The position numbers and the translations under genes are program-made. Below, piece after piece: positions 1-64,000 of a DNA stretch of 64,000 nt. Source of the stretch: Verrucomicrobiota bacterium (GTDB lineage Bacteria > Verrucomicrobiota > Lentisphaeria > JABSQK01 > JAJFLO01); contig JAJFLQ010000116.1 in assembly GCA_021772615.1 (NCBI GenBank), forward strand, positions 97,744 through 161,743, written 5' to 3'. Numbering within the stretch: the first letter of the stretch is position 1; each line of letters begins with the position of its first letter. The notes under the pieces are model-generated. The model ran no database searches, was not told the DNA's origin, and was given only the letters and a program-made list of their open reading frames with translations.

Positions 1-1085
1 TCCAGCACCAGATCGGCGTCGAGCACGACGATTTCGGAATGGTTGCGCGCCTGCCTCAACAGCGCGTCACCGTAAGCAGGAATGAGGCGTTGGGGCTGCA
101 GCTCCGACGGCTGTGCGGACGCGCAGCGGTTCCCGGATTCATCCGGCGCGCGCTGCAGCGCCAGCCCTGCGCCGCCGACCGCCCGCACAAGGCGATCGGC
201 TTCCGCCGCCAACTCATCCATCGCGCAGCGGTAAACATCGGTGTCGGGCGCGCCGCTGTGATACGCATACAATGCCTGATCCGGCGCCATCGCCGTGTGT
301 TCCATAAAGGAGACGCCGCGCCCTTTCACCGTATCGGCGATGATCACTTTCGGGCGGTCGTCTACGGCGCGATTCGCTGCAATGACACCGCCGAATGCAG
401 CTACATCATGACCGTCGCAGCGCGCGACATGCCAGCCGAATGCCGCACATTTCGCTTCGATCGCACCCAAGTCGCTGACACGAGACACCAGGGTGTCGGA
501 CTGCACTTTGTTGTGATCGACAATCACGGTTATCTCACACATACCGAGATTGGCGGCCGACGCCAGTGATTCCCATATCTGCCCTTCCTGCAGTTCGCCG
601 TCGCCGGTCATGACGTAGATGTGCCGTCGTCGTCCCACAATACGATCGGCCAGGACCATGCCTTTGGCTTTCGATATGCCCATCCCCAGCGAGCCGGTAT
701 TAGCAGCGATACCGGGTATCGCAATATCCGGGTGCCCCGGCAACCCGTCCATACGCCGGAGTCGATGGATGAGATCGAAATCAAGACGACCAATCCCGGT
801 AAGTACTGCGTAAAGTCCGGGAGCATCGTGCCCCTTGGACGAAAAATACACGTCCTCGCAGGCGCCATCGGGCCGGAAGCTCCGCAATGTGTCAAGATAC
901 AGCCAGCTCACGATATCAAGACTGCTGAAACTGCTGCCGATATGGCCGGAACCCGCCCGCATGATCATGTACAACGTATTGATCCGCGCGAGGGCGGCGA
1001 AGGCACGCACCCGCTCCGTCGCAGCAACATCCGCTGCGACAACGCCGTGAAACACGTCCTGCGACACGTATTGCAGATCAGTCAT
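1..1085 (-). CDS. tkt: Transketolase (partial; the protein's C-terminal end lies beyond position 1). The reading frame runs from the TPP-binding N-terminal domain into the start of the pyrimidine-binding domain, so it appears to be a fused single-chain enzyme.
   Basis: Minus-strand translation from the ATG at 1083-1085 begins MTDLQYVSQ. It contains GSGHIGSSFSSLDIVSWLY (the transketolase GH motif) and YVMTGDGELQEGQIWE (TPP/Mg binding). After the N-domain it continues with ...IVVLDADLVLD, typical of the start of the C-terminal domain. The ORF is open to the window edge, so it is missing from the ORF track because no stop lies in the window. Confidence 0.8.
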   Translation of the reverse strand, partial: MTDLQYVSQDVFHGVVAADVAATERVRAFAALARINTLYMIMRAGSGHIGSSFSSLDIVSWLYLDTLRSFRPDGACEDVYFSSKGHDAPGLYAVLTGIGRLDFDLIHRLRRMDGLPGHPDIAIPGIAANTGSLGMGISKAKGMVLADRIVGRRRHIYVMTGDGELQEGQIWESLASAANLGMCEITVIVDHNKVQSDTLVSRVSDLGAIEAKCAAFGWHVARCDGHDVAAFGGVIAANRAVDDRPKVIIADTVKGRGVSFMEHTAMAPDQALYAYHSGAPDTDVYRCAMDELAAEADRLVRAVGGAGLALQRAPDESGNRCASAQPSELQPQRLIPAYGDALLRQARNHSEIVVLDADLVL

Positions 1086-1845
1086 GGCGGGTGTCCGGGG
1101 TTGTCACAGGCTGGATCTCTGGAAGCGTTACCAGTCCCGTTGCAAGCAGATACTCGACGTACGACCAGTCCGCCGGCACGTTGATATCGACGCCTTCGTA
1201 GTCGACGGTTTCGAACGGCATCACAACGCTGCCGGCAATAGAACGGCCGGCGAGGACGATACGAGTCCACGCGATCTCCAGCGACGCGTTCTGCACATAG
1301 ACTTCGGGCAGGGCTTGGTACGGGCTGCTGTGCCAGGGGCGACCGCTGTGTTCGAACGGCAACAGCGGCAGCATTTTGCCGGCGCGCACCACCCACATCT
1401 TGCCCGGATGCTCGCGGCACCTCTCGACCGCACGTAGCGAATCCACATCGCACTCGGCCAGAAACACCGACCAGGCCCGACGAATCGTCGCCGCCCGGCG
1501 AAACGGACTTGTCGGTCGCAGAATCGCGAAGCAATCGTATAGACAGCCATCGGCGCGCAGTCGGCTTAGGGTGTAGTACACCCAGTCGATGTCCGGTGAA
1601 CCGCCTGCGGCCATGGCCGCAGGCCGCAGGAACGGCGTCTCGGCGCCGTAGTCGCGTGCGATAGCTGCATAGGACTCGGAGTCTGTGGATACCACCACGC
1701 TTTTAAAAATACCGCTTTCCTGCGCCGCGACGATGCTGTAGGCAAGCAAAGGATGACCATTCAGCTTGCGGACATTCTTGCCGGGAAGCCGGTTCGAGCC
1801 GGCTCGCGCCGGGATCAATGCAATAATGCTTGGCGTGTCAGGCAT
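1078..1845 (-). CDS. Acylneuraminate (CMP-nonulosonate) cytidylyltransferase, NeuA/CTP_transf_3 family
   Basis: The N-terminus IALIPARAGSNRLPGKNVRKLNGHPLL matches the CMP-sialic acid synthetase signature (IPARGGSKGIPxKN). It is 255 aa and overlaps the tkt start by 8 bp, consistent with an operon. Confidence 0.8.
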   Translation of the reverse strand: MPDTPSIIALIPARAGSNRLPGKNVRKLNGHPLLAYSIVAAQESGIFKSVVVSTDSESYAAIARDYGAETPFLRPAAMAAGGSPDIDWVYYTLSRLRADGCLYDCFAILRPTSPFRRAATIRRAWSVFLAECDVDSLRAVERCREHPGKMWVVRAGKMLPLLPFEHSGRPWHSSPYQALPEVYVQNASLEIAWTRIVLAGRSIAGSVVMPFETVDYEGVDINVPADWSYVEYLLATGLVTLPEIQPVTTPDTRHD

Positions 1846-1940
1846 GGTTATGAACGTTGGTTACGGGAGGGATAGGACGGATCGGTCGGATCAGTCTGAT
1901 CGGCCTCGCCACTCCAATCAGTCCCAACCGCATCGCCGCG

Positions 1941-3404
1941 CTAGAGCGCCTTGGGGTCGACATTGATGTAGACGTCTTTCAACTCGGAGTACACATCGAG
2001 CGCCTCCGTTCCGGGTTCGCGCCAACCGTTTCCGGAATGCTTCGGTCCGCCGAACGGCATGTGTGGTTCGCTGCCATATGTACCGGCGTTCACAACCACG
2101 GCGCCGGCCTCGACTTTCTGTGTAAACACCTGTGCTCGGTGCAGACTTGCCGTATGAATACACGCCGTCAGGCCGTAGGGCGAGTCATTCGCCATGGCCA
2201 GCGCCTGCCGGAATCCCTTGACACGGTACAGGCATGCGACCGGTCCGAACAACTCGTGCGTCGAGATCTCACTGCGCGGTCCAGCTTTCTCGATGAGCGT
2301 CGGCGCCATATAAAACCCGTCGCGATGCTCCGAATCGAGGAGTCGCGAGCCGCCGGTGAGTATCGTCGCTCCATTGTCGTTTGCGCGAGAGACGACAGCC
2401 ACCATGCGCTCGAGCTGTTTGAGATTAATCACCGGTCCGAGATCGTTCTGGTCGGTCGGTCCGAGCGTGAGTTTCCGGGTCCTTTCGATCAGGCGCTCGC
2501 AAAACGCGTCGTAAATCGCGTCGAATATAATGATGCGACTGGCCGCCGCGCATCGCTGGCCGGCATTACTGAACGCCGAAAGCAGTGTCCACTCAACAGC
2601 TTTCTCCATGTCAGCATCGTCGCAGACCACGAGAGGATTCTTGCCTCCAAGCTCCAGCGACACCCGCGCCAGACGCTGCCCCGCCAGTGCCGCGATCCGT
2701 CGGCCGACCTCCGTTGATCCGGTAAAACTGATAAGATCAACAGCAGGATGCGCCACCAGCGGGCCTCCGGCCTCCGGCCCAAGCCCATGCACCACATTCA
2801 ATACACCGGGCGGAAGCCCTGCATCCGCCGCGATGCGGCTGAAGGCCCAGGCCGTTGCCGGCGTGTCCTCGGCGGCCTTTAACACTGCGGTGTTACCGCA
2901 GATCAATGCCGGGAAAACCTTCCATGCCACGTTGGCTATCGGCGTATTGGCAGCAATGATCAAACCCGCCACACCGACAGGACCGCGGATGGTCATCGCC
3001 GATTTATTCGGCACCGCGCTGGTTGTGGTCCGACCATATAGTCTGCGTCCCTCGCCGGCCATGAACATACCGAGTTCGACTGCGCCGCCGGTTTCACCGA
3101 GAGCGTCCCGCGGGCACTTACCGGTTTCGAGAGCGACAATCGCTGCCACCTCTTCCTGGCGGTCACGAAGCGCCAGCGCAACATCCCGCAGGATATCGCC
3201 CCGGCGCACCGGCGTAAGGTCCGCCCACCCCGGCTGTGCCGCACACGAAGCAGCGATCGCGGCCTCCACATCGCCTGTACGTGAGCGCGCAAATGTGCAG
3301 ATCTCACTGCCGTCGTGAGGATTGCGCTTGCTTAACACATCACCAGATTCAGCTGGGGCCTCACAGCCATTAATGGTGTTCAAAATTACGGCCGGAATTG
3401 TCAT
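1941..3404 (-). CDS. Aldehyde dehydrogenase family protein (NAD(P)-dependent)
   Basis: A 487-aa product with the ALDH motifs ELGGKNP and FTGSTEVG, a catalytic Cys region (QRCAAASR), and the length typical of the family. Confidence 0.85.
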   Translation of the reverse strand: MTIPAVILNTINGCEAPAESGDVLSKRNPHDGSEICTFARSRTGDVEAAIAASCAAQPGWADLTPVRRGDILRDVALALRDRQEEVAAIVALETGKCPRDALGETGGAVELGMFMAGEGRRLYGRTTTSAVPNKSAMTIRGPVGVAGLIIAANTPIANVAWKVFPALICGNTAVLKAAEDTPATAWAFSRIAADAGLPPGVLNVVHGLGPEAGGPLVAHPAVDLISFTGSTEVGRRIAALAGQRLARVSLELGGKNPLVVCDDADMEKAVEWTLLSAFSNAGQRCAAASRIIIFDAIYDAFCERLIERTRKLTLGPTDQNDLGPVINLKQLERMVAVVSRANDNGATILTGGSRLLDSEHRDGFYMAPTLIEKAGPRSEISTHELFGPVACLYRVKGFRQALAMANDSPYGLTACIHTASLHRAQVFTQKVEAGAVVVNAGTYGSEPHMPFGGPKHSGNGWREPGTEALDVYSELKDVYINVDPKAL

Positions 3405-3441
3405 CGTCCAAGAGTCCTCTTCACTTGTTCATGCCGTCCTC

Positions 3442-4260
3442 TCACCATGCCGTCCAGCCACCGTCCACAACCAGATTCGCACCTGTCATATACGATGATG
3501 CATCCGAGATCAGAAAAACGATCACGCCGTCGTACTCGCCGACCCGCGCCATCCGGCTCAGCGGCGTGCGGCTGCAATACGCTTCGAGAAAGGCATTGTC
3601 CTGATTGTCGAACACACCGCCGAATGTGATGGTGTTGGCGCGAACATTCTGGTGTCCCCAGTAGGTGGCTACGTACCGTGTGAGATTCAATATTGCCGAC
3701 TTCGACGCCGAGTAGGCTACCGGCTTATAAAACGGCGGCCCGGATTCCCGACGGTAGTCATAGATCCGCTGGTCCGGTGATACGATGCCATAGATTGAGC
3801 TGATATTGATAATCGATCCTCGGCCGGCTCGTGCCATCGACGCTCCCACAACCTGGCAGCACAAAAACGGACCTTTTATGTTCACATCGAACACGGCGTC
3901 CCACGCCATCTCGGGGTAATTCTCGAATGCACCGTTTTCCGCCGTCGAGGCATCCGGAGGGGCGTCCAACCCCGCGTTATTCACCAGAGCGTCCGGGGTA
4001 CCCCACCTTGCTTCGACCAGGGACAACGCGTCGAGGATGGCAGCTTTGTCGGTGATATCGACTTCAAGGAAACATACATTCGATTGGTGCGCCTGATCGC
4101 CGAATCGAGCTTGAACAACTTCCGGATTACAGCAAATGTCAAACACCGCCACATTCGCGCCCCTCGCGATCAGAGCGAGGACGTATCCGCGGCCCAACCG
4201 CCCCAATCCGCCGGTGACGATCACGATCTTATCCTTAATATCAAAACAATCACGCGCCAT
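3442..4260 (-). CDS. Short-chain dehydrogenase/reductase (SDR) family oxidoreductase
   Basis: The N-terminal Rossmann motif VTGGLGRLGRGY and the catalytic YSASKSA (YxxxK) motif are present in a 272-aa product. Confidence 0.85.
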   Translation of the reverse strand: MARDCFDIKDKIVIVTGGLGRLGRGYVLALIARGANVAVFDICCNPEVVQARFGDQAHQSNVCFLEVDITDKAAILDALSLVEARWGTPDALVNNAGLDAPPDASTAENGAFENYPEMAWDAVFDVNIKGPFLCCQVVGASMARAGRGSIINISSIYGIVSPDQRIYDYRRESGPPFYKPVAYSASKSAILNLTRYVATYWGHQNVRANTITFGGVFDNQDNAFLEAYCSRTPLSRMARVGEYDGVIVFLISDASSYMTGANLVVDGGWTAW

Positions 4261-4804
4261 CGGGCCGACCGTCTTCGATCCACACGTATCTTATGAGATC
4301 ACATACCTCACGCACGGCCCCGTGACCACCGGCAGCGCGGGTCGTGTACACGCCGAGCGCAGCCACGTCCGGGTGCGCGTCGCACACCACGATCGGCAGT
4401 CCCACACAGCGCAGACAGCATGCGTCATTGATATCGTTGCCGACGAATGCGACCTCGTCCAGGCTGCGGCAACCAACCATATCCAGATGCGTCTCCAGCG
4501 CACTGCTTTTGTCGAGACAACCTTGCACCCATGCGATGCCGAGCTTCCGGCAGCGTGCCTCAACAACCGGATTGGTCTCACTCGAAATAACCACTGTCGC
4601 CACACCGAGTCGCTCAAGGCGCGCGGTCCCAATGCCGTCGCCGCGCCAGCACCTTATCGACTCTACGCCGTGTTGATCCACAAAAACAGTGTTGTCGGTG
4701 AACACACCGTCGAAATCAAAGGCCACCAGGCGAATAGCGAGTATACGCTCCGTCAATTCGGACGATAATTGATAATCCATCCCGGCAGTGTTCATGAGAG
4801 ACAC
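4250..4804 (-). CDS. HAD-IIIA KdsC-family sugar-acid phosphate phosphatase (KDN-9-P / Neu5Ac-9-P / KDO-8-P phosphatase-like)
   Basis: FDFDGVFTDN is the HAD motif I (DxDGV) and GNDINDA is the HAD motif IV. The 184-aa size matches KdsC-type phosphatases. The gene overlaps the upstream NeuB-type synthase and the downstream SDR. Confidence 0.8.
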   Translation of the reverse strand: MSLMNTAGMDYQLSSELTERILAIRLVAFDFDGVFTDNTVFVDQHGVESIRCWRGDGIGTARLERLGVATVVISSETNPVVEARCRKLGIAWVQGCLDKSSALETHLDMVGCRSLDEVAFVGNDINDACCLRCVGLPIVVCDAHPDVAALGVYTTRAAGGHGAVREVCDLIRYVWIEDGRPDGA

Positions 4805-5841
4805 TCCAATGTGAATGCCTCATCGGCCTCCAGAGTGCGCGAAAGCGTCCCGCCGATTACTGCGTCGATCGCGTACGGCGGTAAGCCTTCTCCGGGTGAC
4901 TTGATGGCGACGTCGGCAGCAGTGACAACATGACCGACAGCAAGACCACGCGACGCGACCAGTTGCTTGCCCAGCTTACGAACGGCAGCCGCTTCAGAAG
5001 GATACGGCCTTTTGACGCCGTCGCCCAGGGCGGCACGGGCGCGGCGCAGATCACGGACCAGCTTGCGCAGCCCCGGTCGCTCGAGCGAAAATGCGTGGTC
5101 AGTGCCCTTTGACGCACGATCGAGGGTGAAGTGTTTCTCGATCACACGCGCACCGAGTACATACGAGACAAGCCCCATGGCGATGCCGCTGTCATGCCCG
5201 GAATATCCGATAACGGTGTCTGGATAGCGCTCGCGATAGGTCGAGATCACACGAAGATTCAGCTCCTCATAGGCAGGTGGATATCCGGCCGTGCTCTGCA
5301 GCAGGCAGATCCGATTGTTTAGCGATCGAACCGCGTCGACCGCGCGGTCGACGTCCTCGATCGTCCCGCCACCGGTACTGATAAGCATTGGCTTCCCGAA
5401 CGCCGCGACGTGGGTGAGGAGGGGAATATTGACCAGGTCGGCCGATGCAAACTTGTATGCCGGCATATCGAGGCGGTAAAGAAAGTCCGCGCTCGGTATG
5501 TCGAAAGCTGTGGCAAAAAACGTGATTCCTATGGAGTCAGCATAGACCTGGAGGACACGATATTCGGCTTCACTAAACTCGAGATGCTCACGGTGCTTAC
5601 CATACGTAGCGCCATAGCTGTTCTCGTTGTCATACGGCCGGTCGTAATAGGCGCGCGTAAAAAGCGATCGATTGTCTCGCTTCTGCAGCTTCACGGCATT
5701 GGCGCCACACTCGGCAGCCGCCTTGAACATGGCCTTGGCGATTGTGATATCGCCTTGATGATTGTGACCGATTTCGGCGATAACATACGCATCACTACCG
5801 TCGTCTATGTCGCAAGAATCGATTGTAAGTGTTCGCGTCAT
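4792..5841 (-). CDS. NeuB-family nonulosonate synthase with C-terminal SAF domain (N-acetylneuraminate / KDN-9-P synthase-like)
   Basis: YVIAEIGHNHQGDI...AVKLQK is the NeuB signature. The C-terminus looks like a SAF/antifreeze-like domain. The ORF could extend to 5892, but the ATG at 5841 has a GGGGAAACGGGA ribosome-binding site immediately upstream, so I prefer it as the start. Confidence 0.85.
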   Translation of the reverse strand: MTRTLTIDSCDIDDGSDAYVIAEIGHNHQGDITIAKAMFKAAAECGANAVKLQKRDNRSLFTRAYYDRPYDNENSYGATYGKHREHLEFSEAEYRVLQVYADSIGITFFATAFDIPSADFLYRLDMPAYKFASADLVNIPLLTHVAAFGKPMLISTGGGTIEDVDRAVDAVRSLNNRICLLQSTAGYPPAYEELNLRVISTYRERYPDTVIGYSGHDSGIAMGLVSYVLGARVIEKHFTLDRASKGTDHAFSLERPGLRKLVRDLRRARAALGDGVKRPYPSEAAAVRKLGKQLVASRGLAVGHVVTAADVAIKSPGEGLPPYAIDAVIGGTLSRTLEADEAFTLECLS

Positions 5842-6123
5842 TCCCGTTTCCCCAATCTTCGACCCGGTCCGATACATCGACGCGGCAGACATGGCGTTCG
5901 CGATTGATGCCTCAGGAGCGGTCGATGCAAAGGCGATACAGTACGCCGGGCCTCACGAAATAAAAGCAACGAGACCCAGCCAATTCCAGGAACGACATAG
6001 ACTTGTCGCGGCGTATCACCAAGGGCATAGTAGTATGCGTCTGACGCAGCGGATGATCTTGTGCGATACGATAACGCATGCGAACCACCGTCGCCGTATT
6101 CTTAACAAGGAATCATTGGCGCC

Positions 6124-6160
6124 GCGGCGTGAAACCCACACTGAAGTGTGAACTCCAACG
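6124..6160 (+). repeat. Hairpin repeat family, B-type copy
   Basis: gcggcgtgaaacccacactgaagtgtgaactccaacg. Confidence 0.8.
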
Positions 6161-6338
6161 TCATGTCTTGCAAAGGACGGTCATTATTCAACGTCATTGC
6201 ATGAGTACACGACCATGTCTTTACCTGCGACGATTTGTTCTGGAACACGATATTTTGGAAACGAATTGAACGCAGCCCACCCCGCGTTTTTCGGTGCAGA
6301 GTCGCTAAAACGCCCAAACAACAATCAGGAGCCATAAC

Positions 6339-6788
6339 ATGCACAACATCATCACGAGCTTTCGAACCATGGCTGTAGCGACAGCCGTTCTCATTTCATT
6401 CATGCAGCAATCGGCGTGGTCGAGGGACAGGCCGCCAAGAGGCGGTGATAAGGAACAGAATGCGCCTGAAGAATCGGTAACTATTGATAAGGTCGTATTC
6501 TCCGAAGAAAACGGTATTTTCAAGTTTACTGAGTACAACCCGAGCAATAACAGGAAATATGGCCAGAAAATTCGCAAGGTGACGTATATACGACCGAGTG
6601 CAATCGTTTCGATGGAACTTGACGTTATTAAGGACAATCCATATCTGATTATCACGACGGAGAATAACCTGAATCAGGACAAGGTATTTCGGATTCTCGT
6701 TGAAGATATTGACGATACACAACGGAAAATCGACAAAATTCTCAGTCGAACAGACAAAAATTTGCTGCACGGTGTGAATCCGAAGTAA
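6339..6788 (+). CDS. Hypothetical secreted protein (N-terminal signal peptide)
   Basis: A 149-aa ORF whose N-terminus MAVATAVLISFMQQSAWS reads as a signal peptide. The region has visibly lower GC than its flanks, and there is a GGAG ribosome-binding site before the ATG. I recognise no domain. Confidence 0.5.
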   Translation: MHNIITSFRTMAVATAVLISFMQQSAWSRDRPPRGGDKEQNAPEESVTIDKVVFSEENGIFKFTEYNPSNNRKYGQKIRKVTYIRPSAIVSMELDVIKDNPYLIITTENNLNQDKVFRILVEDIDDTQRKIDKILSRTDKNLLHGVNPK

Positions 6789-6820
6789 CGACGATATATC
6801 TCCGGGTCACGCAATCCAAC

Positions 6821-7114
6821 TTGACGCCGAGCAGGAGCCTACACATAAACACTGAACATAGAAACACAACATACTGGCGTAAGAACCTGCAGTACCTGGC
6901 GGTACTGTTATGCCTGTGGTTCGGTGTGTCGCTGGGGTGCGGGATTCTCTTTATTGACACTCTGGATCGCTTCGAGATTGGTGGATTCAAGCTCGGCTTC
7001 TGGTTTGCACAGCAAGGATCGATCTACGCCTTCGTCGCGATCATTTTCACGTATGTCTTTTTGATGAATCGTCTCGACAAGCAGTACGAGGCCGACAAGC
7101 GGGACGACGCCTGA
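6821..7114 (+). CDS. DUF4212 protein (putative solute:sodium symporter small subunit). It has a non-ATG (TTG) start and no adjacent transporter gene, so it may be a decaying gene.
   Basis: YWRKNLQYLAVLLCLWFGVSLGCGILF ... GFWFAQQGS matches the DUF4212 pattern. No in-frame ATG exists. Immediately downstream is only a 12-codon remnant, ATGGCCGAGGGTATGGACGTACGAACCTGGACATTGTGA. Confidence 0.5.
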   Translation: MTPSRSLHINTEHRNTTYWRKNLQYLAVLLCLWFGVSLGCGILFIDTLDRFEIGGFKLGFWFAQQGSIYAFVAIIFTYVFLMNRLDKQYEADKRDDA

Positions 7115-7489
7115 TGGCCGAGGGTATGGACGTACGAACCTGGACATTGTGATTCTGCGGACGTCGGTGCGGAACCCGGCGGGCAATGAATCGGGGCCAA
7201 TACGTCGGTTTTGTGTTCATGACGCGGAAAAAGCACCAGCTAAAGCTTTGAGGTCCAAGGAAGTGCGTACGATATTGCCGACTGCGATGATCAATGTATA
7301 ACGCCGAATACCGACATTGTATGTACCGGCTCCAGGTGGCGCGCCCGATCTGGCAGCCTGAGTCGCTCTTCGGTTCGAACGGTGCAGAACCCGGCTGAGC
7401 GGCAAGTAAAAAACCGGAAACACTGACGGACATGTCCCGGCTGAAGCCGGGTAAAGGCTTCCGACTGAAGTCGGTACTCAGAGGATTCT

Positions 7490-8875
7490 TTAGTGTTGCG
7501 TTTCCATTCGATCGGCAACGTCGATCGCCATTGTTCTTGCCGGGTGCCTGGTAGAGGTTCCGGTCAGTTCGACAAGGTCCTCTGCATCCTCGCTTGCCTC
7601 TATGAGCCAGCGACGACGAGCCTCGTCCTGAGTCCACGCATCCGCATGGTCACATCGATCGAGTGCGATCAAAAGCTCGGTCGTAGATTGTGGACGCCGT
7701 TCCGGCTGCTTTTCGAGACAATGCAGTATCACTGATTCGAAGTCTGCCGAGATGCGATTGCTGCACCGTTTGGACGGTGCTTCCGGCGTATTGCTGAGAT
7801 GAGCCTGAAACGTTTCGTATGCACTTTTTTCCTCGAACACATTCGTTCCGGTTACCAGAAAATACGCTAATGCTCCCAACGAATAGATGTCGCTCAATTC
7901 GTCGACACAGTCGGGTGTTATAATGCTTTCGGGCGACATGTATGGCGGTGTCCCCGCCAGTTCGGAGCCGGTCGAGGGTGCCTCGAAGGGATTGTTTTCA
8001 TCGATATTCTTGACAATCCCGAAGTCAAGCAGCTTGGCGAACCCGAATATCCCGCCGCGCTTGCAGATCATGACATTCGCCGGCTTGATGTCGCGATGGA
8101 TCAATCCGCATTCGTGCGCTTCTTCCAACGATGAGACGACCTGCGCGAGTATATAAATCACCCGTGCCTCCGGCAGCGCGCCGAAGCGTTCCACCAGTTC
8201 CTTTAGATTGAGTCCCGGCAGATACTCCATTGCATAATAAAAAATCCCTTCAGGCGTCCGACCGTAGTCGTAGACCACGATCGTGTTCGGATGCGACAGT
8301 TGACTCGTGAGCTGCACCTCCTGCTCGAAGTAATCGAGAATCTGCTCGTTCACTTTCCTGGGTTTCAGGAGCTTCACAGCCGTTGGCCGCCGCAACATCG
8401 CGTGACGGGCGACATAGACTTCGGCCATGCCACCGGTACCGATCTGCCGGTGAAGCGTGTACTGTCCGAGCTTCTTGACCTGGGACAGGGCCTGACTGCG
8501 TTCGAGACAGTGGTTTATTCGCGCCTCAAGCAAGGTGGGATTGAATGGCTTCGTAAGATAGTCGTCGGCACCGATACGAATGCATTCTACAACTTTCTCG
8601 ATCGCCTCGTTTCCGGACAGCATGATCACCGGTACACCGGCCCGCCGTGGATCGTTCTTTAGCCGCGACAACAACGTGAGCCCGTCCATATTCGGCATGG
8701 TGAGGTCCAGCAGAATCAGGTCGGGGTGATGTCCGCCATCGAGCAGCTCCAGCGCACAGTTACCGTCGTTTGCAACGACGGATTCATGTCCCAGGGTGTC
8801 GACAAAGTCTGCCAGGATACTCTGGTAGATCCGGGTGTCATCGACAATCAAAATGTTGGACTTCTGGACGGACAT
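7490..8875 (-). CDS. Response-regulator receiver domain fused to a Ser/Thr protein kinase (REC-STK hybrid)
   Basis: The N-terminal REC domain (ILIVDDTRIYQS...DLILLDLTMPNMDG...GADDYLTKPF) is followed by a Hanks-type kinase with GTGGMAEVY (the P-loop), HRDIKPANVM, DFGI and YMSPE motifs. Confidence 0.85.
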   Translation of the reverse strand: MSVQKSNILIVDDTRIYQSILADFVDTLGHESVVANDGNCALELLDGGHHPDLILLDLTMPNMDGLTLLSRLKNDPRRAGVPVIMLSGNEAIEKVVECIRIGADDYLTKPFNPTLLEARINHCLERSQALSQVKKLGQYTLHRQIGTGGMAEVYVARHAMLRRPTAVKLLKPRKVNEQILDYFEQEVQLTSQLSHPNTIVVYDYGRTPEGIFYYAMEYLPGLNLKELVERFGALPEARVIYILAQVVSSLEEAHECGLIHRDIKPANVMICKRGGIFGFAKLLDFGIVKNIDENNPFEAPSTGSELAGTPPYMSPESIITPDCVDELSDIYSLGALAYFLVTGTNVFEEKSAYETFQAHLSNTPEAPSKRCSNRISADFESVILHCLEKQPERRPQSTTELLIALDRCDHADAWTQDEARRRWLIEASEDAEDLVELTGTSTRHPARTMAIDVADRMETQH

Positions 8876-9018
8876 AATGGCTGACAGCCCTATTCTGATC
8901 CATTCATGAATATTTCCCGAATCCGCGAAATCTTGCGGCGTATCAACGCGACCATTTAGGCATTACGTGCACCGCGAGTCGCGTACGCGAAATTAACGTT
9001 ATGCGACGCGCGTACGTG

Positions 9019-10203
9019 TCATTCATGATACCGATACTCGGTTATGGTGTCAAATCGATTATTCTCACTGTACTCGCCGGCATCATCTGTGAAAGTCGCG
9101 TCAATCTCCCTGCCGATTTCGACCCGGTACGGCAGCATCGTGTGCGGGTCAACCACAAAGTCTGCGGTGTGGGTGACGTCGAAGGCGACAAGATGAGACT
9201 GTCCGGAATCGGCTGTCAAGGATCGATTGAGTGCAACAATCGCAGCCTCTCGCGATTCCGTGGACGTCGGCTGTGAGCGAAAAGACAGCCGCACGCATGC
9301 ATCGGCGGCGCCGGCGCCGATACACGGCGTATGATCGAGCAATGTATACGTCGCAGTCATGGGTACGGTCAGGTTTCCGAATTCCGGAAAGACGTGATCG
9401 TATTCGGCGGCTACGGGTTCGCCGGGGGTGAGCGTCATCCCGCACCACACGCCGACATCGCGCTGCCAGCGTTCAGCAACCGTTCGCGACATAAGATCCG
9501 CAGAATAGAAATAGTCGGCGACCGCTTCCGCCTCCGCGAGATTTTCGCGTTCGAATTGCGCAAAGGTCGACGTAACTGCCTTCACAGCGTCGCTACGATA
9601 GGTCGGAAAATCGACAAGGCCGGCGTATCGGCCGTCTGCGGTCACGCGGAACGGCGGCGATGCGTTCTCGATTCGCATCATCAGTACCTGCAGCGCCAAA
9701 TGGTAACCCGTGAGCGCATGGTCCTGATCGTAGTCCACGGCTACATCGAGGTCGTTCTGACGGATCAAGAACGTATTTCCTTCCTGCGTGGCGGCAAGGC
9801 GATACCGGCCCGTAACCGTTTTTGCGTTTGTGAGGTCGTTCTGCGACCGGTAACGGCGCTGGCGAAATGAGACATCTGCCGCGATATCCGGCGGCCAGTT
9901 AAACGTCAGCGTGACCCGTCCGTTCTGGTGCCCTGCCGACATACCGGCCGGCGCCACCGTGGATCCGGGCGGCGACAGTCTGGTAGCCGGCACGGGTTGC
10001 GCCAATCGATCCTTCGGTCGCGTACGCTGCGGCAACGCCGTAGCATCGTCGCCAAACAGCGTTTCCGGAAAATACGTCATAACACGCTCGCGGCGATCGT
10101 TATCTGTGGTCCGGCAACCGCCGAGTAGCAGACATGCCGCAGACAGGAATGTGGCCCACGTTCGCGACCATCGGAAAAACCTGATTATGGGTATACTCAA
10201 CAT
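9019..10203 (-). CDS. Hypothetical lipoprotein
   Basis: The start is taken at the internal M (MLSIPIIRFF...ACLLLGGC RTTD), which gives a signal peptide with a lipobox-like LLGGC. I recognise no domain. Confidence 0.55.
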   Translation of the reverse strand: MLSIPIIRFFRWSRTWATFLSAACLLLGGCRTTDNDRRERVMTYFPETLFGDDATALPQRTRPKDRLAQPVPATRLSPPGSTVAPAGMSAGHQNGRVTLTFNWPPDIAADVSFRQRRYRSQNDLTNAKTVTGRYRLAATQEGNTFLIRQNDLDVAVDYDQDHALTGYHLALQVLMMRIENASPPFRVTADGRYAGLVDFPTYRSDAVKAVTSTFAQFERENLAEAEAVADYFYSADLMSRTVAERWQRDVGVWCGMTLTPGEPVAAEYDHVFPEFGNLTVPMTATYTLLDHTPCIGAGAADACVRLSFRSQPTSTESREAAIVALNRSLTADSGQSHLVAFDVTHTADFVVDPHTMLPYRVEIGREIDATFTDDAGEYSENNRFDTITEYRYHE

Positions 10204-10271
10204 TCGGATACCTTTCGTAAGCGTAGGAACACGACCGTCCGGTCCGCATCCAATGTCGTTCAATTAACCAT

Positions 10272-10304
10272 CTTCGTTGGCATTCACAGCGTCAGATGTG
10301 CTCA
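10272..10304 (-). repeat. Degenerate inverted copy of the hairpin repeat family (B-type)
   Basis: The sequence cttcgttggcattcacagcgtcagatgtgctca is nearly identical to the reverse-orientation copy at 41315-41362 (cttcgttggcgttcacagcttcagatgtgggtt). Confidence 0.6.
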
Positions 10305-10312
10305 TTCCGCTT

Positions 10313-10362
10313 GCGAGGCGCTGGAAAAGCCATCCCGCTGAGCGGGATGAACTCCAACGAGG
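10313..10362 (+). repeat. Hairpin repeat family, A-type copy (CATCCCGC-nga-GCGGGATG stem-loop with conserved flanks)
   Basis: The sequence is gcgaggcgctggaaaagccatcccgctgagcgggatgaactccaacgagg. It has near-identical paralogs at 21305 and 35524. Confidence 0.8.
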
Positions 10363-10556
10363 ATCGCATTTCCATATCTTGCGAATAAGGACTTAAATCA
10401 ACGACGTTGGGGCCGCGTCGGCCGCGACGGTGCTGTCAAAGCAGGACGGTGACGTCGCACAAGATACCATCAAGATGCGAGGTTTTGCAGCGATCCGCAG
10501 AGTTAATCTGTGGCGCGCCGTCTGCGACGTCAGACTGGTCCGACCGGTCCGACCGA

Positions 10557-13500
10557 CTATTCCGAACGTGCAATGCGCTTTTCCGCCGGCGCGAGCGCCG
10601 CGTTCTCGTCCCCTGCGAACGGCACGCCGGTAATACTATCCTGCCATCCCACCCATCGGCGTATGTCGTCAAGTATCATGTAGTTTATCGGGATAAGCAG
10701 CAGCGTGATCGCGGTGGCAAACAGAATGCCGAAACCAAGCGAGACCGCCATCGGTATCAGAAACTGAGCCTGCGTGCTCTTTTCGAATATCAGCGGCATT
10801 AACCCGCAGAACGTCGTCAAAGATGTCAGGAGAATCGCCCGAAACCTGGCAACGCCGGCAGCGCTAACAGCGTCGGCGAGAGCCATACCCTCGCGGCGTC
10901 GACGATTGATATAATCGACCAGCACAAGACTGTCATTCACAACGATACCGGACAACGCCAGGATACCAAATATACTCATCATGCTCAGAGGCATCCCCAT
11001 GATAAAATGTCCCAGAATAGCGCCAATCAGGCCGAACGGAATGACCGACATGACGATTGCCGGCTGGCTGTAGGATCGAAACGGAATCGCGAGCAATGCA
11101 TATACGGCAAAAAGAGTGAAAAACAGCCCGGCAAAGAGGCTCGCAAACTGATTTCGCTGGTCTTTGGCTTCACCCTCCAGCGTTGAATGCACATCCGGAT
11201 ATTTACTCTTCAGTTCGTGGAGGAACGTCGTCATATCGCGATTAATATCTCGTATATCGACAGCGTCCTTATTCACATCGGCCGTCACGTTCACGGTACG
11301 ATTGCGATCGACGCGGCGAATTGTCGAGTAGCTGCGCCCGATATCAAGCGTGGCAATCTCATTGAACGGAACCATGTCTCCGGCCGGCGTCAATATCCGC
11401 ATCGACGCGAGATTCGCCAACGACTCGCGGTGATGCCTGGGATAACGTACCATCACGCGAACGTCGTTTCGCCCGCGTTGTATACGCTGCACCTCCCGGC
11501 CGAAAAACGCATCCCGTACGGTTTTCGCCATCATTTCGGCAGAGACACCCAGCAGCTCCGCCTTTGGCTTCAGGGTGAGCTTGATTTCCTCCTTACCCCC
11601 CTGGAACGAATCGGATATATCATATACACCGGCATACCCGCCCATGCGCACCTTCACCTCGTCCGACATATTGACGAGATGCTCGAAATGGGTCCCGGTA
11701 AGCTGTACGTCAATCGGTTGCCCGCCATGCCCGATCTCTGCACGAAACGACACCTCGCCCGCGCCCGGTATGACGCCGATCAACTCCCTCCACTCACGCA
11801 CAAGTTCGGAGCTGGTGACCGTGAGACGCCGCGACTCCGGGGGCATGATCTCCATGAGGACGGAGCCAAGGTGGGATTGGCCGCTGCCGGGACCGGTGGT
11901 ACCAAACAACGACATCATGCCGGTTATGATACTCTCACCGGTGCCGGGATCGATGTGGCGCTGCTGTAGTTCCGCCGCGGCTGCGGTGATGCGTTCGACA
12001 TGCGCACGTGTCGTCGCAAACGGCGTTCCCAGCGGCATTTCCAACGTCGCCTGAGCCATTTCACTCTGCACCCGGGGAAACGGAAGAAATCGCATGCGTC
12101 CGCTGATCACCGTCGAGATAACCAGGATTCCGAAGCCGACGAATATGGCAAAGACGACGTAACGGCGGCGCAGTGATCCCGATAACAACGGCTGATAATA
12201 GGTGCGAATGACCGCTTCCAGGCCGTCGGCGATCCGCCGCTGAAAACGACGAAACGGGTTCGACGACGCCCCGGGTTCGACGCGCATGTGTTTGAGGTGC
12301 GCCGGCAGGATCAGCTTCGATTCGATGAGGGAAAAAATAAGCACCGGGATCACGATCATCGGAATCTGCGCCATGATCGCGCCTCGTTCGCCGCCCATCA
12401 TCAACAGCGGAAGGAACGCGGCTACTGTCGTGAGAACGCCGAACGTAACCGGCACCGACACTTCCTGAGTCCCCAGGATCGCGGCATCGGTCGGTGACTC
12501 GCTGCCGGCCCGCAAGCGCGTATAGATGTTTTCCCCCGTGACGATAGCATCGTCAACAACGATGCCGAGCACGAGAATAAACGCGAACAGGCTGATGATA
12601 TTGATTGTAACGCCGGTAAACGGCATCGTGATGATGGCGCCCATGAAGGCAACCGGAATGCCGATACATACCCACAGAGCAACCGTGAAACGCAGAAACA
12701 TTGCCAGCAGAAGAAAGACAAGAACGCCGCCTTGGGCCGCACTGACAATCAGTGTACGCAATCGTGATTTCACAATCTTCGACCGGTCCCGCCAGTAATC
12801 CAGCTTCACTCCCGGTGGCAAAATCGACTCGGCATGGTCGATGTAATCCTTTACCGTATTCGCAATCGTAATGGCATTTTGATCGCCGACACGCTGAATG
12901 TCAATAACCACGCAGGGCTGCCCGTCGAACCATGCGAAAAGCGGCTCTTCTTCGAATCCGTCATGAATCGTCGCGATGTCCCCCAGCGTAAGGCGAACGC
13001 CATCCGTATTGACGATAATCGGGATGCGGGCAAACTCGGCGCTGGTATAGCTCTGTTCCTTTGTACGCAGCAGGATCTCGCCTCCATCAGTTTTGATAGA
13101 ACCGGCAGGCAGATCCAGCGAGGAACGGCGAACGGCAACGGCAATATCATCGAATGTCAACTGATGCCGCTGCAACGTCTCCTCATCAATATCGATTGAG
13201 ATTTCGTACGGTCGAACCCCGGTCAAGGCGGCCTGTGTGATACCGGGCAAATCGAGTATATCATCGCGCACCCGTTCGCTAACGCGACGTAACTCGTCCT
13301 CCGGCAGCGCGCCGGACACAACCACGCTGATCACCTCCATTCGCCGCTGCGAGTAGCGGTACGAAGGACGCTCGATTTCGTCTGGGAACGTCGTGATCGC
13401 GTCCACACGATTTTTGATGTCGTCAAGCAAGTCCCGCGGTTCAAAACCCTTTGCAACCTCGACGGTCACGGTGCCCTGACCTTCAGCGGCTGTGGAAATA

Positions 13501-13745
13501 ATCTCTTCGATTCCAACCAGGTCCTGAATCGCTTCCTCGATCCGAATTACCACGCCGTCTTCTACCTCGGACGGCGTGGCGCCCCGGTAACTTACTTCGA
13601 CGACCACTTTATCTGCTGCGATATCCGGAAACACTTCCAGTACCAGCTTCCCGGCCAGCGTGCGCAGTCCCACGGCCACGATCAGGATCATCAACAAATT
13701 CGCGGCAACATGATTCCGCGCAAACCAGCTGATAGCCCCGCTCAC
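10557..13745 (-). CDS. RND family efflux transporter permease (AcrB/CzcA-like)
   Basis: A 1062-aa protein with 12 TM segments and two large periplasmic loops, plus typical AcrB motifs. It is cotranscribed with MFP, OMF and TetR genes. Confidence 0.9.
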   Translation of the reverse strand: MSGAISWFARNHVAANLLMILIVAVGLRTLAGKLVLEVFPDIAADKVVVEVSYRGATPSEVEDGVVIRIEEAIQDLVGIEEIISTAAEGQGTVTVEVAKGFEPRDLLDDIKNRVDAITTFPDEIERPSYRYSQRRMEVISVVVSGALPEDELRRVSERVRDDILDLPGITQAALTGVRPYEISIDIDEETLQRHQLTFDDIAVAVRRSSLDLPAGSIKTDGGEILLRTKEQSYTSAEFARIPIIVNTDGVRLTLGDIATIHDGFEEEPLFAWFDGQPCVVIDIQRVGDQNAITIANTVKDYIDHAESILPPGVKLDYWRDRSKIVKSRLRTLIVSAAQGGVLVFLLLAMFLRFTVALWVCIGIPVAFMGAIITMPFTGVTINIISLFAFILVLGIVVDDAIVTGENIYTRLRAGSESPTDAAILGTQEVSVPVTFGVLTTVAAFLPLLMMGGERGAIMAQIPMIVIPVLIFSLIESKLILPAHLKHMRVEPGASSNPFRRFQRRIADGLEAVIRTYYQPLLSGSLRRRYVVFAIFVGFGILVISTVISGRMRFLPFPRVQSEMAQATLEMPLGTPFATTRAHVERITAAAAELQQRHIDPGTGESIITGMMSLFGTTGPGSGQSHLGSVLMEIMPPESRRLTVTSSELVREWRELIGVIPGAGEVSFRAEIGHGGQPIDVQLTGTHFEHLVNMSDEVKVRMGGYAGVYDISDSFQGGKEEIKLTLKPKAELLGVSAEMMAKTVRDAFFGREVQRIQRGRNDVRVMVRYPRHHRESLANLASMRILTPAGDMVPFNEIATLDIGRSYSTIRRVDRNRTVNVTADVNKDAVDIRDINRDMTTFLHELKSKYPDVHSTLEGEAKDQRNQFASLFAGLFFTLFAVYALLAIPFRSYSQPAIVMSVIPFGLIGAILGHFIMGMPLSMMSIFGILALSGIVVNDSLVLVDYINRRRREGMALADAVSAAGVARFRAILLTSLTTFCGLMPLIFEKSTQAQFLIPMAVSLGFGILFATAITLLLIPINYMILDDIRRWVGWQDSITGVPFAGDENAALAPAEKRIARSE

Positions 13746-15163
13746 GGCAACTCTCCCGCGTCTGCGTTCCCGTCTTTGCCTGAGACAGCGGGATCGCCAT
13801 TTTCAGCAGTCGATGACGGCAGCGGCGTTCCGGTCTCCACACGCACGGTTACCGAAGCGCCTTCAACAGCAAACGGCAACGCCGTCAAACACAACTGTTC
13901 ACCGGCGCTGATATTATCCTTTACCACGACGACTCCACCTTCCGTCCAAATCGGATCGATCGAACGCCGACGCAAGGTGCCCGCTGCATCGATAATCAAA
14001 ATCTCGTTGTCCTGGCGTACCGCCGACAGCGGCAGGACAAAGACGTCATGCAGGACGCGACCTTCGATTTCTGCATTTACGAATTGTCCGACAATGAGCG
14101 GTGTCGTCCCGCCATCATTCGCGGCGTAGGGGTCGTCGATGCGTACGGTTACGAATAGCTGTCTGGTCTTGGTGTCATAGGCGCCGTCCGTTCTCACAAC
14201 GCGACCGGACCACGCGTGTGTGTTGCGCCCGATCCCGCGGGTAAGGACAACGTACGGAAAAGTCGCCGGATCGGCATTACCGCCATGGTCCGGCAGCTCG
14301 AGATGGGCGAGATCGTGATCCGAAAGCGGCAGGCGAACCTCGGCGTAGTCCGCGGCGTAGATCCGCAGCACACCGGTTCCAGGAGAGACGAATTGCCCAA
14401 TATCGGCGGTTTGCTCCATGACGCGCCCGGCATACGGCGCCTTGATAACGGTGCGTTCAAGGGCAACCTGCGTATCCATAACACGCGCCTCGGCCGAGCG
14501 CACCGCGGCCGAGGCAGCGGCGAGCCGCGATTCGGAGAGCGTGACATCGCGACGCCTTTTCGCCAGATCCGCTCGCGCTGCTGCCAGATCCGCCTCCGCG
14601 GCGGTAATGTGGGGCACGCGTAAGACGAGCGGATCCGCCGTAACATCCGGATTCAGGCGGCGCCAATCGGCGTCCGCCTGCGCTGCTCGCGCCCGCTCTT
14701 CGGCTAATCGCAACGCTGCCTGCGCGACAGTTGCTTCCGCCGTCGCAATGTCGGTATCGAGATTCTGCACCAAAATCTGTTCCCTGCTGAATTGATACGT
14801 TGCCTGAATGAGATCCGAGTCGGCCGCGATCGCGGCCGACTCGTAGTCACGTCGGTCGATCGACATCAATACCTCGCCTGCTGCGAAAAAACTGCCCGCC
14901 CGCGCGTTGGCCGATACGGCCACAATCTGCCCGGACACCTCGGCAACCAACGTCGTTTTGGTGGACGGTTCGACCGTACCGCGCGAAACAATTTTCACCT
15001 GAAAACCCTGCGGTTCGAGGCGTTTTGCATCTACGGTGACCTCGGGACGCGGCGGCGGTCGACGGTCCGGCTCGGGTTTGTTCGCAATCATCCAGTACGC
15101 AGCAGCGGCGCATACTGCGATAATGACCACGGGTACGGCAAATCCATTTGTCTCGTTCATCAT
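13742..15163 (-). CDS. RND efflux periplasmic adaptor (membrane fusion protein, HlyD family)
   Basis: The start is taken at MMNETNGFAVPVVIIAV (15163). The longer ORF (to 15322) would overlap the OMF gene. The product has a TM anchor followed by coiled-coil and beta-barrel regions. Confidence 0.85.
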   Translation of the reverse strand: MMNETNGFAVPVVIIAVCAAAAYWMIANKPEPDRRPPPRPEVTVDAKRLEPQGFQVKIVSRGTVEPSTKTTLVAEVSGQIVAVSANARAGSFFAAGEVLMSIDRRDYESAAIAADSDLIQATYQFSREQILVQNLDTDIATAEATVAQAALRLAEERARAAQADADWRRLNPDVTADPLVLRVPHITAAEADLAAARADLAKRRRDVTLSESRLAAASAAVRSAEARVMDTQVALERTVIKAPYAGRVMEQTADIGQFVSPGTGVLRIYAADYAEVRLPLSDHDLAHLELPDHGGNADPATFPYVVLTRGIGRNTHAWSGRVVRTDGAYDTKTRQLFVTVRIDDPYAANDGGTTPLIVGQFVNAEIEGRVLHDVFVLPLSAVRQDNEILIIDAAGTLRRRSIDPIWTEGGVVVVKDNISAGEQLCLTALPFAVEGASVTVRVETGTPLPSSTAENGDPAVSGKDGNADAGELP

Positions 15164-15182
15164 AAAACCACCATTGTCGTTA

Positions 15183-16625
15183 TTATTCGGGTTTCGTGGA
15201 GCCGACAGGGGCCGCGGCGTCATCGGACGACGGCAGAAAGGGTCCGCCCAGCGCCAGGTACAGATCCAACCGACGTTGTAACTGACTGTTTCGTAAAGCG
15301 ATAACAGCGCTCTCGGCGGCAAATGTCTGACGCTGCGTTGAGAGCACCGTGTTTACATCCTCGAGCCCCTTCCGGTATCGCTCCAGCGCCAACACTTCGG
15401 CCTGCGTTAGTTCGGTACGGGCGGCGTCAAGCGCCGATCGCTGTTCTTCCAGCGTCGCGCCGGCAACGAGGGCGCGTTCGACTTCACTGAATGCAACGAG
15501 CACCGCGTGGGCGTAGTCGGCGACCGCCGCGTCGTATGCTGCGTGCGATACCGTTCGCCGGGCCGCAAGCGTTCCGCCGCGGAATACGGGTTGCACAAGG
15601 CCACCGGCGATGTTCCACACCAGAAAGTTCCAATTCAACAGGTTCCGCAACGCGTCGCCGCTGGTACCGCCATTGCCGGTCAGCCGAATGTCCGGGAGAT
15701 AATTACGTGATTCGTCTTCCTGCCGTTCGAGAGCTGCCTCGAGCGTCTGGTGCGCAGCAATGAGATCGGGCCGCCGTGATAACAATTCAGACGGAAGGCC
15801 GGCCGGCACAACCGATGTGATCTCCGGCAAGACCGTGTCGGCAGAGATTTCAGCGGCGGGGTAGCGTCCCAGCAACACCTCAAGCGATCGCAGGTTGTCG
15901 TCCATCACGCGCCGGCGGACAATCAGATCGCTCTGCGCATTGGCGACATCGGCCCGTGCAAGATGCACGTCGAGGGCGGAAGAAGTACCGGCGCGCTGGC
16001 CCGTTTCGATGATATCCAGGCTGTTTTTGAAACTTGAGACACGCCGTTCGGCCAGCTCAATTTGAAGCCGCGACTCAACCGCGGTGTACCACAATCTCGC
16101 GACGGCGGCAGCCAACGACAGCTGCGCGGCCTCGAAGCCGGCACGGGTAGACAGGAAATCGGCAACTGCAGCGTTGACGCGGTGTCGACGACGCCCCCAG
16201 ACATCCAGCTCCCAATTGACGGCAACACCGACATTGTAGTTGTTCGTTCGGCTGCCGGTGATCTGAAAACCCGACGAGGACGTACGCTGTGTTCGCGATG
16301 CGTTGGCATTCGCGTCGATCTGCGGCAAACGACTCGCTGTCTGCAGGCGAATCCCCGCGAAGACAGCTTCCATCCGTGCCCTCGCCGCCGCCAGGTTGTG
16401 GTTGTACTGCAACGCTTCCTCAATCAGGCCACGTAGCGTTGCGTCCCTGAAATCGTCAAGCCAGGCATCGGGCCGGTACGGCGCTGCCGAATTCCGCGCG
16501 GCGGTCCACGATTCCGGCGGCATAGCCGCTACACGGGGACGGCCGGTACGATCGAGCGCACCCACGCACCCGGAAAATGCAGCAAGGCTTACGACAAGGA
16601 ATGCAAAGGATACGAACCTGCTCAC
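15183..16625 (-). CDS. Efflux outer-membrane factor (TolC/NodT family lipoprotein)
   Basis: A 480-aa product with a lipoprotein signal (LAAFSGCVG) and two tandem OEP repeats. It sits immediately upstream of the MFP/RND genes. Confidence 0.85.
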   Translation of the reverse strand: MSRFVSFAFLVVSLAAFSGCVGALDRTGRPRVAAMPPESWTAARNSAAPYRPDAWLDDFRDATLRGLIEEALQYNHNLAAARARMEAVFAGIRLQTASRLPQIDANANASRTQRTSSSGFQITGSRTNNYNVGVAVNWELDVWGRRRHRVNAAVADFLSTRAGFEAAQLSLAAAVARLWYTAVESRLQIELAERRVSSFKNSLDIIETGQRAGTSSALDVHLARADVANAQSDLIVRRRVMDDNLRSLEVLLGRYPAAEISADTVLPEITSVVPAGLPSELLSRRPDLIAAHQTLEAALERQEDESRNYLPDIRLTGNGGTSGDALRNLLNWNFLVWNIAGGLVQPVFRGGTLAARRTVSHAAYDAAVADYAHAVLVAFSEVERALVAGATLEEQRSALDAARTELTQAEVLALERYRKGLEDVNTVLSTQRQTFAAESAVIALRNSQLQRRLDLYLALGGPFLPSSDDAAAPVGSTKPE

Positions 16626-17239
16626 GTTTCGATTCCCGCCGTTACGAATTGAACAAGTCGCGGTATCATCTCATCTATTTTATCCGAGGTGCAGTGACCG
16701 CCGGAGATCATCGCGAGTCGGTCCTGTGCCGTCAAAGCACCGATCATCGCACCGAGCATGAAGTGGAAGCGCCAGTAGATCTCCGTCCGATCGAGTTGCG
16801 GCATCGCTTCGGAAAATGCATTCAGGAATGCGTCACATGTTTCGCGAAAGAACACATCGAAAACTTTGTGTTTCAACTCCGGGCTCTCAGAGAAAGTACG
16901 CCCGAGTATCGCTGCGAGTTGGCGCGAGTCACCGGTGGTCCGATGCAAATCGATAATCGGCAGCAGAAATGCATCGACAACGGAACGTGCAGCCAGTCGC
17001 CCTGATCTCCCTTGCCGTGCGCTGTTGAGGCGACGACAACGATCCTCGTTCAGCTGCTGCAGCCGGTTCTTCAAAATGCAGAGGAACAGCTCCTCCTTGG
17101 ATCCGAAGTGATAGTGGACCGCACCAAGATTTGCGTCGGCAGCAGCGATGATATCCCGGATCGACGTGGCAGCATAGCCCTTCTCGGCGAACAACGCCTC
17201 CGCCTCGCGCATGATCCTGGTGCTGGTGTCAGTCGTCAT
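16622..17239 (-). CDS. TetR/AcrR family transcriptional regulator
   Basis: The N-terminal HTH IMREAEALFAEKGYAATSIRDIIAAADANLGAVHYHF is the TetR_N signature. It overlaps the OMF start by 4 bp. Confidence 0.85.
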   Translation of the reverse strand: MTTDTSTRIMREAEALFAEKGYAATSIRDIIAAADANLGAVHYHFGSKEELFLCILKNRLQQLNEDRCRRLNSARQGRSGRLAARSVVDAFLLPIIDLHRTTGDSRQLAAILGRTFSESPELKHKVFDVFFRETCDAFLNAFSEAMPQLDRTEIYWRFHFMLGAMIGALTAQDRLAMISGGHCTSDKIDEMIPRLVQFVTAGIET

Positions 17240-17734
17240 AAAATTATCCGATTCGGTGTCTTCGACCGTAAGGCCGCTGCATCCGGCAACGATGCATGAG
17301 CGCTGCCGACGTCTTCCCGCAAGATTAAAACAAACGTTTGAATGAGTGGACCATTATCTACCCCGGGAGTTCCGTCTTTACAAGCGTGAACAGTCATCAA
17401 CCAATTGGAACATGCACCAAACGTGAACTTAATTTCACAAATTCCAACAACACGCCGAGGGTAGCGCGCTTGAAATATCGCGGTGCGTCTTTTATGGTAC
17501 ACCCATTGGAATTGTGTTGTTATTCCGGATGCCGGTACGGCAGTTGTTGGCTTAGGATTTTTCACTCAGCATGTAACGTGAACACCAAACTAAAATCCGA
17601 GAATCAGCGACGTTGGATACCGGTTGCATCGTCCGCACCGTCGGATACCAAAGGGACTGTGAGATAGGCAAATGGTCACGCGAACCATTGTTGTCGCAAG
17701 CAACCTGTCTCATTAAGCATCGTCGTGGTGAATC

Positions 17735-20700
17735 ATGACACCGACACCTAAGATTTTAGTCGTGGATGACAGTAGCGAGCAGCGGAAGATCATCATACGG
17801 CTGCTGCGCGACCGTCACTATGACGTGGTGGAAGCCGAGTCCGGAAAGGGCGGCCTCCAGGCCATGGCAACGGAGCGACCGGATCTGGTGATCTTGGATG
17901 TCTCCCTGCCTGACTTAGCCGGAACGGAAGTTTGCAATCGGATAAAATCAGATCCGGCTCTGCGTCGGACTGTCGTCATTCTAATATCGAGTCATCACCG
18001 TTCGTCCGAGGTTCAGACCGAGGCGATGAACGCCGGCGCCGACAGCTATGTCGCGCGGCCGATTCGGAACCGTGAGCTGCAGGCCCGGATCGACGCGATG
18101 ATACGCCTGAAACAAATCCAGGATCTCGCGCAACAGCGGGCGGACATGCAGGCAGCGCTTGCTTCTTTCACCAAATTCTCCATGACCTGTGAAAAGCGTT
18201 CCGGGCTGTTCAACCGCTGCGTCAGTGACCTCGTCACTGCAAACTCAGGCTTCAATCTCAGCATCTGCTACGAGGCCCCTCCGGATGCAGGCGACGTGGT
18301 TGTTCGTGCCCGGTATGGATCGGAAAAAGAACGGCTCAGAACGCGCGTGAAGCACGGCGACTACCGCACCTTTGCCGATCGTTTCGTCGCCGAACCCGCG
18401 ACGATCGGCGACGCTGGACGAAACGCGAAGATTGTTGCCGACCTGGTCGCGAAACACCGCAACACATTGGGCCCCGGCCTGTGCATTCCCGTGCAAACGG
18501 ATGACATCTTCTACGGTGGCGTCGCGGTGTTTAACGACGACCCGAGCGCCGTATTCACTGGCGAAGACCTGGGATATCTGCAATCGGTGGCGACTGTGCT
18601 GCACATCGCCTTGCGCCACAGGCATCAGCAGGAGGCGTTGAAGGCCAGCGAGTGCCTGCATCGGACACTGTGCGAGGCGTCGCCTGCGGGCATCTTCCGT
18701 GCCAACCCGGACGGGCGGTTGACATACGCCAACGCGAGATGGATGGAAATAACAGGAATACCATGGCGTGAGAACACCGATTGGTTGACGTGCATCCATC
18801 CGAATGATCGGCAAACAGTAGCGGACTGGATCTCCACTTGGCGTAACCAGGCCGACGTATTTTCCAGCTCTTTTCGGATTCGGCAGCCGGGCGGGGCCGA
18901 ACGCTGGGTATATGTACAAGTGGCGAAAGATCGATCGGGACGGTCGCTGCACGGCTTTGTGGGGACGATGACAGACCGCACCCGGCACAGGGCAGATGAA
19001 GATGCGCTCCGCGTGAAGGACCGCGCCATGGCCGCGTGTGCCAACGGCATCCTGATTACCGACGCGACCTCGCCGGAGAATCCGATCATCTACAACAATC
19101 CTGCTTTCGAGCGAATCACGGGCTATACCGCGGATGAGATTATCGGCAGAAACTGCCGCTTTCTACAGGGGGACAATCGCGACCAGCCACAACTCGATGA
19201 ACTCCGTGACGCAATCGGCAAGGGCGTGGGCTTCCACGGTGTGCTTCGCAACGTACGCCGCGACGGCGAACCATTCTGGAACGAACTTACGGTCACGCCG
19301 GTGACGGATACGAGTGGCCATATCGTCAACTTTATCGGCATACAGAATGATATCACGCGCAGAAAACAGGCCGAAGATGCGCTGGCGCACGAAACCGAAC
19401 GCCTCAAAATAACGCTGCATTCGATTGGCGATGGCGCCATTACGACGGATGTAGGCGGCAGGATCGAGACGATGAATCCCGTCGCCGAACGGCTAACCGC
19501 CTGGCCGCTGGCCGATGCAAGAGGCCTGCCGTTACCCATGGTGTTTCGCATTATCAATGAGCGCACCGGGGACATCGTCGAAAATCCGGTGGACCGGGTG
19601 CTGGCGACCGGGAAGATTGTTGGTCTGGCAAACGATACGATACTTATCACCCGTGATGGTGATGAACGCATTATTGCCGACAGTGCCGCACCGATACACG
19701 ATGCACACGGTGATCTTATCGGCGTCATTTTGATATTTACCGACATCACAGACCGCTGCAGGATGGACAGGGAAATGCAGAAGGCCCAGAAACTCGAGTC
19801 GCTGGGCGTCTTTGCAGGCGGCATTGCCCACGACTTTAATAATCTTCTGATGGTGCTCATGGGCACCATCTCGATCATAAAACTTGATGTCCGGAACGAG
19901 CCGCGACTCGCGGCCCGACTCGAACGAGCCGAAGTCGCATGTGATCAGGCGCAACGGCTCACCCAACAGCTCCTGACCTTTGCGTCAGGCGGTACGCCGA
20001 GCAAAGAATCCGTTGATACAGCCGAGATGCTGCGAGAAGCTGCTGACTTTGCCATCCACGGATCGAATTGCCGCCTGGACAGTACATTCTCGCCGAAGCT
20101 GTGGCGTCTCGACGCGGATCCGGGACAGATTTCACAAGTAATCCAAAATCTAATTTCCAACGCGAACCAGGCCATGCCGGTTGGCGGCGTCATCACGCTC
20201 GCAGCGCGGAATACGGTGATCAAAAAAAAGACAACTGTACCGCTTCCGCCGGGACGCTATATCCGGTTGACGATCAAGGACGCCGGCATCGGTATCACGA
20301 CAGAGCATATTGAGCGCATTTTCGACCCGTTCTTCACGACGAAACAGAAAGGCAGCGGACTCGGTTTGTCGGTGGTGTACGCAATCGTGCACCGGCACGG
20401 CGGTCATATTGCGGTACAATCAAAACCCGGACAAGGCACGACGTTCCAGATTTATCTTCCGACCGCGGCCCGCTCTAAAACTGCCGAAACGCCGCGCTTC
20501 GACAAACCTCTCAAGACCGGTAGCGGCCGTATTCTGGTGATGGATGACGACGAAAGCATACGTGTCGTCGTGCAGGAAATGCTGCGGCAACTCGGCTACG
20601 AGAGTGATGTTGCCGGCGACGGATATGAGGCCTGTCGCATGGCGGATTCGGCAGCTGCTTCCGGCGCGCCGTACCGGGCTGCGATCCTGGATCTCACCGT

Positions 20701-20932
20701 ACCGAACGGACTCGGGGGCAAAGACGCGAACCGCCTGCTGAAAGCCAAGTTGGCCGACCTCCACACGATTGTCGCCAGTGGGTACTCGAACGATCCGGTG
20801 CTGGCCCATTACCGGGCCCATGGATTTGACGCGCGAATCAGCAAACCCTTTCAGATCGAAGATTTGGCCGACATCCTCGACAGCCTCCCGCCCAAGGCCG
20901 CGAAATCATCCGCTGCGAAGAAGCGCGGCTGA
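17735..20932 (+). CDS. Multi-sensor hybrid histidine kinase (REC - GAF/PAS x3 - HisKA - HATPase_c - REC)
   Basis: The domain order is an N-terminal REC (ILVVDDSSEQR...DLVILDVSLPD), PAS blocks, HisKA (FAGGIAHDFNNLL), HATPase_c (DAGIGI...GSGLGLS) and a C-terminal REC (ILVMDDDESIRVV...AILDLTVPNG). Confidence 0.9.
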   Translation: MTPTPKILVVDDSSEQRKIIIRLLRDRHYDVVEAESGKGGLQAMATERPDLVILDVSLPDLAGTEVCNRIKSDPALRRTVVILISSHHRSSEVQTEAMNAGADSYVARPIRNRELQARIDAMIRLKQIQDLAQQRADMQAALASFTKFSMTCEKRSGLFNRCVSDLVTANSGFNLSICYEAPPDAGDVVVRARYGSEKERLRTRVKHGDYRTFADRFVAEPATIGDAGRNAKIVADLVAKHRNTLGPGLCIPVQTDDIFYGGVAVFNDDPSAVFTGEDLGYLQSVATVLHIALRHRHQQEALKASECLHRTLCEASPAGIFRANPDGRLTYANARWMEITGIPWRENTDWLTCIHPNDRQTVADWISTWRNQADVFSSSFRIRQPGGAERWVYVQVAKDRSGRSLHGFVGTMTDRTRHRADEDALRVKDRAMAACANGILITDATSPENPIIYNNPAFERITGYTADEIIGRNCRFLQGDNRDQPQLDELRDAIGKGVGFHGVLRNVRRDGEPFWNELTVTPVTDTSGHIVNFIGIQNDITRRKQAEDALAHETERLKITLHSIGDGAITTDVGGRIETMNPVAERLTAWPLADARGLPLPMVFRIINERTGDIVENPVDRVLATGKIVGLANDTILITRDGDERIIADSAAPIHDAHGDLIGVILIFTDITDRCRMDREMQKAQKLESLGVFAGGIAHDFNNLLMVLMGTISIIKLDVRNEPRLAARLERAEVACDQAQRLTQQLLTFASGGTPSKESVDTAEMLREAADFAIHGSNCRLDSTFSPKLWRLDADPGQISQVIQNLISNANQAMPVGGVITLAARNTVIKKKTTVPLPPGRYIRLTIKDAGIGITTEHIERIFDPFFTTKQKGSGLGLSVVYAIVHRHGGHIAVQSKPGQGTTFQIYLPTAARSKTAETPRFDKPLKTGSGRILVMDDDESIRVVVQEMLRQLGYESDVAGDGYEACRMADSAAASGAPYRAAILDLTVPNGLGGKDANRLLKAKLADLHTIVASGYSNDPVLAHYRAHGFDARISKPFQIEDLADILDSLPPKAAKSSAAKKRG

Positions 20933-21160
20933 TCGCGTCCGCCGCTACGCCCCCCGAATCCTAGGTCCCGGACATGCCGCGCGCGGCATGTCCGGCGGCA
21001 AACATGGTTTGTTCGGATTATTCCGAATTTCCGGTTGCGAATTCGGCCGTATCGCCGTTTAGTGTGGGGTGGAAAACCGGTCACGACCACAAGGCCTTGC
21101 CGTATTCCCGCGAGATGGTGAATGGCATGAATCGGCAGTATACTACGCCCTTAGTTGAAG

Positions 21161-21194
21161 GTCGCACTTTAGTGCGGATTTCACGTGGCGCACC
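21161..21194 (-). repeat. Hairpin repeat family, B-type variant (CGCAC-TAAA-GTGCG) in inverted orientation
   Basis: The sequence gtcgcactttagtgcggatttcacgtggcgcacc, read as its reverse complement cgtgaaatccgcactaaagtgcgac, aligns to the B-type core cgtgaaacccacactgaagtgtgaac with compensatory stem changes. Confidence 0.6.
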
Positions 21195-21304
21195 ATACCC
21201 CGCATCGGGTGGCGCAAGCACGCTAAAGCGCGAACTTACAACAGCCTGCAGAATTTGTGTGATTGTTCACAGTCACCGCATGCAGGACTGAGTTCGCTGC
21301 CTTT

Positions 21305-21356
21305 GCGAGACGCTGGGAAAGCCATGCCGCAGAGCGGGATGAACGCCAGCGAGTGG
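21305..21356 (+). repeat. Hairpin repeat family, A-type copy
   Basis: gcgagacgctgggaaagccatgccgcagagcgggatgaacgccagcgagtgg. Confidence 0.75.
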
Positions 21357-21520
21357 CGCCACCCCATGCCCTCTGGGGCTCGGGGCAATTCCAAAGCCGG
21401 ACCCTGTGTGCCAAGATTTTTTACAATCCCACTTGAAACAGCACCGACGCAACGGCACAACGACATTAATACCGCAGCCGTTCCGGCGGATCACACTGAC
21501 ATACGATTGAGGTCATAGTC

Positions 21521-23479
21521 ATGAGCGATATAAATTTCTCCAATGAAGGTCCACTCGCCACCCGGATTCGTTCCGTCAGCGACTCACCTGAACGACCGGA
21601 CGATCTCTCGGGTCTCGTTTCCGGCGAACTCGCGCCGATCGGCGGCGATATTTCCCGATACCTGAATGTACGTAAGGCACAGCGACCGTCGCTTTCTCCA
21701 GACGGGCAACGGGTATCATTTATCACACAGATCACCGGCAAGTCACAGCTATGGGTAGTGGATGCGGCCGGCGGCTGGCCGATTCAATACACCTTCGGCC
21801 GGCCGCTGCGCTTTCACCAGTGGTCGCCGCGGGGCGACTGGATTGTCTACGGCAAGGACGATGCCGGCAATGAACGCGAGGGATTCTTCCTGATCTCTGC
21901 TTCCGGCGATGCAGGCCGTGAGCTGCTGCCGCCATCGGATGCGTTTCGCGTATTTGGCGGCTTCAATCACGATGGAAGTTGTGTTGCCTACGCCGGCACG
22001 GAACGAAATGGTTCGGATTTCGATATCTATGTACTCGACATCGACAGCGGTGAGAATCGCCTGGTATTCCACGGGCGCGCCGGCATGTACGCGGTGTCCT
22101 GGTCTCCAGACGGCCGCCACCTCATTCTCACCGAAGAACGTGGTGAAGACGCCAATGATGTGCACCTGCTGGAAATCGCGACCGGTACGATCGAAACGTT
22201 GTTCGAGCCGCACGAGGCGTCGTATTACGGGAGCTTCTCCTGGTCGCCAGACAGCAGTGGATTTTATATGGCAACAAACCAGAACCGCGACTACATCGGG
22301 GTGGCGTATTACGACATCAAGGCCGGTTCTCTCTCGTATGTCGAGACGAGTGATTGCGATTTCGAACAGGTTGCCTTGTCCCCCGACGGTGAAATCCTCG
22401 CCTGGTCTATTAATGAAGAGGGATACTCGAAGCTGTATTTTCGCAACATCCACTCCGGCGAGGCAATCGCCCCGCCGGAGCCGCCGCGCGGCGTGTACAG
22501 AATCCAGTGGGCAACGCACGCATCCGTACTCGCGATCACTGTGTCCGGCCCGCAGTTGCCGGGCGACATCTGGACCTGGCACGTTACCCCCGGGCAATTG
22601 CACCGTTCGACGCGGTCGGCCGTGGTCGGATTCGACTTGAAACGACTGGTCGAGCCGGAAGCATGCCGTTTCGATGTCGAGGATGGCACGACGGTTCATG
22701 GACTGTTGTATCTGCCGCCCGGCGCAACGCAGGGTAAAAAGGTACCGGTGCTAATCGAGGTGCACGGCGGCCCGACGATGCAGGCCAGGCCGTGTTTTAA
22801 TCCTGTGCATCAGTACTTTTTGCACCACGGAATCGCAGTTTTCGACCTTAACTATCGCGGTTCTACCGGATTCGGCAAACACTATGCCCGGCTGAATGAC
22901 GGACGGCTGCGCGAAAACGAGATCCTCGATATTTCCGGGGCAGTCACGTGGCTGGCGCGCGAACGCCCGGTCGACACCAGCCGCGCCGCGCTCATGGGGG
23001 CATCCTACGGCGGCTATCTCACCATGTACGCGATGACGCGTCTGCCGGATCATTTTCGTGCCGGAGTCGCGTTTGTCGGCGTGTCGAATTGGATCACGGC
23101 ACTTGAAGGTACGTCGCCGCAGCTGCGGGCCAGCGACCGCATTGAATACGGCGACATCGACAACCTTGCCGACCGCGAGTTTTTCCGACGCATCTCACCG
23201 ATCACGCACGTGGCGAATGTCAAGGCGCCAATGATGGTGGTTCACGGCGTGAATGATCCGCGAAACCCCGTTTGCGAATCCGACAAGTTCGTCGAGGCGA
23301 TACGCGACCACGGCGGCCGCGTTCATTATCTCCGTTTCCAGGATGAAGGCCATGGCATCCAGAAGCTTTCAAACCGCATCAAGGCCTATCGTCGTATTGC
23401 GGGCTTTCTCGAACGCATTCTGCAAGGCGGCGACGACTACATGATCGATATCGACGAAAACCTGTCGTCGGATCATTGA
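21521..23479 (+). CDS. S9 family serine peptidase (prolyl oligopeptidase/acylaminoacyl-peptidase-like) with N-terminal beta-propeller
   Basis: A WD40/TolB-like propeller (repeated SPDG motifs) precedes an alpha/beta hydrolase domain with GASYGGYLT (the GxSxGG nucleophile motif) and a His/Asp region near the C-terminus. Confidence 0.85.
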   Translation: MSDINFSNEGPLATRIRSVSDSPERPDDLSGLVSGELAPIGGDISRYLNVRKAQRPSLSPDGQRVSFITQITGKSQLWVVDAAGGWPIQYTFGRPLRFHQWSPRGDWIVYGKDDAGNEREGFFLISASGDAGRELLPPSDAFRVFGGFNHDGSCVAYAGTERNGSDFDIYVLDIDSGENRLVFHGRAGMYAVSWSPDGRHLILTEERGEDANDVHLLEIATGTIETLFEPHEASYYGSFSWSPDSSGFYMATNQNRDYIGVAYYDIKAGSLSYVETSDCDFEQVALSPDGEILAWSINEEGYSKLYFRNIHSGEAIAPPEPPRGVYRIQWATHASVLAITVSGPQLPGDIWTWHVTPGQLHRSTRSAVVGFDLKRLVEPEACRFDVEDGTTVHGLLYLPPGATQGKKVPVLIEVHGGPTMQARPCFNPVHQYFLHHGIAVFDLNYRGSTGFGKHYARLNDGRLRENEILDISGAVTWLARERPVDTSRAALMGASYGGYLTMYAMTRLPDHFRAGVAFVGVSNWITALEGTSPQLRASDRIEYGDIDNLADREFFRRISPITHVANVKAPMMVVHGVNDPRNPVCESDKFVEAIRDHGGRVHYLRFQDEGHGIQKLSNRIKAYRRIAGFLERILQGGDDYMIDIDENLSSDH

Positions 23480-23658
23480 TTTTACGGGTGCCCGGGGTGC
23501 CCGTCTGCTACTCGATCGAGACGCTCAGCTTGTACACCAATGTCGACTTACTGTGGAAGACGGGCCCGGATGCGGTCGAACCGCGACGAGCGCATTCAGC
23601 AGCAGTTGGCGTTCGCACCATCGGAGCCGCGTGTTGTGCCATAGCCGCCATGATCGGA

Positions 23659-23693
23659 GCGTGAAACCCACACTGAAGTGTGAACTCCAGCAG
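23659..23693 (+). repeat. Hairpin repeat family, B-type copy (CACAC-TGAA-GTGTG)
   Basis: gcgtgaaacccacactgaagtgtgaactccagcag. Confidence 0.8.
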
Positions 23694-23776
23694 GGCGCCC
23701 GCAAGATCAGTGACGCCGACTTCATTCAAGCCTCGACATCGGGCCGACCAAATTGGTATCCGGTAAAGACCATGGA

Positions 23777-23856
23777 GGAACCGCGAATCGACGCCAATGG
23801 ACGCGAATCCATTTATTTATTAGCGTTTATTCGCGTCCATTCGCGGTTCCCTTTTT
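23777..23856 (+). terminator. Long imperfect hairpin (about 22-bp arms) followed by a TTTTT tract: an intrinsic-terminator-like structure
   Basis: The sequence is ggaaccgcgaat[cgacgcca]atggacgcgaat - loop - attcgcgtccattcgcggttcc, followed by ctttttg. The right arm plus loop (ttagcgtttattcgcgtccattcgcggttccct) recurs at 52949-52981. Confidence 0.55.
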
Positions 23857-23952
23857 GTCCAGCGACCGTTATCAATCGACACAATCAACCCGTGGCAAAA
23901 CGATAGCGGCCAGGTCATCGGTAGACGGACTTCTCGCACGCCACCGTTTTCG

Positions 23953-25509
23953 TCACAGCACGTTCTCATTTTCCGTAAGGCGCTGCACCTCCTGGTCCAC
24001 CTTTTTTTTGACCGTACGCCGGTCGAGCTGGAGCAGGCGCGCGGTTTCTTCGTAATTCCGTGTACGTCCGTAAACCAGCGCGCAATAACGGCATAGCAAA
24101 TCGTCCGCCGTCAACACACCATCATAGAACAACGACGCCAGCGCCGTAGCGGGTTCCGGCGAATCGACGGCAAGCGGTCGGTACGCGTTGCGGATTATGA
24201 AACTGCGAATGCATTGTTCCATCTCTCGAAAATTTCCGGGCCATGGGTAGTCGGAGCCGAGATTTTCCCGGATCCATGCCGCCGCGGCGGCGGCGATCGT
24301 GTCCGCATCGCGATCACCGGCAACGCGGCCGGCGACGATTCGCACAATCCGCGGCAGCTCGTCGTCAGACGCCGCTAACTGCTCGCGCAGCGTCGGCGTC
24401 GCGATAATGTCGGAGCACAACCGGTAGTAGAGGTCGTGTCGGAATCGGCCCTCCCGTATCTCCACTGCGAGGTCACGGTTTGTAGCGGCGACCACCTTCG
24501 CGCTAAATTCCCTCGCCTCCACCTCACCGATGCGTTGCAGCCGGCGGGTCTGCAGTACGCGTAGTAGTTTCACCTGAATCGTCGTTGATACCTCGCCGAT
24601 CTCATCCAGGAACACCGTTCCCAGCCTTCCCGACATTTCCAACCAGCCGACACGATCGTCGGCCGCCCCAGTGAATGCGCCGCGTCGGTGGCCGAACAAC
24701 TCGGATTCAATCAACGTCGGTGACAACGCCGACATGTTCAACGCATGGAATGATGCGACGAAGTCGACAGCGAAGGTTCGCGTCGTGCTGTCGAAGGGGA
24801 TATAACGCGCCATACCGATGGCACGGGCGACCAGCTCCTTGCCCGTTCCAGAGGGCCCGGTAATGAGCGTACTCATATCTGCCATACGATCGTGAAGGAC
24901 AAATAAATAGCGTCGTCGGTCACAGGTAAAGATAGATTGCCACACCGCGGCACGCAGACGTGCAGCAGGCATCGTGGAACCGACAATGAATCTGTAAATA
25001 AAATAAAAAGCGCGTGCGAGCTGAAAACAACAGGCAAACACATGGTCGGCCGTGACGGCATCGTCCGTATGACGCTCCGGCACAGCCAGATAAAAATCAA
25101 AATCCCGCTCGAACGCCGCATAAAATGGAATGGTTTGCGACGTCTGGCTGCCGCCAATCACGTCGTCCACGCAGCGAATGAAACGATCGGCGTATCGATG
25201 GTACAACAGGAAAAGGACCGCATCGACATACAGCTGCCATTCGTCGTCGCCAACAGCTTTCATATGCGCAAGCCGCTTCCTTGCAGGCCGCAGCACGGTC
25301 TCGGCGCGATTGGCCAGCAAGGTAATATTGGGCCGGCCTCGAGCCGGATCATTGCGTAGACTCCAGACTGGAGCGTCATACTGAAAATCTGGTCCCAGCG
25401 CTTCACGCTCGAGATCGATACGCTCCGTATCGAACGGATTGCAATACGCCAAACGACTCAGCGTCTTGACGAATATGTCGTCGGCTTTTCTGAATAGTCT
25501 CATGTGCAA
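23953..25509 (-). CDS. Sigma-54-dependent transcriptional activator (bEBP) with an uncharacterised N-terminal domain
   Basis: The AAA+ core has Walker A GPSGTGKELVARAI and the GAFTGA-region motif ESELFGHRRGAFTGA. There is a C-terminal HTH (TRNYEETARLLQLDRRTVKKKV). The N-terminal region of about 210 aa matches no REC, GAF or PAS pattern that I recognise. Confidence 0.85.
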   Translation of the reverse strand: MHMRLFRKADDIFVKTLSRLAYCNPFDTERIDLEREALGPDFQYDAPVWSLRNDPARGRPNITLLANRAETVLRPARKRLAHMKAVGDDEWQLYVDAVLFLLYHRYADRFIRCVDDVIGGSQTSQTIPFYAAFERDFDFYLAVPERHTDDAVTADHVFACCFQLARAFYFIYRFIVGSTMPAARLRAAVWQSIFTCDRRRYLFVLHDRMADMSTLITGPSGTGKELVARAIGMARYIPFDSTTRTFAVDFVASFHALNMSALSPTLIESELFGHRRGAFTGAADDRVGWLEMSGRLGTVFLDEIGEVSTTIQVKLLRVLQTRRLQRIGEVEAREFSAKVVAATNRDLAVEIREGRFRHDLYYRLCSDIIATPTLREQLAASDDELPRIVRIVAGRVAGDRDADTIAAAAAAWIRENLGSDYPWPGNFREMEQCIRSFIIRNAYRPLAVDSPEPATALASLFYDGVLTADDLLCRYCALVYGRTRNYEETARLLQLDRRTVKKKVDQEVQRLTENENVL

Positions 25510-25847
25510 TCTTGATATGACGAACGTTCAATTCAACAACATCGGACCAGACATCCGCGGAATGCCGGCGGTGATGCCGCACCGCTTTCTTTTTCCGCGC
25601 GCAAGCATATACTACTAAACTTTTCCCATTTTTTGAGTCGCCGCGTTAACAACCAGTCCTGCCGGAGTCACCGGCTCCCAAATGTCACCCTGCGGCTTGT
25701 CCAAAAACAAAAAAATCAGCATGACATTAATATCTAGTAGAGTGGGAGTTATAACAAACCGCTGCAGCATAATTTCATTCTTCCCAAAAGAGATTTAATA
25801 GCGACCATCTATTTACCAGCCTTTAACCACGTTGCATCGGGAGCGCC

Positions 25848-27320
25848 ATGTTTGAAGACGCCGAAAAAGGAACGTCGTTGTCAAGAGCCGAGTATAAAGC
25901 AGCAGTGCCCGCTCTACGGGCAGAGCTGTTGAACGTACAGTTTGATCTGAAAAACGCCGGTTTCCCGGTGATCATACTGGTATCCGGCGTGGACGGCGCC
26001 GGCAAGGGCGATGTTGTCCATCATCTCACCGAATGGCTCGATCCGCGAGGCGTCGAAACGCACGCATTCTGGGAAACGTCGGACGAAGAGCGGGAACGTC
26101 CGGAATACTGGCGATTCTGGCGGGCGATGCCGCCCAAGGGCCAAATCGGCATTCTCTTCGGCTCGTGGTACACGAATCCGATTATACTGCGGGTTCGCCG
26201 CACTATCGATACAGGCGTACTGGACCGTCGCCTCGACCATATCACCGCGTTTGAGCGCATGCTCACGGACGACGGTGCATTGCTTATCAAACTCTGGTTT
26301 CACATGTCCAAGGAGGCGCAGTACCAGCGGCTGCGTCAGCTCGAAAAGGACAGGCACACCCGGGGCAAAGTGACCCCGACGGACTGGAAGCACCACAAGA
26401 TGTACGATCGGTTTCTACGCATTTCCGAGCACGCCATCCGGCGCACGGACGCGGCGCATGCGCCGTGGACACTCATTGAGGCGGTTGATGCGAATTACCG
26501 GGAAATCGAGACCGGCCGTGTCGTGTTGAAGGCGCTGCAGGAGCGGTTGCAAAGGCCACCGACGAAGGCAACCGCACCAGCCGAAAGGATACCAGCGATT
26601 CAGCGGAACGCGGTACTTGACGCTATTGACCTGTCGCCGTTGGCGCCGCCACAAACACTGAAACAGACGTTGCGGCGGCACCAGGGAAAGCTTTCGCGTC
26701 TTGCCTGGAAGGCGCGCCGGAAGAAGGTATCGGTGGTTGGCGTGTTCGAAGGATGGGACGCAGCAGGGAAAGGCGGTGCGATCCGCCGCGTCACGCACGC
26801 CATGGACCCGCGGCTCTTTCGGGTGGTCCCAATTGCCGCGCCAAACGACGAGGAGCGCGCGCAGCACTACCTATGGCGTTTCTGGCGCCAGCTGCCGCGG
26901 GCCGGGAAGATGACACTATTCGACCGCTCCTGGTACGGCCGAGTACTGGTCGAACGCGTGGAAGGATTTGCGCAAGCAGACGAATGGCAACGCGCCTACC
27001 AGGAGATCAATGCATTCGAAGAGGAACTGACAGACCACGGCATCGTGCTGCTCAAGTTCTGGCTGCATATCAGTAAGGACGAGCAGCTGCAACGCTTCGA
27101 GGCCCGTAAGGATGTCGCCTACAAGCGTCACAAGATTACAGACGAAGACTGGCGCAATCGCGAGCAGTGGGACGCATACGAGCTTGCCGTGACCGAAATG
27201 GTCGAGCGGACCAGCACCGATTACGCGCCTTGGACATTGGTTGGCGGCAATGACAAACGCAGTGCCCGCGTCCAGGTTGTACAGACATTCACTCGCGCGT
27301 TAAAAAAAGCTCTGGGCTAA
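25848..27320 (+). CDS. Two-domain polyphosphate kinase 2 (class II PPK2, polyphosphate:AMP phosphotransferase-like)
   Basis: There are two tandem PPK2 modules, each with a Walker A (SGVDGAGKGD and VFEGWDAAGKGGA) and a Walker B-like WFHMSKEAQ / WLHISKDEQ lid motif. The length is 490 aa. Confidence 0.85.
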   Translation: MFEDAEKGTSLSRAEYKAAVPALRAELLNVQFDLKNAGFPVIILVSGVDGAGKGDVVHHLTEWLDPRGVETHAFWETSDEERERPEYWRFWRAMPPKGQIGILFGSWYTNPIILRVRRTIDTGVLDRRLDHITAFERMLTDDGALLIKLWFHMSKEAQYQRLRQLEKDRHTRGKVTPTDWKHHKMYDRFLRISEHAIRRTDAAHAPWTLIEAVDANYREIETGRVVLKALQERLQRPPTKATAPAERIPAIQRNAVLDAIDLSPLAPPQTLKQTLRRHQGKLSRLAWKARRKKVSVVGVFEGWDAAGKGGAIRRVTHAMDPRLFRVVPIAAPNDEERAQHYLWRFWRQLPRAGKMTLFDRSWYGRVLVERVEGFAQADEWQRAYQEINAFEEELTDHGIVLLKFWLHISKDEQLQRFEARKDVAYKRHKITDEDWRNREQWDAYELAVTEMVERTSTDYAPWTLVGGNDKRSARVQVVQTFTRALKKALG

Positions 27321-27509
27321 TCTGCGGACGACGCCGGCCTGTCGTCAACTCCGTCATTATGGTCAACTGGATCAACCAGCGTACTGAGACACCTATGCAT
27401 ACGCCGGCCTGCCGTCAATACCGTCATTATGGTCAACGTGGTCAACGTGGACAACCTTGTCAATTCATTAGTCATTCTCTTTCATCATGCCGAGATTAGA
27501 GCCAACGCG

Positions 27510-29351
27510 ATGATGAGGTTGCATGTAAGAAATCACCGACGAGGCAGGCTAAGGCCTGTACGCCAAAATCACCCGCGATCACGAGGTTGGCGGGACCGGC
27601 ATGGACGGTCCCCCAAGCACGCCGCTGTCGGCGGCACCGGTAGTTCCGGCAGTGCGACGCCAACGCGGACGTTTCGGCGCCCGGCAACAGCGCGTGCGAT
27701 TTTTTTCCTGGGCGTGCTGCTCGTGTCGAGCGGGTTCGCGGCCACAGACTACGCGTCGGTCGCGGACCGGCGGGTTGAAGCGGCATCGCTCACCGAAGAG
27801 GAAAAGGCGGCGTGGTTCGAACAGCACGTCCTGGCGGAGTTCTCATCGCCTGACTGTCGCCTGGTCGCCAAACTGCGAACCGACGGGCCCGACATTCGCG
27901 ATATCCAGACGACCGCTCATTTCCTCGCCGCCATAAGTATGAAATACGGCGTATTGCCGACCCCGGAGACCGCTCAGCTCGCGCTTGAGATTATTGAGGA
28001 TATCATCGCGGCAGATGCGCTTGACGGTCTCGACGGTCGGCTGTCGGCATACTGCGACATCACGGATGGGTTGCCAAAACCGGGCGGGACACTGACGGCA
28101 AACGGGCATACACAGCTCTTCTTCGGCTACGTCACGGCCTGGCGTATGATCCATGACCCCCGAATCCGCGAAACAATTCAGAGTCATGTAACATTGATCG
28201 CACAACGATACATCGACGACGGCTTTATCCTGAAGGCCCCGTCCGGACACGCGTTGCCGTACAGCGACGTAAGGGCAACGCGGTGGCAGGCGTCACGCAG
28301 CCGCCGTCTCGATTCGCTGGTGTTCCAGGAGACGGCACTGCTATTCGTTGATGACGAGACGATTCGCGAGCACATACTCCAGCTACAGAAAAAAGCGGTG
28401 CGTGCCGGCTATCTCGGTTCGATAAAGCGGCTTCATGTCAGCTTTCTCAATGTCAAGCTTCCGTCACATGCAACCGACTGGTTGAATGTTCTTAGGTTAT
28501 TCACACTGGCGCAGGCTTCCGGCAGCCCGGAGTATCGCATTGCGCTGTCGAAGCTGTACCGGACGCAACGCAAGGAGATGAACCCGCTTTTCAACAGTAT
28601 GTCGGCGATCATTTCGGGTTCAGCGTCCGCCGCTACCAATATCCTGCTCGATACCTTTCCGCTTACACTCAACAATCGGCCGGTCTACAATCGCGACGTG
28701 CCCCGCCGCATCGTACCCAGGCTGGTGAAGTCCGAATGGTTTGTCGAGGCAAGAGATCCATTGCCGATCTACCGCCGTCAATTGCGTGCGCACAATTGGA
28801 AGGCGAATCCGTACGCGATCACCGCCGAACCGGTCTCGGAGAGCACGTTTCGCTACTCCGGCGTGGACTACCTCCTCGCCTACTGGATGCATCGCTACGC
28901 GCAAATCGAGCGCATACAGGAGCAACAACCTGCAGCGCTTGTCGTCGACGACAGAAAACTCGAACGCGACGCCATCACGCGGTCACTCGAAACTCAAGGC
29001 TACACGGTGGTACAGACAGCGACCGTGGAAGAGGCAAAAGCGATATTGCTGAAGAGGCCGATAACGCAGCTCGTGACCGATCTCGACCTGAGTCGGAACG
29101 GTACGGGACTGCGCGGAAGGAAGGCGGGATTAGAGTTGCTGCAATGGGTTCGTGAGGGTCTGGATAACGGCGACGCCAGGTTGGCAACGCTCCGGGAAGT
29201 GACCCTGCATTCGACGTTGTTCAATAGCGACGACCCGTGGGGACGGCTGCTTCCGCGCAGCCGTCGGCGCATTTGCCGGACAGCCGAGGACATGGGCTTC
29301 ACCGTTCAACCCAAGACAGTGTTGACACGAGTGACGCCGGGAGCCGAATAA
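27510..29351 (+). CDS. Hypothetical protein with a C-terminal receiver-like (REC) domain; the start is ambiguous
   Basis: The C-terminal 120 aa (ALVVDDRKLERDAI...QLVTDLDLSRNG...) resemble a CheY-like receiver. The N-terminus is Arg-rich, then a hydrophobic stretch (AIFFLGVLLVSSGFAA) that may be a signal or TM segment. I list the first in-frame ATG after the repeat element. Confidence 0.5.
   Translation: MMRLHVRNHRRGRLRPVRQNHPRSRGWRDRHGRSPKHAAVGGTGSSGSATPTRTFRRPATARAIFFLGVLLVSSGFAATDYASVADRRVEAASLTEEEKAAWFEQHVLAEFSSPDCRLVAKLRTDGPDIRDIQTTAHFLAAISMKYGVLPTPETAQLALEIIEDIIAADALDGLDGRLSAYCDITDGLPKPGGTLTANGHTQLFFGYVTAWRMIHDPRIRETIQSHVTLIAQRYIDDGFILKAPSGHALPYSDVRATRWQASRSRRLDSLVFQETALLFVDDETIREHILQLQKKAVRAGYLGSIKRLHVSFLNVKLPSHATDWLNVLRLFTLAQASGSPEYRIALSKLYRTQRKEMNPLFNSMSAIISGSASAATNILLDTFPLTLNNRPVYNRDVPRRIVPRLVKSEWFVEARDPLPIYRRQLRAHNWKANPYAITAEPVSESTFRYSGVDYLLAYWMHRYAQIERIQEQQPAALVVDDRKLERDAITRSLETQGYTVVQTATVEEAKAILLKRPITQLVTDLDLSRNGTGLRGRKAGLELLQWVREGLDNGDARLATLREVTLHSTLFNSDDPWGRLLPRSRRRICRTAEDMGFTVQPKTVLTRVTPGAE
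27543..27574 (+). repeat. Partial copy of the repeat tail (CAGGC-TAAG-GCCTG hairpin plus CCAAAATCACC)
   Basis: gaggcaggctaaggcctgtacgccaaaatcacc matches the right end of the 29412-29633 element (aatcaggctaaagcctgcactccaaaatacc). Confidence 0.55.
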
Positions 29352-29411
29352 CGACACTGTGCGGTCTGCTGTTGTCGCTTGCGACAAACGGACATTGCTT
29401 GCCGGTGTTGG

Positions 29412-29633
29412 GGAGTGCAGGCTTCAGCCTGACAGCGTATATGCGATGGCATTCGCACTTTAGTGAAACGTAGACACCCGATGCCTTTGGCCCCGGATGC
29501 TTTGGTGTGCCGCGGCGTTGCGAGCAAGGCGCGAAACCCACACTAAAGTGTGAACTCCAACTAATAGGACGCAAATCACACAGCTTTATTCTAATCGCAG
29601 AACCGCGGAAAATCAGGCTAAAGCCTGCACTCC
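29412..29633 (+). mobile_element. MITE-like composite repeat: 21-bp terminal inverted repeats flanking a B-type hairpin core
   Basis: The left end is GGAGTGCAGGCTTCAGCCTGA (29412-29432) and the right end is TCAGGCTAAAGCCTGCACTCC (29613-29633), its reverse complement with one mismatch. The internal core cgcgaaacccacactaaagtgtgaactccaac lies at 29530-29562. There is no ORF inside. Confidence 0.55.
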
Positions 29634-29671
29634 AAAATACCGGCAATCAAAGATCGTTGATCACAACACTG

Positions 29672-30766
29672 CTACCACGACCCGGACGCACCGCCGCCGC
29701 CGGACGAGCCACCGCCGCCAGAGAACCCGCCACCGCCGGATGATGATGAAAATCCGCCCCCAGATGAGAAACCACCACCGCTGGAACGGCTGGCACGCAC
29801 CAGCATGTCAATTGTATAGCGCTCCTCCTTCGTAAAGCCGCAAACTACACATTTGTATTCGCGGAAGCCGTAACCGCTTCTGGAATACGTCGGCGCCTTT
29901 TTAATGTACGTGCGCGTTTTGCGATAGGAGAGGTGGTCACATTTCATGCACTTCTTAAATTTCCAACTCCAGTAATTGCGATACGCAATTACCTTGATAT
30001 CCCCTGCTTCATCGGATACCCAGACATCATAATCGACGGATCCGATTTGTTCTTCTTTCTGTTGCCCTTTGTTGAGGTGTTTATCTTCGTGTTCCTCGGG
30101 CAATTTGTACATTGTCAGCCCACTCTTCTTGCTGACGCGCGGCCGGTTCCGCCGATAGCGCCGGAACAGACTGATCCAGATGATGATTGAAATCACCAGG
30201 AGGATCCACCAGAGGATCGTGTAGTCGCGATCGAGCATGCGACGTAGCGAACTCCCGCGTACTGCTATGTCGACAGATCCGCCTTTCAACACGTCAATGA
30301 CGGCTTTTGCTCCTTCATGCACACCCTTCCCGTACTCGCTCTTGCGAAAGTATGGGATCATAATCTCACGGATGATCCGACTGGCCGCGGCGTCGGTCAG
30401 AATACCTTCCAGTCCATAGCCGACTTCGATTCGGACTTTTCGATCCTGCAATGCCAATAACAACAACACCCCGTTGTCGAGGCCCTTCTGTCCAAGCCCC
30501 CAAGTGTTGAAAACCTCGTTGGCATAGCGCTCGAGGCGTTCGCCCTCCAGGCTCGGGACGGTCAGCACCACCACCTGGTTTCCCGTGGCGTTTTCGTGTA
30601 CCGCCAACTGCGTTTCGATCGTTTTCGCAAGATCGTCAGAAAATACCCCACCGTAGTCGTTGACCCGCGCGTAGAGGTGCGGGACGTCTTTCGCCGCCGC
30701 CGACATTGCGATCACAATACCGACTACCAACCATACGACACATGTTCCTGTCATACCCGATTTCAT
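29672..30766 (-). CDS. TPM (DUF477, YgcG-like) domain protein with a TM anchor, Cys-rich segment and Gly/Ser-rich C-terminal tail
   Basis: The N-terminal signal is followed by the TPM_phosphatase pattern (YARVNDYGGVFS...QVVVLTVPSLEG...LLLLALQDRKVRIEVGYGLEG). The C-terminal tail is SSGGGFSSGGGFSSSSGGGGFSGGGG. Confidence 0.7.
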   Translation of the reverse strand: MKSGMTGTCVVWLVVGIVIAMSAAAKDVPHLYARVNDYGGVFSDDLAKTIETQLAVHENATGNQVVVLTVPSLEGERLERYANEVFNTWGLGQKGLDNGVLLLLALQDRKVRIEVGYGLEGILTDAAASRIIREIMIPYFRKSEYGKGVHEGAKAVIDVLKGGSVDIAVRGSSLRRMLDRDYTILWWILLVISIIIWISLFRRYRRNRPRVSKKSGLTMYKLPEEHEDKHLNKGQQKEEQIGSVDYDVWVSDEAGDIKVIAYRNYWSWKFKKCMKCDHLSYRKTRTYIKKAPTYSRSGYGFREYKCVVCGFTKEERYTIDMLVRASRSSGGGFSSGGGFSSSSGGGGFSGGGGSSGGGGASGSW

Positions 30767-31422
30767 GGCTCACCCCGCGGCTCATCGCCGAGCTCATTGT
30801 CGTCATCGGCCGTGTTCCGTATACCACTCGCCTCGACCAGAGCAGCGCATGCGGCAATCGCGGTGCAGACACTGGTGCAGACGTCGCCCGCCCGGATGCC
30901 GGCGGCGAGAGCATCCACGATTTCCTGCCACTTCTGCGCCGGCACCAATTCCTCGATCCCGCAGTCACATAGAATGATCGCGCGCCGCTCGAAAAAACTC
31001 ACGTAAATCATGATCCCTGTACGCTGAGTTGTGTGGGTGACATCATGATCTACAAAATGTACCCTAGCCGCGCGATAGACGCTGCGATACATCGTCTCGC
31101 GTCCTGCAAGTAGTCGACGGAAGGCCGGCGCTGCGCCGACAAGCCAGGCTCCCGCGAGCCCGGATGTAAGACAGATCATAAGCCACAACCACGGCGGCAT
31201 GAAAATGACCACATCCACCGCCCTGTGCGCGAGTGTAAGTACAAGGCCCGCAATCGCAGCCGCGATGAATCCACCTCGCCAATAGACGGATTCGTAGGCA
31301 GCCGAAGCACGGGCAAATATCGGCACGATTTCGGCATTAATCCGCGATTCGGCAGCCTGCACGGCCGCGTGGATCTCGCGACGTTCCAATTCGGATAATA
31401 ACAGTTTAGACATAGCAATCAA
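30763..31422 (-). CDS. TPM-domain membrane protein (second YgcG-like paralog)
   Basis: A 219-aa product with a predicted TM segment after the N-terminal region and TPM-like motifs (HFVDHDVTHTTQRTGIMIYVSFFERRAIILCDCG). It overlaps the downstream TPM gene by 4 bp and sits beside lemA. Confidence 0.6.
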   Translation of the reverse strand: MIAMSKLLLSELERREIHAAVQAAESRINAEIVPIFARASAAYESVYWRGGFIAAAIAGLVLTLAHRAVDVVIFMPPWLWLMICLTSGLAGAWLVGAAPAFRRLLAGRETMYRSVYRAARVHFVDHDVTHTTQRTGIMIYVSFFERRAIILCDCGIEELVPAQKWQEIVDALAAGIRAGDVCTSVCTAIAACAALVEASGIRNTADDDNELGDEPRGEP

Positions 31423-32453
31423 TCAATTTTTATGGCCGGCGGCGCAAGCGCGTCACGGGCTTGCAGATACGGGCTCGATTTGAATCCCAGGAGATTACCG
31501 GGAAAACGCCGGCAGGCCCCATTGTAACGGCGGACGGCGTCGTTATAGCGCTTCCGCTCGACCGTTATTCGATTTTCCGAACCTTCGAGCTGCGCCTGCA
31601 GCGCAAGAAAATTCTCGGTCACGACTTCCTGCGATCGCGCACCGTAACGCGTCAATACATCCGCCAATCCTGCGGACAGGCGTTCCTGCTTCTCCTGAAA
31701 CGCGGTTAGCGCGGCGTCATCGAGAGACTCTGGGGCGATTGACTCGTCGGCCACTGCGGCATGCGCCGCAAGCAGATCGTCAAGCGCGGTACGCTCGATG
31801 TCCGCAGCCGCGTTCACCATTGCGACGAGTTGCGGCACCAGATCCGCGCGCCGCTGGTACACATTCTCAACCTGCGACCACGCCGCGTTGACCTGTTCCT
31901 CATGGTCGATCAGACCATTGTATACGCTAAAAAACACGATCGCGACGCCGATAACGGCAGCTGCGGCAACGCCGGTGACCAGTTGCATCGAGCGACGACC
32001 GGCGGAGGCCGTTCGGTCGCGGTGCCGACGTCGTTTCTTTCGTAAGGCGCCTTTAAGTTCGAGCCCGGGCCGATAGTCCGGTTGCAGCGTCAAACACCGT
32101 TCGAGGTAACGCTGTGATGTGTCAAACAGATTCGGTTGAACATCGGCCTCCGCCCGATTCATCCACGCCTTCGCCAGCAGGGCATTCGCTTCAACAGACA
32201 ACGGCTGCAGCGCGACAGCGTGTTCGAGCGCGGTTGCGGCATCATGCCAATTATAGGATTCGAGATAGGCCCGGCCCTGATCGAGGTAGGTATCGGCCTT
32301 GTCCAGCGCGGCTTGATACTCCAACTCTGTGAGCCCGACATCGAGCGCAATCTGCTTCAGTCGCGCCTCCGTCAATTCGTTCTCTGGCTGCCGACACTCG
32401 AGGTCCAGCATCTTTTCGATAAATGGCTTTAACGCCTCTTCGATCTCCGCCAT
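31419..32453 (-). CDS. LemA family protein with an N-terminal TPR-like extension
   Basis: The C-terminal 190 aa match LemA (TM helix followed by AAWSQVENVYQRRADLVPQLV...RKRYNDAVRRYN...FPGNLLGFK). The N-terminal helical-repeat region of about 150 aa looks TPR-like. Confidence 0.7.
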   Translation of the reverse strand: MAEIEEALKPFIEKMLDLECRQPENELTEARLKQIALDVGLTELEYQAALDKADTYLDQGRAYLESYNWHDAATALEHAVALQPLSVEANALLAKAWMNRAEADVQPNLFDTSQRYLERCLTLQPDYRPGLELKGALRKKRRRHRDRTASAGRRSMQLVTGVAAAAVIGVAIVFFSVYNGLIDHEEQVNAAWSQVENVYQRRADLVPQLVAMVNAAADIERTALDDLLAAHAAVADESIAPESLDDAALTAFQEKQERLSAGLADVLTRYGARSQEVVTENFLALQAQLEGSENRITVERKRYNDAVRRYNGACRRFPGNLLGFKSSPYLQARDALAPPAIKID

Positions 32454-33565
32454 CAGAGTTTCCGCTCATCATGCGATGCTTCAGGTTCTCCAATGCGATT
32501 CACGATATGACCATCCCGCGATTGCGAATCGATCCGAATTCCGATACAACCAAGAAACACCCGTATCGGCGTGTTCAACATGTCCGTCTCTTTGCGGTCA
32601 CGCAACTCGGCCACGAAATCATCAAGATGCCTGACATCGCCACTTATCCACTCCACGTTCTTGTCGACACGAAAACGATGCCGCTCTTGAAGATCCAGCA
32701 TGTGTACCTTCGTTTGCGACTTCGACGGTGGACTGAACGGAAACAATCGTCTCATCAATCTTGCCAGATCCCGGTGGTGAAAAATATGCAGCTCACATCG
32801 CGGACAACGTGTATAGCGAAAGAATCGCGTTTGCTGCGGCCTTTCCTCGAATCTCTCGTCGCAGCCGGCGCAATAGGCGACACGTTCCCGCCGCGCTGCT
32901 TTTTCCGCCAACGATTGAAGGCTCGGCCGGAATGCAGAATTAAGCAGTCCATACCGTGATACGATCCGCAGAATCACAAGCGTAAGCAGCACGATGTACA
33001 TGAAAAGTCCCCATTCGCCAAACACATTCGCGTTCCAAAGTCCGTGAAGGCAACAGGCGACAATGAATGCCGGCAGCAACCCGTAACCAATGCCCTTTTT
33101 CTTGAACTGATAAAATGCCATCCCCATCGGAGCGCTGAACGCGATATGACCGGGAATTGTCAAAATCGTTCGACTGATCAGCGTCGCCAAAGGCGCCTCG
33201 GCATTCACAACGTACATGACATCCTCGTACGTCGAAAATCCAAGCGCGACGCATGACATGTACACCACGCCGTCGACCAGCTCGTTCATATCATGCCTGA
33301 TCCGCGCGTACACGGCAGCCAGCGCCATAAGCTTCGACAGCTCTTCGACGGGCGCAATGACAAGAAAAGCACCGGCTGTGGTTGCGGGGCCATCAACGAA
33401 GGAATAAAAGACGGTCGCGAAAATGATGGACAACAGCCCGCCAACAAACGTGCAGTACAGCATCAGCGAGATCGGCTCTTTCTCGAACGTATCTTTCTCG
33501 CGGATATAAAAGATATACCCGACGCCGCAGACGAATGATATGACGACGTAGGCCAGTAATTGCAT
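32453..33565 (-). CDS. PrsW-family intramembrane metalloprotease with a C-terminal zinc-ribbon-like extension
   Basis: A multi-TM N-terminus carries the PrsW motifs EELSK (EExxK), FSTYED (FxxxE) and HxxxN (HGLWN). The C-terminal soluble part carries CxxC...CxxC (CAGCDERF...CPRCELH). Confidence 0.7.
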   Translation of the reverse strand: MQLLAYVVISFVCGVGYIFYIREKDTFEKEPISLMLYCTFVGGLLSIIFATVFYSFVDGPATTAGAFLVIAPVEELSKLMALAAVYARIRHDMNELVDGVVYMSCVALGFSTYEDVMYVVNAEAPLATLISRTILTIPGHIAFSAPMGMAFYQFKKKGIGYGLLPAFIVACCLHGLWNANVFGEWGLFMYIVLLTLVILRIVSRYGLLNSAFRPSLQSLAEKAARRERVAYCAGCDERFEERPQQTRFFRYTRCPRCELHIFHHRDLARLMRRLFPFSPPSKSQTKVHMLDLQERHRFRVDKNVEWISGDVRHLDDFVAELRDRKETDMLNTPIRVFLGCIGIRIDSQSRDGHIVNRIGEPEASHDERKL

Positions 33566-33759
33566 GCTGTCCTTTCTTTGCGAATGGTGTGGTGTGGGGG
33601 TGTTCTAACTGAGGACGCAAAGATAGCGAGAACTATGATGATCTCAAGTCCTTCGGCCTTGTTTAGAATTGCATTTTGTGCGTGGCCGGTGTCAAATACG
33701 CTACATATACTATGATCGCGTTGGAGTTAACGGATTTCTGAAACAGGGAGGCATGTATT

Positions 33760-34080
33760 ATGCATGATTTTAAGGCAATTGAACAAACATTAGAAGACCG
33801 CCTGGTTGCACTGACCAAACGAATGGAAGACATCGACGACAGCCTCGGCGCTACGAGCGATGATGATTTCGCAGAAATGGCTACAGAATCGGAGAATGAC
33901 GAGACCCTTGAAGCCGTAGGCCATGCGACGGAAGACGAAGTCAAGCAAATTGTCCTCGCTCTGGAGCGAGTAAAATCGGGGACCTATGGTAAATGTTCGT
34001 CGTGTGGGCGTGCGATTTCCGCGGAGCGCCTGGAGGCTGTCCCCTATGCGATCCGCTGCATTGACTGTGCCCGCGGGTAG
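33760..34080 (+). CDS. DksA/TraR family C4-type zinc-finger protein
   Basis: A 106-aa product with an acidic coiled-coil N-terminus and a C-terminal CSSCGRAI...CIDC (C4 zinc finger). The size and pattern fit TraR/DksA. Confidence 0.75.
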   Translation: MHDFKAIEQTLEDRLVALTKRMEDIDDSLGATSDDDFAEMATESENDETLEAVGHATEDEVKQIVLALERVKSGTYGKCSSCGRAISAERLEAVPYAIRCIDCARG

Positions 34081-34517
34081 CCCGCATAGCGCTGCGCGTG
34101 GTTGCGCTGGTGGGACGTTCAGTTAGCATATCAATCTTGCGTGTTCGATCAGAGGAAGTAAGGTGTGCCCTCTCATGCGCGACCATAGCACATCGCATGG
34201 GCAATCATACCATGCTTGTTCCAGCAGACGGGCATACTGTTGAACCAGCGATCTTATTCGCTCCTCCTGCGTGGATGCTGTAGAGCCTGCATTTAGCGGC
34301 TCCGAAAATATCAGCCGATCTTTTCCATCTGGAGTACGTTCGTAGTTAATCGCAACGACCGCGGCGCCGCTCAGTAGAGCCAACTCAGTAAATCCAGTCC
34401 TGAAATGTCGAAGTCGACCGAAAAACGGTAGTGCGATTCCCGCCAACACGACATCAAGGCTGCAGTTGATTTCGGTGGGGCGGCTCGTTACTGTATCGGC
34501 AAATCTGAACAAACTGG

Positions 34518-34542
34518 CGGTCTGGTCAGGTAACGACCAGAC
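34518..34542 (+). promoter_or_regulatory. Inverted repeat GGTCTGGTC-N7-GACCAGACC about 40 bp upstream of the pspA-like start
   Basis: 9-bp perfect arms are seen in the sequence. Its position between the likely promoter and the ribosome-binding site of the PspA gene suggests an operator or RNA hairpin. Confidence 0.4.
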
Positions 34543-34581
34543 CGTTCCAAAGCGAGAGGAAAATCCAACCGGGAGGACATT

Positions 34582-35355
34582 ATGGGAATTTTCAGATCGA
34601 TTTACCGATACATCATTACGCTCGGCGGACTGATCGAGAGCGGGATCGACGGCAGTACCGACGACCTGCTGTCCACACCGTCCGGGATCAAGGCCAGCTA
34701 TCAGAAAACCCGCGAAAACTGGACGCAGCAATACAGTGAAGTCCGTGAGGCCGTGGCGCACCTGATGATGGTGCTGGAACAGAAACGCAAACGCGTGAAC
34801 GAACTCAAGGCCGAAGCGGATCAGGTCAAGATCAAACTCAAGGGTGCAGTCGGCAAGTTCAAAGAAACGAACGACACACGTTACCAGCAGGCATTCAACG
34901 AGCTGTACACCCGGGACCAGGCGATCGGGGTAGAACAGGAACAACTCGACAAAGACGTTCAGGAACTCCACGCCAAGGTCGACACCTACAAGGTCAAGCT
35001 GAACGATATGCAGAAGCGCATCACCGACCTCAAGAAGAAGGAAGCTTCGGCGATCGCGGACATTGTCAGCAGCCAGCAGATTATCAAGCTGAACGACCGT
35101 CTCAATCACTTGAGCACGGATCTTGATGACCGCAATCTTCAGGCAATCGAAGAGCGCCGCCAGAACCTCGGCGCCCAAGCGAAACTGTCCGGAGAATTGG
35201 CGGCGGTAGAAGACGCCCCGAACATTGATCAGGAACTGATGGCAGCAGGCATGAAATCGGAAGCAGCCGACATTTTTGCTGCAATGCTAGCCGAAGAGGA
35301 TAAGACGCCGGCGACCGCAACGGAAAAGGCCGCAGCGGAAGGCCGCGAGCTTTAG
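34582..35355 (+). CDS. pspA: PspA/IM30 (Vipp1) family protein, the bacterial ESCRT-III superfamily homolog
   Basis: A canonical MGIF N-terminus with a 257-aa all-helical coiled-coil composition (EQKRKRVNELKAEADQVKIKLK...) and the PspA length range. The antisense ORF at 34123-35178 is rejected as a shadow. Confidence 0.8.
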   Translation: MGIFRSIYRYIITLGGLIESGIDGSTDDLLSTPSGIKASYQKTRENWTQQYSEVREAVAHLMMVLEQKRKRVNELKAEADQVKIKLKGAVGKFKETNDTRYQQAFNELYTRDQAIGVEQEQLDKDVQELHAKVDTYKVKLNDMQKRITDLKKKEASAIADIVSSQQIIKLNDRLNHLSTDLDDRNLQAIEERRQNLGAQAKLSGELAAVEDAPNIDQELMAAGMKSEAADIFAAMLAEEDKTPATATEKAAAEGREL

Positions 35356-35523
35356 TGTCACGAACAAGCCCGGGGCCTCTGGCACAATGTCACCAAGCTA
35401 AGGAAACATGCAATAAGACCGCCGAATATCGAACAAGAAATTCTGAATTTCGAAGGGTAAAACTTCAGCATTCAACATTTCTTGTTCTGGGTTCCACATC
35501 CTTGATTTAGTGACATTAGGCCT

Positions 35524-35576
35524 CAGGCGCTGGAAAGCCATCCCGCGGAACGGGATGAACGCCAACGAAAGGCGTC
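35524..35576 (+). repeat. Hairpin repeat family, A-type copy located between pspA and the AAA ATPase gene
   Basis: caggcgctggaaagccatcccgcggaacgggatgaacgccaacgaaaggcgtc has a perfect 8-bp stem (CATCCCGC/GCGGGATG). Confidence 0.8.
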
Positions 35577-35672
35577 AATACCGTGCCCCTCCGGAGCCGG
35601 CAATCAGATCTCCCGGCGGCAATTTCAAAACCGTTTAATACTGTGCGCTCTGAAAATGGGATATCCTGCCGT

Positions 35673-37451
35673 ATGAAGGTCGTTGCGTCGACGTCCGTTG
35701 CTGATCTGCCGTTCATGCAGCGGTTGCGCGAGGCATATGTCTCGCACCAGTCCAATCAGTTCTTGATAAGCGGCAACGTGAGTGACGTGTTTCGCTGCCC
35801 GTGGTTACGCGGTGGCGACGTCTTTACAAACGCCGGCTACAGTAGCCTGAGCGCGTACCTCACCGACCGCCTGTCTATGACCGACCGGATGGTCATACGC
35901 TACAATATCGCCCGCGGCATTCGCTTTCGTACGGACGCCGACCGCACCCGCGCTCACGCCCTTTACGATTCGATATTCACGGCCAATGAACGCAAGATAG
36001 GTCTTAGCAACTTCGACGAGGTCATCGGCAAGAGCGCGGCCTATGTCTTCCCGTCATTGGTGCTGCTGCGAAAACTGTGTTCACTGGCACAGAACGGTGC
36101 GCCCGGCAAAGGATCGATCGCGATCATTTTCGAGTTCGCGGATTCTATTCTACCGAACGCTCCGGCTGATCGTATGTCGGACGCAGACCGCCGGCGCCTG
36201 ATCTTCTTCAAGGAATGGTTTCGAGATCCGGCGTTCATTGCCTCCAAACACCTCGCCATTCTCTGTGCCGACGCAGCCGGAGCCGTGAATGAATCGATAC
36301 GCTCGCTGCCGCACATGGTCCCCATCAATGTGCCGCTCCCGGACACGTCGGAACGCAGGCGCTTTATCCGCTGGTGCCTGCGCACTCAGTCCGATGTCCG
36401 CCTGAGCGGTACACAGACGGCATTTGCGGAACTCAGCGCCGGAATGACACTGCTCGACATTCAACAGATCATGCGTCTCGCCTGTCACCGGCGCGGCAAA
36501 TTGCGGCGTCAGGATTTCATCGGCTATCTCAACCGCTTGCTGATCAGCAAGATCGGCGATTATGTGGAGATCGTGCGCCCGGACTACGCGCTTGACGCCG
36601 TGGTCGGAAATACCGAACTCAAGCAACATCTGACGCGGCTGAAGACCGTATTGCAGCGCGGCGACGCCGATGCGGCGCCAACCGGCGTACTCATTACGGG
36701 CCCGAACGGCGTCGGCAAGACCTTTATTACCATGGCATGGGCGGGAGAATGCAACCGGATCGTGCTGATTCTGAAGAACCTGCGAAGTTCGTGGTTCGGC
36801 GAGACCGATCAGATATTCGAAAAGATTCGCAACGTGTTGTCGGTATTGGGAAATGTCATGATTATCGTCGACGAGGCCGACACGGTATTTGCCAAGCCCG
36901 GGCATCAAACCCACGCGACAGAACAGCGATTGTTCGGCAATGTCATAAGCATGATGAGTGACCGCCGCAACCGGTCGCGAATACTGTGGGTGCTCATGAC
37001 GGCGCGGCCCGACAATCTTGCGCCGGATTTCAAACGCAGCGGGCGATGCGGCCTGCACCTGCCCGTCTTCGACCCGGAAGGCGCAGATCGCGAGGCGTTC
37101 CTTGACTACGTCCTCAAACGCAGCGGCGTCAGCGCCGATTCCGTGTCGGCGGCAAGGCGCCGCAAGCTGTTAAAAATGTCCGCCGGATACAGCCCTGCCG
37201 ATTTCCGGGAATTAATTGCAGAATTCAAGATGGAGGCTATAGTCCGCAAGTCGCCGGTTACAATGGCTATATGCCTTGATGTGCTGCAGGATTTTATCCC
37301 CGGAGAAATAACAGTTCAGCGCCGCCTGCAGACCCTCCAGGCGGTGATGCACTGTTCCCGCCGATCGCTGTTGCCGGACACATTGCGATCGGCATCAAAA
37401 GTGGAGGTTCAGGAGGAAATTAATACGCTGCAGAGGCAACTGCAGAGATAG
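35673..37451 (+). CDS. Classic-clade AAA ATPase (Vps4/spastin/FtsH-like ATPase module) with a roughly 330-aa N-terminal region of unknown function
   Basis: The start is taken at MKVVAS, because the longer ORF overlaps the repeat at 35524. Motifs seen: Walker A GVLITGPNGVGKTF, Walker B VMIIVDEAD, sensor-1 and SRH-like VLMTARPDNLAPDFKRSGRCGLHL (compare ATNRPDxLDxAxLRPGRFD), and a FGETDQIFEKIR stretch (compare GESEKLVRxLF). The N-terminal region carries degenerate P-loop-like stretches and may be an inactive AAA-like D1. Confidence 0.8.
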   Translation: MKVVASTSVADLPFMQRLREAYVSHQSNQFLISGNVSDVFRCPWLRGGDVFTNAGYSSLSAYLTDRLSMTDRMVIRYNIARGIRFRTDADRTRAHALYDSIFTANERKIGLSNFDEVIGKSAAYVFPSLVLLRKLCSLAQNGAPGKGSIAIIFEFADSILPNAPADRMSDADRRRLIFFKEWFRDPAFIASKHLAILCADAAGAVNESIRSLPHMVPINVPLPDTSERRRFIRWCLRTQSDVRLSGTQTAFAELSAGMTLLDIQQIMRLACHRRGKLRRQDFIGYLNRLLISKIGDYVEIVRPDYALDAVVGNTELKQHLTRLKTVLQRGDADAAPTGVLITGPNGVGKTFITMAWAGECNRIVLILKNLRSSWFGETDQIFEKIRNVLSVLGNVMIIVDEADTVFAKPGHQTHATEQRLFGNVISMMSDRRNRSRILWVLMTARPDNLAPDFKRSGRCGLHLPVFDPEGADREAFLDYVLKRSGVSADSVSAARRRKLLKMSAGYSPADFRELIAEFKMEAIVRKSPVTMAICLDVLQDFIPGEITVQRRLQTLQAVMHCSRRSLLPDTLRSASKVEVQEEINTLQRQLQR

Positions 37452-37495
37452 TTGGGAGTGAAGTCAACAGGCAACGATTAACCGAAGAAAAAACA

Positions 37496-37912
37496 ATGGC
37501 ACAGATACCTAATGATCCAAAATATGTGTATGCTGATATCCTTATCGCGCTGGCACATTGCGACGACCATGTCGATGGGCGCGAACGGGAGTTCCTGAAC
37601 GGTGTGTTCAAGGATATGGACCTCGATTTGAAGATCACAGACCTGATGTGGGAAACGCCGCGAACGCTCGATGTCGTCGAGGCGATCCTTGCAGACGTGA
37701 CAGACGAATCGTTCAAGCGTTGTCTGCTAAAGGACTGTTTTCTCCTCGCATACGCAGACGACATGGTCGTCCCGGAAGAAAACAAGTTCATCCAGCACCT
37801 GTGTGCGATGCTCAATATCGACGACGAGGTCGAGGAACGGATCGAAAAATGGGTCGAGGATGCCCTTGACCATAACGCTGAAGCACAGGAGTTGTTCGGC
37901 CACTGCGCCTGA
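37496..37912 (+). CDS. TerB-like (tellurite-resistance TerB / DjlA N-terminal domain family) protein
   Basis: A 138-aa acidic helical protein with ALAHCDDHVDGREREFL, comparable to the TerB AKADGxxxxEE pattern. It lies 45 bp downstream of the AAA ATPase and is probably cotranscribed. Confidence 0.5.
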   Translation: MAQIPNDPKYVYADILIALAHCDDHVDGREREFLNGVFKDMDLDLKITDLMWETPRTLDVVEAILADVTDESFKRCLLKDCFLLAYADDMVVPEENKFIQHLCAMLNIDDEVEERIEKWVEDALDHNAEAQELFGHCA

Positions 37913-38252
37913 CTGCTGATGTTCGGATTCTGCCCGTGGGGGGCTAATATTCCATACCGTCTTACGTATCAATAGTAGAAACACGGTTGTTTGCGCGTTG
38001 GAACGACGGCAGACGCCTTGATTCACGGCTGCATGGACGAAAACACGTCGGCGATGCCGGTGGCACGCCTCTTCATTCTTTCGCCGTGGGTTTCCACCAG
38101 TATCATTATGCGGCATCCGCGTTAGGTTCTATCAGACACGCAATTTTCCGGCATTCCGCCGGGCCGCACTGAGTGGTAACACGACTGGCGGACAGCAACC
38201 TCCGCGAGCGCCGGTACGTTCGCGGGACGTTCTACTATTCCAGCTAAACCCC

Positions 38253-38268
38253 GGGCACAATTGTGCCC
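38253..38268 (+). promoter_or_regulatory. Perfect 16-bp palindrome GGGCACAATTGTGCCC about 105 bp upstream of the nfeD/flotillin operon
   Basis: The palindrome is seen directly in the sequence. It resembles a dimeric regulator operator. The half-site GGCAC also resembles a sigma-54 -24 element, but no -12 TTGC follows at the correct spacing. Confidence 0.4.
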
Positions 38269-38373
38269 TCCCGGAAGAACGTATAAGCAATACCGCGGAA
38301 TGTACGCAGCCTGCACAGTAAACACTAAAGCCTGACACCATCGGATGCCGGGCGGCAACGCACGTGGTTTAGA

Positions 38374-39027
38374 ATGATGAACGCGATAATTGAATTCTTT
38401 CAGGTGATTGTGACACCAGGCATGTTGCCGTACACGGTCATGCTGGGGCTGGTGATACTCTACTGGATCACGGTGATAATCGGTGCGATGGATATAGACA
38501 TTATTGATGGCCCTGATTTCGACGTGGACGGTGATATGGACGCTGATGCCGATGCGCCTGATGCCGGTGCGTTCCGTTACATTGTAGGCTTTGTCAATGC
38601 CGACAAAGTCCCGCTCACGATTATACTGAGTTTCCTGATCATCAAGATGTGGATAATCGCATGTTTGTACTACATGTACCTGGCGCCGAACATATCGGTG
38701 CCATTGCCTCCCGTCGTTGTGGGGATTATTTTGTTTGCAGTGGCGTTTTTCACTGCAACATTTCTAACCGGTTACACCACCCGCCCCCTGGCCGACGTGT
38801 TCGAGCACAAGCCGACGCGCGGCCGGCAGCATCTGGTCGGCCGCGAATGCCGTGTAAAAACAACATCGGTGACACACGACTTCGGCCAGGCAGAAGTAAA
38901 GATCGATCAATCGTTTGTCCTCATTTCAGCGCGCTGCAGTGAGGCGACTGAGTTTGAAAAAGGCGATCAAGCTGTAGTCGTGGGCTACGATCAGGAAAAA
39001 GACGTTTACGAAATCCGGAAATTATGA
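38374..39027 (+). CDS. NfeD-like membrane protein (YuaF/YqiJ family) with a C-terminal OB-fold domain
   Basis: The N-terminus has several TM helices and an acidic D-rich loop. The C-terminus GRECRVKTTSVTHDFGQAEVKIDQSFVLISARC...GDQAVVVGYD matches the NfeD beta-barrel. It lies immediately upstream of flotillin, the classic nfeD-floT pairing. Confidence 0.7.
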   Translation: MMNAIIEFFQVIVTPGMLPYTVMLGLVILYWITVIIGAMDIDIIDGPDFDVDGDMDADADAPDAGAFRYIVGFVNADKVPLTIILSFLIIKMWIIACLYYMYLAPNISVPLPPVVVGIILFAVAFFTATFLTGYTTRPLADVFEHKPTRGRQHLVGRECRVKTTSVTHDFGQAEVKIDQSFVLISARCSEATEFEKGDQAVVVGYDQEKDVYEIRKL

Positions 39028-39055
39028 AGCATTTCAAAGAATAGGAGGGGTCGAA

Positions 39056-41161
39056 ATGGGCAGTTTTATTGTTGGTTCTGCGTTTCTCTTAGCCATTGCA
39101 CTGGTCGTCGGGACAGGAATCCTGTTCCTGGCAAAGAAGATGTACCGTAAAGTTGATCAAGGCGAAGCCTTGATCATCAACAAGAGTGACCGAAAGGTTC
39201 CTGTATCATTCAGTGGTGGCTTGGTCTTTCCGATTTTCCACAAGGCAGAGGTCATGGACATCGCCGTAAAGGCAATGGAGGTCGAACGCAGCGGCAAGAA
39301 CGGGCTGATCTGCGAAGACAACATTCGCGCCGACATCAACGTAACATTCTATGTCCGCGTCAATAAGACCGAAGACGATGTCCTCAAAGTAGCTCAGGCC
39401 GTAGGCTGCGAGCGCGCATCGACTCTGGACACACTGAAAGAGCTGTTTCAGGCCAAGTTCTCGGAAGCGCTCAAGACGGTCGGAAAACAGATGGAGTTCA
39501 TGACGTTGTTCACGGAACGCGAGCAATTCAAGGAACGCATCATACGTGTGATCGGGGAAGACCTCAACGGTTACAAGCTGGAAGACGTCGCCATTGATTA
39601 TCTCGAACAGACACCGCTCGAAAGCCTCGATCCGGACAATATCCTTGACGCACAGGGGATTCGCAAGATCACTGACCTCACGGCAAGGGAGGCGATCTCT
39701 ACCAACGAATTCAGGCGGAACAAGGAGAAGGTAATCACGCAGCAAGACGTCGAGGCCCAGGAGAAAATCCTCGAACTCGAAAAGCAGCAGGCCGATGCGG
39801 AGGCCCGGCAGCGCCGCGAAATTCAAACGATTCAGGCACGCGAACAGGCAGAGATCGATAAGGTAGGTTCCGAAGAAAAGCTAAAGGCCGAACATGCACG
39901 CATTCGCACGGCAGAAGAGATCGCTGTTGCCGAGGAGAATAAACAGCGTCAGGTCGAGATCGCTCTAAAGGCGAAAGAGCGAACAATCGCCGTCGAGACG
40001 GAACGCGTCCAACGCGATCAACAGCTTGAGGCAGTGGAGCGCGAACGTCTCGTTGCCATCAAGGACATCGAGAAGGAAAAGGCGGTCGAGATCGAGAAGA
40101 AGAAGATTCAGGATGTCATTCGGGAACGCGTGATGGTCGAAAAGACCGTAGCGGAAGAACAGGAAAAGATCAAAGACACCGTCGAACTGGCAGGCGCCAA
40201 ACGCGAACAGCAGGTGCAGCTCATTGCGGCGCAGCGCGAGGCCGAAGAAAAACTTGTGACCGAGACCAAGGCTGCGGAGGCGAAGGAACAGGCAGCCAAG
40301 AGTCTGTACGAAGAGGCCGTAACCATGGCCGAGGCCGAACGCGTAAGTGCGGAAAAATACGCACATGCGAAGAAGGTGATGGCCGAGGGCGTGATCGCCG
40401 AGCGTTCCGCTGCCGGCCTCGCCGATGTCAAGGTGCGCGAAGCAGACGCCAACGCGATCGAACTCCACGGAAGAGCGGAAGCCAACGCAATGATAGAGAG
40501 GCACAAGGCCGAAGCGTTTGGTACTGAATCCATTGGCGACGCCAAAGCGAAAGCGGCAACCGCATCGTATACGGCAGAAGCCACAGGCACAGAGATCACC
40601 GGCACCGCCGAGGCCAAGTCCATGGCGGCGAAGTACAAGGCCGAGGCCGACGGTATCGACCAGAAAGCGGCCGCAATGAAGAAGTTCGATGGTGTCGGGC
40701 GGGAGCATGAAGAATTCAAACTCAACCTGGCCAAGGTCGAGCGCGTCGAAATTGCGGCGATAGACGTAAACCGTCAGGTCGCAGAGGCGCAGGCAATGGT
40801 CCTTGGCGAGGCCATGAAGACCGCAAACATCGACATTGTCGGCGGCGACGGCGAATTTCTGAATACGTTCTTCAAGTCGATTAGTCTGGCAAAGTCAATC
40901 GACGGCTTCGTCGACAAGAGCGACCTAACACGCGCCCTGACCAACGGCGACCATTCGAAGATCGGGGAAAAAATCAAGGCACTGATCGGCCGCGAAGGCC
41001 TGTCTCCCGAAGATATCAAGAATTTGACGGTGTCAGCACTGCTCGCGCGACTGGCGTTGAAAGGGAAGGATGACGGCATAAAGGCCGAAGCCGCCGGACT
41101 GCAGGGTGTCGTTAAAAACCTCGGTCTGGACGACGTCCTCGCCCTGTGGCTCGCGAAATAA
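39056..41161 (+). CDS. Flotillin (SPFH/band-7 family, FloT/YuaG-like) with an extended EA-rich coiled-coil
   Basis: An N-terminal TM anchor precedes an SPFH domain (VPVSFSGGLVFPIFHKAEVMDIAVKAMEVE...). A long E/A/K/R-rich flotillin coiled-coil region follows. The length is 701 aa. Confidence 0.85.
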   Translation: MGSFIVGSAFLLAIALVVGTGILFLAKKMYRKVDQGEALIINKSDRKVPVSFSGGLVFPIFHKAEVMDIAVKAMEVERSGKNGLICEDNIRADINVTFYVRVNKTEDDVLKVAQAVGCERASTLDTLKELFQAKFSEALKTVGKQMEFMTLFTEREQFKERIIRVIGEDLNGYKLEDVAIDYLEQTPLESLDPDNILDAQGIRKITDLTAREAISTNEFRRNKEKVITQQDVEAQEKILELEKQQADAEARQRREIQTIQAREQAEIDKVGSEEKLKAEHARIRTAEEIAVAEENKQRQVEIALKAKERTIAVETERVQRDQQLEAVERERLVAIKDIEKEKAVEIEKKKIQDVIRERVMVEKTVAEEQEKIKDTVELAGAKREQQVQLIAAQREAEEKLVTETKAAEAKEQAAKSLYEEAVTMAEAERVSAEKYAHAKKVMAEGVIAERSAAGLADVKVREADANAIELHGRAEANAMIERHKAEAFGTESIGDAKAKAATASYTAEATGTEITGTAEAKSMAAKYKAEADGIDQKAAAMKKFDGVGREHEEFKLNLAKVERVEIAAIDVNRQVAEAQAMVLGEAMKTANIDIVGGDGEFLNTFFKSISLAKSIDGFVDKSDLTRALTNGDHSKIGEKIKALIGREGLSPEDIKNLTVSALLARLALKGKDDGIKAEAAGLQGVVKNLGLDDVLALWLAK

Positions 41162-41314
41162 GTCAACTGCGTCGCCGCAGGCACGATGATATGGCTACGT
41201 TTAACATGGGACCGAGAACATGGTATATTAAGCAAACGATCCGGGCCAGAGGTTCCGCCGTTGAAATTGCCCCCACCGGGACTGATTGCTGCCCCCCAAA
41301 GGCTGCACGGTGGT

Positions 41315-41362
41315 GACGCCCTTCGTTGGCGTTCACAGCTTCAGATGTGGGTTTTCAGCGCC
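41315..41362 (-). repeat. Hairpin repeat family, B-type copy in inverted orientation
   Basis: gacgcccttcgttggcgttcacagcttcagatgtgggttttcagcgcc; its reverse complement gives ...gaaaacccacatctgaagctgtgaacgccaacgaaggg. Confidence 0.75.
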
Positions 41363-41427
41363 GTACCAGAGCGTACCGAACACATCCAAAGCTGTGAACG
41401 CCACACGTAAAAACACATCGGCGGTCT

Positions 41428-41451
41428 GTTGGAGTTCGCGCTTCAGCGTGC
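41428..41451 (-). repeat. Hairpin repeat family copy with a GCGC-TGAA-GCGC stem (compensatory variant), in inverted orientation
   Basis: The reverse complement of gttggagttcgcgcttcagcgtgc is gcacgctgaagcgcgaactccaac. It has the conserved TGAA loop and GAACTCCAAC tail with a different stem. Confidence 0.6.
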
Positions 41452-41493
41452 TTGCGCCTCCCCGTACGAATCGCTACGCGTGTTGTGACGTTG

Positions 41494-41530
41494 CGTGAAA
41501 CCCACACGAAAGTGTGAACAGCTCCAAGGA
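41494..41530 (+). repeat. Hairpin repeat family, B-type copy (CACAC-GAAA-GTGTG)
   Basis: gcgtgaaacccacacgaaagtgtgaacagctccaagg. Confidence 0.75.
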
Positions 41531-41692
41531 AGGCATAAGATATCGTCGATTCGGTCGCCGGCACCTGGATTTAGAAACCCTGAAAATAGTTGAACGGTAC
41601 AACGTACCGACGCAAGTTGTCGCGGCTAAACGTTACACCAGCATTGTCGCAAGCTCGCACTCCAATCACAAGCGTATCTGTACCTCCTTATC

Positions 41693-44600
41693 ATGTCCGA
41701 AGAATCATCACCAACCAATCCCGATGCACCACAAGCCGCTGCCACCGAAGACCAGAGTGGAGAGACGCTGGAAGGCGGCGCCTACGAAGTACTGCGAAAA
41801 CGCCTGAGTACGCTCAATCGTAGCCTCCTGAAGAAACTCGAACAACTCAACGTCCGGCGCAAAGACGTGTTCGGCGGCCAGGAGCTGGCGATCCTGGGCA
41901 ACGCCCGCATCAAGACCGAGAACAACTGCGTCCCCAGGGATATCATCGGCGTCGGCAGCCATCTGATCTTCGGCTACAACGTGTTTATCGGCCTCAAGTC
42001 CGAAACCGCGGTCAGCGACGTGTTCAGCGTGCATCGCTTCGACGGCGTCGATCTCCACCTTCCCGACGCGGACGTGCTCGGCGATCCGAATTTTCTGCGC
42101 GACTTCAGCGAACTGTACAAGTACTATAAGAACGCACGGTTCCTGCAATTCATCAAGTCTCCCGGGCGCCTGCTGATGATCTTTCAGGTCGGCGAAACCG
42201 TCGGCGACCGCAAGATGTTTCGATTCAAGCTCCATCGCGACCACACGCTGGAATATGTCGACGACCGCGGCGATCTCGAATACACGCCGCCGCCGCAACA
42301 TGATTTCGAATGGGAATCGCCGTCGCGTGACGATCACGTGGCGGGCATGTATCCGCACATATCCATCCGGGATATTGTTTTTGTCGAATGCGTCGGCGGC
42401 GATCTCACGATAAAGGTAGAGAACAACACCGAGAGCGGCGACGGCATTTATGAGGAAGCGGTCGAGAATCCGGATCAGACCCTTGACGACGCTTATATTC
42501 GCTACGCACTGGTGGATGGCCTGGTGCTGCTAAAAATCCGGCCCTACCGTGAGAACGTCACGCGCTACCTCGTCTTTAATCCAAAGGACCAGACGGTCAC
42601 CCGTATCGATTCCATTGGCGAGGCCTGTATCAAACTGCCGGAAGGACACGGGCTTATTTTTCCCAAAGGCTACTTCCTGCATGGCGGCGGTGCACGACAA
42701 TTCGACGAAGATGTGGCGGGTATGCTGTACCATGATTGCGTCCGCTCCCCTAATGGCGAGGACTTCCTCTATATTTTTTATCATCGCGAGCACGGCCGTC
42801 ACATCCTGATTCGCTACAATCTCATCTCCAAGGAAATCTCGAATCCCATAATCTGCCATGGTTATTCGCACTACGATGACGGCAAGATGATGATGTTCAC
42901 GGCGGAGAACGACGACCCGCGCCGGGTGCATCCGATGCAGATCTGGCAAACACCGTTCTACGCCGACTCGTTCGAGATCGAACACAAAACAGACTCATTC
43001 CTCACCAAGATCGGCAATCGTGATCTTGTGCGCGGCATCTCCGAAGGCTACGCCATCAGTCGCCTGGCGGGAAGTGAACGGGTAACGCTGGTGATCTACC
43101 AGGACCTGATCCAATCCTGTACCAATATGATCGACGGCTACCATTGGCTTGATCACGACGAGGTGTTCAACCTGCAGTCGCTGGTAAAGGAGATGAAAAC
43201 TGCGGCATCGGCAGCGATCGACGAGTACGAGAAAGTTGTCCGCATCCGCGAGAATACTGCGACACGCATCACCGAAAGTGTGGCATCGGTCAAGCGCTGC
43301 CGGCTGGACTACGCCACGGACCGATTGCTCACTATCGACAACTTCGTTACCGCTCTGAGCGAGGTGCGGACGCTGCGCGGTCATGTGATCTCACTACGCG
43401 AGTTGCGCTATGCCGACCTTGCCCTGATCAATGATCTCGACAAACAGCTTGAGGTGATGAACCAGGACATCTCCGTGGCCTGCGTCGATTTTCTGATGCG
43501 CGATGATGCGCTCGCGCCGTACGAAGTACGTAACCGCGAGATCGAGGCGGGTATCGACAGTATCCACAAGATCGCCGATCTCAAACCACAGGCAGAATCT
43601 CTCGAGACGCTCGCGGCACAACTCGACCTGCTCACCGATGTCATTAACAATCTGAACATCGACGACGCCACCAAGACCACCGAAATCGTCGATAAGATCA
43701 CGGACATTTATGCCGGCGTCAATCGGACGCGCGCCCTGGTTCGCAATGCGCGCACGGAGCTGGGAAAGTCCGAAGCCAAGGCCGAATTTGCAGCGCAATA
43801 CAAGCTGCTGAGCCAGAGTATCAGCAACTACATCGGCATGTGCGACACCACGACAAAATGCGATGAATTCCTCACCAAGGTCATGATTCACATCGAGGAG
43901 CTGGAAGGAAGATTCGCCGATTTCGAAGACTACGTAATGCAGCTGCACGAGAAACGGGAAGAAGCCTATACAGCGTTCTCGAGTCGCAAACAGATCCTTG
44001 ATGACGAGAAGAAGCGCCGGATCGGGTCATTGGCATCATCTGCCAACCGAATCCTGAAAGGCGCGGTCAACCGTGCGGAGACATTCAAGAGCGTCGACGA
44101 GGTCAACGCCTACTTCGCCTCGGACCTCATGGTATCGAAACTACGAGGTATTGTCGAGACATTGCACGACATGGGGGATTCGGTAAAAGCGGATGACCTT
44201 AGCGGCCAGATAAAGACCGCCAAAGATGAAATCGTCCGCCGGTTGCGGGACAAGTTGGAGTTGTTTGATGAAGGCGACAATGTCATTAAACTTGGCGATT
44301 ACCGCTTTACGGTAAACACGCAGCCACTCGAACTCACGACGGTGATGCGGGACGGCGACATGGCATTTCACCTTAACGGAACCGATTTCTACGAGGCGAT
44401 AAACGATCCTGAGTTTCTGGAGACGCGGAACCTGTGGACGCAGGAATTGGTAAGCGAAAATCAAGAGGTATTCCGCGGCGAATTTCTGGCCTACCAGATT
44501 CTAATGGCCGCCGAGAACAACGATAAGAACCTTACTAACGAATCATTGAAGACTCTGGCAGTCAACGACGCGAAGTTGCTCGAATGCGTGCAACATTTTT

Positions 44601-46948
44601 GCGCGGACCGATACGATGAGGGCTACGAAAAAGGCGTTCACGATCACGATGCTGCCCGCATCCTGAAGGCCCTGGTCACGTTGCTACACGAGGCGCAGCT
44701 GCTACGGTACGACTCTGTGTCGCGCGCACATGCGATCCTGTTCTGGTGCTATTCGCCGGACGGACCGGCCAAGGAACGGCTGCGCAGCAAACTGCGCAGC
44801 ATCGGCGCCCTGCCGGCGGTATTCGGCTACACCGATACGTACCCACCCTATGTCGAAGAGATACGTGAGGCCATGGCCGCATTTTTCACCGATCTCGGAC
44901 GCATTCCAGACGCAACGATCCTGACCAATGCATCCGAGTATCTGTACCACGAGCTTCAGGATGCAAGCGATCTTGAGATCACCATCAGTCAGGAGACAAA
45001 GACCCTACGTGAGCGGTTCACAACATATCTCAAGGATAAGACGGTGTACCGCAAATTCACGGACGACATCCGGGCAATGGCGTCCGACCTGAAAAATACA
45101 CTTAGCCTCGTACATGACTGGGTCGCCGCCTACGTGCGCACGTGCGAAAACGATGACGCCGCGTTCCTGATTGACGAGGTCGTTACACTGATTGTTGCCG
45201 GCGACCGTTTCGTGGTCGATACTACGTCGGTCGTGACGTCTGCAACCGTCACGGACCTGCTGGGACGGCACCCGCGTATCGAGGGCAGTTCTATGCCGAT
45301 GCATCTCGACCGTTTCCTGCTCCGCCTCAAGACATATTGCGAGGTGCAGGTACCGCTCTACCGACGGTTTATCCATATGCGGACGGCGTTTATCGAGAAT
45401 CGGCGGGAGTCCATGCGACTGTCCGAATTCCAGCCCCGTGTCATGGGATCCTTTGTACGCAACAAGCTGATCAATGACGTCTACCTGAACCTGGTGGGCG
45501 CGAACTTCGCCAAACAGATGGGCGCTGCCGGCGAAAACAAGCGCACCGATCTCATGGGCCTGTTGTTGTTGATCTCGCCGCCCGGCTATGGCAAGACGAC
45601 CCTCATGGAATACATGGCCAACCGCCTCGGGCTCACGTTCATGAAGATTAACGGGCCCGCGATCGGTCACAAAGTCACGTCGCTCGATCCCGCCGAGGCG
45701 CCCAATGCCACAGCACGCGTCGAGCTGGACAAGCTGAACCTGTCCCTGGAGATGGGCAATAACGTCATGATCTATCTCGACGATATCCAGCACGTGAACC
45801 CCGAATTTCTGCAGAAGTTCATCTCGCTTTGTGACGCCCAACGGAAGATCGAAGGCGTGTATCGCGGGGTCACTCGCACATATGATCTGCGCGGAAAAAA
45901 GGTAGCCGTAGTGATGGCAGGAAATCCTTACACCGAGAGCGGCGATACGTTTCAGATCCCGGACATGCTCAGCAACCGCGCCGACACGTACAACCTCGGC
46001 GATATCTCAACGAGTGCCGCGGATGTATTTGCCATGAGTTTCATAGAAAATGCGATGACCTCAAATCCGGTACTTAACAAGATCAGCAGCCATGGGCATG
46101 ATGACGTCTACCGGTTTCTTGATGCGGTCGACCGGGGTTCCGCCGACGGCATTACATTCGACTACGGATACTCAGTTGCCGAAGTTGACGAGATACTCAA
46201 TGTGCTCCGAAAGCTGTGTAAGGTGCGTGACGTCGTGCTCGAAGTAAACCGGCAGTACATTTACTCGGCGGCGCAGCAGGACGACTACCGCACCGAGCCA
46301 CCTTTCAAACTCCAGGGTTCCTATCGCAACATGAACCGTATGGCAGAGAAGGTTTTCCCGGTCATGACCGATGCGGAAGTCGAGCAAATCATCACCGATC
46401 ATTACTACAACGAGGCCCAGACACTCACAGCCGGTGCAGAAAGCAATATCCTCAAATTCCGTGAGATCACCGGCAAGCTCGCTGACAACGACCTGGCGCG
46501 TTGGAATGAAATCAAGGGCGAATTCAACCGGCGTCAGGCGTTATCCGGCATCGACGACAGCGACGATCTGGGAAAGATTCTGGCGCAGCTTTCCGGATTC
46601 ACCGCAAGTGTCGGAAAGGTTCGCGACGTCCTCGACAAGGGGCTTAATACGGGGCTTAAAAACGTGCTCGAAGCCGTCGCTATGCGGTCGGCGGCTGCGG
46701 CAACGGATCGTCCGGATATCACGCCGCTCATCGACGCGGTGAAGGCGCTTGCGCCAACACCGGAAAGCACGGCAGCTACATCACCAAACGACAACGCAAC
46801 AGCCATAGCCGCTCGACAAACGGAAATACTTGAATCCATCGCCGGGATCCTCGAAGAACTCAAGGACAACAGCGAAACCAACGTACGCCTTCGCGACCTT
46901 ATCGAGCAACTAATGAAAGGCAGCCTTGTCGTCGACCTAAAAGACTGA
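41693..46948 (+). CDS. Giant (1751 aa) uncharacterised protein with a C-terminal MoxR/AAA_5-like AAA+ ATPase module
   Basis: It is a single uninterrupted ORF. Near residue 1270 there is a Walker A LLLISPPGYGKTTLMEY, then a Walker B VMIYLDDIQH, then a MoxR-like sensor KVAVVMAGNPYTE...IPDMLSNRADTYNL. The preceding roughly 1250 aa are largely helical and match no domain I can name. Confidence 0.85.
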   Translation: MSEESSPTNPDAPQAAATEDQSGETLEGGAYEVLRKRLSTLNRSLLKKLEQLNVRRKDVFGGQELAILGNARIKTENNCVPRDIIGVGSHLIFGYNVFIGLKSETAVSDVFSVHRFDGVDLHLPDADVLGDPNFLRDFSELYKYYKNARFLQFIKSPGRLLMIFQVGETVGDRKMFRFKLHRDHTLEYVDDRGDLEYTPPPQHDFEWESPSRDDHVAGMYPHISIRDIVFVECVGGDLTIKVENNTESGDGIYEEAVENPDQTLDDAYIRYALVDGLVLLKIRPYRENVTRYLVFNPKDQTVTRIDSIGEACIKLPEGHGLIFPKGYFLHGGGARQFDEDVAGMLYHDCVRSPNGEDFLYIFYHREHGRHILIRYNLISKEISNPIICHGYSHYDDGKMMMFTAENDDPRRVHPMQIWQTPFYADSFEIEHKTDSFLTKIGNRDLVRGISEGYAISRLAGSERVTLVIYQDLIQSCTNMIDGYHWLDHDEVFNLQSLVKEMKTAASAAIDEYEKVVRIRENTATRITESVASVKRCRLDYATDRLLTIDNFVTALSEVRTLRGHVISLRELRYADLALINDLDKQLEVMNQDISVACVDFLMRDDALAPYEVRNREIEAGIDSIHKIADLKPQAESLETLAAQLDLLTDVINNLNIDDATKTTEIVDKITDIYAGVNRTRALVRNARTELGKSEAKAEFAAQYKLLSQSISNYIGMCDTTTKCDEFLTKVMIHIEELEGRFADFEDYVMQLHEKREEAYTAFSSRKQILDDEKKRRIGSLASSANRILKGAVNRAETFKSVDEVNAYFASDLMVSKLRGIVETLHDMGDSVKADDLSGQIKTAKDEIVRRLRDKLELFDEGDNVIKLGDYRFTVNTQPLELTTVMRDGDMAFHLNGTDFYEAINDPEFLETRNLWTQELVSENQEVFRGEFLAYQILMAAENNDKNLTNESLKTLAVNDAKLLECVQHFCADRYDEGYEKGVHDHDAARILKALVTLLHEAQLLRYDSVSRAHAILFWCYSPDGPAKERLRSKLRSIGALPAVFGYTDTYPPYVEEIREAMAAFFTDLGRIPDATILTNASEYLYHELQDASDLEITISQETKTLRERFTTYLKDKTVYRKFTDDIRAMASDLKNTLSLVHDWVAAYVRTCENDDAAFLIDEVVTLIVAGDRFVVDTTSVVTSATVTDLLGRHPRIEGSSMPMHLDRFLLRLKTYCEVQVPLYRRFIHMRTAFIENRRESMRLSEFQPRVMGSFVRNKLINDVYLNLVGANFAKQMGAAGENKRTDLMGLLLLISPPGYGKTTLMEYMANRLGLTFMKINGPAIGHKVTSLDPAEAPNATARVELDKLNLSLEMGNNVMIYLDDIQHVNPEFLQKFISLCDAQRKIEGVYRGVTRTYDLRGKKVAVVMAGNPYTESGDTFQIPDMLSNRADTYNLGDISTSAADVFAMSFIENAMTSNPVLNKISSHGHDDVYRFLDAVDRGSADGITFDYGYSVAEVDEILNVLRKLCKVRDVVLEVNRQYIYSAAQQDDYRTEPPFKLQGSYRNMNRMAEKVFPVMTDAEVEQIITDHYYNEAQTLTAGAESNILKFREITGKLADNDLARWNEIKGEFNRRQALSGIDDSDDLGKILAQLSGFTASVGKVRDVLDKGLNTGLKNVLEAVAMRSAAAATDRPDITPLIDAVKALAPTPESTAATSPNDNATAIAARQTEILESIAGILEELKDNSETNVRLRDLIEQLMKGSLVVDLKD

Positions 46949-46954
46949 ATAGCC

Positions 46955-47191
46955 ATGACGCATTCCGACGCGCGCGACCTCGGCACTCAACCGATCGCCG
47001 AGATCCTGCTTGCCCACAACATCGGCGCCCGTGATCTCGTAAAGGCTTCTACCGAACAGATCACGCACAAGATGGTATCCCGCGCCTGCAAAGGCAAGAG
47101 ATTAACGCCTCGCGTGCAATCAAAGATTGTGCGCGCGATCAATACCGTTGCAGGAAAAACTTACAGCCCAACCGATCTGTTTACCTATTAA
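46955..47191 (+). CDS. Small XRE-like helix-turn-helix protein (78 aa)
   Basis: The start lies 7 bp after the giant gene's stop. IAEILLAHNIGARDLVKASTEQITHKMVSRACKGKRLTPRVQSKIVRAINTVAGKTYSPTDLF fits the XRE/Cro HTH layout, including the terminal sptDLF. Confidence 0.5.
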   Translation: MTHSDARDLGTQPIAEILLAHNIGARDLVKASTEQITHKMVSRACKGKRLTPRVQSKIVRAINTVAGKTYSPTDLFTY

Positions 47192-47349
47192 CGTTGACAA
47201 ACACCGACTTCACGCCTATTGACATGCCGCCTATTCGTGATCCTGTCTGCCGGTATTTTTGCGTACACGCTTCTGCGTAATTATAAGGCAATGTCTTGCT
47301 AAAAAGGGTCTTAATCCAACGACATTGAATATGGAATGCCCTTGTCTTG

Positions 47350-47395
47350 ACCAGAGCTCGGTTTATGTTGCGCGCAACATAAACCGAGCTCTGGT
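47350..47395 (+). promoter_or_regulatory. Perfect 46-bp palindrome ACCAGAGCTCGGTTTATGTTGCG|CGCAACATAAACCGAGCTCTGGT
   Basis: Read directly from the sequence; both 23-nt arms are exact reverse complements. No T-tract follows on either strand. It lies between the XRE-like gene and the next plus-strand genes. Confidence 0.6.
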
Positions 47396-47514
47396 TGACT
47401 TTCCTCGGCAACCTCGCTGGTACGAAGTCCGACGACAAATGGTCTGCTGAAGTCGAGGCTGAACGTTACCCACCATAACGAACTCGCTGATCGGCGAATT
47501 CATCTCGCGTACTC

Positions 47515-47877
47515 ATGAATCGGCGGCCGAGGTTCGGTTGGAAATCGTCGCAATACATTTTGAAATCGGTTAAACTCTCAGTGATCGCTGGTGCTACAAA
47601 TCCCCGTGTCGATTCACCTGTGGAGCTTCCGATATCTCGCTCCTATCAACTCTTCGGCGGTGGTGCAGACATTCGAACAGGGCAAGCTAACGCCTGGATT
47701 TCTGATGGTTCTTTCAACACCGCCGATTGGAATATTGTCACAGCCAACCCGGCGGATTTTACCGGGCCAAACGGTATCACCGGCTTAGGTTTTTTGGAGA
47801 CGGTCAGCTTGGAGAATCAGGAACGCTATCGGAATCGGGGCGTTGCCATCTTGAAAACAGGAATATTACCGATTTGA
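47515..47877 (+). CDS. Hypothetical protein (120 aa), weakly supported
   Basis: The open frame has ordinary amino-acid composition. Its TGA stop overlaps the ATG of the next gene (TGATG), which suggests translational coupling. There is no ribosome-binding site and no recognisable domain. Confidence 0.3.
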   Translation: MNRRPRFGWKSSQYILKSVKLSVIAGATNPRVDSPVELPISRSYQLFGGGADIRTGQANAWISDGSFNTADWNIVTANPADFTGPNGITGLGFLETVSLENQERYRNRGVAILKTGILPI

Positions 47878-48338
47878 TGTCGACGTCGAAGACAATGGGG
47901 TTGGGGTGCGTTGCTCTACTGGCGTTGGGAATCGCCGGAGTGGCAATCTTGGCGATATGGCGTATGTGGCCCCGCTTTGATGAGAACAAGACTTACACGA
48001 CACTTGAACTAGTACGGATCAGTTGCAGAGGGGGCATAGACAAGGATCTTTCCATGGACGCATTGTCCGCCGGCGGTGAGAGCACAATAAAAGACCTTTG
48101 CGCTCTGCTCAACGCACCTGAAGGCGAACCGTACAAAGATGCGATCATGTTCCATCTAGGTTGGTTGCCCCTTGGTCAGGAATCTATTGAAGCCATGGAA
48201 GCAGCCGCAGAAAATGAGGTGGACCCGAAACGTAAAATACTGTACCAACGCTTGGTAGAACTGGGAAATGGACGACTTGAGAGTTCTCCAGAAGGTGCCG
48301 AGAATCAACTGCAAATTGATAGTGATCGCTCAGAATAA
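47877..48338 (+). CDS. Hypothetical single-pass membrane protein
   Basis: The start is taken at MSTSKTMGLGCVALLALGIAGVAILAIW (signal-anchor-like). The track ORF beginning at 47727 has an Arg-rich, implausible N-terminal extension. Confidence 0.45.
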   Translation: MSTSKTMGLGCVALLALGIAGVAILAIWRMWPRFDENKTYTTLELVRISCRGGIDKDLSMDALSAGGESTIKDLCALLNAPEGEPYKDAIMFHLGWLPLGQESIEAMEAAAENEVDPKRKILYQRLVELGNGRLESSPEGAENQLQIDSDRSE

Positions 48339-48577
48339 GCGCGATGGCACACCGCACGTCCTCCAGAACGCTGGATATCCGACGTACCCGAATAGATAAC
48401 TCCGCCAATGGCATCACGTAGGTCACGTTCAATTCCCGAACGGGTCATGTATCCTTACCGGCCTGACGCTGTATCCTTATTCAGGGTTGACATTCCCGTG
48501 CCGGTCTGCGATAATAGACACACCAATCGATACTAAACCGAATACGTGCAGAACCAACAGCGTCGCGATAAGGCGGT

Positions 48578-49198
48578 ATGAGAAATACGTTATTTGTAGT
48601 CATAGAAGGCATTGACGGCAGCGGCAAGAGTGAGACGGTCAAAGGGCTGCACAACTATCTCTTCTCTCGCCATAAGAGCTATCGTATCCTCACGACACGT
48701 GAACCTACGGGCGGACAATACGGTACCGAGATCCGGCGTCTGCTGGTCGAGGACAGCGATCCCCAGAGCAACCATTTGCACTTGCTTGACCTCTTTGTGA
48801 AGGACCGCCGCGAGCATGTGGACAAGACAATACACCCTTTCCTCGACCAGAGCAGCGAAGGCGAATTGAACGTGGTGCTGTGCGACCGGTACTATTACTC
48901 AACGGTAGCGTTTCAGGCGGCGCAGGGTCTCGACATTCATGATCTGATCGCCAAAAACGCCGTATTCTTGAAACCTGATATTGCGTTTTTTCTCGATATC
49001 GACCCGAAGATTGCGCTGGATCGCATTGCCGACCGCAGCAAAGAAAAATTCGAGCATCTGCATATCATGGAAAAAATTCGGGCGAACTACCAACAGTTGC
49101 CGGAATTGCTCGATGACAATATCGTGGTTATCGATGCAGCCCGGCAGCGAGAGGCGGTGCTGGATGACGTGATCGCCAATGTGAATGCATTGCTGTAA
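48578..49198 (+). CDS. tmk: Thymidylate kinase (dTMP kinase)
   Basis: The P-loop VIEGIDGSGKSE, the TREPTGG motif and the 206-aa length are canonical for Tmk. Confidence 0.9.
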   Translation: MRNTLFVVIEGIDGSGKSETVKGLHNYLFSRHKSYRILTTREPTGGQYGTEIRRLLVEDSDPQSNHLHLLDLFVKDRREHVDKTIHPFLDQSSEGELNVVLCDRYYYSTVAFQAAQGLDIHDLIAKNAVFLKPDIAFFLDIDPKIALDRIADRSKEKFEHLHIMEKIRANYQQLPELLDDNIVVIDAARQREAVLDDVIANVNALL

Positions 49199-49335
49199 TC
49201 CCGCACATGCGACAGGATTTCGGATTTGGTGCCCCTGTGTACAACCAGAAAAGTCCGGTTCGTAACGGCGCTTGATCGTTAAGTACCTGGTATTGAACGG
49301 CATCGTATACCGCTGACGCGGCCTCACTGGACAGC

Positions 49336-49950
49336 CTAAACCGGTTCGAGCAAGACCACATCGCAGTGCCCCCAGAGATAACGTTCTCGCATACGCACCC
49401 TGAGGCCCGCACCCGCTGCCAACGGCTGTAGCCGGAGGGTTATATCGGATAATACAAAACTGATGACTGCGTTGGCGGCAACACGACATGCAGTTGGTCG
49501 CGTTGCGTCCGGAATAAACTTATCCATTATCGACACCAATCCGTCGGGCCTGACGACCCGACACGATTCGGCAATTACGTCTTCCGGGTTCGGCACGACC
49601 GTGAGCACGAGATGAAGAATAACGCGGTCGAATACACTATCCGGATAACCGAGACTGCCGGCGTCCATCACCGTCGCAAATGTGGCGGCGCCAAGCCGCT
49701 CTGCGCGCTTTCCGGCACGACGCAACATCGTCCGCGAAACATCCACTACATGCACCGTGGCGGCAGGCGGCAGCCACTCCAGATCCAGGCCGGTACCAGC
49801 GCCGATCACCAGCACACGGTGATGTGAAGAAACGGCCGCTACCTCGGCGGCCCGGCGGCGCGCCGCAGTATAAGGAATCGCGAGGACATCGTACGGCGCT
49901 GCGTATAGTGCGTATCGCTTGCGTCGCCAGTGGTGGGTGAATTGAAACAT
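49336..49950 (-). CDS. Class I SAM-dependent methyltransferase
   Basis: VLVIGAGTGLDLEWL is the SAM-binding GxGxG motif I, followed by motif II/III-like DRVILHLVL. The ATG start is at 49950; the longer track ORF requires a TTG start at 50037. Confidence 0.7.
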   Translation of the reverse strand: MFQFTHHWRRKRYALYAAPYDVLAIPYTAARRRAAEVAAVSSHHRVLVIGAGTGLDLEWLPPAATVHVVDVSRTMLRRAGKRAERLGAATFATVMDAGSLGYPDSVFDRVILHLVLTVVPNPEDVIAESCRVVRPDGLVSIMDKFIPDATRPTACRVAANAVISFVLSDITLRLQPLAAGAGLRVRMRERYLWGHCDVVLLEPV

Positions 49951-50107
49951 TTTACAGTAATTCGCGGTATTATTCGTCTGACGAAACGCTATCTTAGCCG
50001 CAGTCGCAGAAACGAATGCTCTCTGCTGCTCACGCAATCGTCAATTATGCCAGGAGATCGCTCAGGCGCTGCCGAAAACAGACGGCGCCGTCCAGCGAAC
50101 ACAACAC

Positions 50108-51976
50108 ATGTCAATTCGCCCGCTAGGATCCGGAAACGACACGCCGACGAGTGAATCGCCTCAGGTCGACCCGACAACGAGTGCAAAGGCGCCGACAGCC
50201 GATACATTGCCCACGGCCAATGTCCCGCCACCTGCCATCGAGGGCACGGATTCCGTAACACCTGTCGTTAACGAAATATATAAAGCTGTAACCGAACATC
50301 AACAACGACAGCGTCGACGCAGCGAGTGCCGTGACGAGCGATCGCTTACCATTCATGTCGACGGCGTCGTCAGCAAACTTGCGCATCTCTACGAAAAGCT
50401 GCGAAACACGCTCGACTACCAGGATGATCACCTACGGTTCAAGAACGCGATCGAGCGGATCTTGGCGCGCTTGATTGCTGCCGCGAACACACAGCCGCAG
50501 GTCGCGAAGCAGCAAGCCGCGCAGACACTGCCCGACGCCCCGGACGTGGCTCGGACACTGGTCGTCGAACTAATACGGGCAGGTTACCTGGCAAATGGGC
50601 GTTTTCCCGAAGCGAAGTTGACGGAGATCGGCGCCATTATCGAACGGTACGTCACCCTCGAATCGGAGATCGCAAAGGAACCCGCCAACGCCGCGTGCGA
50701 CCTCAATTCACTACGAAAGTGGATCATTAACCTGGCTGCAACCAACCTTTCAGAAAATATCGAAAACGATGACCGCGACGTGTTGGCAGCGCGGCCGATC
50801 TTCGGCACAAAAACCTGGTCGGCCGACACGGGCAGCGTCATCACGGCACATCTACACCGATTGCTCGACAGCAATGTCTATGATCCCGCTGATGATGATG
50901 CATTCACCCGGGAAAAGGAGATCCAGATCTATGTAAGTATCTACCGCAAGCTCTTCAATTACAGCCAGGCAATGCTCGAATTTGTGCTGCTGCGACGACT
51001 TACCTCGTCAGGGTCCGAATTGAGCGATGACGCATGGCACGACATTGCCAAGAACTATTCCAGTTTGAGATCGGAAATAGACCGGCATGTACATCATCCG
51101 TTCGGCCGCCAGTTGCAACCGGTGGCGACACGCTACGCGACATGTTTTTCGATCCTGAAGGACTCATTCGAGGATGATCCGCCGCTAAACGTAAAACGAA
51201 TCAACCGGGAGCCTCCGAAATTCGAGAAATGGATCCACGAAATCTGTGAAAGGCGCTACGCCGACTGCCAGAAGCAATTGTTTGTGAACGCACTAAAATG
51301 CATGACGTACGTGTTCCTCACCAAGATGGTTCTTGTACTGCTCCTTGAGGCGCCATTGACGAATCTGCTGACACCGGACATGCCGGCAAACGTGAAGCTG
51401 TTTTCACTGGGTGTGAACATTATTTTTCCGCCCTTGCTTCTGCTCCTCATGGCGGTGTTCACCGCGGTGCCGGGAACGGCCAACTCGCGGCACATCTTTA
51501 ACGGTATCGCGGAGATCGTTTATGGTCGAAAATCCGATGATCAACTCGTAAAATTGAGCTATCCGAAAGAAGACAAGAACATCGACGTCCTGTTTTTCGG
51601 CGTTTTTGCAATACTATCCATTACATCGTTATCAATAGTGGGGTTGTGTCTCTACCACATTGGCTGCACATGGGTAAGTATCGCTATCTTTATTGTCTTC
51701 ATAACAATTATCAATTTTCTCGGCGTCAATCTGCAGAAAATCGCACGGGAATATCAGGTTGCAACGCCAAAAGCAACCGTCTTTTCCTTCATTGCGGATC
51801 AATTTTATATACCCGTGATCGCGGTGGGAAGACAGATTTCAAAGGTCTTTTCAGATAACAACGTCGTTGTGCTTCTTCTGGACAAGGTTGTCGAGGGCCC
51901 GTACAAGCGGCTTGTAAACCTCGCTGAGCGCTGGTCGGAATACCTGCGCACAAAGCGCGAAGAATCGCTGGACTAA
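50108..51976 (+). CDS. Hypothetical large membrane protein (soluble N-terminal region of about 400 aa, C-terminal multi-TM domain)
   Basis: A 622-aa ORF whose C-terminus carries 4-5 hydrophobic helices (YVFLTKMVLVLLLEAPL..., IIFPPLLLLLMAVFTAV, VLFFGVFAILSITSLSIVGLCLY, VSIAIFIVFITIINFLGV). No family is recognised. Confidence 0.6.
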   Translation: MSIRPLGSGNDTPTSESPQVDPTTSAKAPTADTLPTANVPPPAIEGTDSVTPVVNEIYKAVTEHQQRQRRRSECRDERSLTIHVDGVVSKLAHLYEKLRNTLDYQDDHLRFKNAIERILARLIAAANTQPQVAKQQAAQTLPDAPDVARTLVVELIRAGYLANGRFPEAKLTEIGAIIERYVTLESEIAKEPANAACDLNSLRKWIINLAATNLSENIENDDRDVLAARPIFGTKTWSADTGSVITAHLHRLLDSNVYDPADDDAFTREKEIQIYVSIYRKLFNYSQAMLEFVLLRRLTSSGSELSDDAWHDIAKNYSSLRSEIDRHVHHPFGRQLQPVATRYATCFSILKDSFEDDPPLNVKRINREPPKFEKWIHEICERRYADCQKQLFVNALKCMTYVFLTKMVLVLLLEAPLTNLLTPDMPANVKLFSLGVNIIFPPLLLLLMAVFTAVPGTANSRHIFNGIAEIVYGRKSDDQLVKLSYPKEDKNIDVLFFGVFAILSITSLSIVGLCLYHIGCTWVSIAIFIVFITIINFLGVNLQKIAREYQVATPKATVFSFIADQFYIPVIAVGRQISKVFSDNNVVVLLLDKVVEGPYKRLVNLAERWSEYLRTKREESLD

Positions 51977-51980
51977 CGGT

Positions 51981-52943
51981 ATGCGCAAAGCAATACGAAT
52001 AAAGAAGATCATGCTAATCCCGGTGCTTCTGGCGGTCGCGACAGTGACACTATCCTGTTATTATCAGATTCGCCGGACGAACACGGACCGGCTGCTGGAT
52101 GAACACACACTTGCCGGCTCCGCGGATGTCGTGCGCGGCCTGATAAGCGCCCGCGCCGAGGTGGACGCACGTGATAGCGACGGACGCACGCCGCTCATCG
52201 TTGCGGCCAGCGTAGGTGCCGCCGATGGTACGGCGCTGCTATTACGTTCCGGCGTCGATGTCAATGCGGTATCCGACGCTGGCGCGGCTCTGCATCAGGC
52301 GGCGATGAACAATCACGGGATCATTGCCAAAAATCTCATCGACGCCGGCGCCGACGTGAACCTCGACTCGGAGGTCGGCACACCATTGCAAACGGCCGTG
52401 ATGAACGACCATCTCGCCGTCGCGCGTCTTCTGATTGAGGCGGGTGCGGAAACGTTTACGGACAATCGCCACGGAACGCCGCTCCATCTCGCAGCGATCA
52501 ATGGCAATGCCACGATCGCAAGGCTTCTCATCGACAGCGGCGCCAACGTGGACGCTCGCATGGAAAATGCCTACACGCCACTGATGCAGGCAGCGCGTCA
52601 CGGAGCAGTTGATGTCGCGGACGTGTTGGTACGGAGCGGGGCAGACATCTTTCTGCGCGACGAATTTGGTTGGACTGCGCTGCACTGGACCGCATTCAGC
52701 GGCGCGGCAGACAGTGTTACGCTGCTGCTCGGTGAGGGCGCAATTGTCGATGTGACAAACAATGTCGGGAGCACGCCGCTGCACTATGCATCGGAACGCA
52801 ATCAGGAGGGCGCAGCGCGCGTGTTGTTGACCGAAGGAGCCGACCCCATGATACGGAATCGTGCCGGGAAATCCCCTGCAAACCTCGCTGCTTCGTCCGC
52901 CATGCGGGCGCTGATGTCTGATGCAGGCAACACCGCAAAATGA
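51981..52943 (+). CDS. Ankyrin-repeat protein with N-terminal signal/TM segment
   Basis: At least 7 tandem 33-aa ANK repeats (GxTPLhhAAxxGHxxhhxhLLxxGAD pattern; for example DGRTPLIVAASVGAADGTALLLRSGVDVN, HGTPLHLAAINGNATIARLLIDSGANVD). The N-terminus MLIPVLLAVATVTLSC is hydrophobic. Confidence 0.8.
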   Translation: MRKAIRIKKIMLIPVLLAVATVTLSCYYQIRRTNTDRLLDEHTLAGSADVVRGLISARAEVDARDSDGRTPLIVAASVGAADGTALLLRSGVDVNAVSDAGAALHQAAMNNHGIIAKNLIDAGADVNLDSEVGTPLQTAVMNDHLAVARLLIEAGAETFTDNRHGTPLHLAAINGNATIARLLIDSGANVDARMENAYTPLMQAARHGAVDVADVLVRSGADIFLRDEFGWTALHWTAFSGAADSVTLLLGEGAIVDVTNNVGSTPLHYASERNQEGAARVLLTEGADPMIRNRAGKSPANLAASSAMRALMSDAGNTAK

Positions 52944-53058
52944 GTCATTAGCGTGTATTCGCGTCCATTGGCGGTTCCCTGTTCATTCGTGACACTTACA
53001 CCTCGCCGAACGAATGCGGTGTACTGCGATAGCGACTGGTTGCCCCGTCGACGTGCTT

Positions 53059-55200
53059 CTATAACGGCGCCGGCCCGGATACAAAAGCCGCCGCGTCACT
53101 GTGGGAAACGCGATATATCAGGATAGAGTATCCCACGTGGTCGTCGGGCTCGCGTCGTCGGAGATGCGCACAAACGCGGGCAAGCCGAAATCGTTCGAAA
53201 AGATCAAGTGTCTGATTCCAAAAAGCGGGCCCCCGTTGCCGCAGTAGCCGATTTCGCTCCGCCGGATCGTCAGCTGTTGCTTCGAATTCCGAGGAGACGA
53301 CCAGAAGCTCCTGATATTGCGCCTCGTAGGCATCGGTCCACGGACCGAATGCCGACGTGTACATGGACTGCAGGATCGTCGCACTGATGCAATACACCCC
53401 GCCCGCCAATTGTCCGAATGACCGCTCGCGGCCGAAGTCGAAATAACCGGGCAGATTTGTGGCTTCGATGCGATAATATTCCGGGCTGCCCGTACCGAAA
53501 TACGCCAGATAAACGTTCTGATCGCTGTTGTCATCGTCCATGTCATGGTGACGCCGCAGCCAGTCTTTCAGTTGCGCAAGATCCTGGCCCCAATCCAATG
53601 AGCTGTCCACAAGCCGCTTGTACCCGTTCGCCGGACCGCCTGCCAGGACATTGAAGTACGCCAAATAGTTCGGCCAGACCATGAGATTCCCCGCAAGCAG
53701 CCCGGCTGCGCACAATGCAACCAGCGGTTTTCCTGTTCGCGGAAAGCCATCGCAGAACCAGGCGGCCGCGCCGACGAGTATAAACAACGGCGGATAGAGC
53801 GGAAGAATGTGACGATGGCCGATGTTAAGATTCGATGCCAGGGAAACGGCGCCGTACATCACGACGAACAGCCACAGCGGCGCGGTCCGAAGCCAAAACG
53901 GCTCCTGAACATCCGCTTCGCCGGAACCGGACTGGTCCCGTGAACGCAGTCGACTACACAACCCGACAAGACTCAGAAAAAGAAGGGCCAGTATCGGCGT
54001 CGGCGTCTTCACCAGAAAGCAGTACGGGAAAAAGTACCAGAAGCCGTCGTGACTATGGCGGCCGTTGACGAATGCCGGCCGCCCCTGCGTTTCCGTAGCC
54101 ACATGAGCGAAACCGAACAGGAACGCTTCCGGCAGCAGCTTTGCGTTCTTGACCACGGTTAGAATGCGGGGTACAACGCCCTCCCCTCTTTCGGTCACGT
54201 CTTCCCAGGTGCTTTGATAACTGCCGATCGGTATCGCTTGCCGATTCAATCCATTGTAGCGAAATCCGTAGGCTGCCCAGATAACGACGAACACCACGGC
54301 TGCGTGGACACACACAAATGCCAGCCACAGCGCCAAATTTCCGCGACGTTTCTGCAAAGTCGCCAGGACGCCTATTGAGACTTCTGGCGCAGGGCGCCGC
54401 CAGCCGATAAGTGCAAGCAGCAGAAATGCGATCGGTACTATCAACACGCCGGACATCTTTGCAAGAATGACAGCGGCCATTGCCAATGTCGAGGCTGCGA
54501 GCGAGCCGATACTTATTCGGTGCAGTGCGGTCCACAGGCAATAGAGCGCGATTAGGAATGTCAGCGACAGGCACACATCCGATGTCGTTAACCGGTCATG
54601 GGCAAGCAGTGTGGGACTGAACGCAGCGACGATGAGCGAGATCATGCCGCCTCTACGGCCGAAAAGGTCCCGCGACCATGCAAAGACCAGAACAAGTATA
54701 CCAACACCGAGGAGAACAATGACAACGCGCCCGAGCATCAACATGCGTTCAGGATCGTTGCCCAACTGGTAAAAAAACGGGTATCCGATCATCCAAACGT
54801 CGGCACGCTCCCAAACGCGATTTCCGGCCTCCGGAAAACTAAAATTGCCGGTCAACGCGGGCAGAAACGCGGCCAGTCGCTGCGACAGATTTCCATTCTC
54901 CGGGTTCAGTCGATAGTCATTGTAGAGCCAATAGTGATGACCGCCTGTGAAATGCGCCATCTCGTCGAACGTTGGCGACTTGTGGACGGCGCTGGACACG
55001 GCCAGTGCTACATGTATGATCGCCAATATGCCGACGGCGCGCCAGCCACAGACACCCGTTGCGACAGATGGGCGTGTATGGGACGACGGCGACGGCGGCT
55101 TGCTTTCGCGACTCGCTTTTTGCGGTGGATCACTGGTTGCCGTACGGTTTTTTTTCCGTTTAGGTTTTGTCATCGCCAAACGTTGTGTTTTATTACGCAA
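53059..55200 (-). CDS. Polytopic membrane glycosyltransferase, GT39/GT83 (PMT/ArnT)-like (tentative)
   Basis: A 713-aa product with a Lys/Arg-rich N-terminus, then many TM helices and a DE-containing first loop (FDEMAHFTGGHHYW), plus a large C-terminal soluble domain. This architecture matches phospholipid-carrier-dependent glycosyltransferases. Confidence 0.5.
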   Translation of the reverse strand: MRNKTQRLAMTKPKRKKNRTATSDPPQKASRESKPPSPSSHTRPSVATGVCGWRAVGILAIIHVALAVSSAVHKSPTFDEMAHFTGGHHYWLYNDYRLNPENGNLSQRLAAFLPALTGNFSFPEAGNRVWERADVWMIGYPFFYQLGNDPERMLMLGRVVIVLLGVGILVLVFAWSRDLFGRRGGMISLIVAAFSPTLLAHDRLTTSDVCLSLTFLIALYCLWTALHRISIGSLAASTLAMAAVILAKMSGVLIVPIAFLLLALIGWRRPAPEVSIGVLATLQKRRGNLALWLAFVCVHAAVVFVVIWAAYGFRYNGLNRQAIPIGSYQSTWEDVTERGEGVVPRILTVVKNAKLLPEAFLFGFAHVATETQGRPAFVNGRHSHDGFWYFFPYCFLVKTPTPILALLFLSLVGLCSRLRSRDQSGSGEADVQEPFWLRTAPLWLFVVMYGAVSLASNLNIGHRHILPLYPPLFILVGAAAWFCDGFPRTGKPLVALCAAGLLAGNLMVWPNYLAYFNVLAGGPANGYKRLVDSSLDWGQDLAQLKDWLRRHHDMDDDNSDQNVYLAYFGTGSPEYYRIEATNLPGYFDFGRERSFGQLAGGVYCISATILQSMYTSAFGPWTDAYEAQYQELLVVSSEFEATADDPAERNRLLRQRGPAFWNQTLDLFERFRLARVCAHLRRREPDDHVGYSILIYRVSHSDAAAFVSGPAPL

Positions 55201-55249
55201 TCGGGCAGGTTGCCCGGTTTACAGATCAAAGTGAAGCTCAACACCGGCA

Positions 55250-55687
55250 TTGGCAGTCTGTCGGATTACCAACCCCAGGCGATATATGGCGCGCATTCTT
55301 ATAATTGATGATGACGACCTGATCCGCACCTCGGTAAGTCGATTGCTGCGAGTAAAAGGGCACGACGTCGATGTAGCAGAAAACGGCGAGGTCGGAGTTG
55401 AAAAATTCCGCAAAGATCCGGTTGAACTGGTTATCACCGACATATTTCTGCCTAAAAAAGACGGTCTCGAAATAATTACCGAACTTCGGGCCGATTTTCC
55501 GGAGGTGAAGATAATTGCGCTGTCCGGCGGCGGCCTCATTGATGAAGAATCCGTTCTTCGCTCGGCCCGCGGGCTCGGTGCCAATCACTGTCTTCCCAAA
55601 CCGGTTAAGTCCGCTGATCTATTTGCCGCCGTAAAGGATCTGGTCGGAGACGATACGCTGCCGACAAGCGGCCCCGATCCTGAATAG
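55250..55687 (+). CDS. Single-domain response regulator (CheY-like receiver)
   Basis: ILIIDDDDLIRTSV...LVITDIFLPKKDGLE...IIALSGGG gives the acidic pocket, the phospho-acceptor Asp, and conserved Ser/Thr and Lys. Length is 145 aa. Confidence 0.85.
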   Translation: MAVCRITNPRRYMARILIIDDDDLIRTSVSRLLRVKGHDVDVAENGEVGVEKFRKDPVELVITDIFLPKKDGLEIITELRADFPEVKIIALSGGGLIDEESVLRSARGLGANHCLPKPVKSADLFAAVKDLVGDDTLPTSGPDPE

Positions 55688-55872
55688 CCGGATCGCCTCA
55701 AAGCTGCATACCTAAGATTATGGTTGGACATCACGGCTTCGGTTGTGCCGCGACGGCGTCCGGAAAACACATTTCCGCAATGCGGGAGCGTGCACTCAAG
55801 CGAGATGCGATGATGATCGCGACGCCGGAGATACCTTAAAGTACGCAACATCGCAGATCATCTGACTCGCCT

Positions 55873-56265
55873 TCACCGCATCGCAACACAGGCAATTTCT
55901 ATTGAAACCTGCCTGGGCAACGCGCTCACCTCGACAACATGCCGTGCCGGCATCACCTCGGTATCGAGCCAATTCGCATAGAGTTCATTGACGACGGCGA
56001 AATCACCCATGTCCGTGAGGTAGACCTCCGTCTTGACGATGCGCGCTGATGTCAGTCCACACGCATGCAGAATTGCATCGATATTGTGCAAAACCTGTTC
56101 CGTCTGCGCACGAATTCCGCCGGACACGAGTTGACCCGAATTCGGGTCAAGCGGAATTTGCCCCGATAGATATACCAGATTTCCCGCGACGACGGCCTGC
56201 GAGTACGGACCGATCGCAGCAGGCGCATTTTCGGTAATAATTGCTGAAATTGTCGTGTCAGTCAT
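55873..56265 (-). CDS. ridA: RidA/YjgF family reactive-intermediate deaminase
   Basis: The start is taken at MTDTTISAIITENAPAAIGPYSQAV, with a GGGGAGA ribosome-binding site upstream. This gives the typical 130-aa length. The extended ORF to 56451 is discarded. Confidence 0.8.
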   Translation of the reverse strand: MTDTTISAIITENAPAAIGPYSQAVVAGNLVYLSGQIPLDPNSGQLVSGGIRAQTEQVLHNIDAILHACGLTSARIVKTEVYLTDMGDFAVVNELYANWLDTEVMPARHVVEVSALPRQVSIEIACVAMR

Positions 56266-56674
56266 GACTGTCGTCTCCCCATTGTAGTCTGGTGCCGGTA
56301 AATCGGCGATCCGCAATCCAACTGGTCCCTTCCGATTCGGCCTGTACGACAGTAATTCGAACTGGGATCGTGTCAAACCGAATTGGCAATTCCGGCGGAA
56401 TCCGCACGACGACGCAATGACGCCGAATGCCCAATGCGATCTGATGGACATTTGTCCAATAACCGGTACATTATGACCTTACCTGGACGGGCCTGTGAAC
56501 GTGCGCCGCACAAACCAGACGCACTGCCCCGGCCCCGGTGTGTCCCAATTCGCATGACGTTCGGTACGCGACTGCACCTGTGACGCATCGCTGCGTACCA
56601 TCGACGATCAGGTGCGGGCCCACAACCGTTACGAATCAGCCGCAGAGATCAAGAGAGAGAGTACATCGAAGCCA

Positions 56675-57466
56675 ATGAAGATTTTACTCGTAGGAGACAT
56701 CGTCGGCAAGGGCGGTCGCCGCGCGGCATGCAAACTTATCCCGCGATTGCGGACGGAACTGGGTTGCTGCTACTGCATCGCCAATGGGGAAAACGTCGCG
56801 GGCGGCGCCGGGCTAACAGCAAAGTGTGTCGAAGAACTCAAGAGTAACGGTGTCGACACGATCACCACCGGCGATCACATTTGGGACCAGAAAGATTTCG
56901 TAAACGACGTCAAACGCTACCCTTATGTACTCAGGCCGGCCAATTTCAGTCTCCAGCAACCCGGACGTGGCTACGGCATCTACAACATTCCGATCGGCGG
57001 TACGATCTGCGTAATCAACGTGATCGGCCGTGTCTTTATTGGTCGCAGCAGTGACAATCCGTTTGATGCCGTCGACCGCATACTTGATGAGATGAATCAT
57101 CGCACAAAGATCATCTTTGTCGATTTCCACGGGGAAGCGACCAGCGAAAAAATTGCCATGGGCCGCCATCTCGATGGCCGAGTGACTGCCGTTTTCGGCA
57201 CCCATACGCACGTTCCAACCGCCGACAGCCGCGTCTTCCCCGGAGGAACTGCTTTCCAGTGCGACCTGGGAATGGTCGGCAGTCGGCAGTCGATCATCGG
57301 CAGGGATATCAATTCCGTCGTCGCGTCGTTTAAAACCGGCATGCCTGCTCGTTTCAAAGTAATCGACAAAGACATTGAATTGAACGGCGCCGTGGTGGAG
57401 TTTGACCCGACCACGGGCCGAGCGAAACATATCGAGAGAGTTTACCAGACGTACGACGTCGCGTAG
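56675..57466 (+). CDS. YmdB-like (TIGR00282) metallophosphoesterase
   Basis: The start is taken at MKILLVGDIVGKGGRRA. GDIVG, GNEVAGG-like (ANGENVAGGAG) and GDH motifs are present, and the length of about 264 aa is typical of YmdB. Confidence 0.8.
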   Translation: MKILLVGDIVGKGGRRAACKLIPRLRTELGCCYCIANGENVAGGAGLTAKCVEELKSNGVDTITTGDHIWDQKDFVNDVKRYPYVLRPANFSLQQPGRGYGIYNIPIGGTICVINVIGRVFIGRSSDNPFDAVDRILDEMNHRTKIIFVDFHGEATSEKIAMGRHLDGRVTAVFGTHTHVPTADSRVFPGGTAFQCDLGMVGSRQSIIGRDINSVVASFKTGMPARFKVIDKDIELNGAVVEFDPTTGRAKHIERVYQTYDVA

Positions 57467-57504
57467 GATGTGCCGGCGTCTTGCGCGTTGAGGGGTAATA
57501 TGAC

Positions 57505-57963
57505 ATGAAATGCCCGAGGTGCGAATTCGATGAGGACCGCGTAGTTGACAGCCGGGTATCGCGGGAAGGTCAATCGGTCAGACGCCGCAGAGAATGCGTT
57601 CGCTGCGCCCATCGTTTCACCACGCTGGAAGAAATCGTTCCGACCGAGATCGTTGTTGTCAAGAGAGATGAGCGCCGTGAAGACTACGATCCAAAGAAAA
57701 TACGTGATGGCATTCACCGCGCCTGCTGGAAACGCCCGGTCAACGCGGAAAAACTCGAACAAATCTACCTTGAGGTCCATAGTCAGGTCGAGCATCTGAG
57801 CGACCGTGAAGTGCCTTCGGAAAAAATTGGCCGCTTCGTCATGGAGGAGCTTAAGAACGTTGACGATATTGCTTATGTCCGTTTCGCTTCAGTCTACCGG
57901 CAATTCAAGGATATCGATCAGTTCATGGACGAAATAAAGCAGCTCAAGGATGCTACGCCATGA
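57505..57963 (+). CDS. nrdR: Transcriptional repressor NrdR
   Basis: MKCPRCEFDEDRVVDSRVSREGQSVRRRRECVRCAHRFTT is the NrdR zinc-ribbon signature; an ATP-cone follows. Confidence 0.9.
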   Translation: MKCPRCEFDEDRVVDSRVSREGQSVRRRRECVRCAHRFTTLEEIVPTEIVVVKRDERREDYDPKKIRDGIHRACWKRPVNAEKLEQIYLEVHSQVEHLSDREVPSEKIGRFVMEELKNVDDIAYVRFASVYRQFKDIDQFMDEIKQLKDATP

Positions 57964-58925
57964 TAAAAGTCGCCTCGCGAACGTTGATCACAGCAACGGC
58001 CGGCAGCAGCCACGATATTGTGAACATGGACCAGATCGAGGGTAATCTTGCCGACACACTAACGCGCGCGGGAGGCACCGACCCGATCCTGGTTAAAGAT
58101 ATCACACATACCATTGAGCGTTTTGTCGAAAACCGCATAAACGACAACGAGCCCTGCTCATTGAACGACGTCTACACGCTTATCAATGACATTCTTCTTG
58201 GCATCGGTCGGCACGATGCCGCCGATCTGTTTCGCCGCCGCCACGACCTGAAGGATGCGACTATACGGTCATCGATTCACCGACACGACCCGGAAGAAAT
58301 ACGGCAAATTATTGCGGCGGACGACTTTTTCACAAACAAAGACGTGGACAGCATTTGGCCTGACGTCGAAAGTAAACTTGATGCGCTCAACATCGCCGCG
58401 GCATCTCAGGCACTGGTACGGGAACTGGCGCGTTCCATTTGGCGCAGCACGTATATCAAGGAGTCGGTCGCACAGCAGGCGACGGAACAACAGACACCGT
58501 GGCTTTACACAGCCTGTGACATCGAACGGTGGTCGCGCGAATGCGGAGATAATCTGTTTCGGTCCGGCATACTCTCGGCAAGCCCTGTAAGTGCAACAAT
58601 ACCCGCGGTCGACCTGCGGCTCCATCTGGCGGCGGTTGCAAAGTCGCAGACAACATCGACATTGCTTGATCTTGATATTCTGACCGCATTACCGGATATC
58701 TGCGCCGATCTCCACCGCCTGGTCGATGTGATAGCTGACCGCATCCGGTCGGCCGCCACCATACCGTCCTCAGAAGACATCCGCTTTATTCTTCACCTGG
58801 ACGTTCCCGCGGATGCATACCCGGACGCCACAGCGACCGTGGCAACAGCGCTGCGACGTGATGCAGCGGCAGCGATCCGGACATCGTTCGCCAACATCAA
58901 CGGCATAATAATGACGATTAGGTAG
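57960..58925 (+). CDS. Hypothetical protein (321 aa) downstream of nrdR
   Basis: The open frame overlaps the nrdR stop by 4 bp (ATGA). I recognise no domain. The N-terminus MIKVASRTL... is weakly ATP-cone-like at most. Confidence 0.5.
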   Translation: MIKVASRTLITATAGSSHDIVNMDQIEGNLADTLTRAGGTDPILVKDITHTIERFVENRINDNEPCSLNDVYTLINDILLGIGRHDAADLFRRRHDLKDATIRSSIHRHDPEEIRQIIAADDFFTNKDVDSIWPDVESKLDALNIAAASQALVRELARSIWRSTYIKESVAQQATEQQTPWLYTACDIERWSRECGDNLFRSGILSASPVSATIPAVDLRLHLAAVAKSQTTSTLLDLDILTALPDICADLHRLVDVIADRIRSAATIPSSEDIRFILHLDVPADAYPDATATVATALRRDAAAAIRTSFANINGIIMTIR

Positions 58926-59001
58926 TGCGCAAGATCTTGAAAACCGTTCTTTCTTTCGGTACATTACATCTTCATTTTTTTATAACTGCCAAGGTGGTCC
59001 C

Positions 59002-60720
59002 GTGTCGTCGCTAGAAATTGATGAAACCAAGACTGCGGAAACGGCCCGATCCTCTGAAGAAATCACACTAAGAGTGGTTGGTGGCCCCGCCGCGGGTCGT
59101 GAGTATCCGATCCGGAGCAAACGTGTCACGATCGGTCGCGCCGTCTCGGCCGATATTTCTATACCGGATACGGTCATCTCCCGCGTCCATGTCGCGATCT
59201 CGAAACGCGGCAAGATCTGGAAGATTTCGGATCTCGGCAGCACCAACGGTACTTGGGTCAGCGGCGACAAGATCAAGGGTGAAACCGAGCTGCCAATGAA
59301 CACCCCGGTTCGTATCGGCAACACGCTGTTCGAACTGTATGAAGTACAACGCGTCGAAGAGCCCACTTCTCTCGATGAATCGCTGATTTCCTTTCGCGTA
59401 AACCCGGTCACCGCCGACAGCCTGCTCCAGCTTGAATCCGGAGAGACGCAGTTCCAGGTTCATCGTGAAAAAAAGAAACTTAAGGCGATTTATGAGGTGC
59501 AGAGTCTGTTGACGAGCGTGACAGACGACACCGAGCTTTTCCACAAGATTCTCGAACTCGTCGACGATGTCGTCCCGTCAAACAACTCCTATCTTCTCAC
59601 GTACAGCGAAGACGAAGAAATATTCGAGCCGGTCGCGGGCCGCAACCTTGCGGGCCGCCTGGATCTTGCGCGGGAAAATTACATCAGCCGGTCGATCGTC
59701 GAATACGTGAAACAACGGAACGAAGGCATACTCTCCGTTGACGCGCCGAACGACGAACGTTTCCACAGCCACTCACTCTGCGGCTTCAACATTCAGAGCG
59801 TCATGTGTGTACCGATGCTCGGTAAACAGCAGCTTCGCGGCTTGATATACCTCTCGGCGAAAAAGTCTGATCGCGAATACGAGATCGAGGACCTGAAACT
59901 TCTCTCGATGATTGCCCACTCCGCCGGCATGGCGATTGAAAACAACCGCCTTATAGAAGACAACATCCGTGCCGAACGTATGGCTGCTATCGGCCTGACC
60001 GCAGCGGGTCTGTCCCATTACGTAAAAAATATTTTGAACGGCCTCGAAGGCAGTGTGTCACTACTACGTCTGGGCATCGACAGTTCTGACGAAAATCTCA
60101 TGAACGATGCCTGGGAGATTCTATCGAAAAATCACAAGCTCATGTCGACGCTGGTGATGGACCTGTTAAACCTCGCCAAGGAGAATCCAGTAGAACTCGG
60201 CATGTACAATGTCGCCGACATGATCATCGAAACGGTCGACCTGATCAGGGCACAGGTCCACGACCAAAATATAGAATTTATCCTTGATCCCGGACTACGG
60301 GCGGCGCAGAAATTCGCAGAGATCGACAGCCGCGGATTCCACCGCGTGTTGCTGAATCTACTGAATAACGCGGTCGACGCGGTAAAAGAGAAACACGGCG
60401 ACACCGGAAAAGGACAGATCGAGATGGCGTTGAAATTTGAGAACGAAGGCCAGATAATGGTACTCAAGGTCGGCGACAACGGCATCGGCATTCCGGCGGC
60501 ACAAACCAGCAAGATTTTCGAAATGTTTCACACCGGCAAAGGCGAACGCGGCACAGGCTTGGGCCTCGCGGTCTCAAAACGAATCATAGAAAACCATCGC
60601 GGCACGATTGTGGTCGAAAGCTCGACCGCCACCGGAACCACGTTTACAATCAAGATCCCGACGAAGTATCAGGAATCGATCACAGACTGCTTCCAGAAAA
60701 AGAAGGACAAGTCAGAATAA
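59002..60720 (+). CDS. Sensor histidine kinase with N-terminal FHA domain and central GAF domain
   Basis: GTG start. FHA: RVTIGRAVSADISIPDTVISRVHVAI...DLGSTNGTWVSG. GAF-like region follows. HisKA: H-box GLSHYVKNILNGL. HATPase_c: DNGIGIP...GTGLGLAV. No TM segments are apparent, so the protein is cytoplasmic. Confidence 0.85.
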   Translation: MSSLEIDETKTAETARSSEEITLRVVGGPAAGREYPIRSKRVTIGRAVSADISIPDTVISRVHVAISKRGKIWKISDLGSTNGTWVSGDKIKGETELPMNTPVRIGNTLFELYEVQRVEEPTSLDESLISFRVNPVTADSLLQLESGETQFQVHREKKKLKAIYEVQSLLTSVTDDTELFHKILELVDDVVPSNNSYLLTYSEDEEIFEPVAGRNLAGRLDLARENYISRSIVEYVKQRNEGILSVDAPNDERFHSHSLCGFNIQSVMCVPMLGKQQLRGLIYLSAKKSDREYEIEDLKLLSMIAHSAGMAIENNRLIEDNIRAERMAAIGLTAAGLSHYVKNILNGLEGSVSLLRLGIDSSDENLMNDAWEILSKNHKLMSTLVMDLLNLAKENPVELGMYNVADMIIETVDLIRAQVHDQNIEFILDPGLRAAQKFAEIDSRGFHRVLLNLLNNAVDAVKEKHGDTGKGQIEMALKFENEGQIMVLKVGDNGIGIPAAQTSKIFEMFHTGKGERGTGLGLAVSKRIIENHRGTIVVESSTATGTTFTIKIPTKYQESITDCFQKKKDKSE

Positions 60721-60770
60721 GGCGCTGCTGCCCGGCCAGACTGTCAGAGACTGCATGGCATACGTTCACA

Positions 60771-61043
60771 TCAACGACTGTAATCGTAGATTTTCTCGCC
60801 CTTCTCGCTCCATCCGAATTTTTCTCTCGCCACCCGCTCGATAGCGCGCGGATCATGCTGCAAACGATGATTCTGCTCACGCAAAAACTCGTTTTCCCCC
60901 TCCTGATTGAGAATCTTCACTTCTTCCTCGTGCAACGTCTTTCGCGTCTGGCTGTACTCTGCGTACGAAGGCACCAGCATATATAGCGACCATACGAAAG
61001 AAACAATCACAGAAAACCAACCAGCGTAATATCGCAATGTCAT
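60771..61043 (-). CDS. FtsB/DivIC-like septum-formation initiator family protein
   Basis: The start is taken at MTLRYYAGWFSVIVSFVWSLYML (TM anchor). The coiled-coil ILNQEGENEFLREQNHRL and the C-terminal DPRAIERVAREKFGW are typical of FtsB/DivIC. Confidence 0.6.
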   Translation of the reverse strand: MTLRYYAGWFSVIVSFVWSLYMLVPSYAEYSQTRKTLHEEEVKILNQEGENEFLREQNHRLQHDPRAIERVAREKFGWSEKGEKIYDYSR

Positions 61044-61218
61044 TTCAGGAGCAGCAGTTATTATTGAATCGTTCCGGCGAACGCAATCCCCGCTTGAAAC
61101 ACGGAAATTTTGCCGCCGCCATAAGGGGTCAATAGTAACCGTAACAGGAGGTGCTGCATTTACCAAAAAAATTTCCTGTTAATCCGCAAAAATTCACAAC
61201 AAAATGAGTGACTTCAAT

Positions 61219-62625
61219 TCAGAAGGGTATATCGACGATATGCCGATGCAGAATAATATGACCGCCGACGGAATTGATACGGTCGACGACAAACGCCACC
61301 ACCTCGCCCTGCTGGATACCGGAGAGCGCGCGATATAAGTCGGTGAAGTCCGCAATCGGCGCCTCGCCGACCTGGATCAGTACGTCGCCGCGCTGTACGC
61401 CCCGACGCCCGAGAACGCCGGCAGCCTCAACGGCACTCACGACGAGCCCGCGCGAATATGGCAATCCAAGGGCGTCGGCAAGCCGGTCCGTGAGTTGCTG
61501 AAACTCGACCTTTAGCTGACGCTTCGCGGTTTCGGCCTCATCGGCACCCGTGATTCGCGCAACCTCAATCGTCACAGCGCCGCCTGCTTTCAGCACCAGA
61601 TCGACGTTGTCGCCCGCCTGCAAGCGCCAGAGCATCCGACTCACATCGACCGCCTGGAATACCTCGATTCCATTTACCGACAGTATCGTGTCACCGGCCA
61701 GGATCCCGGCTGTCTGCGCCGGGCTGGCATCCACAACACGTTGCACCACAGCATGCAACCCTCCGTCCCCCGAGATTCTTGTACCTGGAATCACGCCCAA
61801 ACTGTTCATGCCGAATCGGGCCGGAACCAACCACTGACTCAAGACCTGCTCGATCCGCTTTAACGGGATGGCGAATCCAATCCCTTCCGCTTCATCATGA
61901 ATGGCAAGATTAATCCCGATAAGTTGCCCGTCCGTATTAATCAACGGACCGCCGCTGTTGCCTGGATTGATCGCAGTGTCCGTCTGAATAATATCTTCGA
62001 ACAGGACATTGTCGTCATAGATAAACCGTCGACCTTTGGCACTCAGTACGCCGGCAGCAACGCTGTGCCCCAGTCCGTAAGGATTGCCTACGGTGATAAC
62101 CGTCTCGCCGAGATACAAGTCATCTGGGGCCGCGAACTCGATCGGCACCAGCGGCGTGAGGCTGTCAAGTTCCTCCAGCATGATCAGCGCAAGGTCGTTT
62201 GCCTCGTCGGTAGCGATAGGCTTGGCGACATAATCGGTTCCATCGGCTAGCGTTACGATGATTTTCGAGGCGCGTTGGATCACGTGATTATTGGTAAGAA
62301 TCAGGCCTTCGGTATCGACAATGACGCCGCTGCCCAATGATGTCGTCTTGTACAGACGCTGCTGGCGAGCGAAGAAACGGTTGATCAATTCCGCGAACGG
62401 ATCCCCCTGTCGGCTCTTCGCGAATCGCCGATTGACGATGCGCTCGGTGCTGATATTGACGACCGACGGCAGCGTGATCGAGACAGCGGCAACTACAGGA
62501 GATATGCGCGTCGTCCGCGCAGTAGTGTCGTCACGCTGGGCGTGAATGTCGGGCACGGCGAGAATTATTACAACAATAAAGATGGGAACAAAGCGAATCA
62601 GGATGGGACGGATCTCGATTTTCAT
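61219..62625 (-). CDS. HtrA/DegP family periplasmic serine endoprotease with two PDZ domains
   Basis: The start is taken at MKIEIRPILIRFVPIFIVVIILAV (signal peptide). Catalytic triad region: TNNHVI, DLALI, GNSGGPL. Two PDZ-like segments lie in the C-terminus. Confidence 0.85.
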   Translation of the reverse strand: MKIEIRPILIRFVPIFIVVIILAVPDIHAQRDDTTARTTRISPVVAAVSITLPSVVNISTERIVNRRFAKSRQGDPFAELINRFFARQQRLYKTTSLGSGVIVDTEGLILTNNHVIQRASKIIVTLADGTDYVAKPIATDEANDLALIMLEELDSLTPLVPIEFAAPDDLYLGETVITVGNPYGLGHSVAAGVLSAKGRRFIYDDNVLFEDIIQTDTAINPGNSGGPLINTDGQLIGINLAIHDEAEGIGFAIPLKRIEQVLSQWLVPARFGMNSLGVIPGTRISGDGGLHAVVQRVVDASPAQTAGILAGDTILSVNGIEVFQAVDVSRMLWRLQAGDNVDLVLKAGGAVTIEVARITGADEAETAKRQLKVEFQQLTDRLADALGLPYSRGLVVSAVEAAGVLGRRGVQRGDVLIQVGEAPIADFTDLYRALSGIQQGEVVAFVVDRINSVGGHIILHRHIVDIPF

Positions 62626-62767
62626 GTTATGTTGGACGTTGCGATTCGCAATGGGTTTCCGTAAATTTAGGAAATTTCGTTTTCGGCACGGGCAGCACGG
62701 CATCGTGGACACGTTTATGGTCCTCCGATGAGCGCATGCGCCTACCTTAATGCATCGACGGTTCCAT

Positions 62768-64000
62768 GAACACTGCCAGCAGCACCAAAGTCCAACATTT
62801 TTACGATCGTCTGTTTTCACGCGAACTGTTTGTGACGGAACAGGCCGAGCCGTACTTTCAGGAACGATTACTGCAGATCATCTGGAATGAACAATTATTT
62901 CGCCTGCCACTGCACACAGCGTGCGGTGAACACATCGAGGTTATCCAGAAAGGGATCTGGAATGTCGAGTCCGGGCCGGACTTCCACGATGCGGTAATCG
63001 CATTTGACGGTAAGATTCGCCGCGGCGCGGTTGAAATTCATTTTCGACCGGGGGACTGGTTGCATCACCAGCATCATACGAATAGCGCATACGATGCCGT
63101 GGTACTGCATGCAATCTGGAGTAATCCCAACAGTGACAGGGAGTTTCCCAGCGGCGTGCCGTTATTTGACATTGCAGGTCATCTTAGTTGCTCGATCAAA
63201 GACGTCATCGAGCAGTATGATGCGACCGCATACCCATACGCGCAACAAGTGCAGCCGGAGCAACACGCCCAATGGATCGCGGGCGTTCCGGACGCCGAAC
63301 TTTCCGCCCTCCTGCAATCCTATGGGATCAGCCGAACCCTGAAGAAGGCCGAACGAATCGCCGAGTCGATCGAGCGTCATGGCCTGGAAGAAGCCTGTTA
63401 CCGTGCGTTTCTCGATGCGATGGGATACAAGAAAAACCGGGAGCCGTTCGCCGAGTTGGCAGAGCAGCTGCCAATCTCCGAGTTGGCCGCATGCGAGCGC
63501 TCCGTCGCACTCTCGGTCATGCTGGGCGCGGCAGGATTGCTGCCGGACCCGTCGAAAGATTCGATCCTCGAAGAATACAAACCATGGCTACAGCAAATGT
63601 GGTCGGAATGGTGGCCCCGACGCAAGGCATACCGCGATATTCGGTGGACGCGCCATGGTCTGCGGCCCCTGAATGTACCGGAGCGGCGGATTCTTGCAGC
63701 ACACCTGATATTCCAGCAGCATTCGTGTGAGCTGGGCAAGAGCATACTCGAGTCCATAGAAGCTGATGACACTCCGCGCGCAACGCTACGCAAGCTTTCG
63801 GCATGCCTGACCGTGACAGCCGACGCAGACTACCGTCACTTTCTCCACTTCGGTCGGAAGCTTGAAAAGCCAATCGCTCTTATCGGCGCGAGTCGCATCC
63901 GCGATATTGTCGTAAATGTCGCCATACCGTTGTTTTTCGCCCACTGCTTTTTCAGGAACAGTCCGGAACGATGTCACAAAGGCAGGGAGTTGCTTGCGGC
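62768..64000 (+). CDS. DUF2851 family protein (partial; continues beyond the window)
   Basis: A manual translation from the ATG at 62768 gives MNTASSTKVQHFYDRLFS...LLQIIWNEQLFRLPLHTACGEHIEVIQKGIWNVESGPDFHDAVIAFDGKIRRGAVEIHF, with no stop through 64000, so it is absent from the track. The FLxxxWxxQLF start and the length fit DUF2851. Confidence 0.55.

What the first reader, a model, noticed from the sequence alone, without database searches (positions are those of the whole stretch)
35673..37451. Vps4-like AAA ATPase with a 330-aa unknown N-terminal region next to PspA
The C-terminal 260 aa carry Walker A/B, sensor-1 and an SRH with the double-Arg RSGR(C)G arrangement of the meiotic/classic clade. 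The N-terminal region has degenerate P-loop-like (FLISGNVSDVF) and Walker-B-like (IAIIFEFADSIL) stretches. That suggests a degenerate D1 AAA domain, or a novel substrate-recognition domain in place of the MIT domain of Vps4. Either would be a new architecture for a bacterial PspA partner.
Basis: partly seen in the sequence, partly recalled or inferred. Interest (0 to 1): 0.7.

Follow-up and report, generated by a model that had tools for sequence, protein, structure and literature searches.

The report
PspA-linked tandem AAA ATPase, dead first domain
The gene is real and encodes a two-domain AAA ATPase (a dead first ATPase domain plus a live second one) that sits next to a PspA-like membrane-repair protein in many bacterial phyla, but this architecture and pairing were already described from genome comparisons in 2020-2024, and nobody has tested what the protein does.

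Summary
ORF 35673-37451 (+) encodes a 592-aa protein. Its C-terminal half is an intact classic-clade AAA module: Walker A, Walker B, a W-F-G pore loop and two arginine fingers. The 295-aa N-terminal region is neither a new fold nor a MIT substitute. It is a degenerate AAA domain (D1*), shown by an internal profile match (E 3e-8) and by a confident AlphaFold model that aligns along its full length with the D1-D2 tandem of p97, Rix7 and NVL.

The upstream gene is a divergent PspA/Vipp1 (ESCRT-III superfamily) protein. The pairing is conserved: 53 of 58 related loci with enough upstream DNA carry a PspA-like gene upstream on the same strand.

The claim of a "new architecture" fails. Ravi et al. 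(mSystems 2024) already list "inactive-classical-AAA + classical-AAA" next to PspA, and a 34%-identical homolog sits in exactly their operon type. "Vps4-like" fits only as a functional analogy. There is no MIT domain, no Vps4 C-terminal domain, the protein has two cassettes, and the arginine-finger motif is the Cdc48/FtsH type.

New here:
- The PspA-like partners carry a conserved extreme C-terminal tag (LPE in most phyla, R-x-L/I/M in this clade).
- This clade has a conserved six-gene operon: PspA, AAA, TerB, YqiJ, SPFH and DUF3686.

Most likely function (inferred): ATP-driven remodelling of PspA polymers.

The parts
34582..35355 (+). PspA/Vipp1-like (ESCRT-III superfamily) protein, 257 aa; the conserved partner of the AAA ATPase
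   Evidence: PF04012 scores 25 bits, below the cutoff. The family profile hits Vipp1/PspA structures first (E 8e-6). 15 of 28 relatives hit PF04012. The AF2 model has a long helical hairpin, and the best Foldseek hits are Vipp1. A homolog lies upstream of the AAA gene in 53 of 58 loci.
34582..34638 (+). N-terminal helix-alpha0-like segment of the PspA-like protein (MGIFRSIYRYIITLGGLIE); predicted membrane anchor
   Evidence: Conserved across phyla in alignments A2 and A3. The membrane-binding role is inferred from what is known of PspA/Vipp1 helix alpha0. The AF2 model gives this segment (residues 1-25) pLDDT below 50 and no helix, so the helical, amphipathic character is inferred from the sequence pattern, not shown.
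35341..35352 (+). Extreme C-terminal tag of the PspA-like protein (G-R-E-L-COOH) after a variable acidic linker; candidate recognition tag
   Evidence: R255 is at least 90% conserved and the last residue is L, I or M in the window's clade. In other phyla 43 of 58 partners end in exactly LPE. Its role as a recognition tag is inference.
35532..35586 (.). REP-like dispersed repeat inside the 317-bp pspA-AAA spacer
   Evidence: Further copies lie at 10324, 21316 and (inverted) 41305.
35673..37451 (+). Tandem AAA ATPase, 592 aa (D1* degenerate + D2 active + C-terminal helical extension)
   Evidence: (pLDDT 91.3, pTM 0.82).
35673..36557 (+). D1*: degenerate, catalytically dead AAA domain (aa 1-295)
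   Evidence: hhalign of the N-terminal half against the C-terminal half gives probability 95% and E 3e-8. Foldseek aligns the full length to p97/Rix7/NVL D1-D2. A search with the N-domain alone finds 485 clusters, nearly all with the same architecture.
35760..35792 (+). Pseudo-P-loop FLISGNVSDVF (no Lys or Thr)
   Evidence: G34, N35 and D38 are invariant in 53 sequences. The family has only one G-x4-GK[ST] motif per protein.
36117..36152 (+). Pseudo-Walker B strand IAIIFEFADSIL (the D-E pair is replaced by E-F here and by E-H in the consensus)
   Evidence: Aligned to the D2 strand MIIVDEAD by hhalign. Family alignment.
36333..36365 (+). PLPDxxER motif of D1*, at the junction between the alpha/beta subdomain and the lid
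   Evidence: P223 and R228 are invariant. The motif aligns with D2 'VFDPEGADR'.
36558..37262 (+). D2: active classic-clade AAA cassette (aa 296-530)
36699..36722 (+). Walker A, GPNGVGKT
   Evidence: G343, G346, G348 and K349 are invariant.
36786..36806 (+). Pore loop 1, S-S-W-F-G-E-T (aromatic-hydrophobic-Gly)
   Evidence: G376 and T378 are invariant. The loop aligns with p97 D2 'MWFGESE'.
36858..36881 (+). Walker B, MIIVDEAD
   Evidence: D400 is at least 90% conserved; E401 and A402 are invariant.
36993..37013 (+). Sensor-1 region LMTARPD (Ala at the canonical Asn position)
   Evidence: T443 and R445 are invariant and A444 is at least 90% conserved. It aligns with p97 'ATNRP'.
37032..37052 (+). 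Second region of homology with arginine fingers, K-R455-S-G-R458-C-G
   Evidence: R455 and R458 are invariant. The motif aligns with p97 'RRFGRFD' and 'LRPGRLD'.
37185..37205 (+). Lid motif GYSPADF (classic-clade G-[YF]-S-G-A-D type, Ala at the sensor-2 position)
   Evidence: S507, A509 and F511 are at least 90% conserved. It aligns with p97 'GHVGADL' and 'GFSGADL'.
37263..37448 (+). Conserved C-terminal helical extension (aa 531-592; QRRLQTLQAVMHCSRRSLLP); function unknown
   Evidence: Q553 and A557 are invariant; R550, C561 and P568 are at least 90% conserved. Modelled helices at 547-560 and 576-591.
37496..37912 (+). TerB-domain protein, 138 aa, directly downstream of the AAA gene
   Evidence: PF05099 E 3e-7. 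Same position in L004, L005 and L084.
38374..39027 (+). YqiJ/NfeD-like membrane protein, 217 aa
   Evidence: PF21001 YqiJ_N E 8e-7. Conserved in L005 and L084.
39056..41161 (+). SPFH (Band 7)/flotillin-like protein with a long coiled coil, 701 aa
   Evidence: PF01145 E 9.5e-13 when the first 215 aa are scanned alone; the full-length scan gave no hit.
41693..46948 (+). Giant DUF3686 + DUF7902 + AAA protein, 1751 aa
   Evidence: PF12458 E 7e-184. Same position in L005 and L084.
47351..47394 (+). Terminator-like hairpin with a 20-bp stem, closing the six-gene cluster
   Evidence: This is a consensus scan only.

Best explanation
The gene encodes a type-II-like classic AAA ATPase with no N-terminal adaptor domain. 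Its first cassette (D1*, aa 1-295) arose by duplication and has lost the Walker A lysine and the Walker B catalytic glutamate. It cannot hydrolyse ATP and most likely serves as a structural ring for hexamer assembly or docking. Its second cassette (D2, aa 296-530) keeps everything needed for ATP-driven substrate threading.

The protein belongs to the bacterial family that Ravi et al. annotated as 'inactive-classical-AAA + classical-AAA', whose one constant genomic partner is a divergent PspA/ESCRT-III-like protein.

Proposed mechanism, in three steps:
- The PspA-like protein polymerises on stressed inner membrane through its N-terminal helix-alpha0-like segment.
- The AAA hexamer engages its flexible C-terminal tail, which ends in a conserved tag (R-x-L/I/M in this clade, LPE in most others).
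- The hexamer pulls subunits through the D2 W-F-G pore, remodelling or recycling the polymer.

This would make it a functional analogue of Vps4 acting on ESCRT-III, but not a Vps4 orthologue.

In this clade the gene pair is embedded in a conserved six-gene membrane-maintenance operon with TerB, YqiJ/NfeD, an SPFH/flotillin protein and a DUF3686 AAA giant.

Shown here: the architecture, the loss of catalytic residues in D1*, the intact D2 motifs, family membership, the gene linkage and the tag conservation. Inferred: hexamer formation, the role of D1*, PspA as the substrate, and recognition of the tail.
For: Architecture:
- An internal N-half versus C-half profile match gives probability 95% and E 3e-8, aligning the pseudo-Walker B through the lid onto D2.
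- The AF2 model has pLDDT 91.3 and pTM 0.82.
- Foldseek aligns about 600-640 columns to the D1-D2 tandem of p97, Cdc48, NVL, Rix7 and Afg2, with E 1e-20 and TM up to 0.57.

Motifs: D1* lacks Lys/Thr in its pseudo-P-loop and lacks the catalytic Glu. D2 has invariant K349, E401, R455, R458 and G376. There is one Walker A per protein across the family.

Family:
- There are 418 relatives among GTDB species genomes.
- The N-domain alone finds 485 clusters at 50% identity, nearly all 550-630 aa with the domain at the N-terminus.
- D2 forms a clade with 95% bootstrap support, separate from Cdc48 D1, Cdc48 D2 and FtsH, in a rough neighbour-joining tree.

Published precedent. Homolog P0065 lies in the published operon type PspA, PBP+OmpA, permease, ABC ATPase, 278-aa protein, AAA.

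Linkage: a PspA-like gene lies upstream on the same strand in 53 of 58 loci with at least 4.5 kb of upstream flank. It is directly adjacent in 16 loci.

Partner identity.

Tail tag: 43 of 58 partners end in LPE after a hypervariable linker. The window's clade ends in R-x-[LIM].

Six-gene operon: conserved in L005 and L084, whose AAA proteins are 54-57% identical to the window's.
Against: - No experiment exists for any member of the family. The substrate assignment rests only on gene neighbourhood.
- Five of 50 loci with at least 7 kb of upstream flank have no PspA-like gene within 10 kb.
- In the window the two genes are separated by 317 bp containing a REP-like element, so co-transcription is not shown.
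- The sensor-1 Asn is Ala across the family, which could mean slow or regulated hydrolysis.
- The PspA assignment is weak by single-sequence criteria: Pfam is below its cutoff, and the Foldseek E-value is only 8e-3 among generic coiled coils.
- I could not compare the protein directly with the published exemplar AEY64320.1.
- No Vps4 sequence was available for the tree.
Confidence: 0.6

Rival explanations
1. The relationship runs the other way. The PspA-like protein regulates or anchors the AAA ATPase, as E. coli PspA binds and inhibits the AAA+ domain of PspF. The ATPase then threads some other client, for example damaged or mislocalised membrane proteins, in the manner of Msp1/ATAD1 or the FtsH unfoldase module.
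Against: The only partner conserved across all operon variants is the PspA-like protein. Its conserved terminal tag after a disordered linker is the typical layout of a threaded substrate. There is no transmembrane segment and no protease domain on the ATPase.
Confidence: 0.25
2. The N-terminal 295-330 aa is a novel, non-AAA substrate-recognition domain standing in for the Vps4 MIT domain.
For: No Pfam or NCBIfam model recognises the region.
Against: The profile-profile match to the protein's own D2 has E 3e-8. The confident model has the strand and helix order of an AAA domain, and the full-length protein aligns to D1-D2 of p97, Rix7 and NVL. The PLPDxxER junction motif is retained.
Confidence: 0.02
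3. It is a decayed or truncated Cdc48 or FtsH homolog with no function of its own.
For: The best sequence hits are Cdc48, VAT and p97, all far below family cutoffs. The Cdc48 N-domain is missing.
Against: The ORF is intact. The family has 485 clusters at 50% identity with a constant length and many invariant residues in both halves, including the dead domain. It forms a distinct clade separate from Cdc48 and FtsH. Synteny is conserved across more than 8 phyla.
Confidence: 0.03
4. The cluster is an anti-phage or conflict system: TerB domain, giant AAA protein, membrane-perturbing effector.
For: TerB domains and large AAA proteins occur in stress and conflict islands. PADLOC gives weak hits to IetA and TRIP13.
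Against: The PADLOC hits are generic AAA similarity (28 bits or less), and no system-specific protein was matched. The neighbouring genes are housekeeping membrane-stress genes (LemA, TPM, PrsW, DksA-like). The PspA-AAA pair is vertically conserved across phyla rather than patchy.
Confidence: 0.05

Closest known systems
PspA-associated 'inactive-classical-AAA + classical-AAA' proteins (Ravi et al., mSystems 2024, PMC11237479; exemplars AEY64320.1 from Clostridium sp. BNL1100 and the OGG56892.1 operon of Ca. Handelsmanbacteria)
   Same: Dead N-terminal AAA cassette plus active classical AAA cassette. Encoded beside a bacterial PspA. Homologs occur in the same PspA, PBP+OmpA, permease, ABC, Snf7-like, AAA operon type.
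   Different: Here the pair is directly followed by TerB and by the YqiJ, SPFH and DUF3686 module. The paper describes that module with CesT/Tir-PspA, not with this ATPase, and TerB is not mentioned in its main text. The conserved C-terminal tag on the PspA partner is not mentioned in its main text either. The family has been described only computationally.
Vps4/CdvC with ESCRT-III (archaea, eukaryotes)
   Different: No MIT domain and no Vps4_C or beta-domain hit. Two cassettes instead of one. 47.9 bits against the 650-bit CdvC cutoff. The arginine fingers are R-x-x-R, the Cdc48/FtsH type, where Vps4 has adjacent arginines (the Vps4 motif is from my own knowledge).
Cdc48/p97/VAT and other type II classic AAA ATPases with one degenerate ring (Pex1/Pex6 D1, NSF D2, Rix7/NVL)
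   Same: Tandem D1-D2 fold over the full length. Best sequence scores of any characterised family. The W-F-G pore loop matches that of p97 D2. It follows the principle of one structural ring plus one motor ring.
   Different: No N-terminal double-psi-barrel domain. D1 is completely dead. TIGR01243 scores 63.6 bits against a cutoff of 802. It forms a separate clade in the rough tree. The partner is PspA rather than ubiquitin, SNARE or peroxin substrates.
PspF-PspA (Proteobacteria)
   Same: An AAA+ protein functionally coupled to PspA and encoded beside it.
   Different: PspF is a sigma-54 enhancer-binding protein with a DNA-binding HTH, and PspA inhibits it. The window protein gave no Sigma54_activat hit among Pfam families at E up to 0.01 and has no HTH.

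Membership tests
Classic AAA clade (PF00004-type) | Match to the AAA (PF00004) model above the gathering threshold | tested here: met
   60.4 bits against a cutoff of 21.2, aa 339-463.
Classic AAA clade (PF00004-type) | Second region of homology with two arginine fingers, an aromatic-hydrophobic-Gly pore loop 1, and a lid with G-[YF]-S-x-A-D (no sensor-2 Arg) | tested here: met
   R455 and R458 invariant; W-F-G with G376 invariant; GYSPADF. Exception: the sensor-1 Asn is Ala.
Classic AAA clade (PF00004-type) | Structural similarity to classic-clade members exceeds that to other AAA+ clades | tested here: met
Vps4/CdvC | N-terminal MIT domain | tested here: not met
   No MIT hit. The N-terminal 295 aa form an AAA fold.
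Vps4/CdvC | Single AAA cassette with a Vps4-type C-terminal/beta-domain region (PF09336) | tested here: not met
   Two cassettes. No PF09336 hit. The modelled lid and C-terminus are all-helical.
Vps4/CdvC | Score above the NCBIfam CdvC equivalog cutoff | tested here: not met
   47.9 bits against 650.
Vps4/CdvC | Placement within the Vps4 clade in a phylogeny | not testable with these tools
   No Vps4 or CdvC sequences could be retrieved. The rough tree lacks them.
Cdc48/p97/VAT | N-terminal double-psi-barrel domains (CDC48_N, CDC48_2) | tested here: not met
   No PF02359 or PF02933 hit. The protein starts directly with D1*.
Cdc48/p97/VAT | Two nucleotide-binding cassettes and a score above the TIGR01243 cutoff | tested here: not met
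   D1* has neither the Walker A Lys nor the catalytic Glu. 63.6 bits against 802.65.
Cdc48/p97/VAT | Tandem D1-D2 AAA fold | tested here: met
   Full-length Foldseek alignment, E 1e-20.
PspA-associated inactive-AAA + AAA family (Ravi et al. 2024) | Inactive N-terminal classical AAA domain fused to an active classical AAA domain | tested here: met
PspA-associated inactive-AAA + AAA family (Ravi et al. 2024) | Encoded in a conserved neighbourhood with PspA (or a Snf7-like protein) | tested here: met
   Adjacent in the window. Present in 53 of 58 related loci. The P0065 operon matches the published OGG56892.1 operon type.
PspA-associated inactive-AAA + AAA family (Ravi et al. 2024) | Direct sequence homology to the published exemplar AEY64320.1 | not testable with these tools
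   The exemplar sequence could not be retrieved. Membership rests on identical architecture plus operon type.
PspA/IM30 (ESCRT-III superfamily), for the upstream gene | Match to PF04012 above the gathering threshold | tested here: inconclusive
   The window protein scores 25.2 bits against 33.9. 15 of 28 relatives match at E<=0.01, best 5.9e-8.
PspA/IM30 (ESCRT-III superfamily), for the upstream gene | ESCRT-III-type helical hairpin with an N-terminal amphipathic helix; closest structures are PspA/Vipp1 | tested here: met
   The 8 best profile-to-PDB hits are Vipp1/PspA (E 8e-6 to 2e-3). Modelled hairpin H33-96 / H99-210. The top Foldseek hits are Vipp1, but with weak E-values. The alpha0-like N-terminal segment is conserved in sequence but is not modelled as a helix (pLDDT below 50).

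The most novel reading that the evidence does not exclude
Many bacterial phyla may possess a genuine two-part ESCRT-III machine: a PspA-like polymer plus a dedicated AAA disassembly ATPase. The ATPase would recognise a short conserved C-terminal tag (LPE, or R-x-L/I/M in this clade) rather than using a MIT-MIM contact. It would use a dead D1 ring as a permanent hexamer scaffold. In Lentisphaerota-like genomes it would be wired into a six-gene membrane-repair module with TerB, NfeD/YqiJ, flotillin and a DUF3686 AAA giant. [quoted passage not shown] It would also be an independent, convergent solution to recycling ESCRT-III polymers.
Probability: 0.45. Interest if true: 0.75.

Novelty: new member of a known kind. 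Interest (0 to 1): 0.45.

Why it matters
[quoted passage not shown] How bacterial PspA/Vipp1 polymers are disassembled is an open question.

This family is widespread: 418 species genomes and more than 8 phyla. It is tightly linked to a PspA-like gene and has an intact threading motor, which makes it the obvious candidate. No one has tested it.

The window adds no new architecture. The analysis does sharpen the hypothesis into a directly testable form:
- a defined partner;
- a defined candidate recognition tag;
- a defined motor domain and a defined dead domain;
- a conserved six-gene operon variant.

Tried and rejected
- Alternative GTG start at 35583. Rejected because it overlaps a REP-like repeat and homologs do not extend that far.
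- Look-up of the exact protein's contig. Not on record.
- First structure job for the PspA-like protein using locus-derived sequences. I repeated it with database homologs.
- D2-only homolog search to obtain named Vps4, PAN or katanin outgroups. It returned only fragments and archaeal TPR-AAA proteins, so a proper clade-assigning phylogeny was not possible. The rough neighbour-joining tree shows only that the family is separate from Cdc48 D1, Cdc48 D2 and FtsH.
- Full-length Pfam scan and PDB sequence search of the 701-aa protein found nothing. The SPFH domain appeared only when the N-terminal 215 aa were scanned alone.
- PADLOC scan for defence systems gave only generic AAA similarity.
- A more sensitive PspA profile did not find PspA-like genes in the five unlinked loci.
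- An apparent second Walker A in P0228 proved to be a chance match upstream of the pseudo-P-loop.
- Literature searches found no experimental study of this family.
Full report
OBSERVATION

ORF 35673-37451 (+) is real and encodes 592 aa. A longer reading from GTG 35583 overlaps a dispersed REP-like repeat at 35532-35586. It is not supported by homologs, whose alignments begin within the first 14 residues of the ATG form.

Pfam places an AAA domain (PF00004) at aa 339-463, with E 3e-16 and 60 bits against a cutoff of 21. The best NCBIfam hits are all classic-clade families, in the order CDC48, CdvC, PAN, FtsH. All are far below their cutoffs.

In a 53-sequence family alignment (A1) the following are invariant or nearly so:
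- Walker A, GPNGVGKT (aa 343-350)
- pore loop 1, S-W-F-G-E-T (aa 372-378)
- Walker B, MIIVDEAD (aa 396-403)
- the arginine fingers R455 and R458 in KRSGRCG
- the lid motif GYSPADF

The canonical sensor-1 Asn is Ala: the protein has T443-A444-R445 where p97 and FtsH have T-N-R.

THE N-TERMINAL REGION IS A DEAD AAA DOMAIN

Three independent lines agree.

1. A profile of aa 1-290 aligns with a profile of aa 291-592 at 95% probability and E 3e-8. This puts IAIIFEFAD onto the Walker B strand MIIVDEAD, and the PLPDxxER motif onto the equivalent D2 junction.
2. An AlphaFold2 model built on A1 is confident (pLDDT 91.3, pTM 0.82) and shows two consecutive alpha/beta-plus-lid modules.
3. Foldseek aligns about 600-640 columns of the model with the D1-D2 tandem of p97, Cdc48, NVL, Rix7 and Afg2 (E 1e-20, TM up to 0.57).

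D1* cannot be catalytic. The P-loop position reads G-N-V-x-D with no Lys or Thr; G34, N35 and D38 are invariant. The Walker B D-E pair is E-F here and E-H in the consensus. Across 230 family sequences, 182 have exactly one G-x4-GK[ST] motif. Of the two with an apparent second motif, the one I inspected (P0228) is a chance match upstream of the pseudo-P-loop.

The strong conservation of the dead domain argues that it has a structural or docking role. It also argues against decay.

CLADE

Sequence searches of the PDB are led by VAT, p97 and Afg2.

A rough neighbour-joining tree of AAA cores shows the family's D2 as a clade with 95% bootstrap support, separate from archaeal Cdc48 D1, Cdc48 D2, FtsH and archaeal TPR-AAA proteins. 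No Vps4 sequence could be obtained, so the position relative to Vps4 remains open.

There is no MIT domain, no Vps4_C hit and no Cdc48 N-domain hit. The R-x-x-R finger spacing aligns with the RPGRFD-type motif of p97. That Vps4 has adjacent arginines instead is from my own knowledge.

THE NEIGHBOUR IS A DIVERGENT PspA

The 257-aa product of 34582-35355 scores below the Pfam PspA_IM30 cutoff (25 against 33.9 bits). Other evidence is stronger:
- A profile of 28 relatives finds Vipp1/PspA structures as its eight best PDB hits (E 8e-6 to 2e-3).
- 15 of the 28 relatives match PF04012 individually.
- Sources name several close homologs "phage shock protein A".
- The model has the long hairpin H33-96 / H99-210 at pLDDT above 90.
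- The top Foldseek hits are Vipp1 tubes, although with weak E-values among generic coiled coils.

LINKAGE

A scan of one genome per GTDB species found 418 relatives. The 80 best come from Lentisphaerota (51-57% identity, the closest), Sumerlaeota, Poribacteria, Verrucomicrobiota, Planctomycetota, Hydrogenedentota, Desulfobacterota, Acidobacteriota and Nitrospirota, among others.

Among loci with at least 4.5 kb of upstream DNA, 53 of 58 carry a homolog of the window's PspA-like gene upstream on the same strand. It is directly adjacent in 16 loci. In 42 loci it lies 2.3-6 kb away, with transporter genes in between. Five loci with full flanks have none, even when searched with a profile.

The N-domain alone recovers 485 clusters at 50% identity from 1.84 billion representatives. 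Nearly all are 550-630 aa with the domain at the N-terminus.

PRIOR DESCRIPTION

Ravi et al. [quoted passage not shown] They list the following:
[quoted passage not shown] The Poribacteria homolog P0065 is 34% identical to the window protein over its full length. It sits in exactly that second arrangement. The architecture and the PspA partnership are therefore already known computationally.

I found no experimental work on the family. [quoted passage not shown]

WHAT IS ADDED HERE

1. The PspA-like partners share a conserved N-terminal helix-alpha0-like segment, a conserved EFDxLIGL-type segment, a hypervariable hydrophilic linker and an invariant extreme C-terminus.
   - 43 of 58 end in exactly L-P-E.
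   - Poribacteria end in K-L-G-E.
   - The window's clade and Sumerlaeota end in R-x-L/I/M; the window has G-R-E-L.
   - A conserved terminal tag on a disordered tail is what one expects of a sequence handed to a threading ATPase. The main text of Ravi et al. does not mention it. Its role is inferred.

2. In the window's clade the pair heads a conserved six-gene cluster:
   - PspA-like
   - AAA
   - TerB (PF05099)
   - YqiJ/NfeD-like (PF21001)
   - SPFH/flotillin-like (PF01145, seen only when the N-terminus is scanned alone)
   - a 1751-aa DUF3686 + DUF7902 + AAA protein

   The same order occurs in L005 and in L084, an 8.8-Mb genome. L004 keeps PspA-AAA-TerB. Ravi et al. describe the SPFH-YqiJ-AAA-giant module with CesT/Tir-PspA, not with this ATPase.

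3. Three relatives carry two dead copies before the live cassette.

MECHANISM (best-supported, inferred)

D2 has every element of a substrate-threading classic AAA motor. D1* is a conserved dead ring, as in Pex1/6 D1 or NSF D2. The only universal genomic partner is an ESCRT-III-superfamily polymer with a tagged flexible tail.

The simplest reading is ATP-driven extraction of PspA-like subunits to remodel or recycle the membrane-bound polymer. That is functionally analogous to Vps4, but it was reached from a Cdc48-like tandem scaffold.

The main rival is the reverse relationship, modelled on PspA-PspF: PspA regulates or anchors an ATPase that acts on other membrane clients. A defence-system reading finds no support.

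VERDICT

Of the interpretation, the degenerate-D1 alternative is right, while the novelty claim and the Vps4 label are not. This is a new member, in a variant operon, of a family that has been described computationally but never studied experimentally. That gives it moderate interest.

Noticed in passing
window 10324-10369, 21316-21361, 35532-35586, 41305-41335 (inverted); also 6126, 23658, 29528, 41492 and 21207/41433: At least two families of short dispersed intergenic repeats with small hairpins (REP-like). One copy lies in the pspA-AAA spacer and others lie in the SPFH-DUF3686 spacer. They generate spurious ORFs that share peptide strings such as 'TPFVGVH'.
   Followed up: partly
window 29672-33565 (minus strand): Divergently oriented membrane-stress genes lie upstream of the cluster: a PrsW-family intramembrane protease (32453-33565), LemA with TPR repeats (31419-32453), and two TPM-domain proteins (30763-31422 and 29672-30766, the latter with a Gly-rich tail). 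LemA/TPM is another PspA-associated theme in the literature. It is not conserved next to the AAA gene in relatives.
   Followed up: partly
window 33760-34080 (+): A DksA/TraR-type C4 zinc-finger protein lies 500 bp upstream of the PspA-like gene. It is not found at this position in related loci.
   Followed up: no
window 41693-46948 (+): A 1751-aa protein with DUF3686 (E 7e-184), DUF7902 and a C-terminal AAA/AAA_5-like P-loop closes the operon. It is followed by a 20-bp-stem terminator-like hairpin at 47351-47394. Its function is unknown. Its length (1751-1753 aa) and position are the same in two other genomes.
   Followed up: partly
proteins P0150, P0164, P0219 (relatives, 818-856 aa): These are triple-cassette variants of the family. 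Two consecutive degenerate AAA domains, each with a G-N-x-x-D-type pseudo-P-loop (G-A-I-T-D in the first copy of P0150) and a P-x-P-x-x-x-R junction, precede the single active cassette.
   Followed up: partly
window 36993-37013 (aa 441-447 of the AAA protein): The sensor-1 Asn of classic AAA proteins is Ala in at least 90% of the family (T-A-R-P-D), while the preceding Thr is invariant. This may mean altered or regulated ATP hydrolysis.
   Followed up: no
L002 2740-9777; L038 5338-12841: In other phyla the PspA-like gene and the AAA gene are separated by an ABC-transporter block, with or without a PBP+OmpA protein. They are preceded by a conserved unannotated protein of about 265-283 aa. In L038 a Kdo/WaaP-like kinase follows the AAA gene.
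   Followed up: partly
window 27429-29351 (+): A 640-aa ORF gives only a weak, sub-threshold match to a response-regulator receiver domain near its C-terminus. It was not examined further.
   Followed up: no

Follow-up and report, generated by a model that had tools for sequence, protein, structure and literature searches.

The window (64,000 nt, the whole stretch of DNA analysed) contained a single 5.3-kb open reading frame (ORF) at positions 41693-46948 of the plus strand, encoding a protein of 1751 amino acids, as an earlier note on this DNA had reported. The product belongs to the DUF3686 family and is a soluble AAA+ ATPase with a single module; its gene is the third of a yqiJ (NfeD-like)-flotillin-ATPase module. 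The first gene (38374-39027, plus strand) encodes a multi-pass membrane protein of 217 aa with hydrophobic segments, a Pfam match to YqiJ_N (E=7.8e-7) and a weak match to the NfeD C-terminal domain. The second gene (39056-41161, plus strand) encodes a 701-aa flotillin-like scaffold protein, in which an N-terminal transmembrane (TM) helix (approximately residues 8-26), an SPFH/Band_7 domain and a long E/A/K-rich coiled coil (approximately residues 230-530, visible in the translation) follow one another. The earlier assignment of this upstream gene as a flotillin was borne out when residues 1-240 were searched separately and matched SPFH/Band_7 with E=2e-12 (residues 32-180). The full-length protein gave no Pfam match up to E=10, probably as a result of the HMMER compositional-bias filter, while the C-terminal 201 residues scanned alone had no Pfam match, and a sequence search with the protein returned no PDB entry. 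The flotillin and ATPase genes are separated by a spacer of 531 nt (41162-41692) containing short repeats, a lineage-specific expansion.

Upstream of the module, 34582-37912 on the plus strand is occupied by lineage-specific genes encoding a PspA-like protein (34582-35355; PspA_IM30, E=1.5e-5, below the gathering score), a 622-aa AAA ATPase (35583-37451; AAA, E=3.6e-16) and a TerB protein (37496-37912; E=3.3e-7). L002 and L083, both close relatives, showed the same order, and L050 had the pair of PspA-like and AAA genes; by ORF clustering all three genes lie outside the conserved core of the neighbourhood. A minus-strand ORF at 34123-35178 was discounted as the true gene, the PspA-like ORF on the plus strand being the one conserved in L002, L019 and L050.

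The first roughly 1250 residues of the ATPase had been described in the earlier note as lacking any recognisable domain, a description overturned by Pfam matches to DUF3686 (PF12458; residues 45-484, E=6.9e-184, 612 bits, profile positions 2-448 of 448) and DUF7902 (PF25472; residues 605-688, positions 43505-43756, E=3e-24). The DUF3686 core (41780-42949) comprises an N-terminal helix (residues 30-60) and a beta-propeller (residues 66-419) of approximately 27 strands in the AlphaFold model (mean pLDDT 84). Many D, E, H, N and W residues of the propeller region were invariant in the family alignment, and a Foldseek search with the N-terminal model retrieved beta-propeller proteins (prolyl oligopeptidase, PON1, Ski8, Nup155 and IFT-A; E ~1e-5). 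Residues 436-857 (42998-44263), which include DUF7902, form a long-helical or coiled-coil region with modelled helices 46-58 residues long. The middle region (residues 864-1240, 44282-45412) is made up of a small beta unit, a helical domain of about 240 residues, beta strands and a long linker helix; it had no Pfam match and was the least conserved part ahead of the ATPase module (28-47% identity to homologues). The AAA+ module (residues 1291-1527, 45563-46273) is followed by a conserved helical domain (residues 1528-1650, 46274-46642), which contains YRTEPPFKLQGSYRNMNR and was modelled as helical with good confidence (57-71% identity over residues 1501-1600), and by an Ala/Thr/Ser-rich tail with a helix at its end (residues 1651-1751, 46643-46945), with an identity of only 14-20% and a pLDDT of about 45-55. 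The protein is predicted to be cytosolic, a TM scan having found no TM segment in it. The resemblance to protocoatomer-like coat proteins suggested by Foldseek (Nup155, IFT-A, clathrin) was rejected as anything beyond an architectural echo, since TM-scores were approximately 0.13, the helices are long coiled coils with no solenoid, and the family is not limited to PVC bacteria. PDB sequence searches, whether started from the protein itself or from a profile of 40 sequences, matched only the P-loop of p97 and RuvB (E ~1e-3).

The family to which this protein belongs is large. Homologues formed 6,832 clusters at 90% identity with the same full-length architecture, distributed over at least 10 phyla, among them Planctomycetota, Verrucomicrobiota, Lentisphaerota, Bacteroidota, Actinomycetota and Pseudomonadota. 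Bacteria with a homologue included Proteus mirabilis, Vibrio campbellii, Pseudomonas fluorescens SBW25 (on pQBR103), Streptomyces and Gimesia. They were 1600-1930 aa long, had the three Pfam regions in one common order, and aligned over 93-100% of the 1751-aa query with full-length identities of 45-66%; DUF7902 was found in 120 of 120 homologues among the matches listed. The nearest relatives were Lentisphaeria metagenome-assembled genomes, and the closest database protein was at most 66% identical.

All of the ATPase motifs quoted in the earlier note were located in the C-terminal module: SPPGYGKTT at residues 1295-1303, IYLDDIQH at 1360-1367 and MLSNRAD at 1425-1431. These contain the Walker A lysine (K1301, an invariant alignment column), the Walker B aspartates (D1363-D1364) and R1429, with a beta-hairpin (residues 1385-1398) placed ahead of the sensor-1 strand (N1411) and a helical lid completing the module. 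T1302, T1303, D1363, D1364, N1411 and R1429 were invariant in 40 of 40 aligned sequences, and the AAA+ core was 76-87% identical between phyla. In most AAA+ proteins the Walker B motif ends in Asp-Glu, whereas here it reads YLDDIQH and the canonical hhhhDE is absent; the invariant Asp-Asp suggests that hydrolysis is slow or gated, unlike that of a fast processive motor. Inspection of the sequence between beta2 and alpha2 revealed no evident aromatic pore-loop motif, which makes substrate threading uncertain.

The nearest solved folds were, by a narrow margin, those of the adaptor-dependent MoxR ATPases CbbQ and NorQ, at 13-16% identity, with ClpB and Lon scoring nearly equally. Members of the MoxR class (CbbQ, NorQ, RavA) are approximately 270-500 aa long, have a DE rather than a DD Walker B, and use a separate VWA-domain partner; the 1751-aa protein in the window instead carries a fused arm of 1250 residues consisting of the propeller and helical regions, and no VWA gene was found among the conserved neighbours (ORF clustering of 80 loci) or among the window neighbours scanned. 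The description as midasin- or dynein-like could not be upheld: midasin/Rea1 and dynein have six concatenated AAA+ modules per chain, whereas Pfam found one P-loop region in the whole of this chain, the remainder being propeller and helical domains in the models, so that the DUF3686 ATPase would need to oligomerise.

The association with flotillin proved to be general. At 54 of the 58 genome loci with enough upstream DNA, from many phyla, a flotillin homologue was encoded directly upstream on the same strand, its product being 46-75% identical to the N-terminal part of the window flotillin. A YqiJ-like homologue preceded the flotillin gene at 42 loci by tblastn and at 50 by ORF clustering, and in the latter analysis (80 loci) only three families were conserved, namely the YqiJ-like protein, the flotillin-like protein and the ATPase. 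In the reverse test, with flotillin as the query, the ATPase gene lay directly downstream at 31 of 36 metagenome loci. Conservation of the order in both searches argues that the adjacency is not incidental. Existing annotations show the same arrangement, with SPFH followed by 'DNA repair ATPase' on pQBR103, and the order Tir chaperone-PspA-DUF1449-hypothetical-'DNA repair ATPase' in Hymenobacter. The minority of loci without a flotillin neighbour (L006, L028, L039 and L060) indicates that the ATPase can occur in other contexts. Some paralogues that lack flotillin come after a gene for a Kdo/WaaP-like kinase. Seven Bacteroidota loci carried genes for CesT_Tir_1 (E=9e-54) and PspA (E=5e-43) ahead of the module, at the place taken in the window by the PspA-like, 622-aa AAA and TerB genes; these neighbours tie the module to envelope-stress machinery, as described by Ravi et al. 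(2024; PMC11237479). In 5,426 complete E. coli genomes the ATPase had no match at the DNA level, and flotillin operons lacking a DUF3686 ATPase have been reported as more widespread (PMC11237479), so the ATPase is dispensable for flotillin function in general.

The novelty implied for this gene pair in the earlier note did not hold, since the flotillin-ATPase association was already published as a computational result in 2024 (Ravi et al., PMC11237479). Table S3 of that study lists an operon of YqiJ/YuaF, a Band-7, coiled-coil and flotillin protein, and a beta-propeller, coiled-coil and AAA ATPase. The window adds one member, which shares with the family and with the published operon the order of Pfam regions, the invariant SPPGYGKTT and YLDDIQH motifs and the upstream yqiJ-flotillin pair, and differs in a spacer that has grown to 531 nt through REP-like repeats. 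A literature search returned no experimental work on any member of the DUF3686 ATPases, the 2024 computational study being the only one found.

The three hairpin-repeat copies described in the earlier note for an upstream region of about 530 bp were confirmed. Two are arranged as an inverted pair (41327-41349 and 41381-41403) with arms of 23 nt that are 91% complementary, within a strong predicted hairpin (41318-41412; -44.4 kcal/mol, z = -6.7). The third copy, GTGAAACCCACACGAAAGTGTGAAC (41493-41519, plus strand), has the same repeat unit, folded no better than shuffled sequence when taken alone, and was 92-96% identical to copies at 6127-6153, 23659-23685 and 29533-29555. A further copy was present at 10272 and related fragments at 21211 and 35556, all of them between long ORFs. 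The spacer shared no similarity with those of related loci, where the median distance between the flotillin and ATPase genes was approximately 90 nt, and its length fell in the upper tail among 57 loci. Rfam families were not matched anywhere in the 64,000-nt window. The hairpin-rich spacer is a secondary insertion of REP-like repeats in this genome, and may, speculatively, reduce ATPase expression relative to that of flotillin or uncouple the two.

The almost constant position of its gene directly after that of flotillin suggests that the ATPase probably works on flotillin membrane scaffolds. In what we consider the best explanation, and somewhat more probable than its converse, the protein is the ATPase of a yqiJ-flotillin-ATPase module and uses ATP to remodel flotillin/NfeD assemblies or their clients. 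Homologous SPFH/NfeD pairs are known to build scaffolds, and the YqiJ-like and flotillin-like proteins would likewise assemble into an oligomeric scaffold at the cytoplasmic membrane face. Both are membrane-anchored, while the ATPase has no membrane anchor of its own; it would oligomerise, probably as a hexamer, via its extremely conserved C-terminal AAA+ module, and the N-terminal arm of approximately 1250 residues, with its propeller and long helices, could serve as a built-in adaptor docking on the flotillin assembly or on proteins held there. ATP binding and hydrolysis, the latter presumably slow or gated given the Asp-Asp Walker B, would then remodel the assembly through opening, disassembly or client handover, for which the action of MoxR ATPases via an adaptor, of Vps4 on ESCRT-III and of FtsH on HflK/C-enclosed substrates may offer parallels.

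Flotillin may, on the other hand, be only a platform, with the ATPase extracting, unfolding or assembling client membrane proteins in the flotillin microdomain, much as FtsH does in HflK/C or the m-AAA protease with prohibitin, minus the protease domain. The support from synteny is identical for both explanations, SPFH proteins are repeatedly paired with AAA+ machines that act on clients (for HflK/C-FtsH, see PMC13086221), and the conserved propeller with its many invariant polar residues resembles a specific binding surface. Pfam found no protease or other effector domain, however, the canonical aromatic pore loop was missing between beta2 and alpha2, and no client gene was conserved in the neighbourhood of the 80 clustered loci; we regard a purely client-directed role as rather unlikely. 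A more radical separation of the two genes, with the ATPase gene as an independent unit that has its own regulated promoter in the spacer and is functionally uncoupled from flotillin, would fit the unusual length of the spacer, its hairpin (41318-41412) and its two sigma-70-like matches (0.3 expected). The recurrence of the repeats in other intergenic gaps of the window led us to reject them as gene-specific operators, the spacers in L002 and L083 are only about 30 nt long, and a terminator scan found neither a T-run after the hairpin nor any terminator-like site after the flotillin gene, while the genes keep the order and strand of the conserved operon, all of which makes an independent unit improbable.

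Defence systems commonly include giant ATPases that bear propeller or coiled-coil sensor domains, and a few copies of the gene were found on megaplasmids, which together could point to an anti-phage or conflict system, with the SPFH protein as membrane sensor and the ATPase as effector. Yet only 13 of 72,556 plasmid records contained the ATPase, and these were mostly chromids or mislabelled chromosomes; the neighbours are neither defence nor mobile genes, and the identity of the AAA+ core between phyla is unlike that of fast-evolving defence genes. The possibility of a BREX/DISARM-type defence ATPase, raised in the earlier note, was checked with PADLOC, and the best match (IetA, E=9.5e-4) covered only 29 residues of the P-loop. 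A defence function is very improbable. The poorest prospects of all, in our judgement, are those of a DNA repair ATPase adjacent to flotillin by chance. That reading follows the Pfam text for DUF3686 ('ATPase involved in DNA repair') and the NCBI name of homologues, 'DNA repair ATPase', and weak P-loop matches to RuvB (E ~1e-4) were indeed seen, far below family cut-offs. Against it, Pfam and NCBIfam searches detected no DNA-binding, nuclease or SMC/ABC-type domain, no repair genes were conserved nearby, and the sole conserved partners are two membrane proteins. Nothing found here supports the NCBI name, which may stem from spurious coiled-coil matches to SbcC-type COGs.

Among characterised systems, HflK/C-FtsH provides a general precedent for an SPFH scaffold genetically coupled to an AAA+ ATPase. 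FtsH is a membrane-anchored protease of the classical AAA clade in a periplasm-facing cage, whereas the DUF3686 ATPase is soluble, lacks a protease domain and belongs to another AAA+ clade; the window flotillin has a single N-terminal TM helix, and analogy with bacterial flotillins would place most of it in the cytoplasm. In Vps4-ESCRT-III and PspF-PspA, an ATPase controls how far a membrane-bound polymeric scaffold is assembled, and the frequent clustering of the DUF3686 module with PspA genes is a further likeness to the latter pair. The DUF3686 ATPase differs from both in having no MIT domain and in being neither a classical-clade member nor a sigma-54 activator, and its presumed target is an SPFH protein and not one of the ESCRT-III fold. 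A more specific form of the preferred explanation, which we put forward tentatively as a possibility that may well not hold, is that the DUF3686 ATPase is an ATP-driven machine dedicated to disassembling or remodelling bacterial flotillin cages, the SPFH counterpart of Vps4 for ESCRT-III.

Bacterial flotillins are regarded as passive scaffolds, and little is understood of how they assemble and turn over; we know of no energy-consuming partner that has been shown experimentally for them. Should the ATPase indeed remodel flotillin assemblies or their clients, the name 'DNA repair ATPase' in the databases would be corrected and flotillin dynamics would become directly testable; if it is a disassembly machine, turnover of flotillin microdomains would be motor-driven in at least 10 bacterial phyla.

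The giant ATPase is encoded by an uninterrupted single ORF on the + strand (41693-46948; 1751 aa), in which the motifs quoted in the earlier note were all recovered (SPPGYGKTT at residues 1295-1303, IYLDDIQH at 1360-1367 and MLSNRAD at 1425-1431). The first ~1250 residues, previously described as lacking any recognisable domain, were matched by two Pfam families, DUF3686 ('ATPase involved in DNA repair'; residues 45-484, E=6.9e-184) and DUF7902 (residues 605-688, E=3e-24), and the P-loop region matched AAA (E=1.5e-6) and AAA_5 (E=5.9e-6) nearly equally well. When 5.8 billion protein clusters were searched, 6832 of the 8000 candidate clusters scored proved homologous. The DUF3686, DUF7902 and AAA regions were common to the 120 homologues listed, which were mostly 1640-1890 aa long, with a few shorter, partial sequences. 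Among the matches listed, identity was up to 66% with Lentisphaeria-type MAG homologues and ~45-50% with those from Planctomycetota, Verrucomicrobiota, Myxococcota, Acidobacteriota and Sumerlaeota. A search with just the first 500 residues retrieved 745 representatives at 50% identity, with E<=1e-30 for 259; among the matches listed, the aligned part was N-terminal or nearly so, and the long proteins were 1600-1930 aa. By its sequence, the protein is a member of the named, widespread DUF3686 family, a kind that is known but uncharacterised; experimental work on any member was not found in the literature.

Two AlphaFold models of parts of the ATPase, built on 40-sequence alignments (mean pLDDT 84 and 78), predicted a disordered N-terminus (residues 1-27), a helix (30-60), a beta-propeller of ~27 strands (66-419), helices of up to 58 residues (436-857), a small beta unit (864-902), a helical domain (928-1170), strands with a linker helix (1174-1240), one AAA+ alpha/beta core (1291-1434), a helical lid (up to ~1527), a conserved helical domain (1528-1650) and, after residue 1650, a poorly conserved tail. 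The propeller model matched beta-propeller proteins in the PDB (E ~1e-5), and a beta-hairpin was modelled at residues 1385-1398, immediately before the sensor-1 strand. The AAA+ core was 76-87% identical to homologues of other phyla, far above the rest of the protein, and no TM segment was found. The ATPase is a soluble AAA+ protein of one module whose nucleotide-binding residues are intact and invariant, and as modelled it bears a propeller and a coiled-coil arm. Whereas MoxR proteins have an Asp-Glu Walker B and a VWA partner (CbbQ and NorQ work through separate VWA adaptors), the DUF3686 ATPase has Asp-Asp in 40 of 40 aligned sequences and is without a conserved VWA partner. The proposed likeness to midasin and dynein did not hold, as these have six AAA+ modules per chain and the ATPase has one.

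Scanning a single genome for each species gave 80 ATPase loci, from Lentisphaerota, Planctomycetota, Verrucomicrobiota, Bacteroidota, Spirochaetota, Fibrobacterota and others, as well as Actinomycetota (Nocardiopsis), Gamma- and Alphaproteobacteria and Myxococcota. The upstream tests used the 58 loci whose upstream sequence reached at least 3.5 kb: a flotillin homologue (SPFH part 46-75% identical) lay directly upstream on the same strand in 54, and a YqiJ-like gene preceded the flotillin in 42. When all ORFs of the 80 loci were clustered without reference to the window, only the ATPase, flotillin (704 aa long and ~90 nt from the ATPase, both medians) and YqiJ-like families exceeded seven loci. 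Conversely, a flotillin query returned 43 metagenome loci; 36 of these extended at least 600 nt downstream, and in 31 of the 36 the ATPase came directly after the flotillin. The check for association with flotillin or NfeD suggested in the earlier note showed a reciprocal, tight, cross-phylum linkage of the ATPase to a YqiJ/NfeD-like protein and a subfamily of flotillins. This association is already in the literature and is not new: exactly the yqiJ-flotillin-ATPase operon was described by Ravi, Anantharaman, Aravind, Gennaro and colleagues (mSystems 2024), with shorter operons of flotillin and YqiJ, and sometimes the ATPase, being more widespread, and with a Dokdonia entry in Table S3 reading YqiJ-YuaF, Band-7+coiled-coil+flotillin, beta-propeller+coiled-coil+AAA-ATPase (PMC11237479). 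The loci without flotillin upstream were L039 and three from Lentisphaeria (L006, L028 and L060). In these three, a paralogue of a Lentisphaeria subfamily, ~50% identical to the window protein and with neither flotillin nor yqiJ upstream, follows a 279-aa Kdo/WaaP-like kinase gene (Pfam Kdo E=6.6e-7; L006 8999-9838, L028 9060-9899, L060 3036-3887), which may be a second, flotillin-independent context.

In the window, the flotillin gene (39056-41161, 701 aa) is preceded by that of a YqiJ/NfeD-like multi-pass membrane protein (38374-39027). Its product was judged flotillin-like because it combines one N-terminal hydrophobic helix, an SPFH/Band_7 match in the first 240 residues (E=2e-12) and a subsequent Glu/Ala/Lys-rich coiled coil of ~300 residues. 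Even with E allowed up to 10, the full-length protein had no Pfam match, probably as a result of the HMMER compositional-bias filter acting on the coiled-coil composition; automated annotation may therefore miss such flotillins. The Hymenobacter copy is annotated 'hypothetical protein'.

Directly upstream of yqiJ lie genes for a PspA-like protein (34582-35355; weak Pfam match, E=1.5e-5), a 622-aa AAA ATPase (35583-37451) with a detectable AAA domain in its C-terminal half and best matches to Cdc48, CdvC and PAN, and a TerB protein (37496-37912). L002 and L083, both close relatives, keep this order, and L050 shares the pair of PspA-like and AAA genes. Ravi et al. 2024 (PMC11237479) mention a two-AAA protein associated with PspA whose N-terminal copy is inactive, and the 622-aa protein may be this one; the PspA-like and AAA pair could be of the bacterial ESCRT-III/ATPase type. 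With LemA+TPR (31419-32453, - strand), PrsW-family intramembrane protease (32453-33565, - strand) and DksA-like zinc-finger (33760-34080, + strand) genes further upstream, the region of ~31.4-47 kb looks like an envelope- and membrane-stress gene cluster. Frequent clustering of the module with PspA-type envelope-stress genes was also observed elsewhere: CesT_Tir_1 (E=9e-54) and PspA (E=5e-43) genes stand in front of it in seven Bacteroidota loci, the public Hymenobacter record reads Tir chaperone-PspA-DUF1449-hypothetical-'DNA repair ATPase', and that of the Pseudomonas plasmid pQBR103 reads PspA...glutathionylspermidine synthase-hypothetical-SPFH-'DNA repair ATPase'.

On pQBR103 (P. fluorescens; L124, record 85112-97641), a yjf-like set (PspA, rhomboid protease, DUF2491, DUF350, DUF1190 and a glutathionylspermidine synthase-like gene) stands immediately before the yqiJ-like/SPFH/ATPase module, an arrangement that unites two PspA operon classes kept separate by Ravi et al. 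(PMC11237479). Downstream of the ATPase in the window lie two ORFs 4 nt apart: the first (50108-51976, 622 aa) matched nothing in Pfam or NCBIfam, and the second (51981-52943, 320 aa) encodes seven ankyrin repeats, which few bacterial proteins contain. The pair is not conserved beside the ATPase in other loci.

The three repeat copies noticed earlier in the 531-nt flotillin-ATPase spacer (41162-41692) are real, comprising two inverted 23-nt arms (41327-41349 and 41381-41403) and a third copy (41493-41519). The inverted pair folds into a hairpin of -44.4 kcal/mol (z = -6.7), whereas single units fold no better than shuffled sequence. The unit, ~30 nt long and close to GCGTGAAACCCACACTGAAGTGTGAACTCCA, has a 5-bp CACAC/GTGTG stem and occurs in both orientations and always between long ORFs, at 6127-6153, 23659-23685, 29533-29555, 41321-41360, 41381-41403 and 41493-41519, with a related copy at 10272-10300; other spacer pieces also recur in such gaps (41433-41458 = 21211-21236; 41305-41335 = 35556-35586). 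These copies rule out operators specific to the ATPase gene, and the dispersed repeat looks, from its distribution, like a REP-like element family of the source genome. A sequence scan of the spacer gave two sigma-70-like matches and detected no terminator-like site. As the spacer is ~30 nt in L002 and L083, and a different, unrelated insertion is present in L082 (also L081), among the closest metagenome relatives, the long window spacer is a secondary, lineage-specific expansion, and the junction seems to be a recurrent insertion site. Within the L082 spacer (~9990-10612, 623 nt), a small ORF has been inserted, with inverted runs of TAATGAG/CTCATTA repeats on either side.

Where homologues carry database names, these are 'DNA repair ATPase', 'AAA family ATPase' or 'MoxR-like ATPase'. 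The probability that the protein is a DNA repair ATPase, as the label says, is small: Pfam and NCBIfam searches detected no DNA-related domain in it, the conserved genes of the 80 loci include no DNA-repair neighbours, and likeness to RuvB is confined to the P-loop in PDB sequence searches. A defence role likewise has a small probability, as the protein went unrecognised in a defence-model search and is rare on plasmids (13 of 72,556 records, most being chromids or mislabelled chromosomes). That flotillin is merely an incidental neighbour also has a low probability.

We slightly favour a reading in which the ATPase remodels the flotillin scaffold. It would oligomerise through its AAA+ module, and the propeller and helical arm would dock it onto the flotillin/NfeD assembly at the cytoplasmic membrane face, where ATP would be used to remodel that assembly or proteins held there; the fused arm would take the role of the separate VWA adaptors of CbbQ and NorQ, and the invariant Asp-Asp Walker B hints at slow or gated hydrolysis. 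A client-directed variant, with the ATPase acting on proteins held in the flotillin assembly, is a possible but distinctly less probable alternative. The earlier observation was largely right and its flotillin idea is well supported, although the family had a name and the flotillin link had been published.
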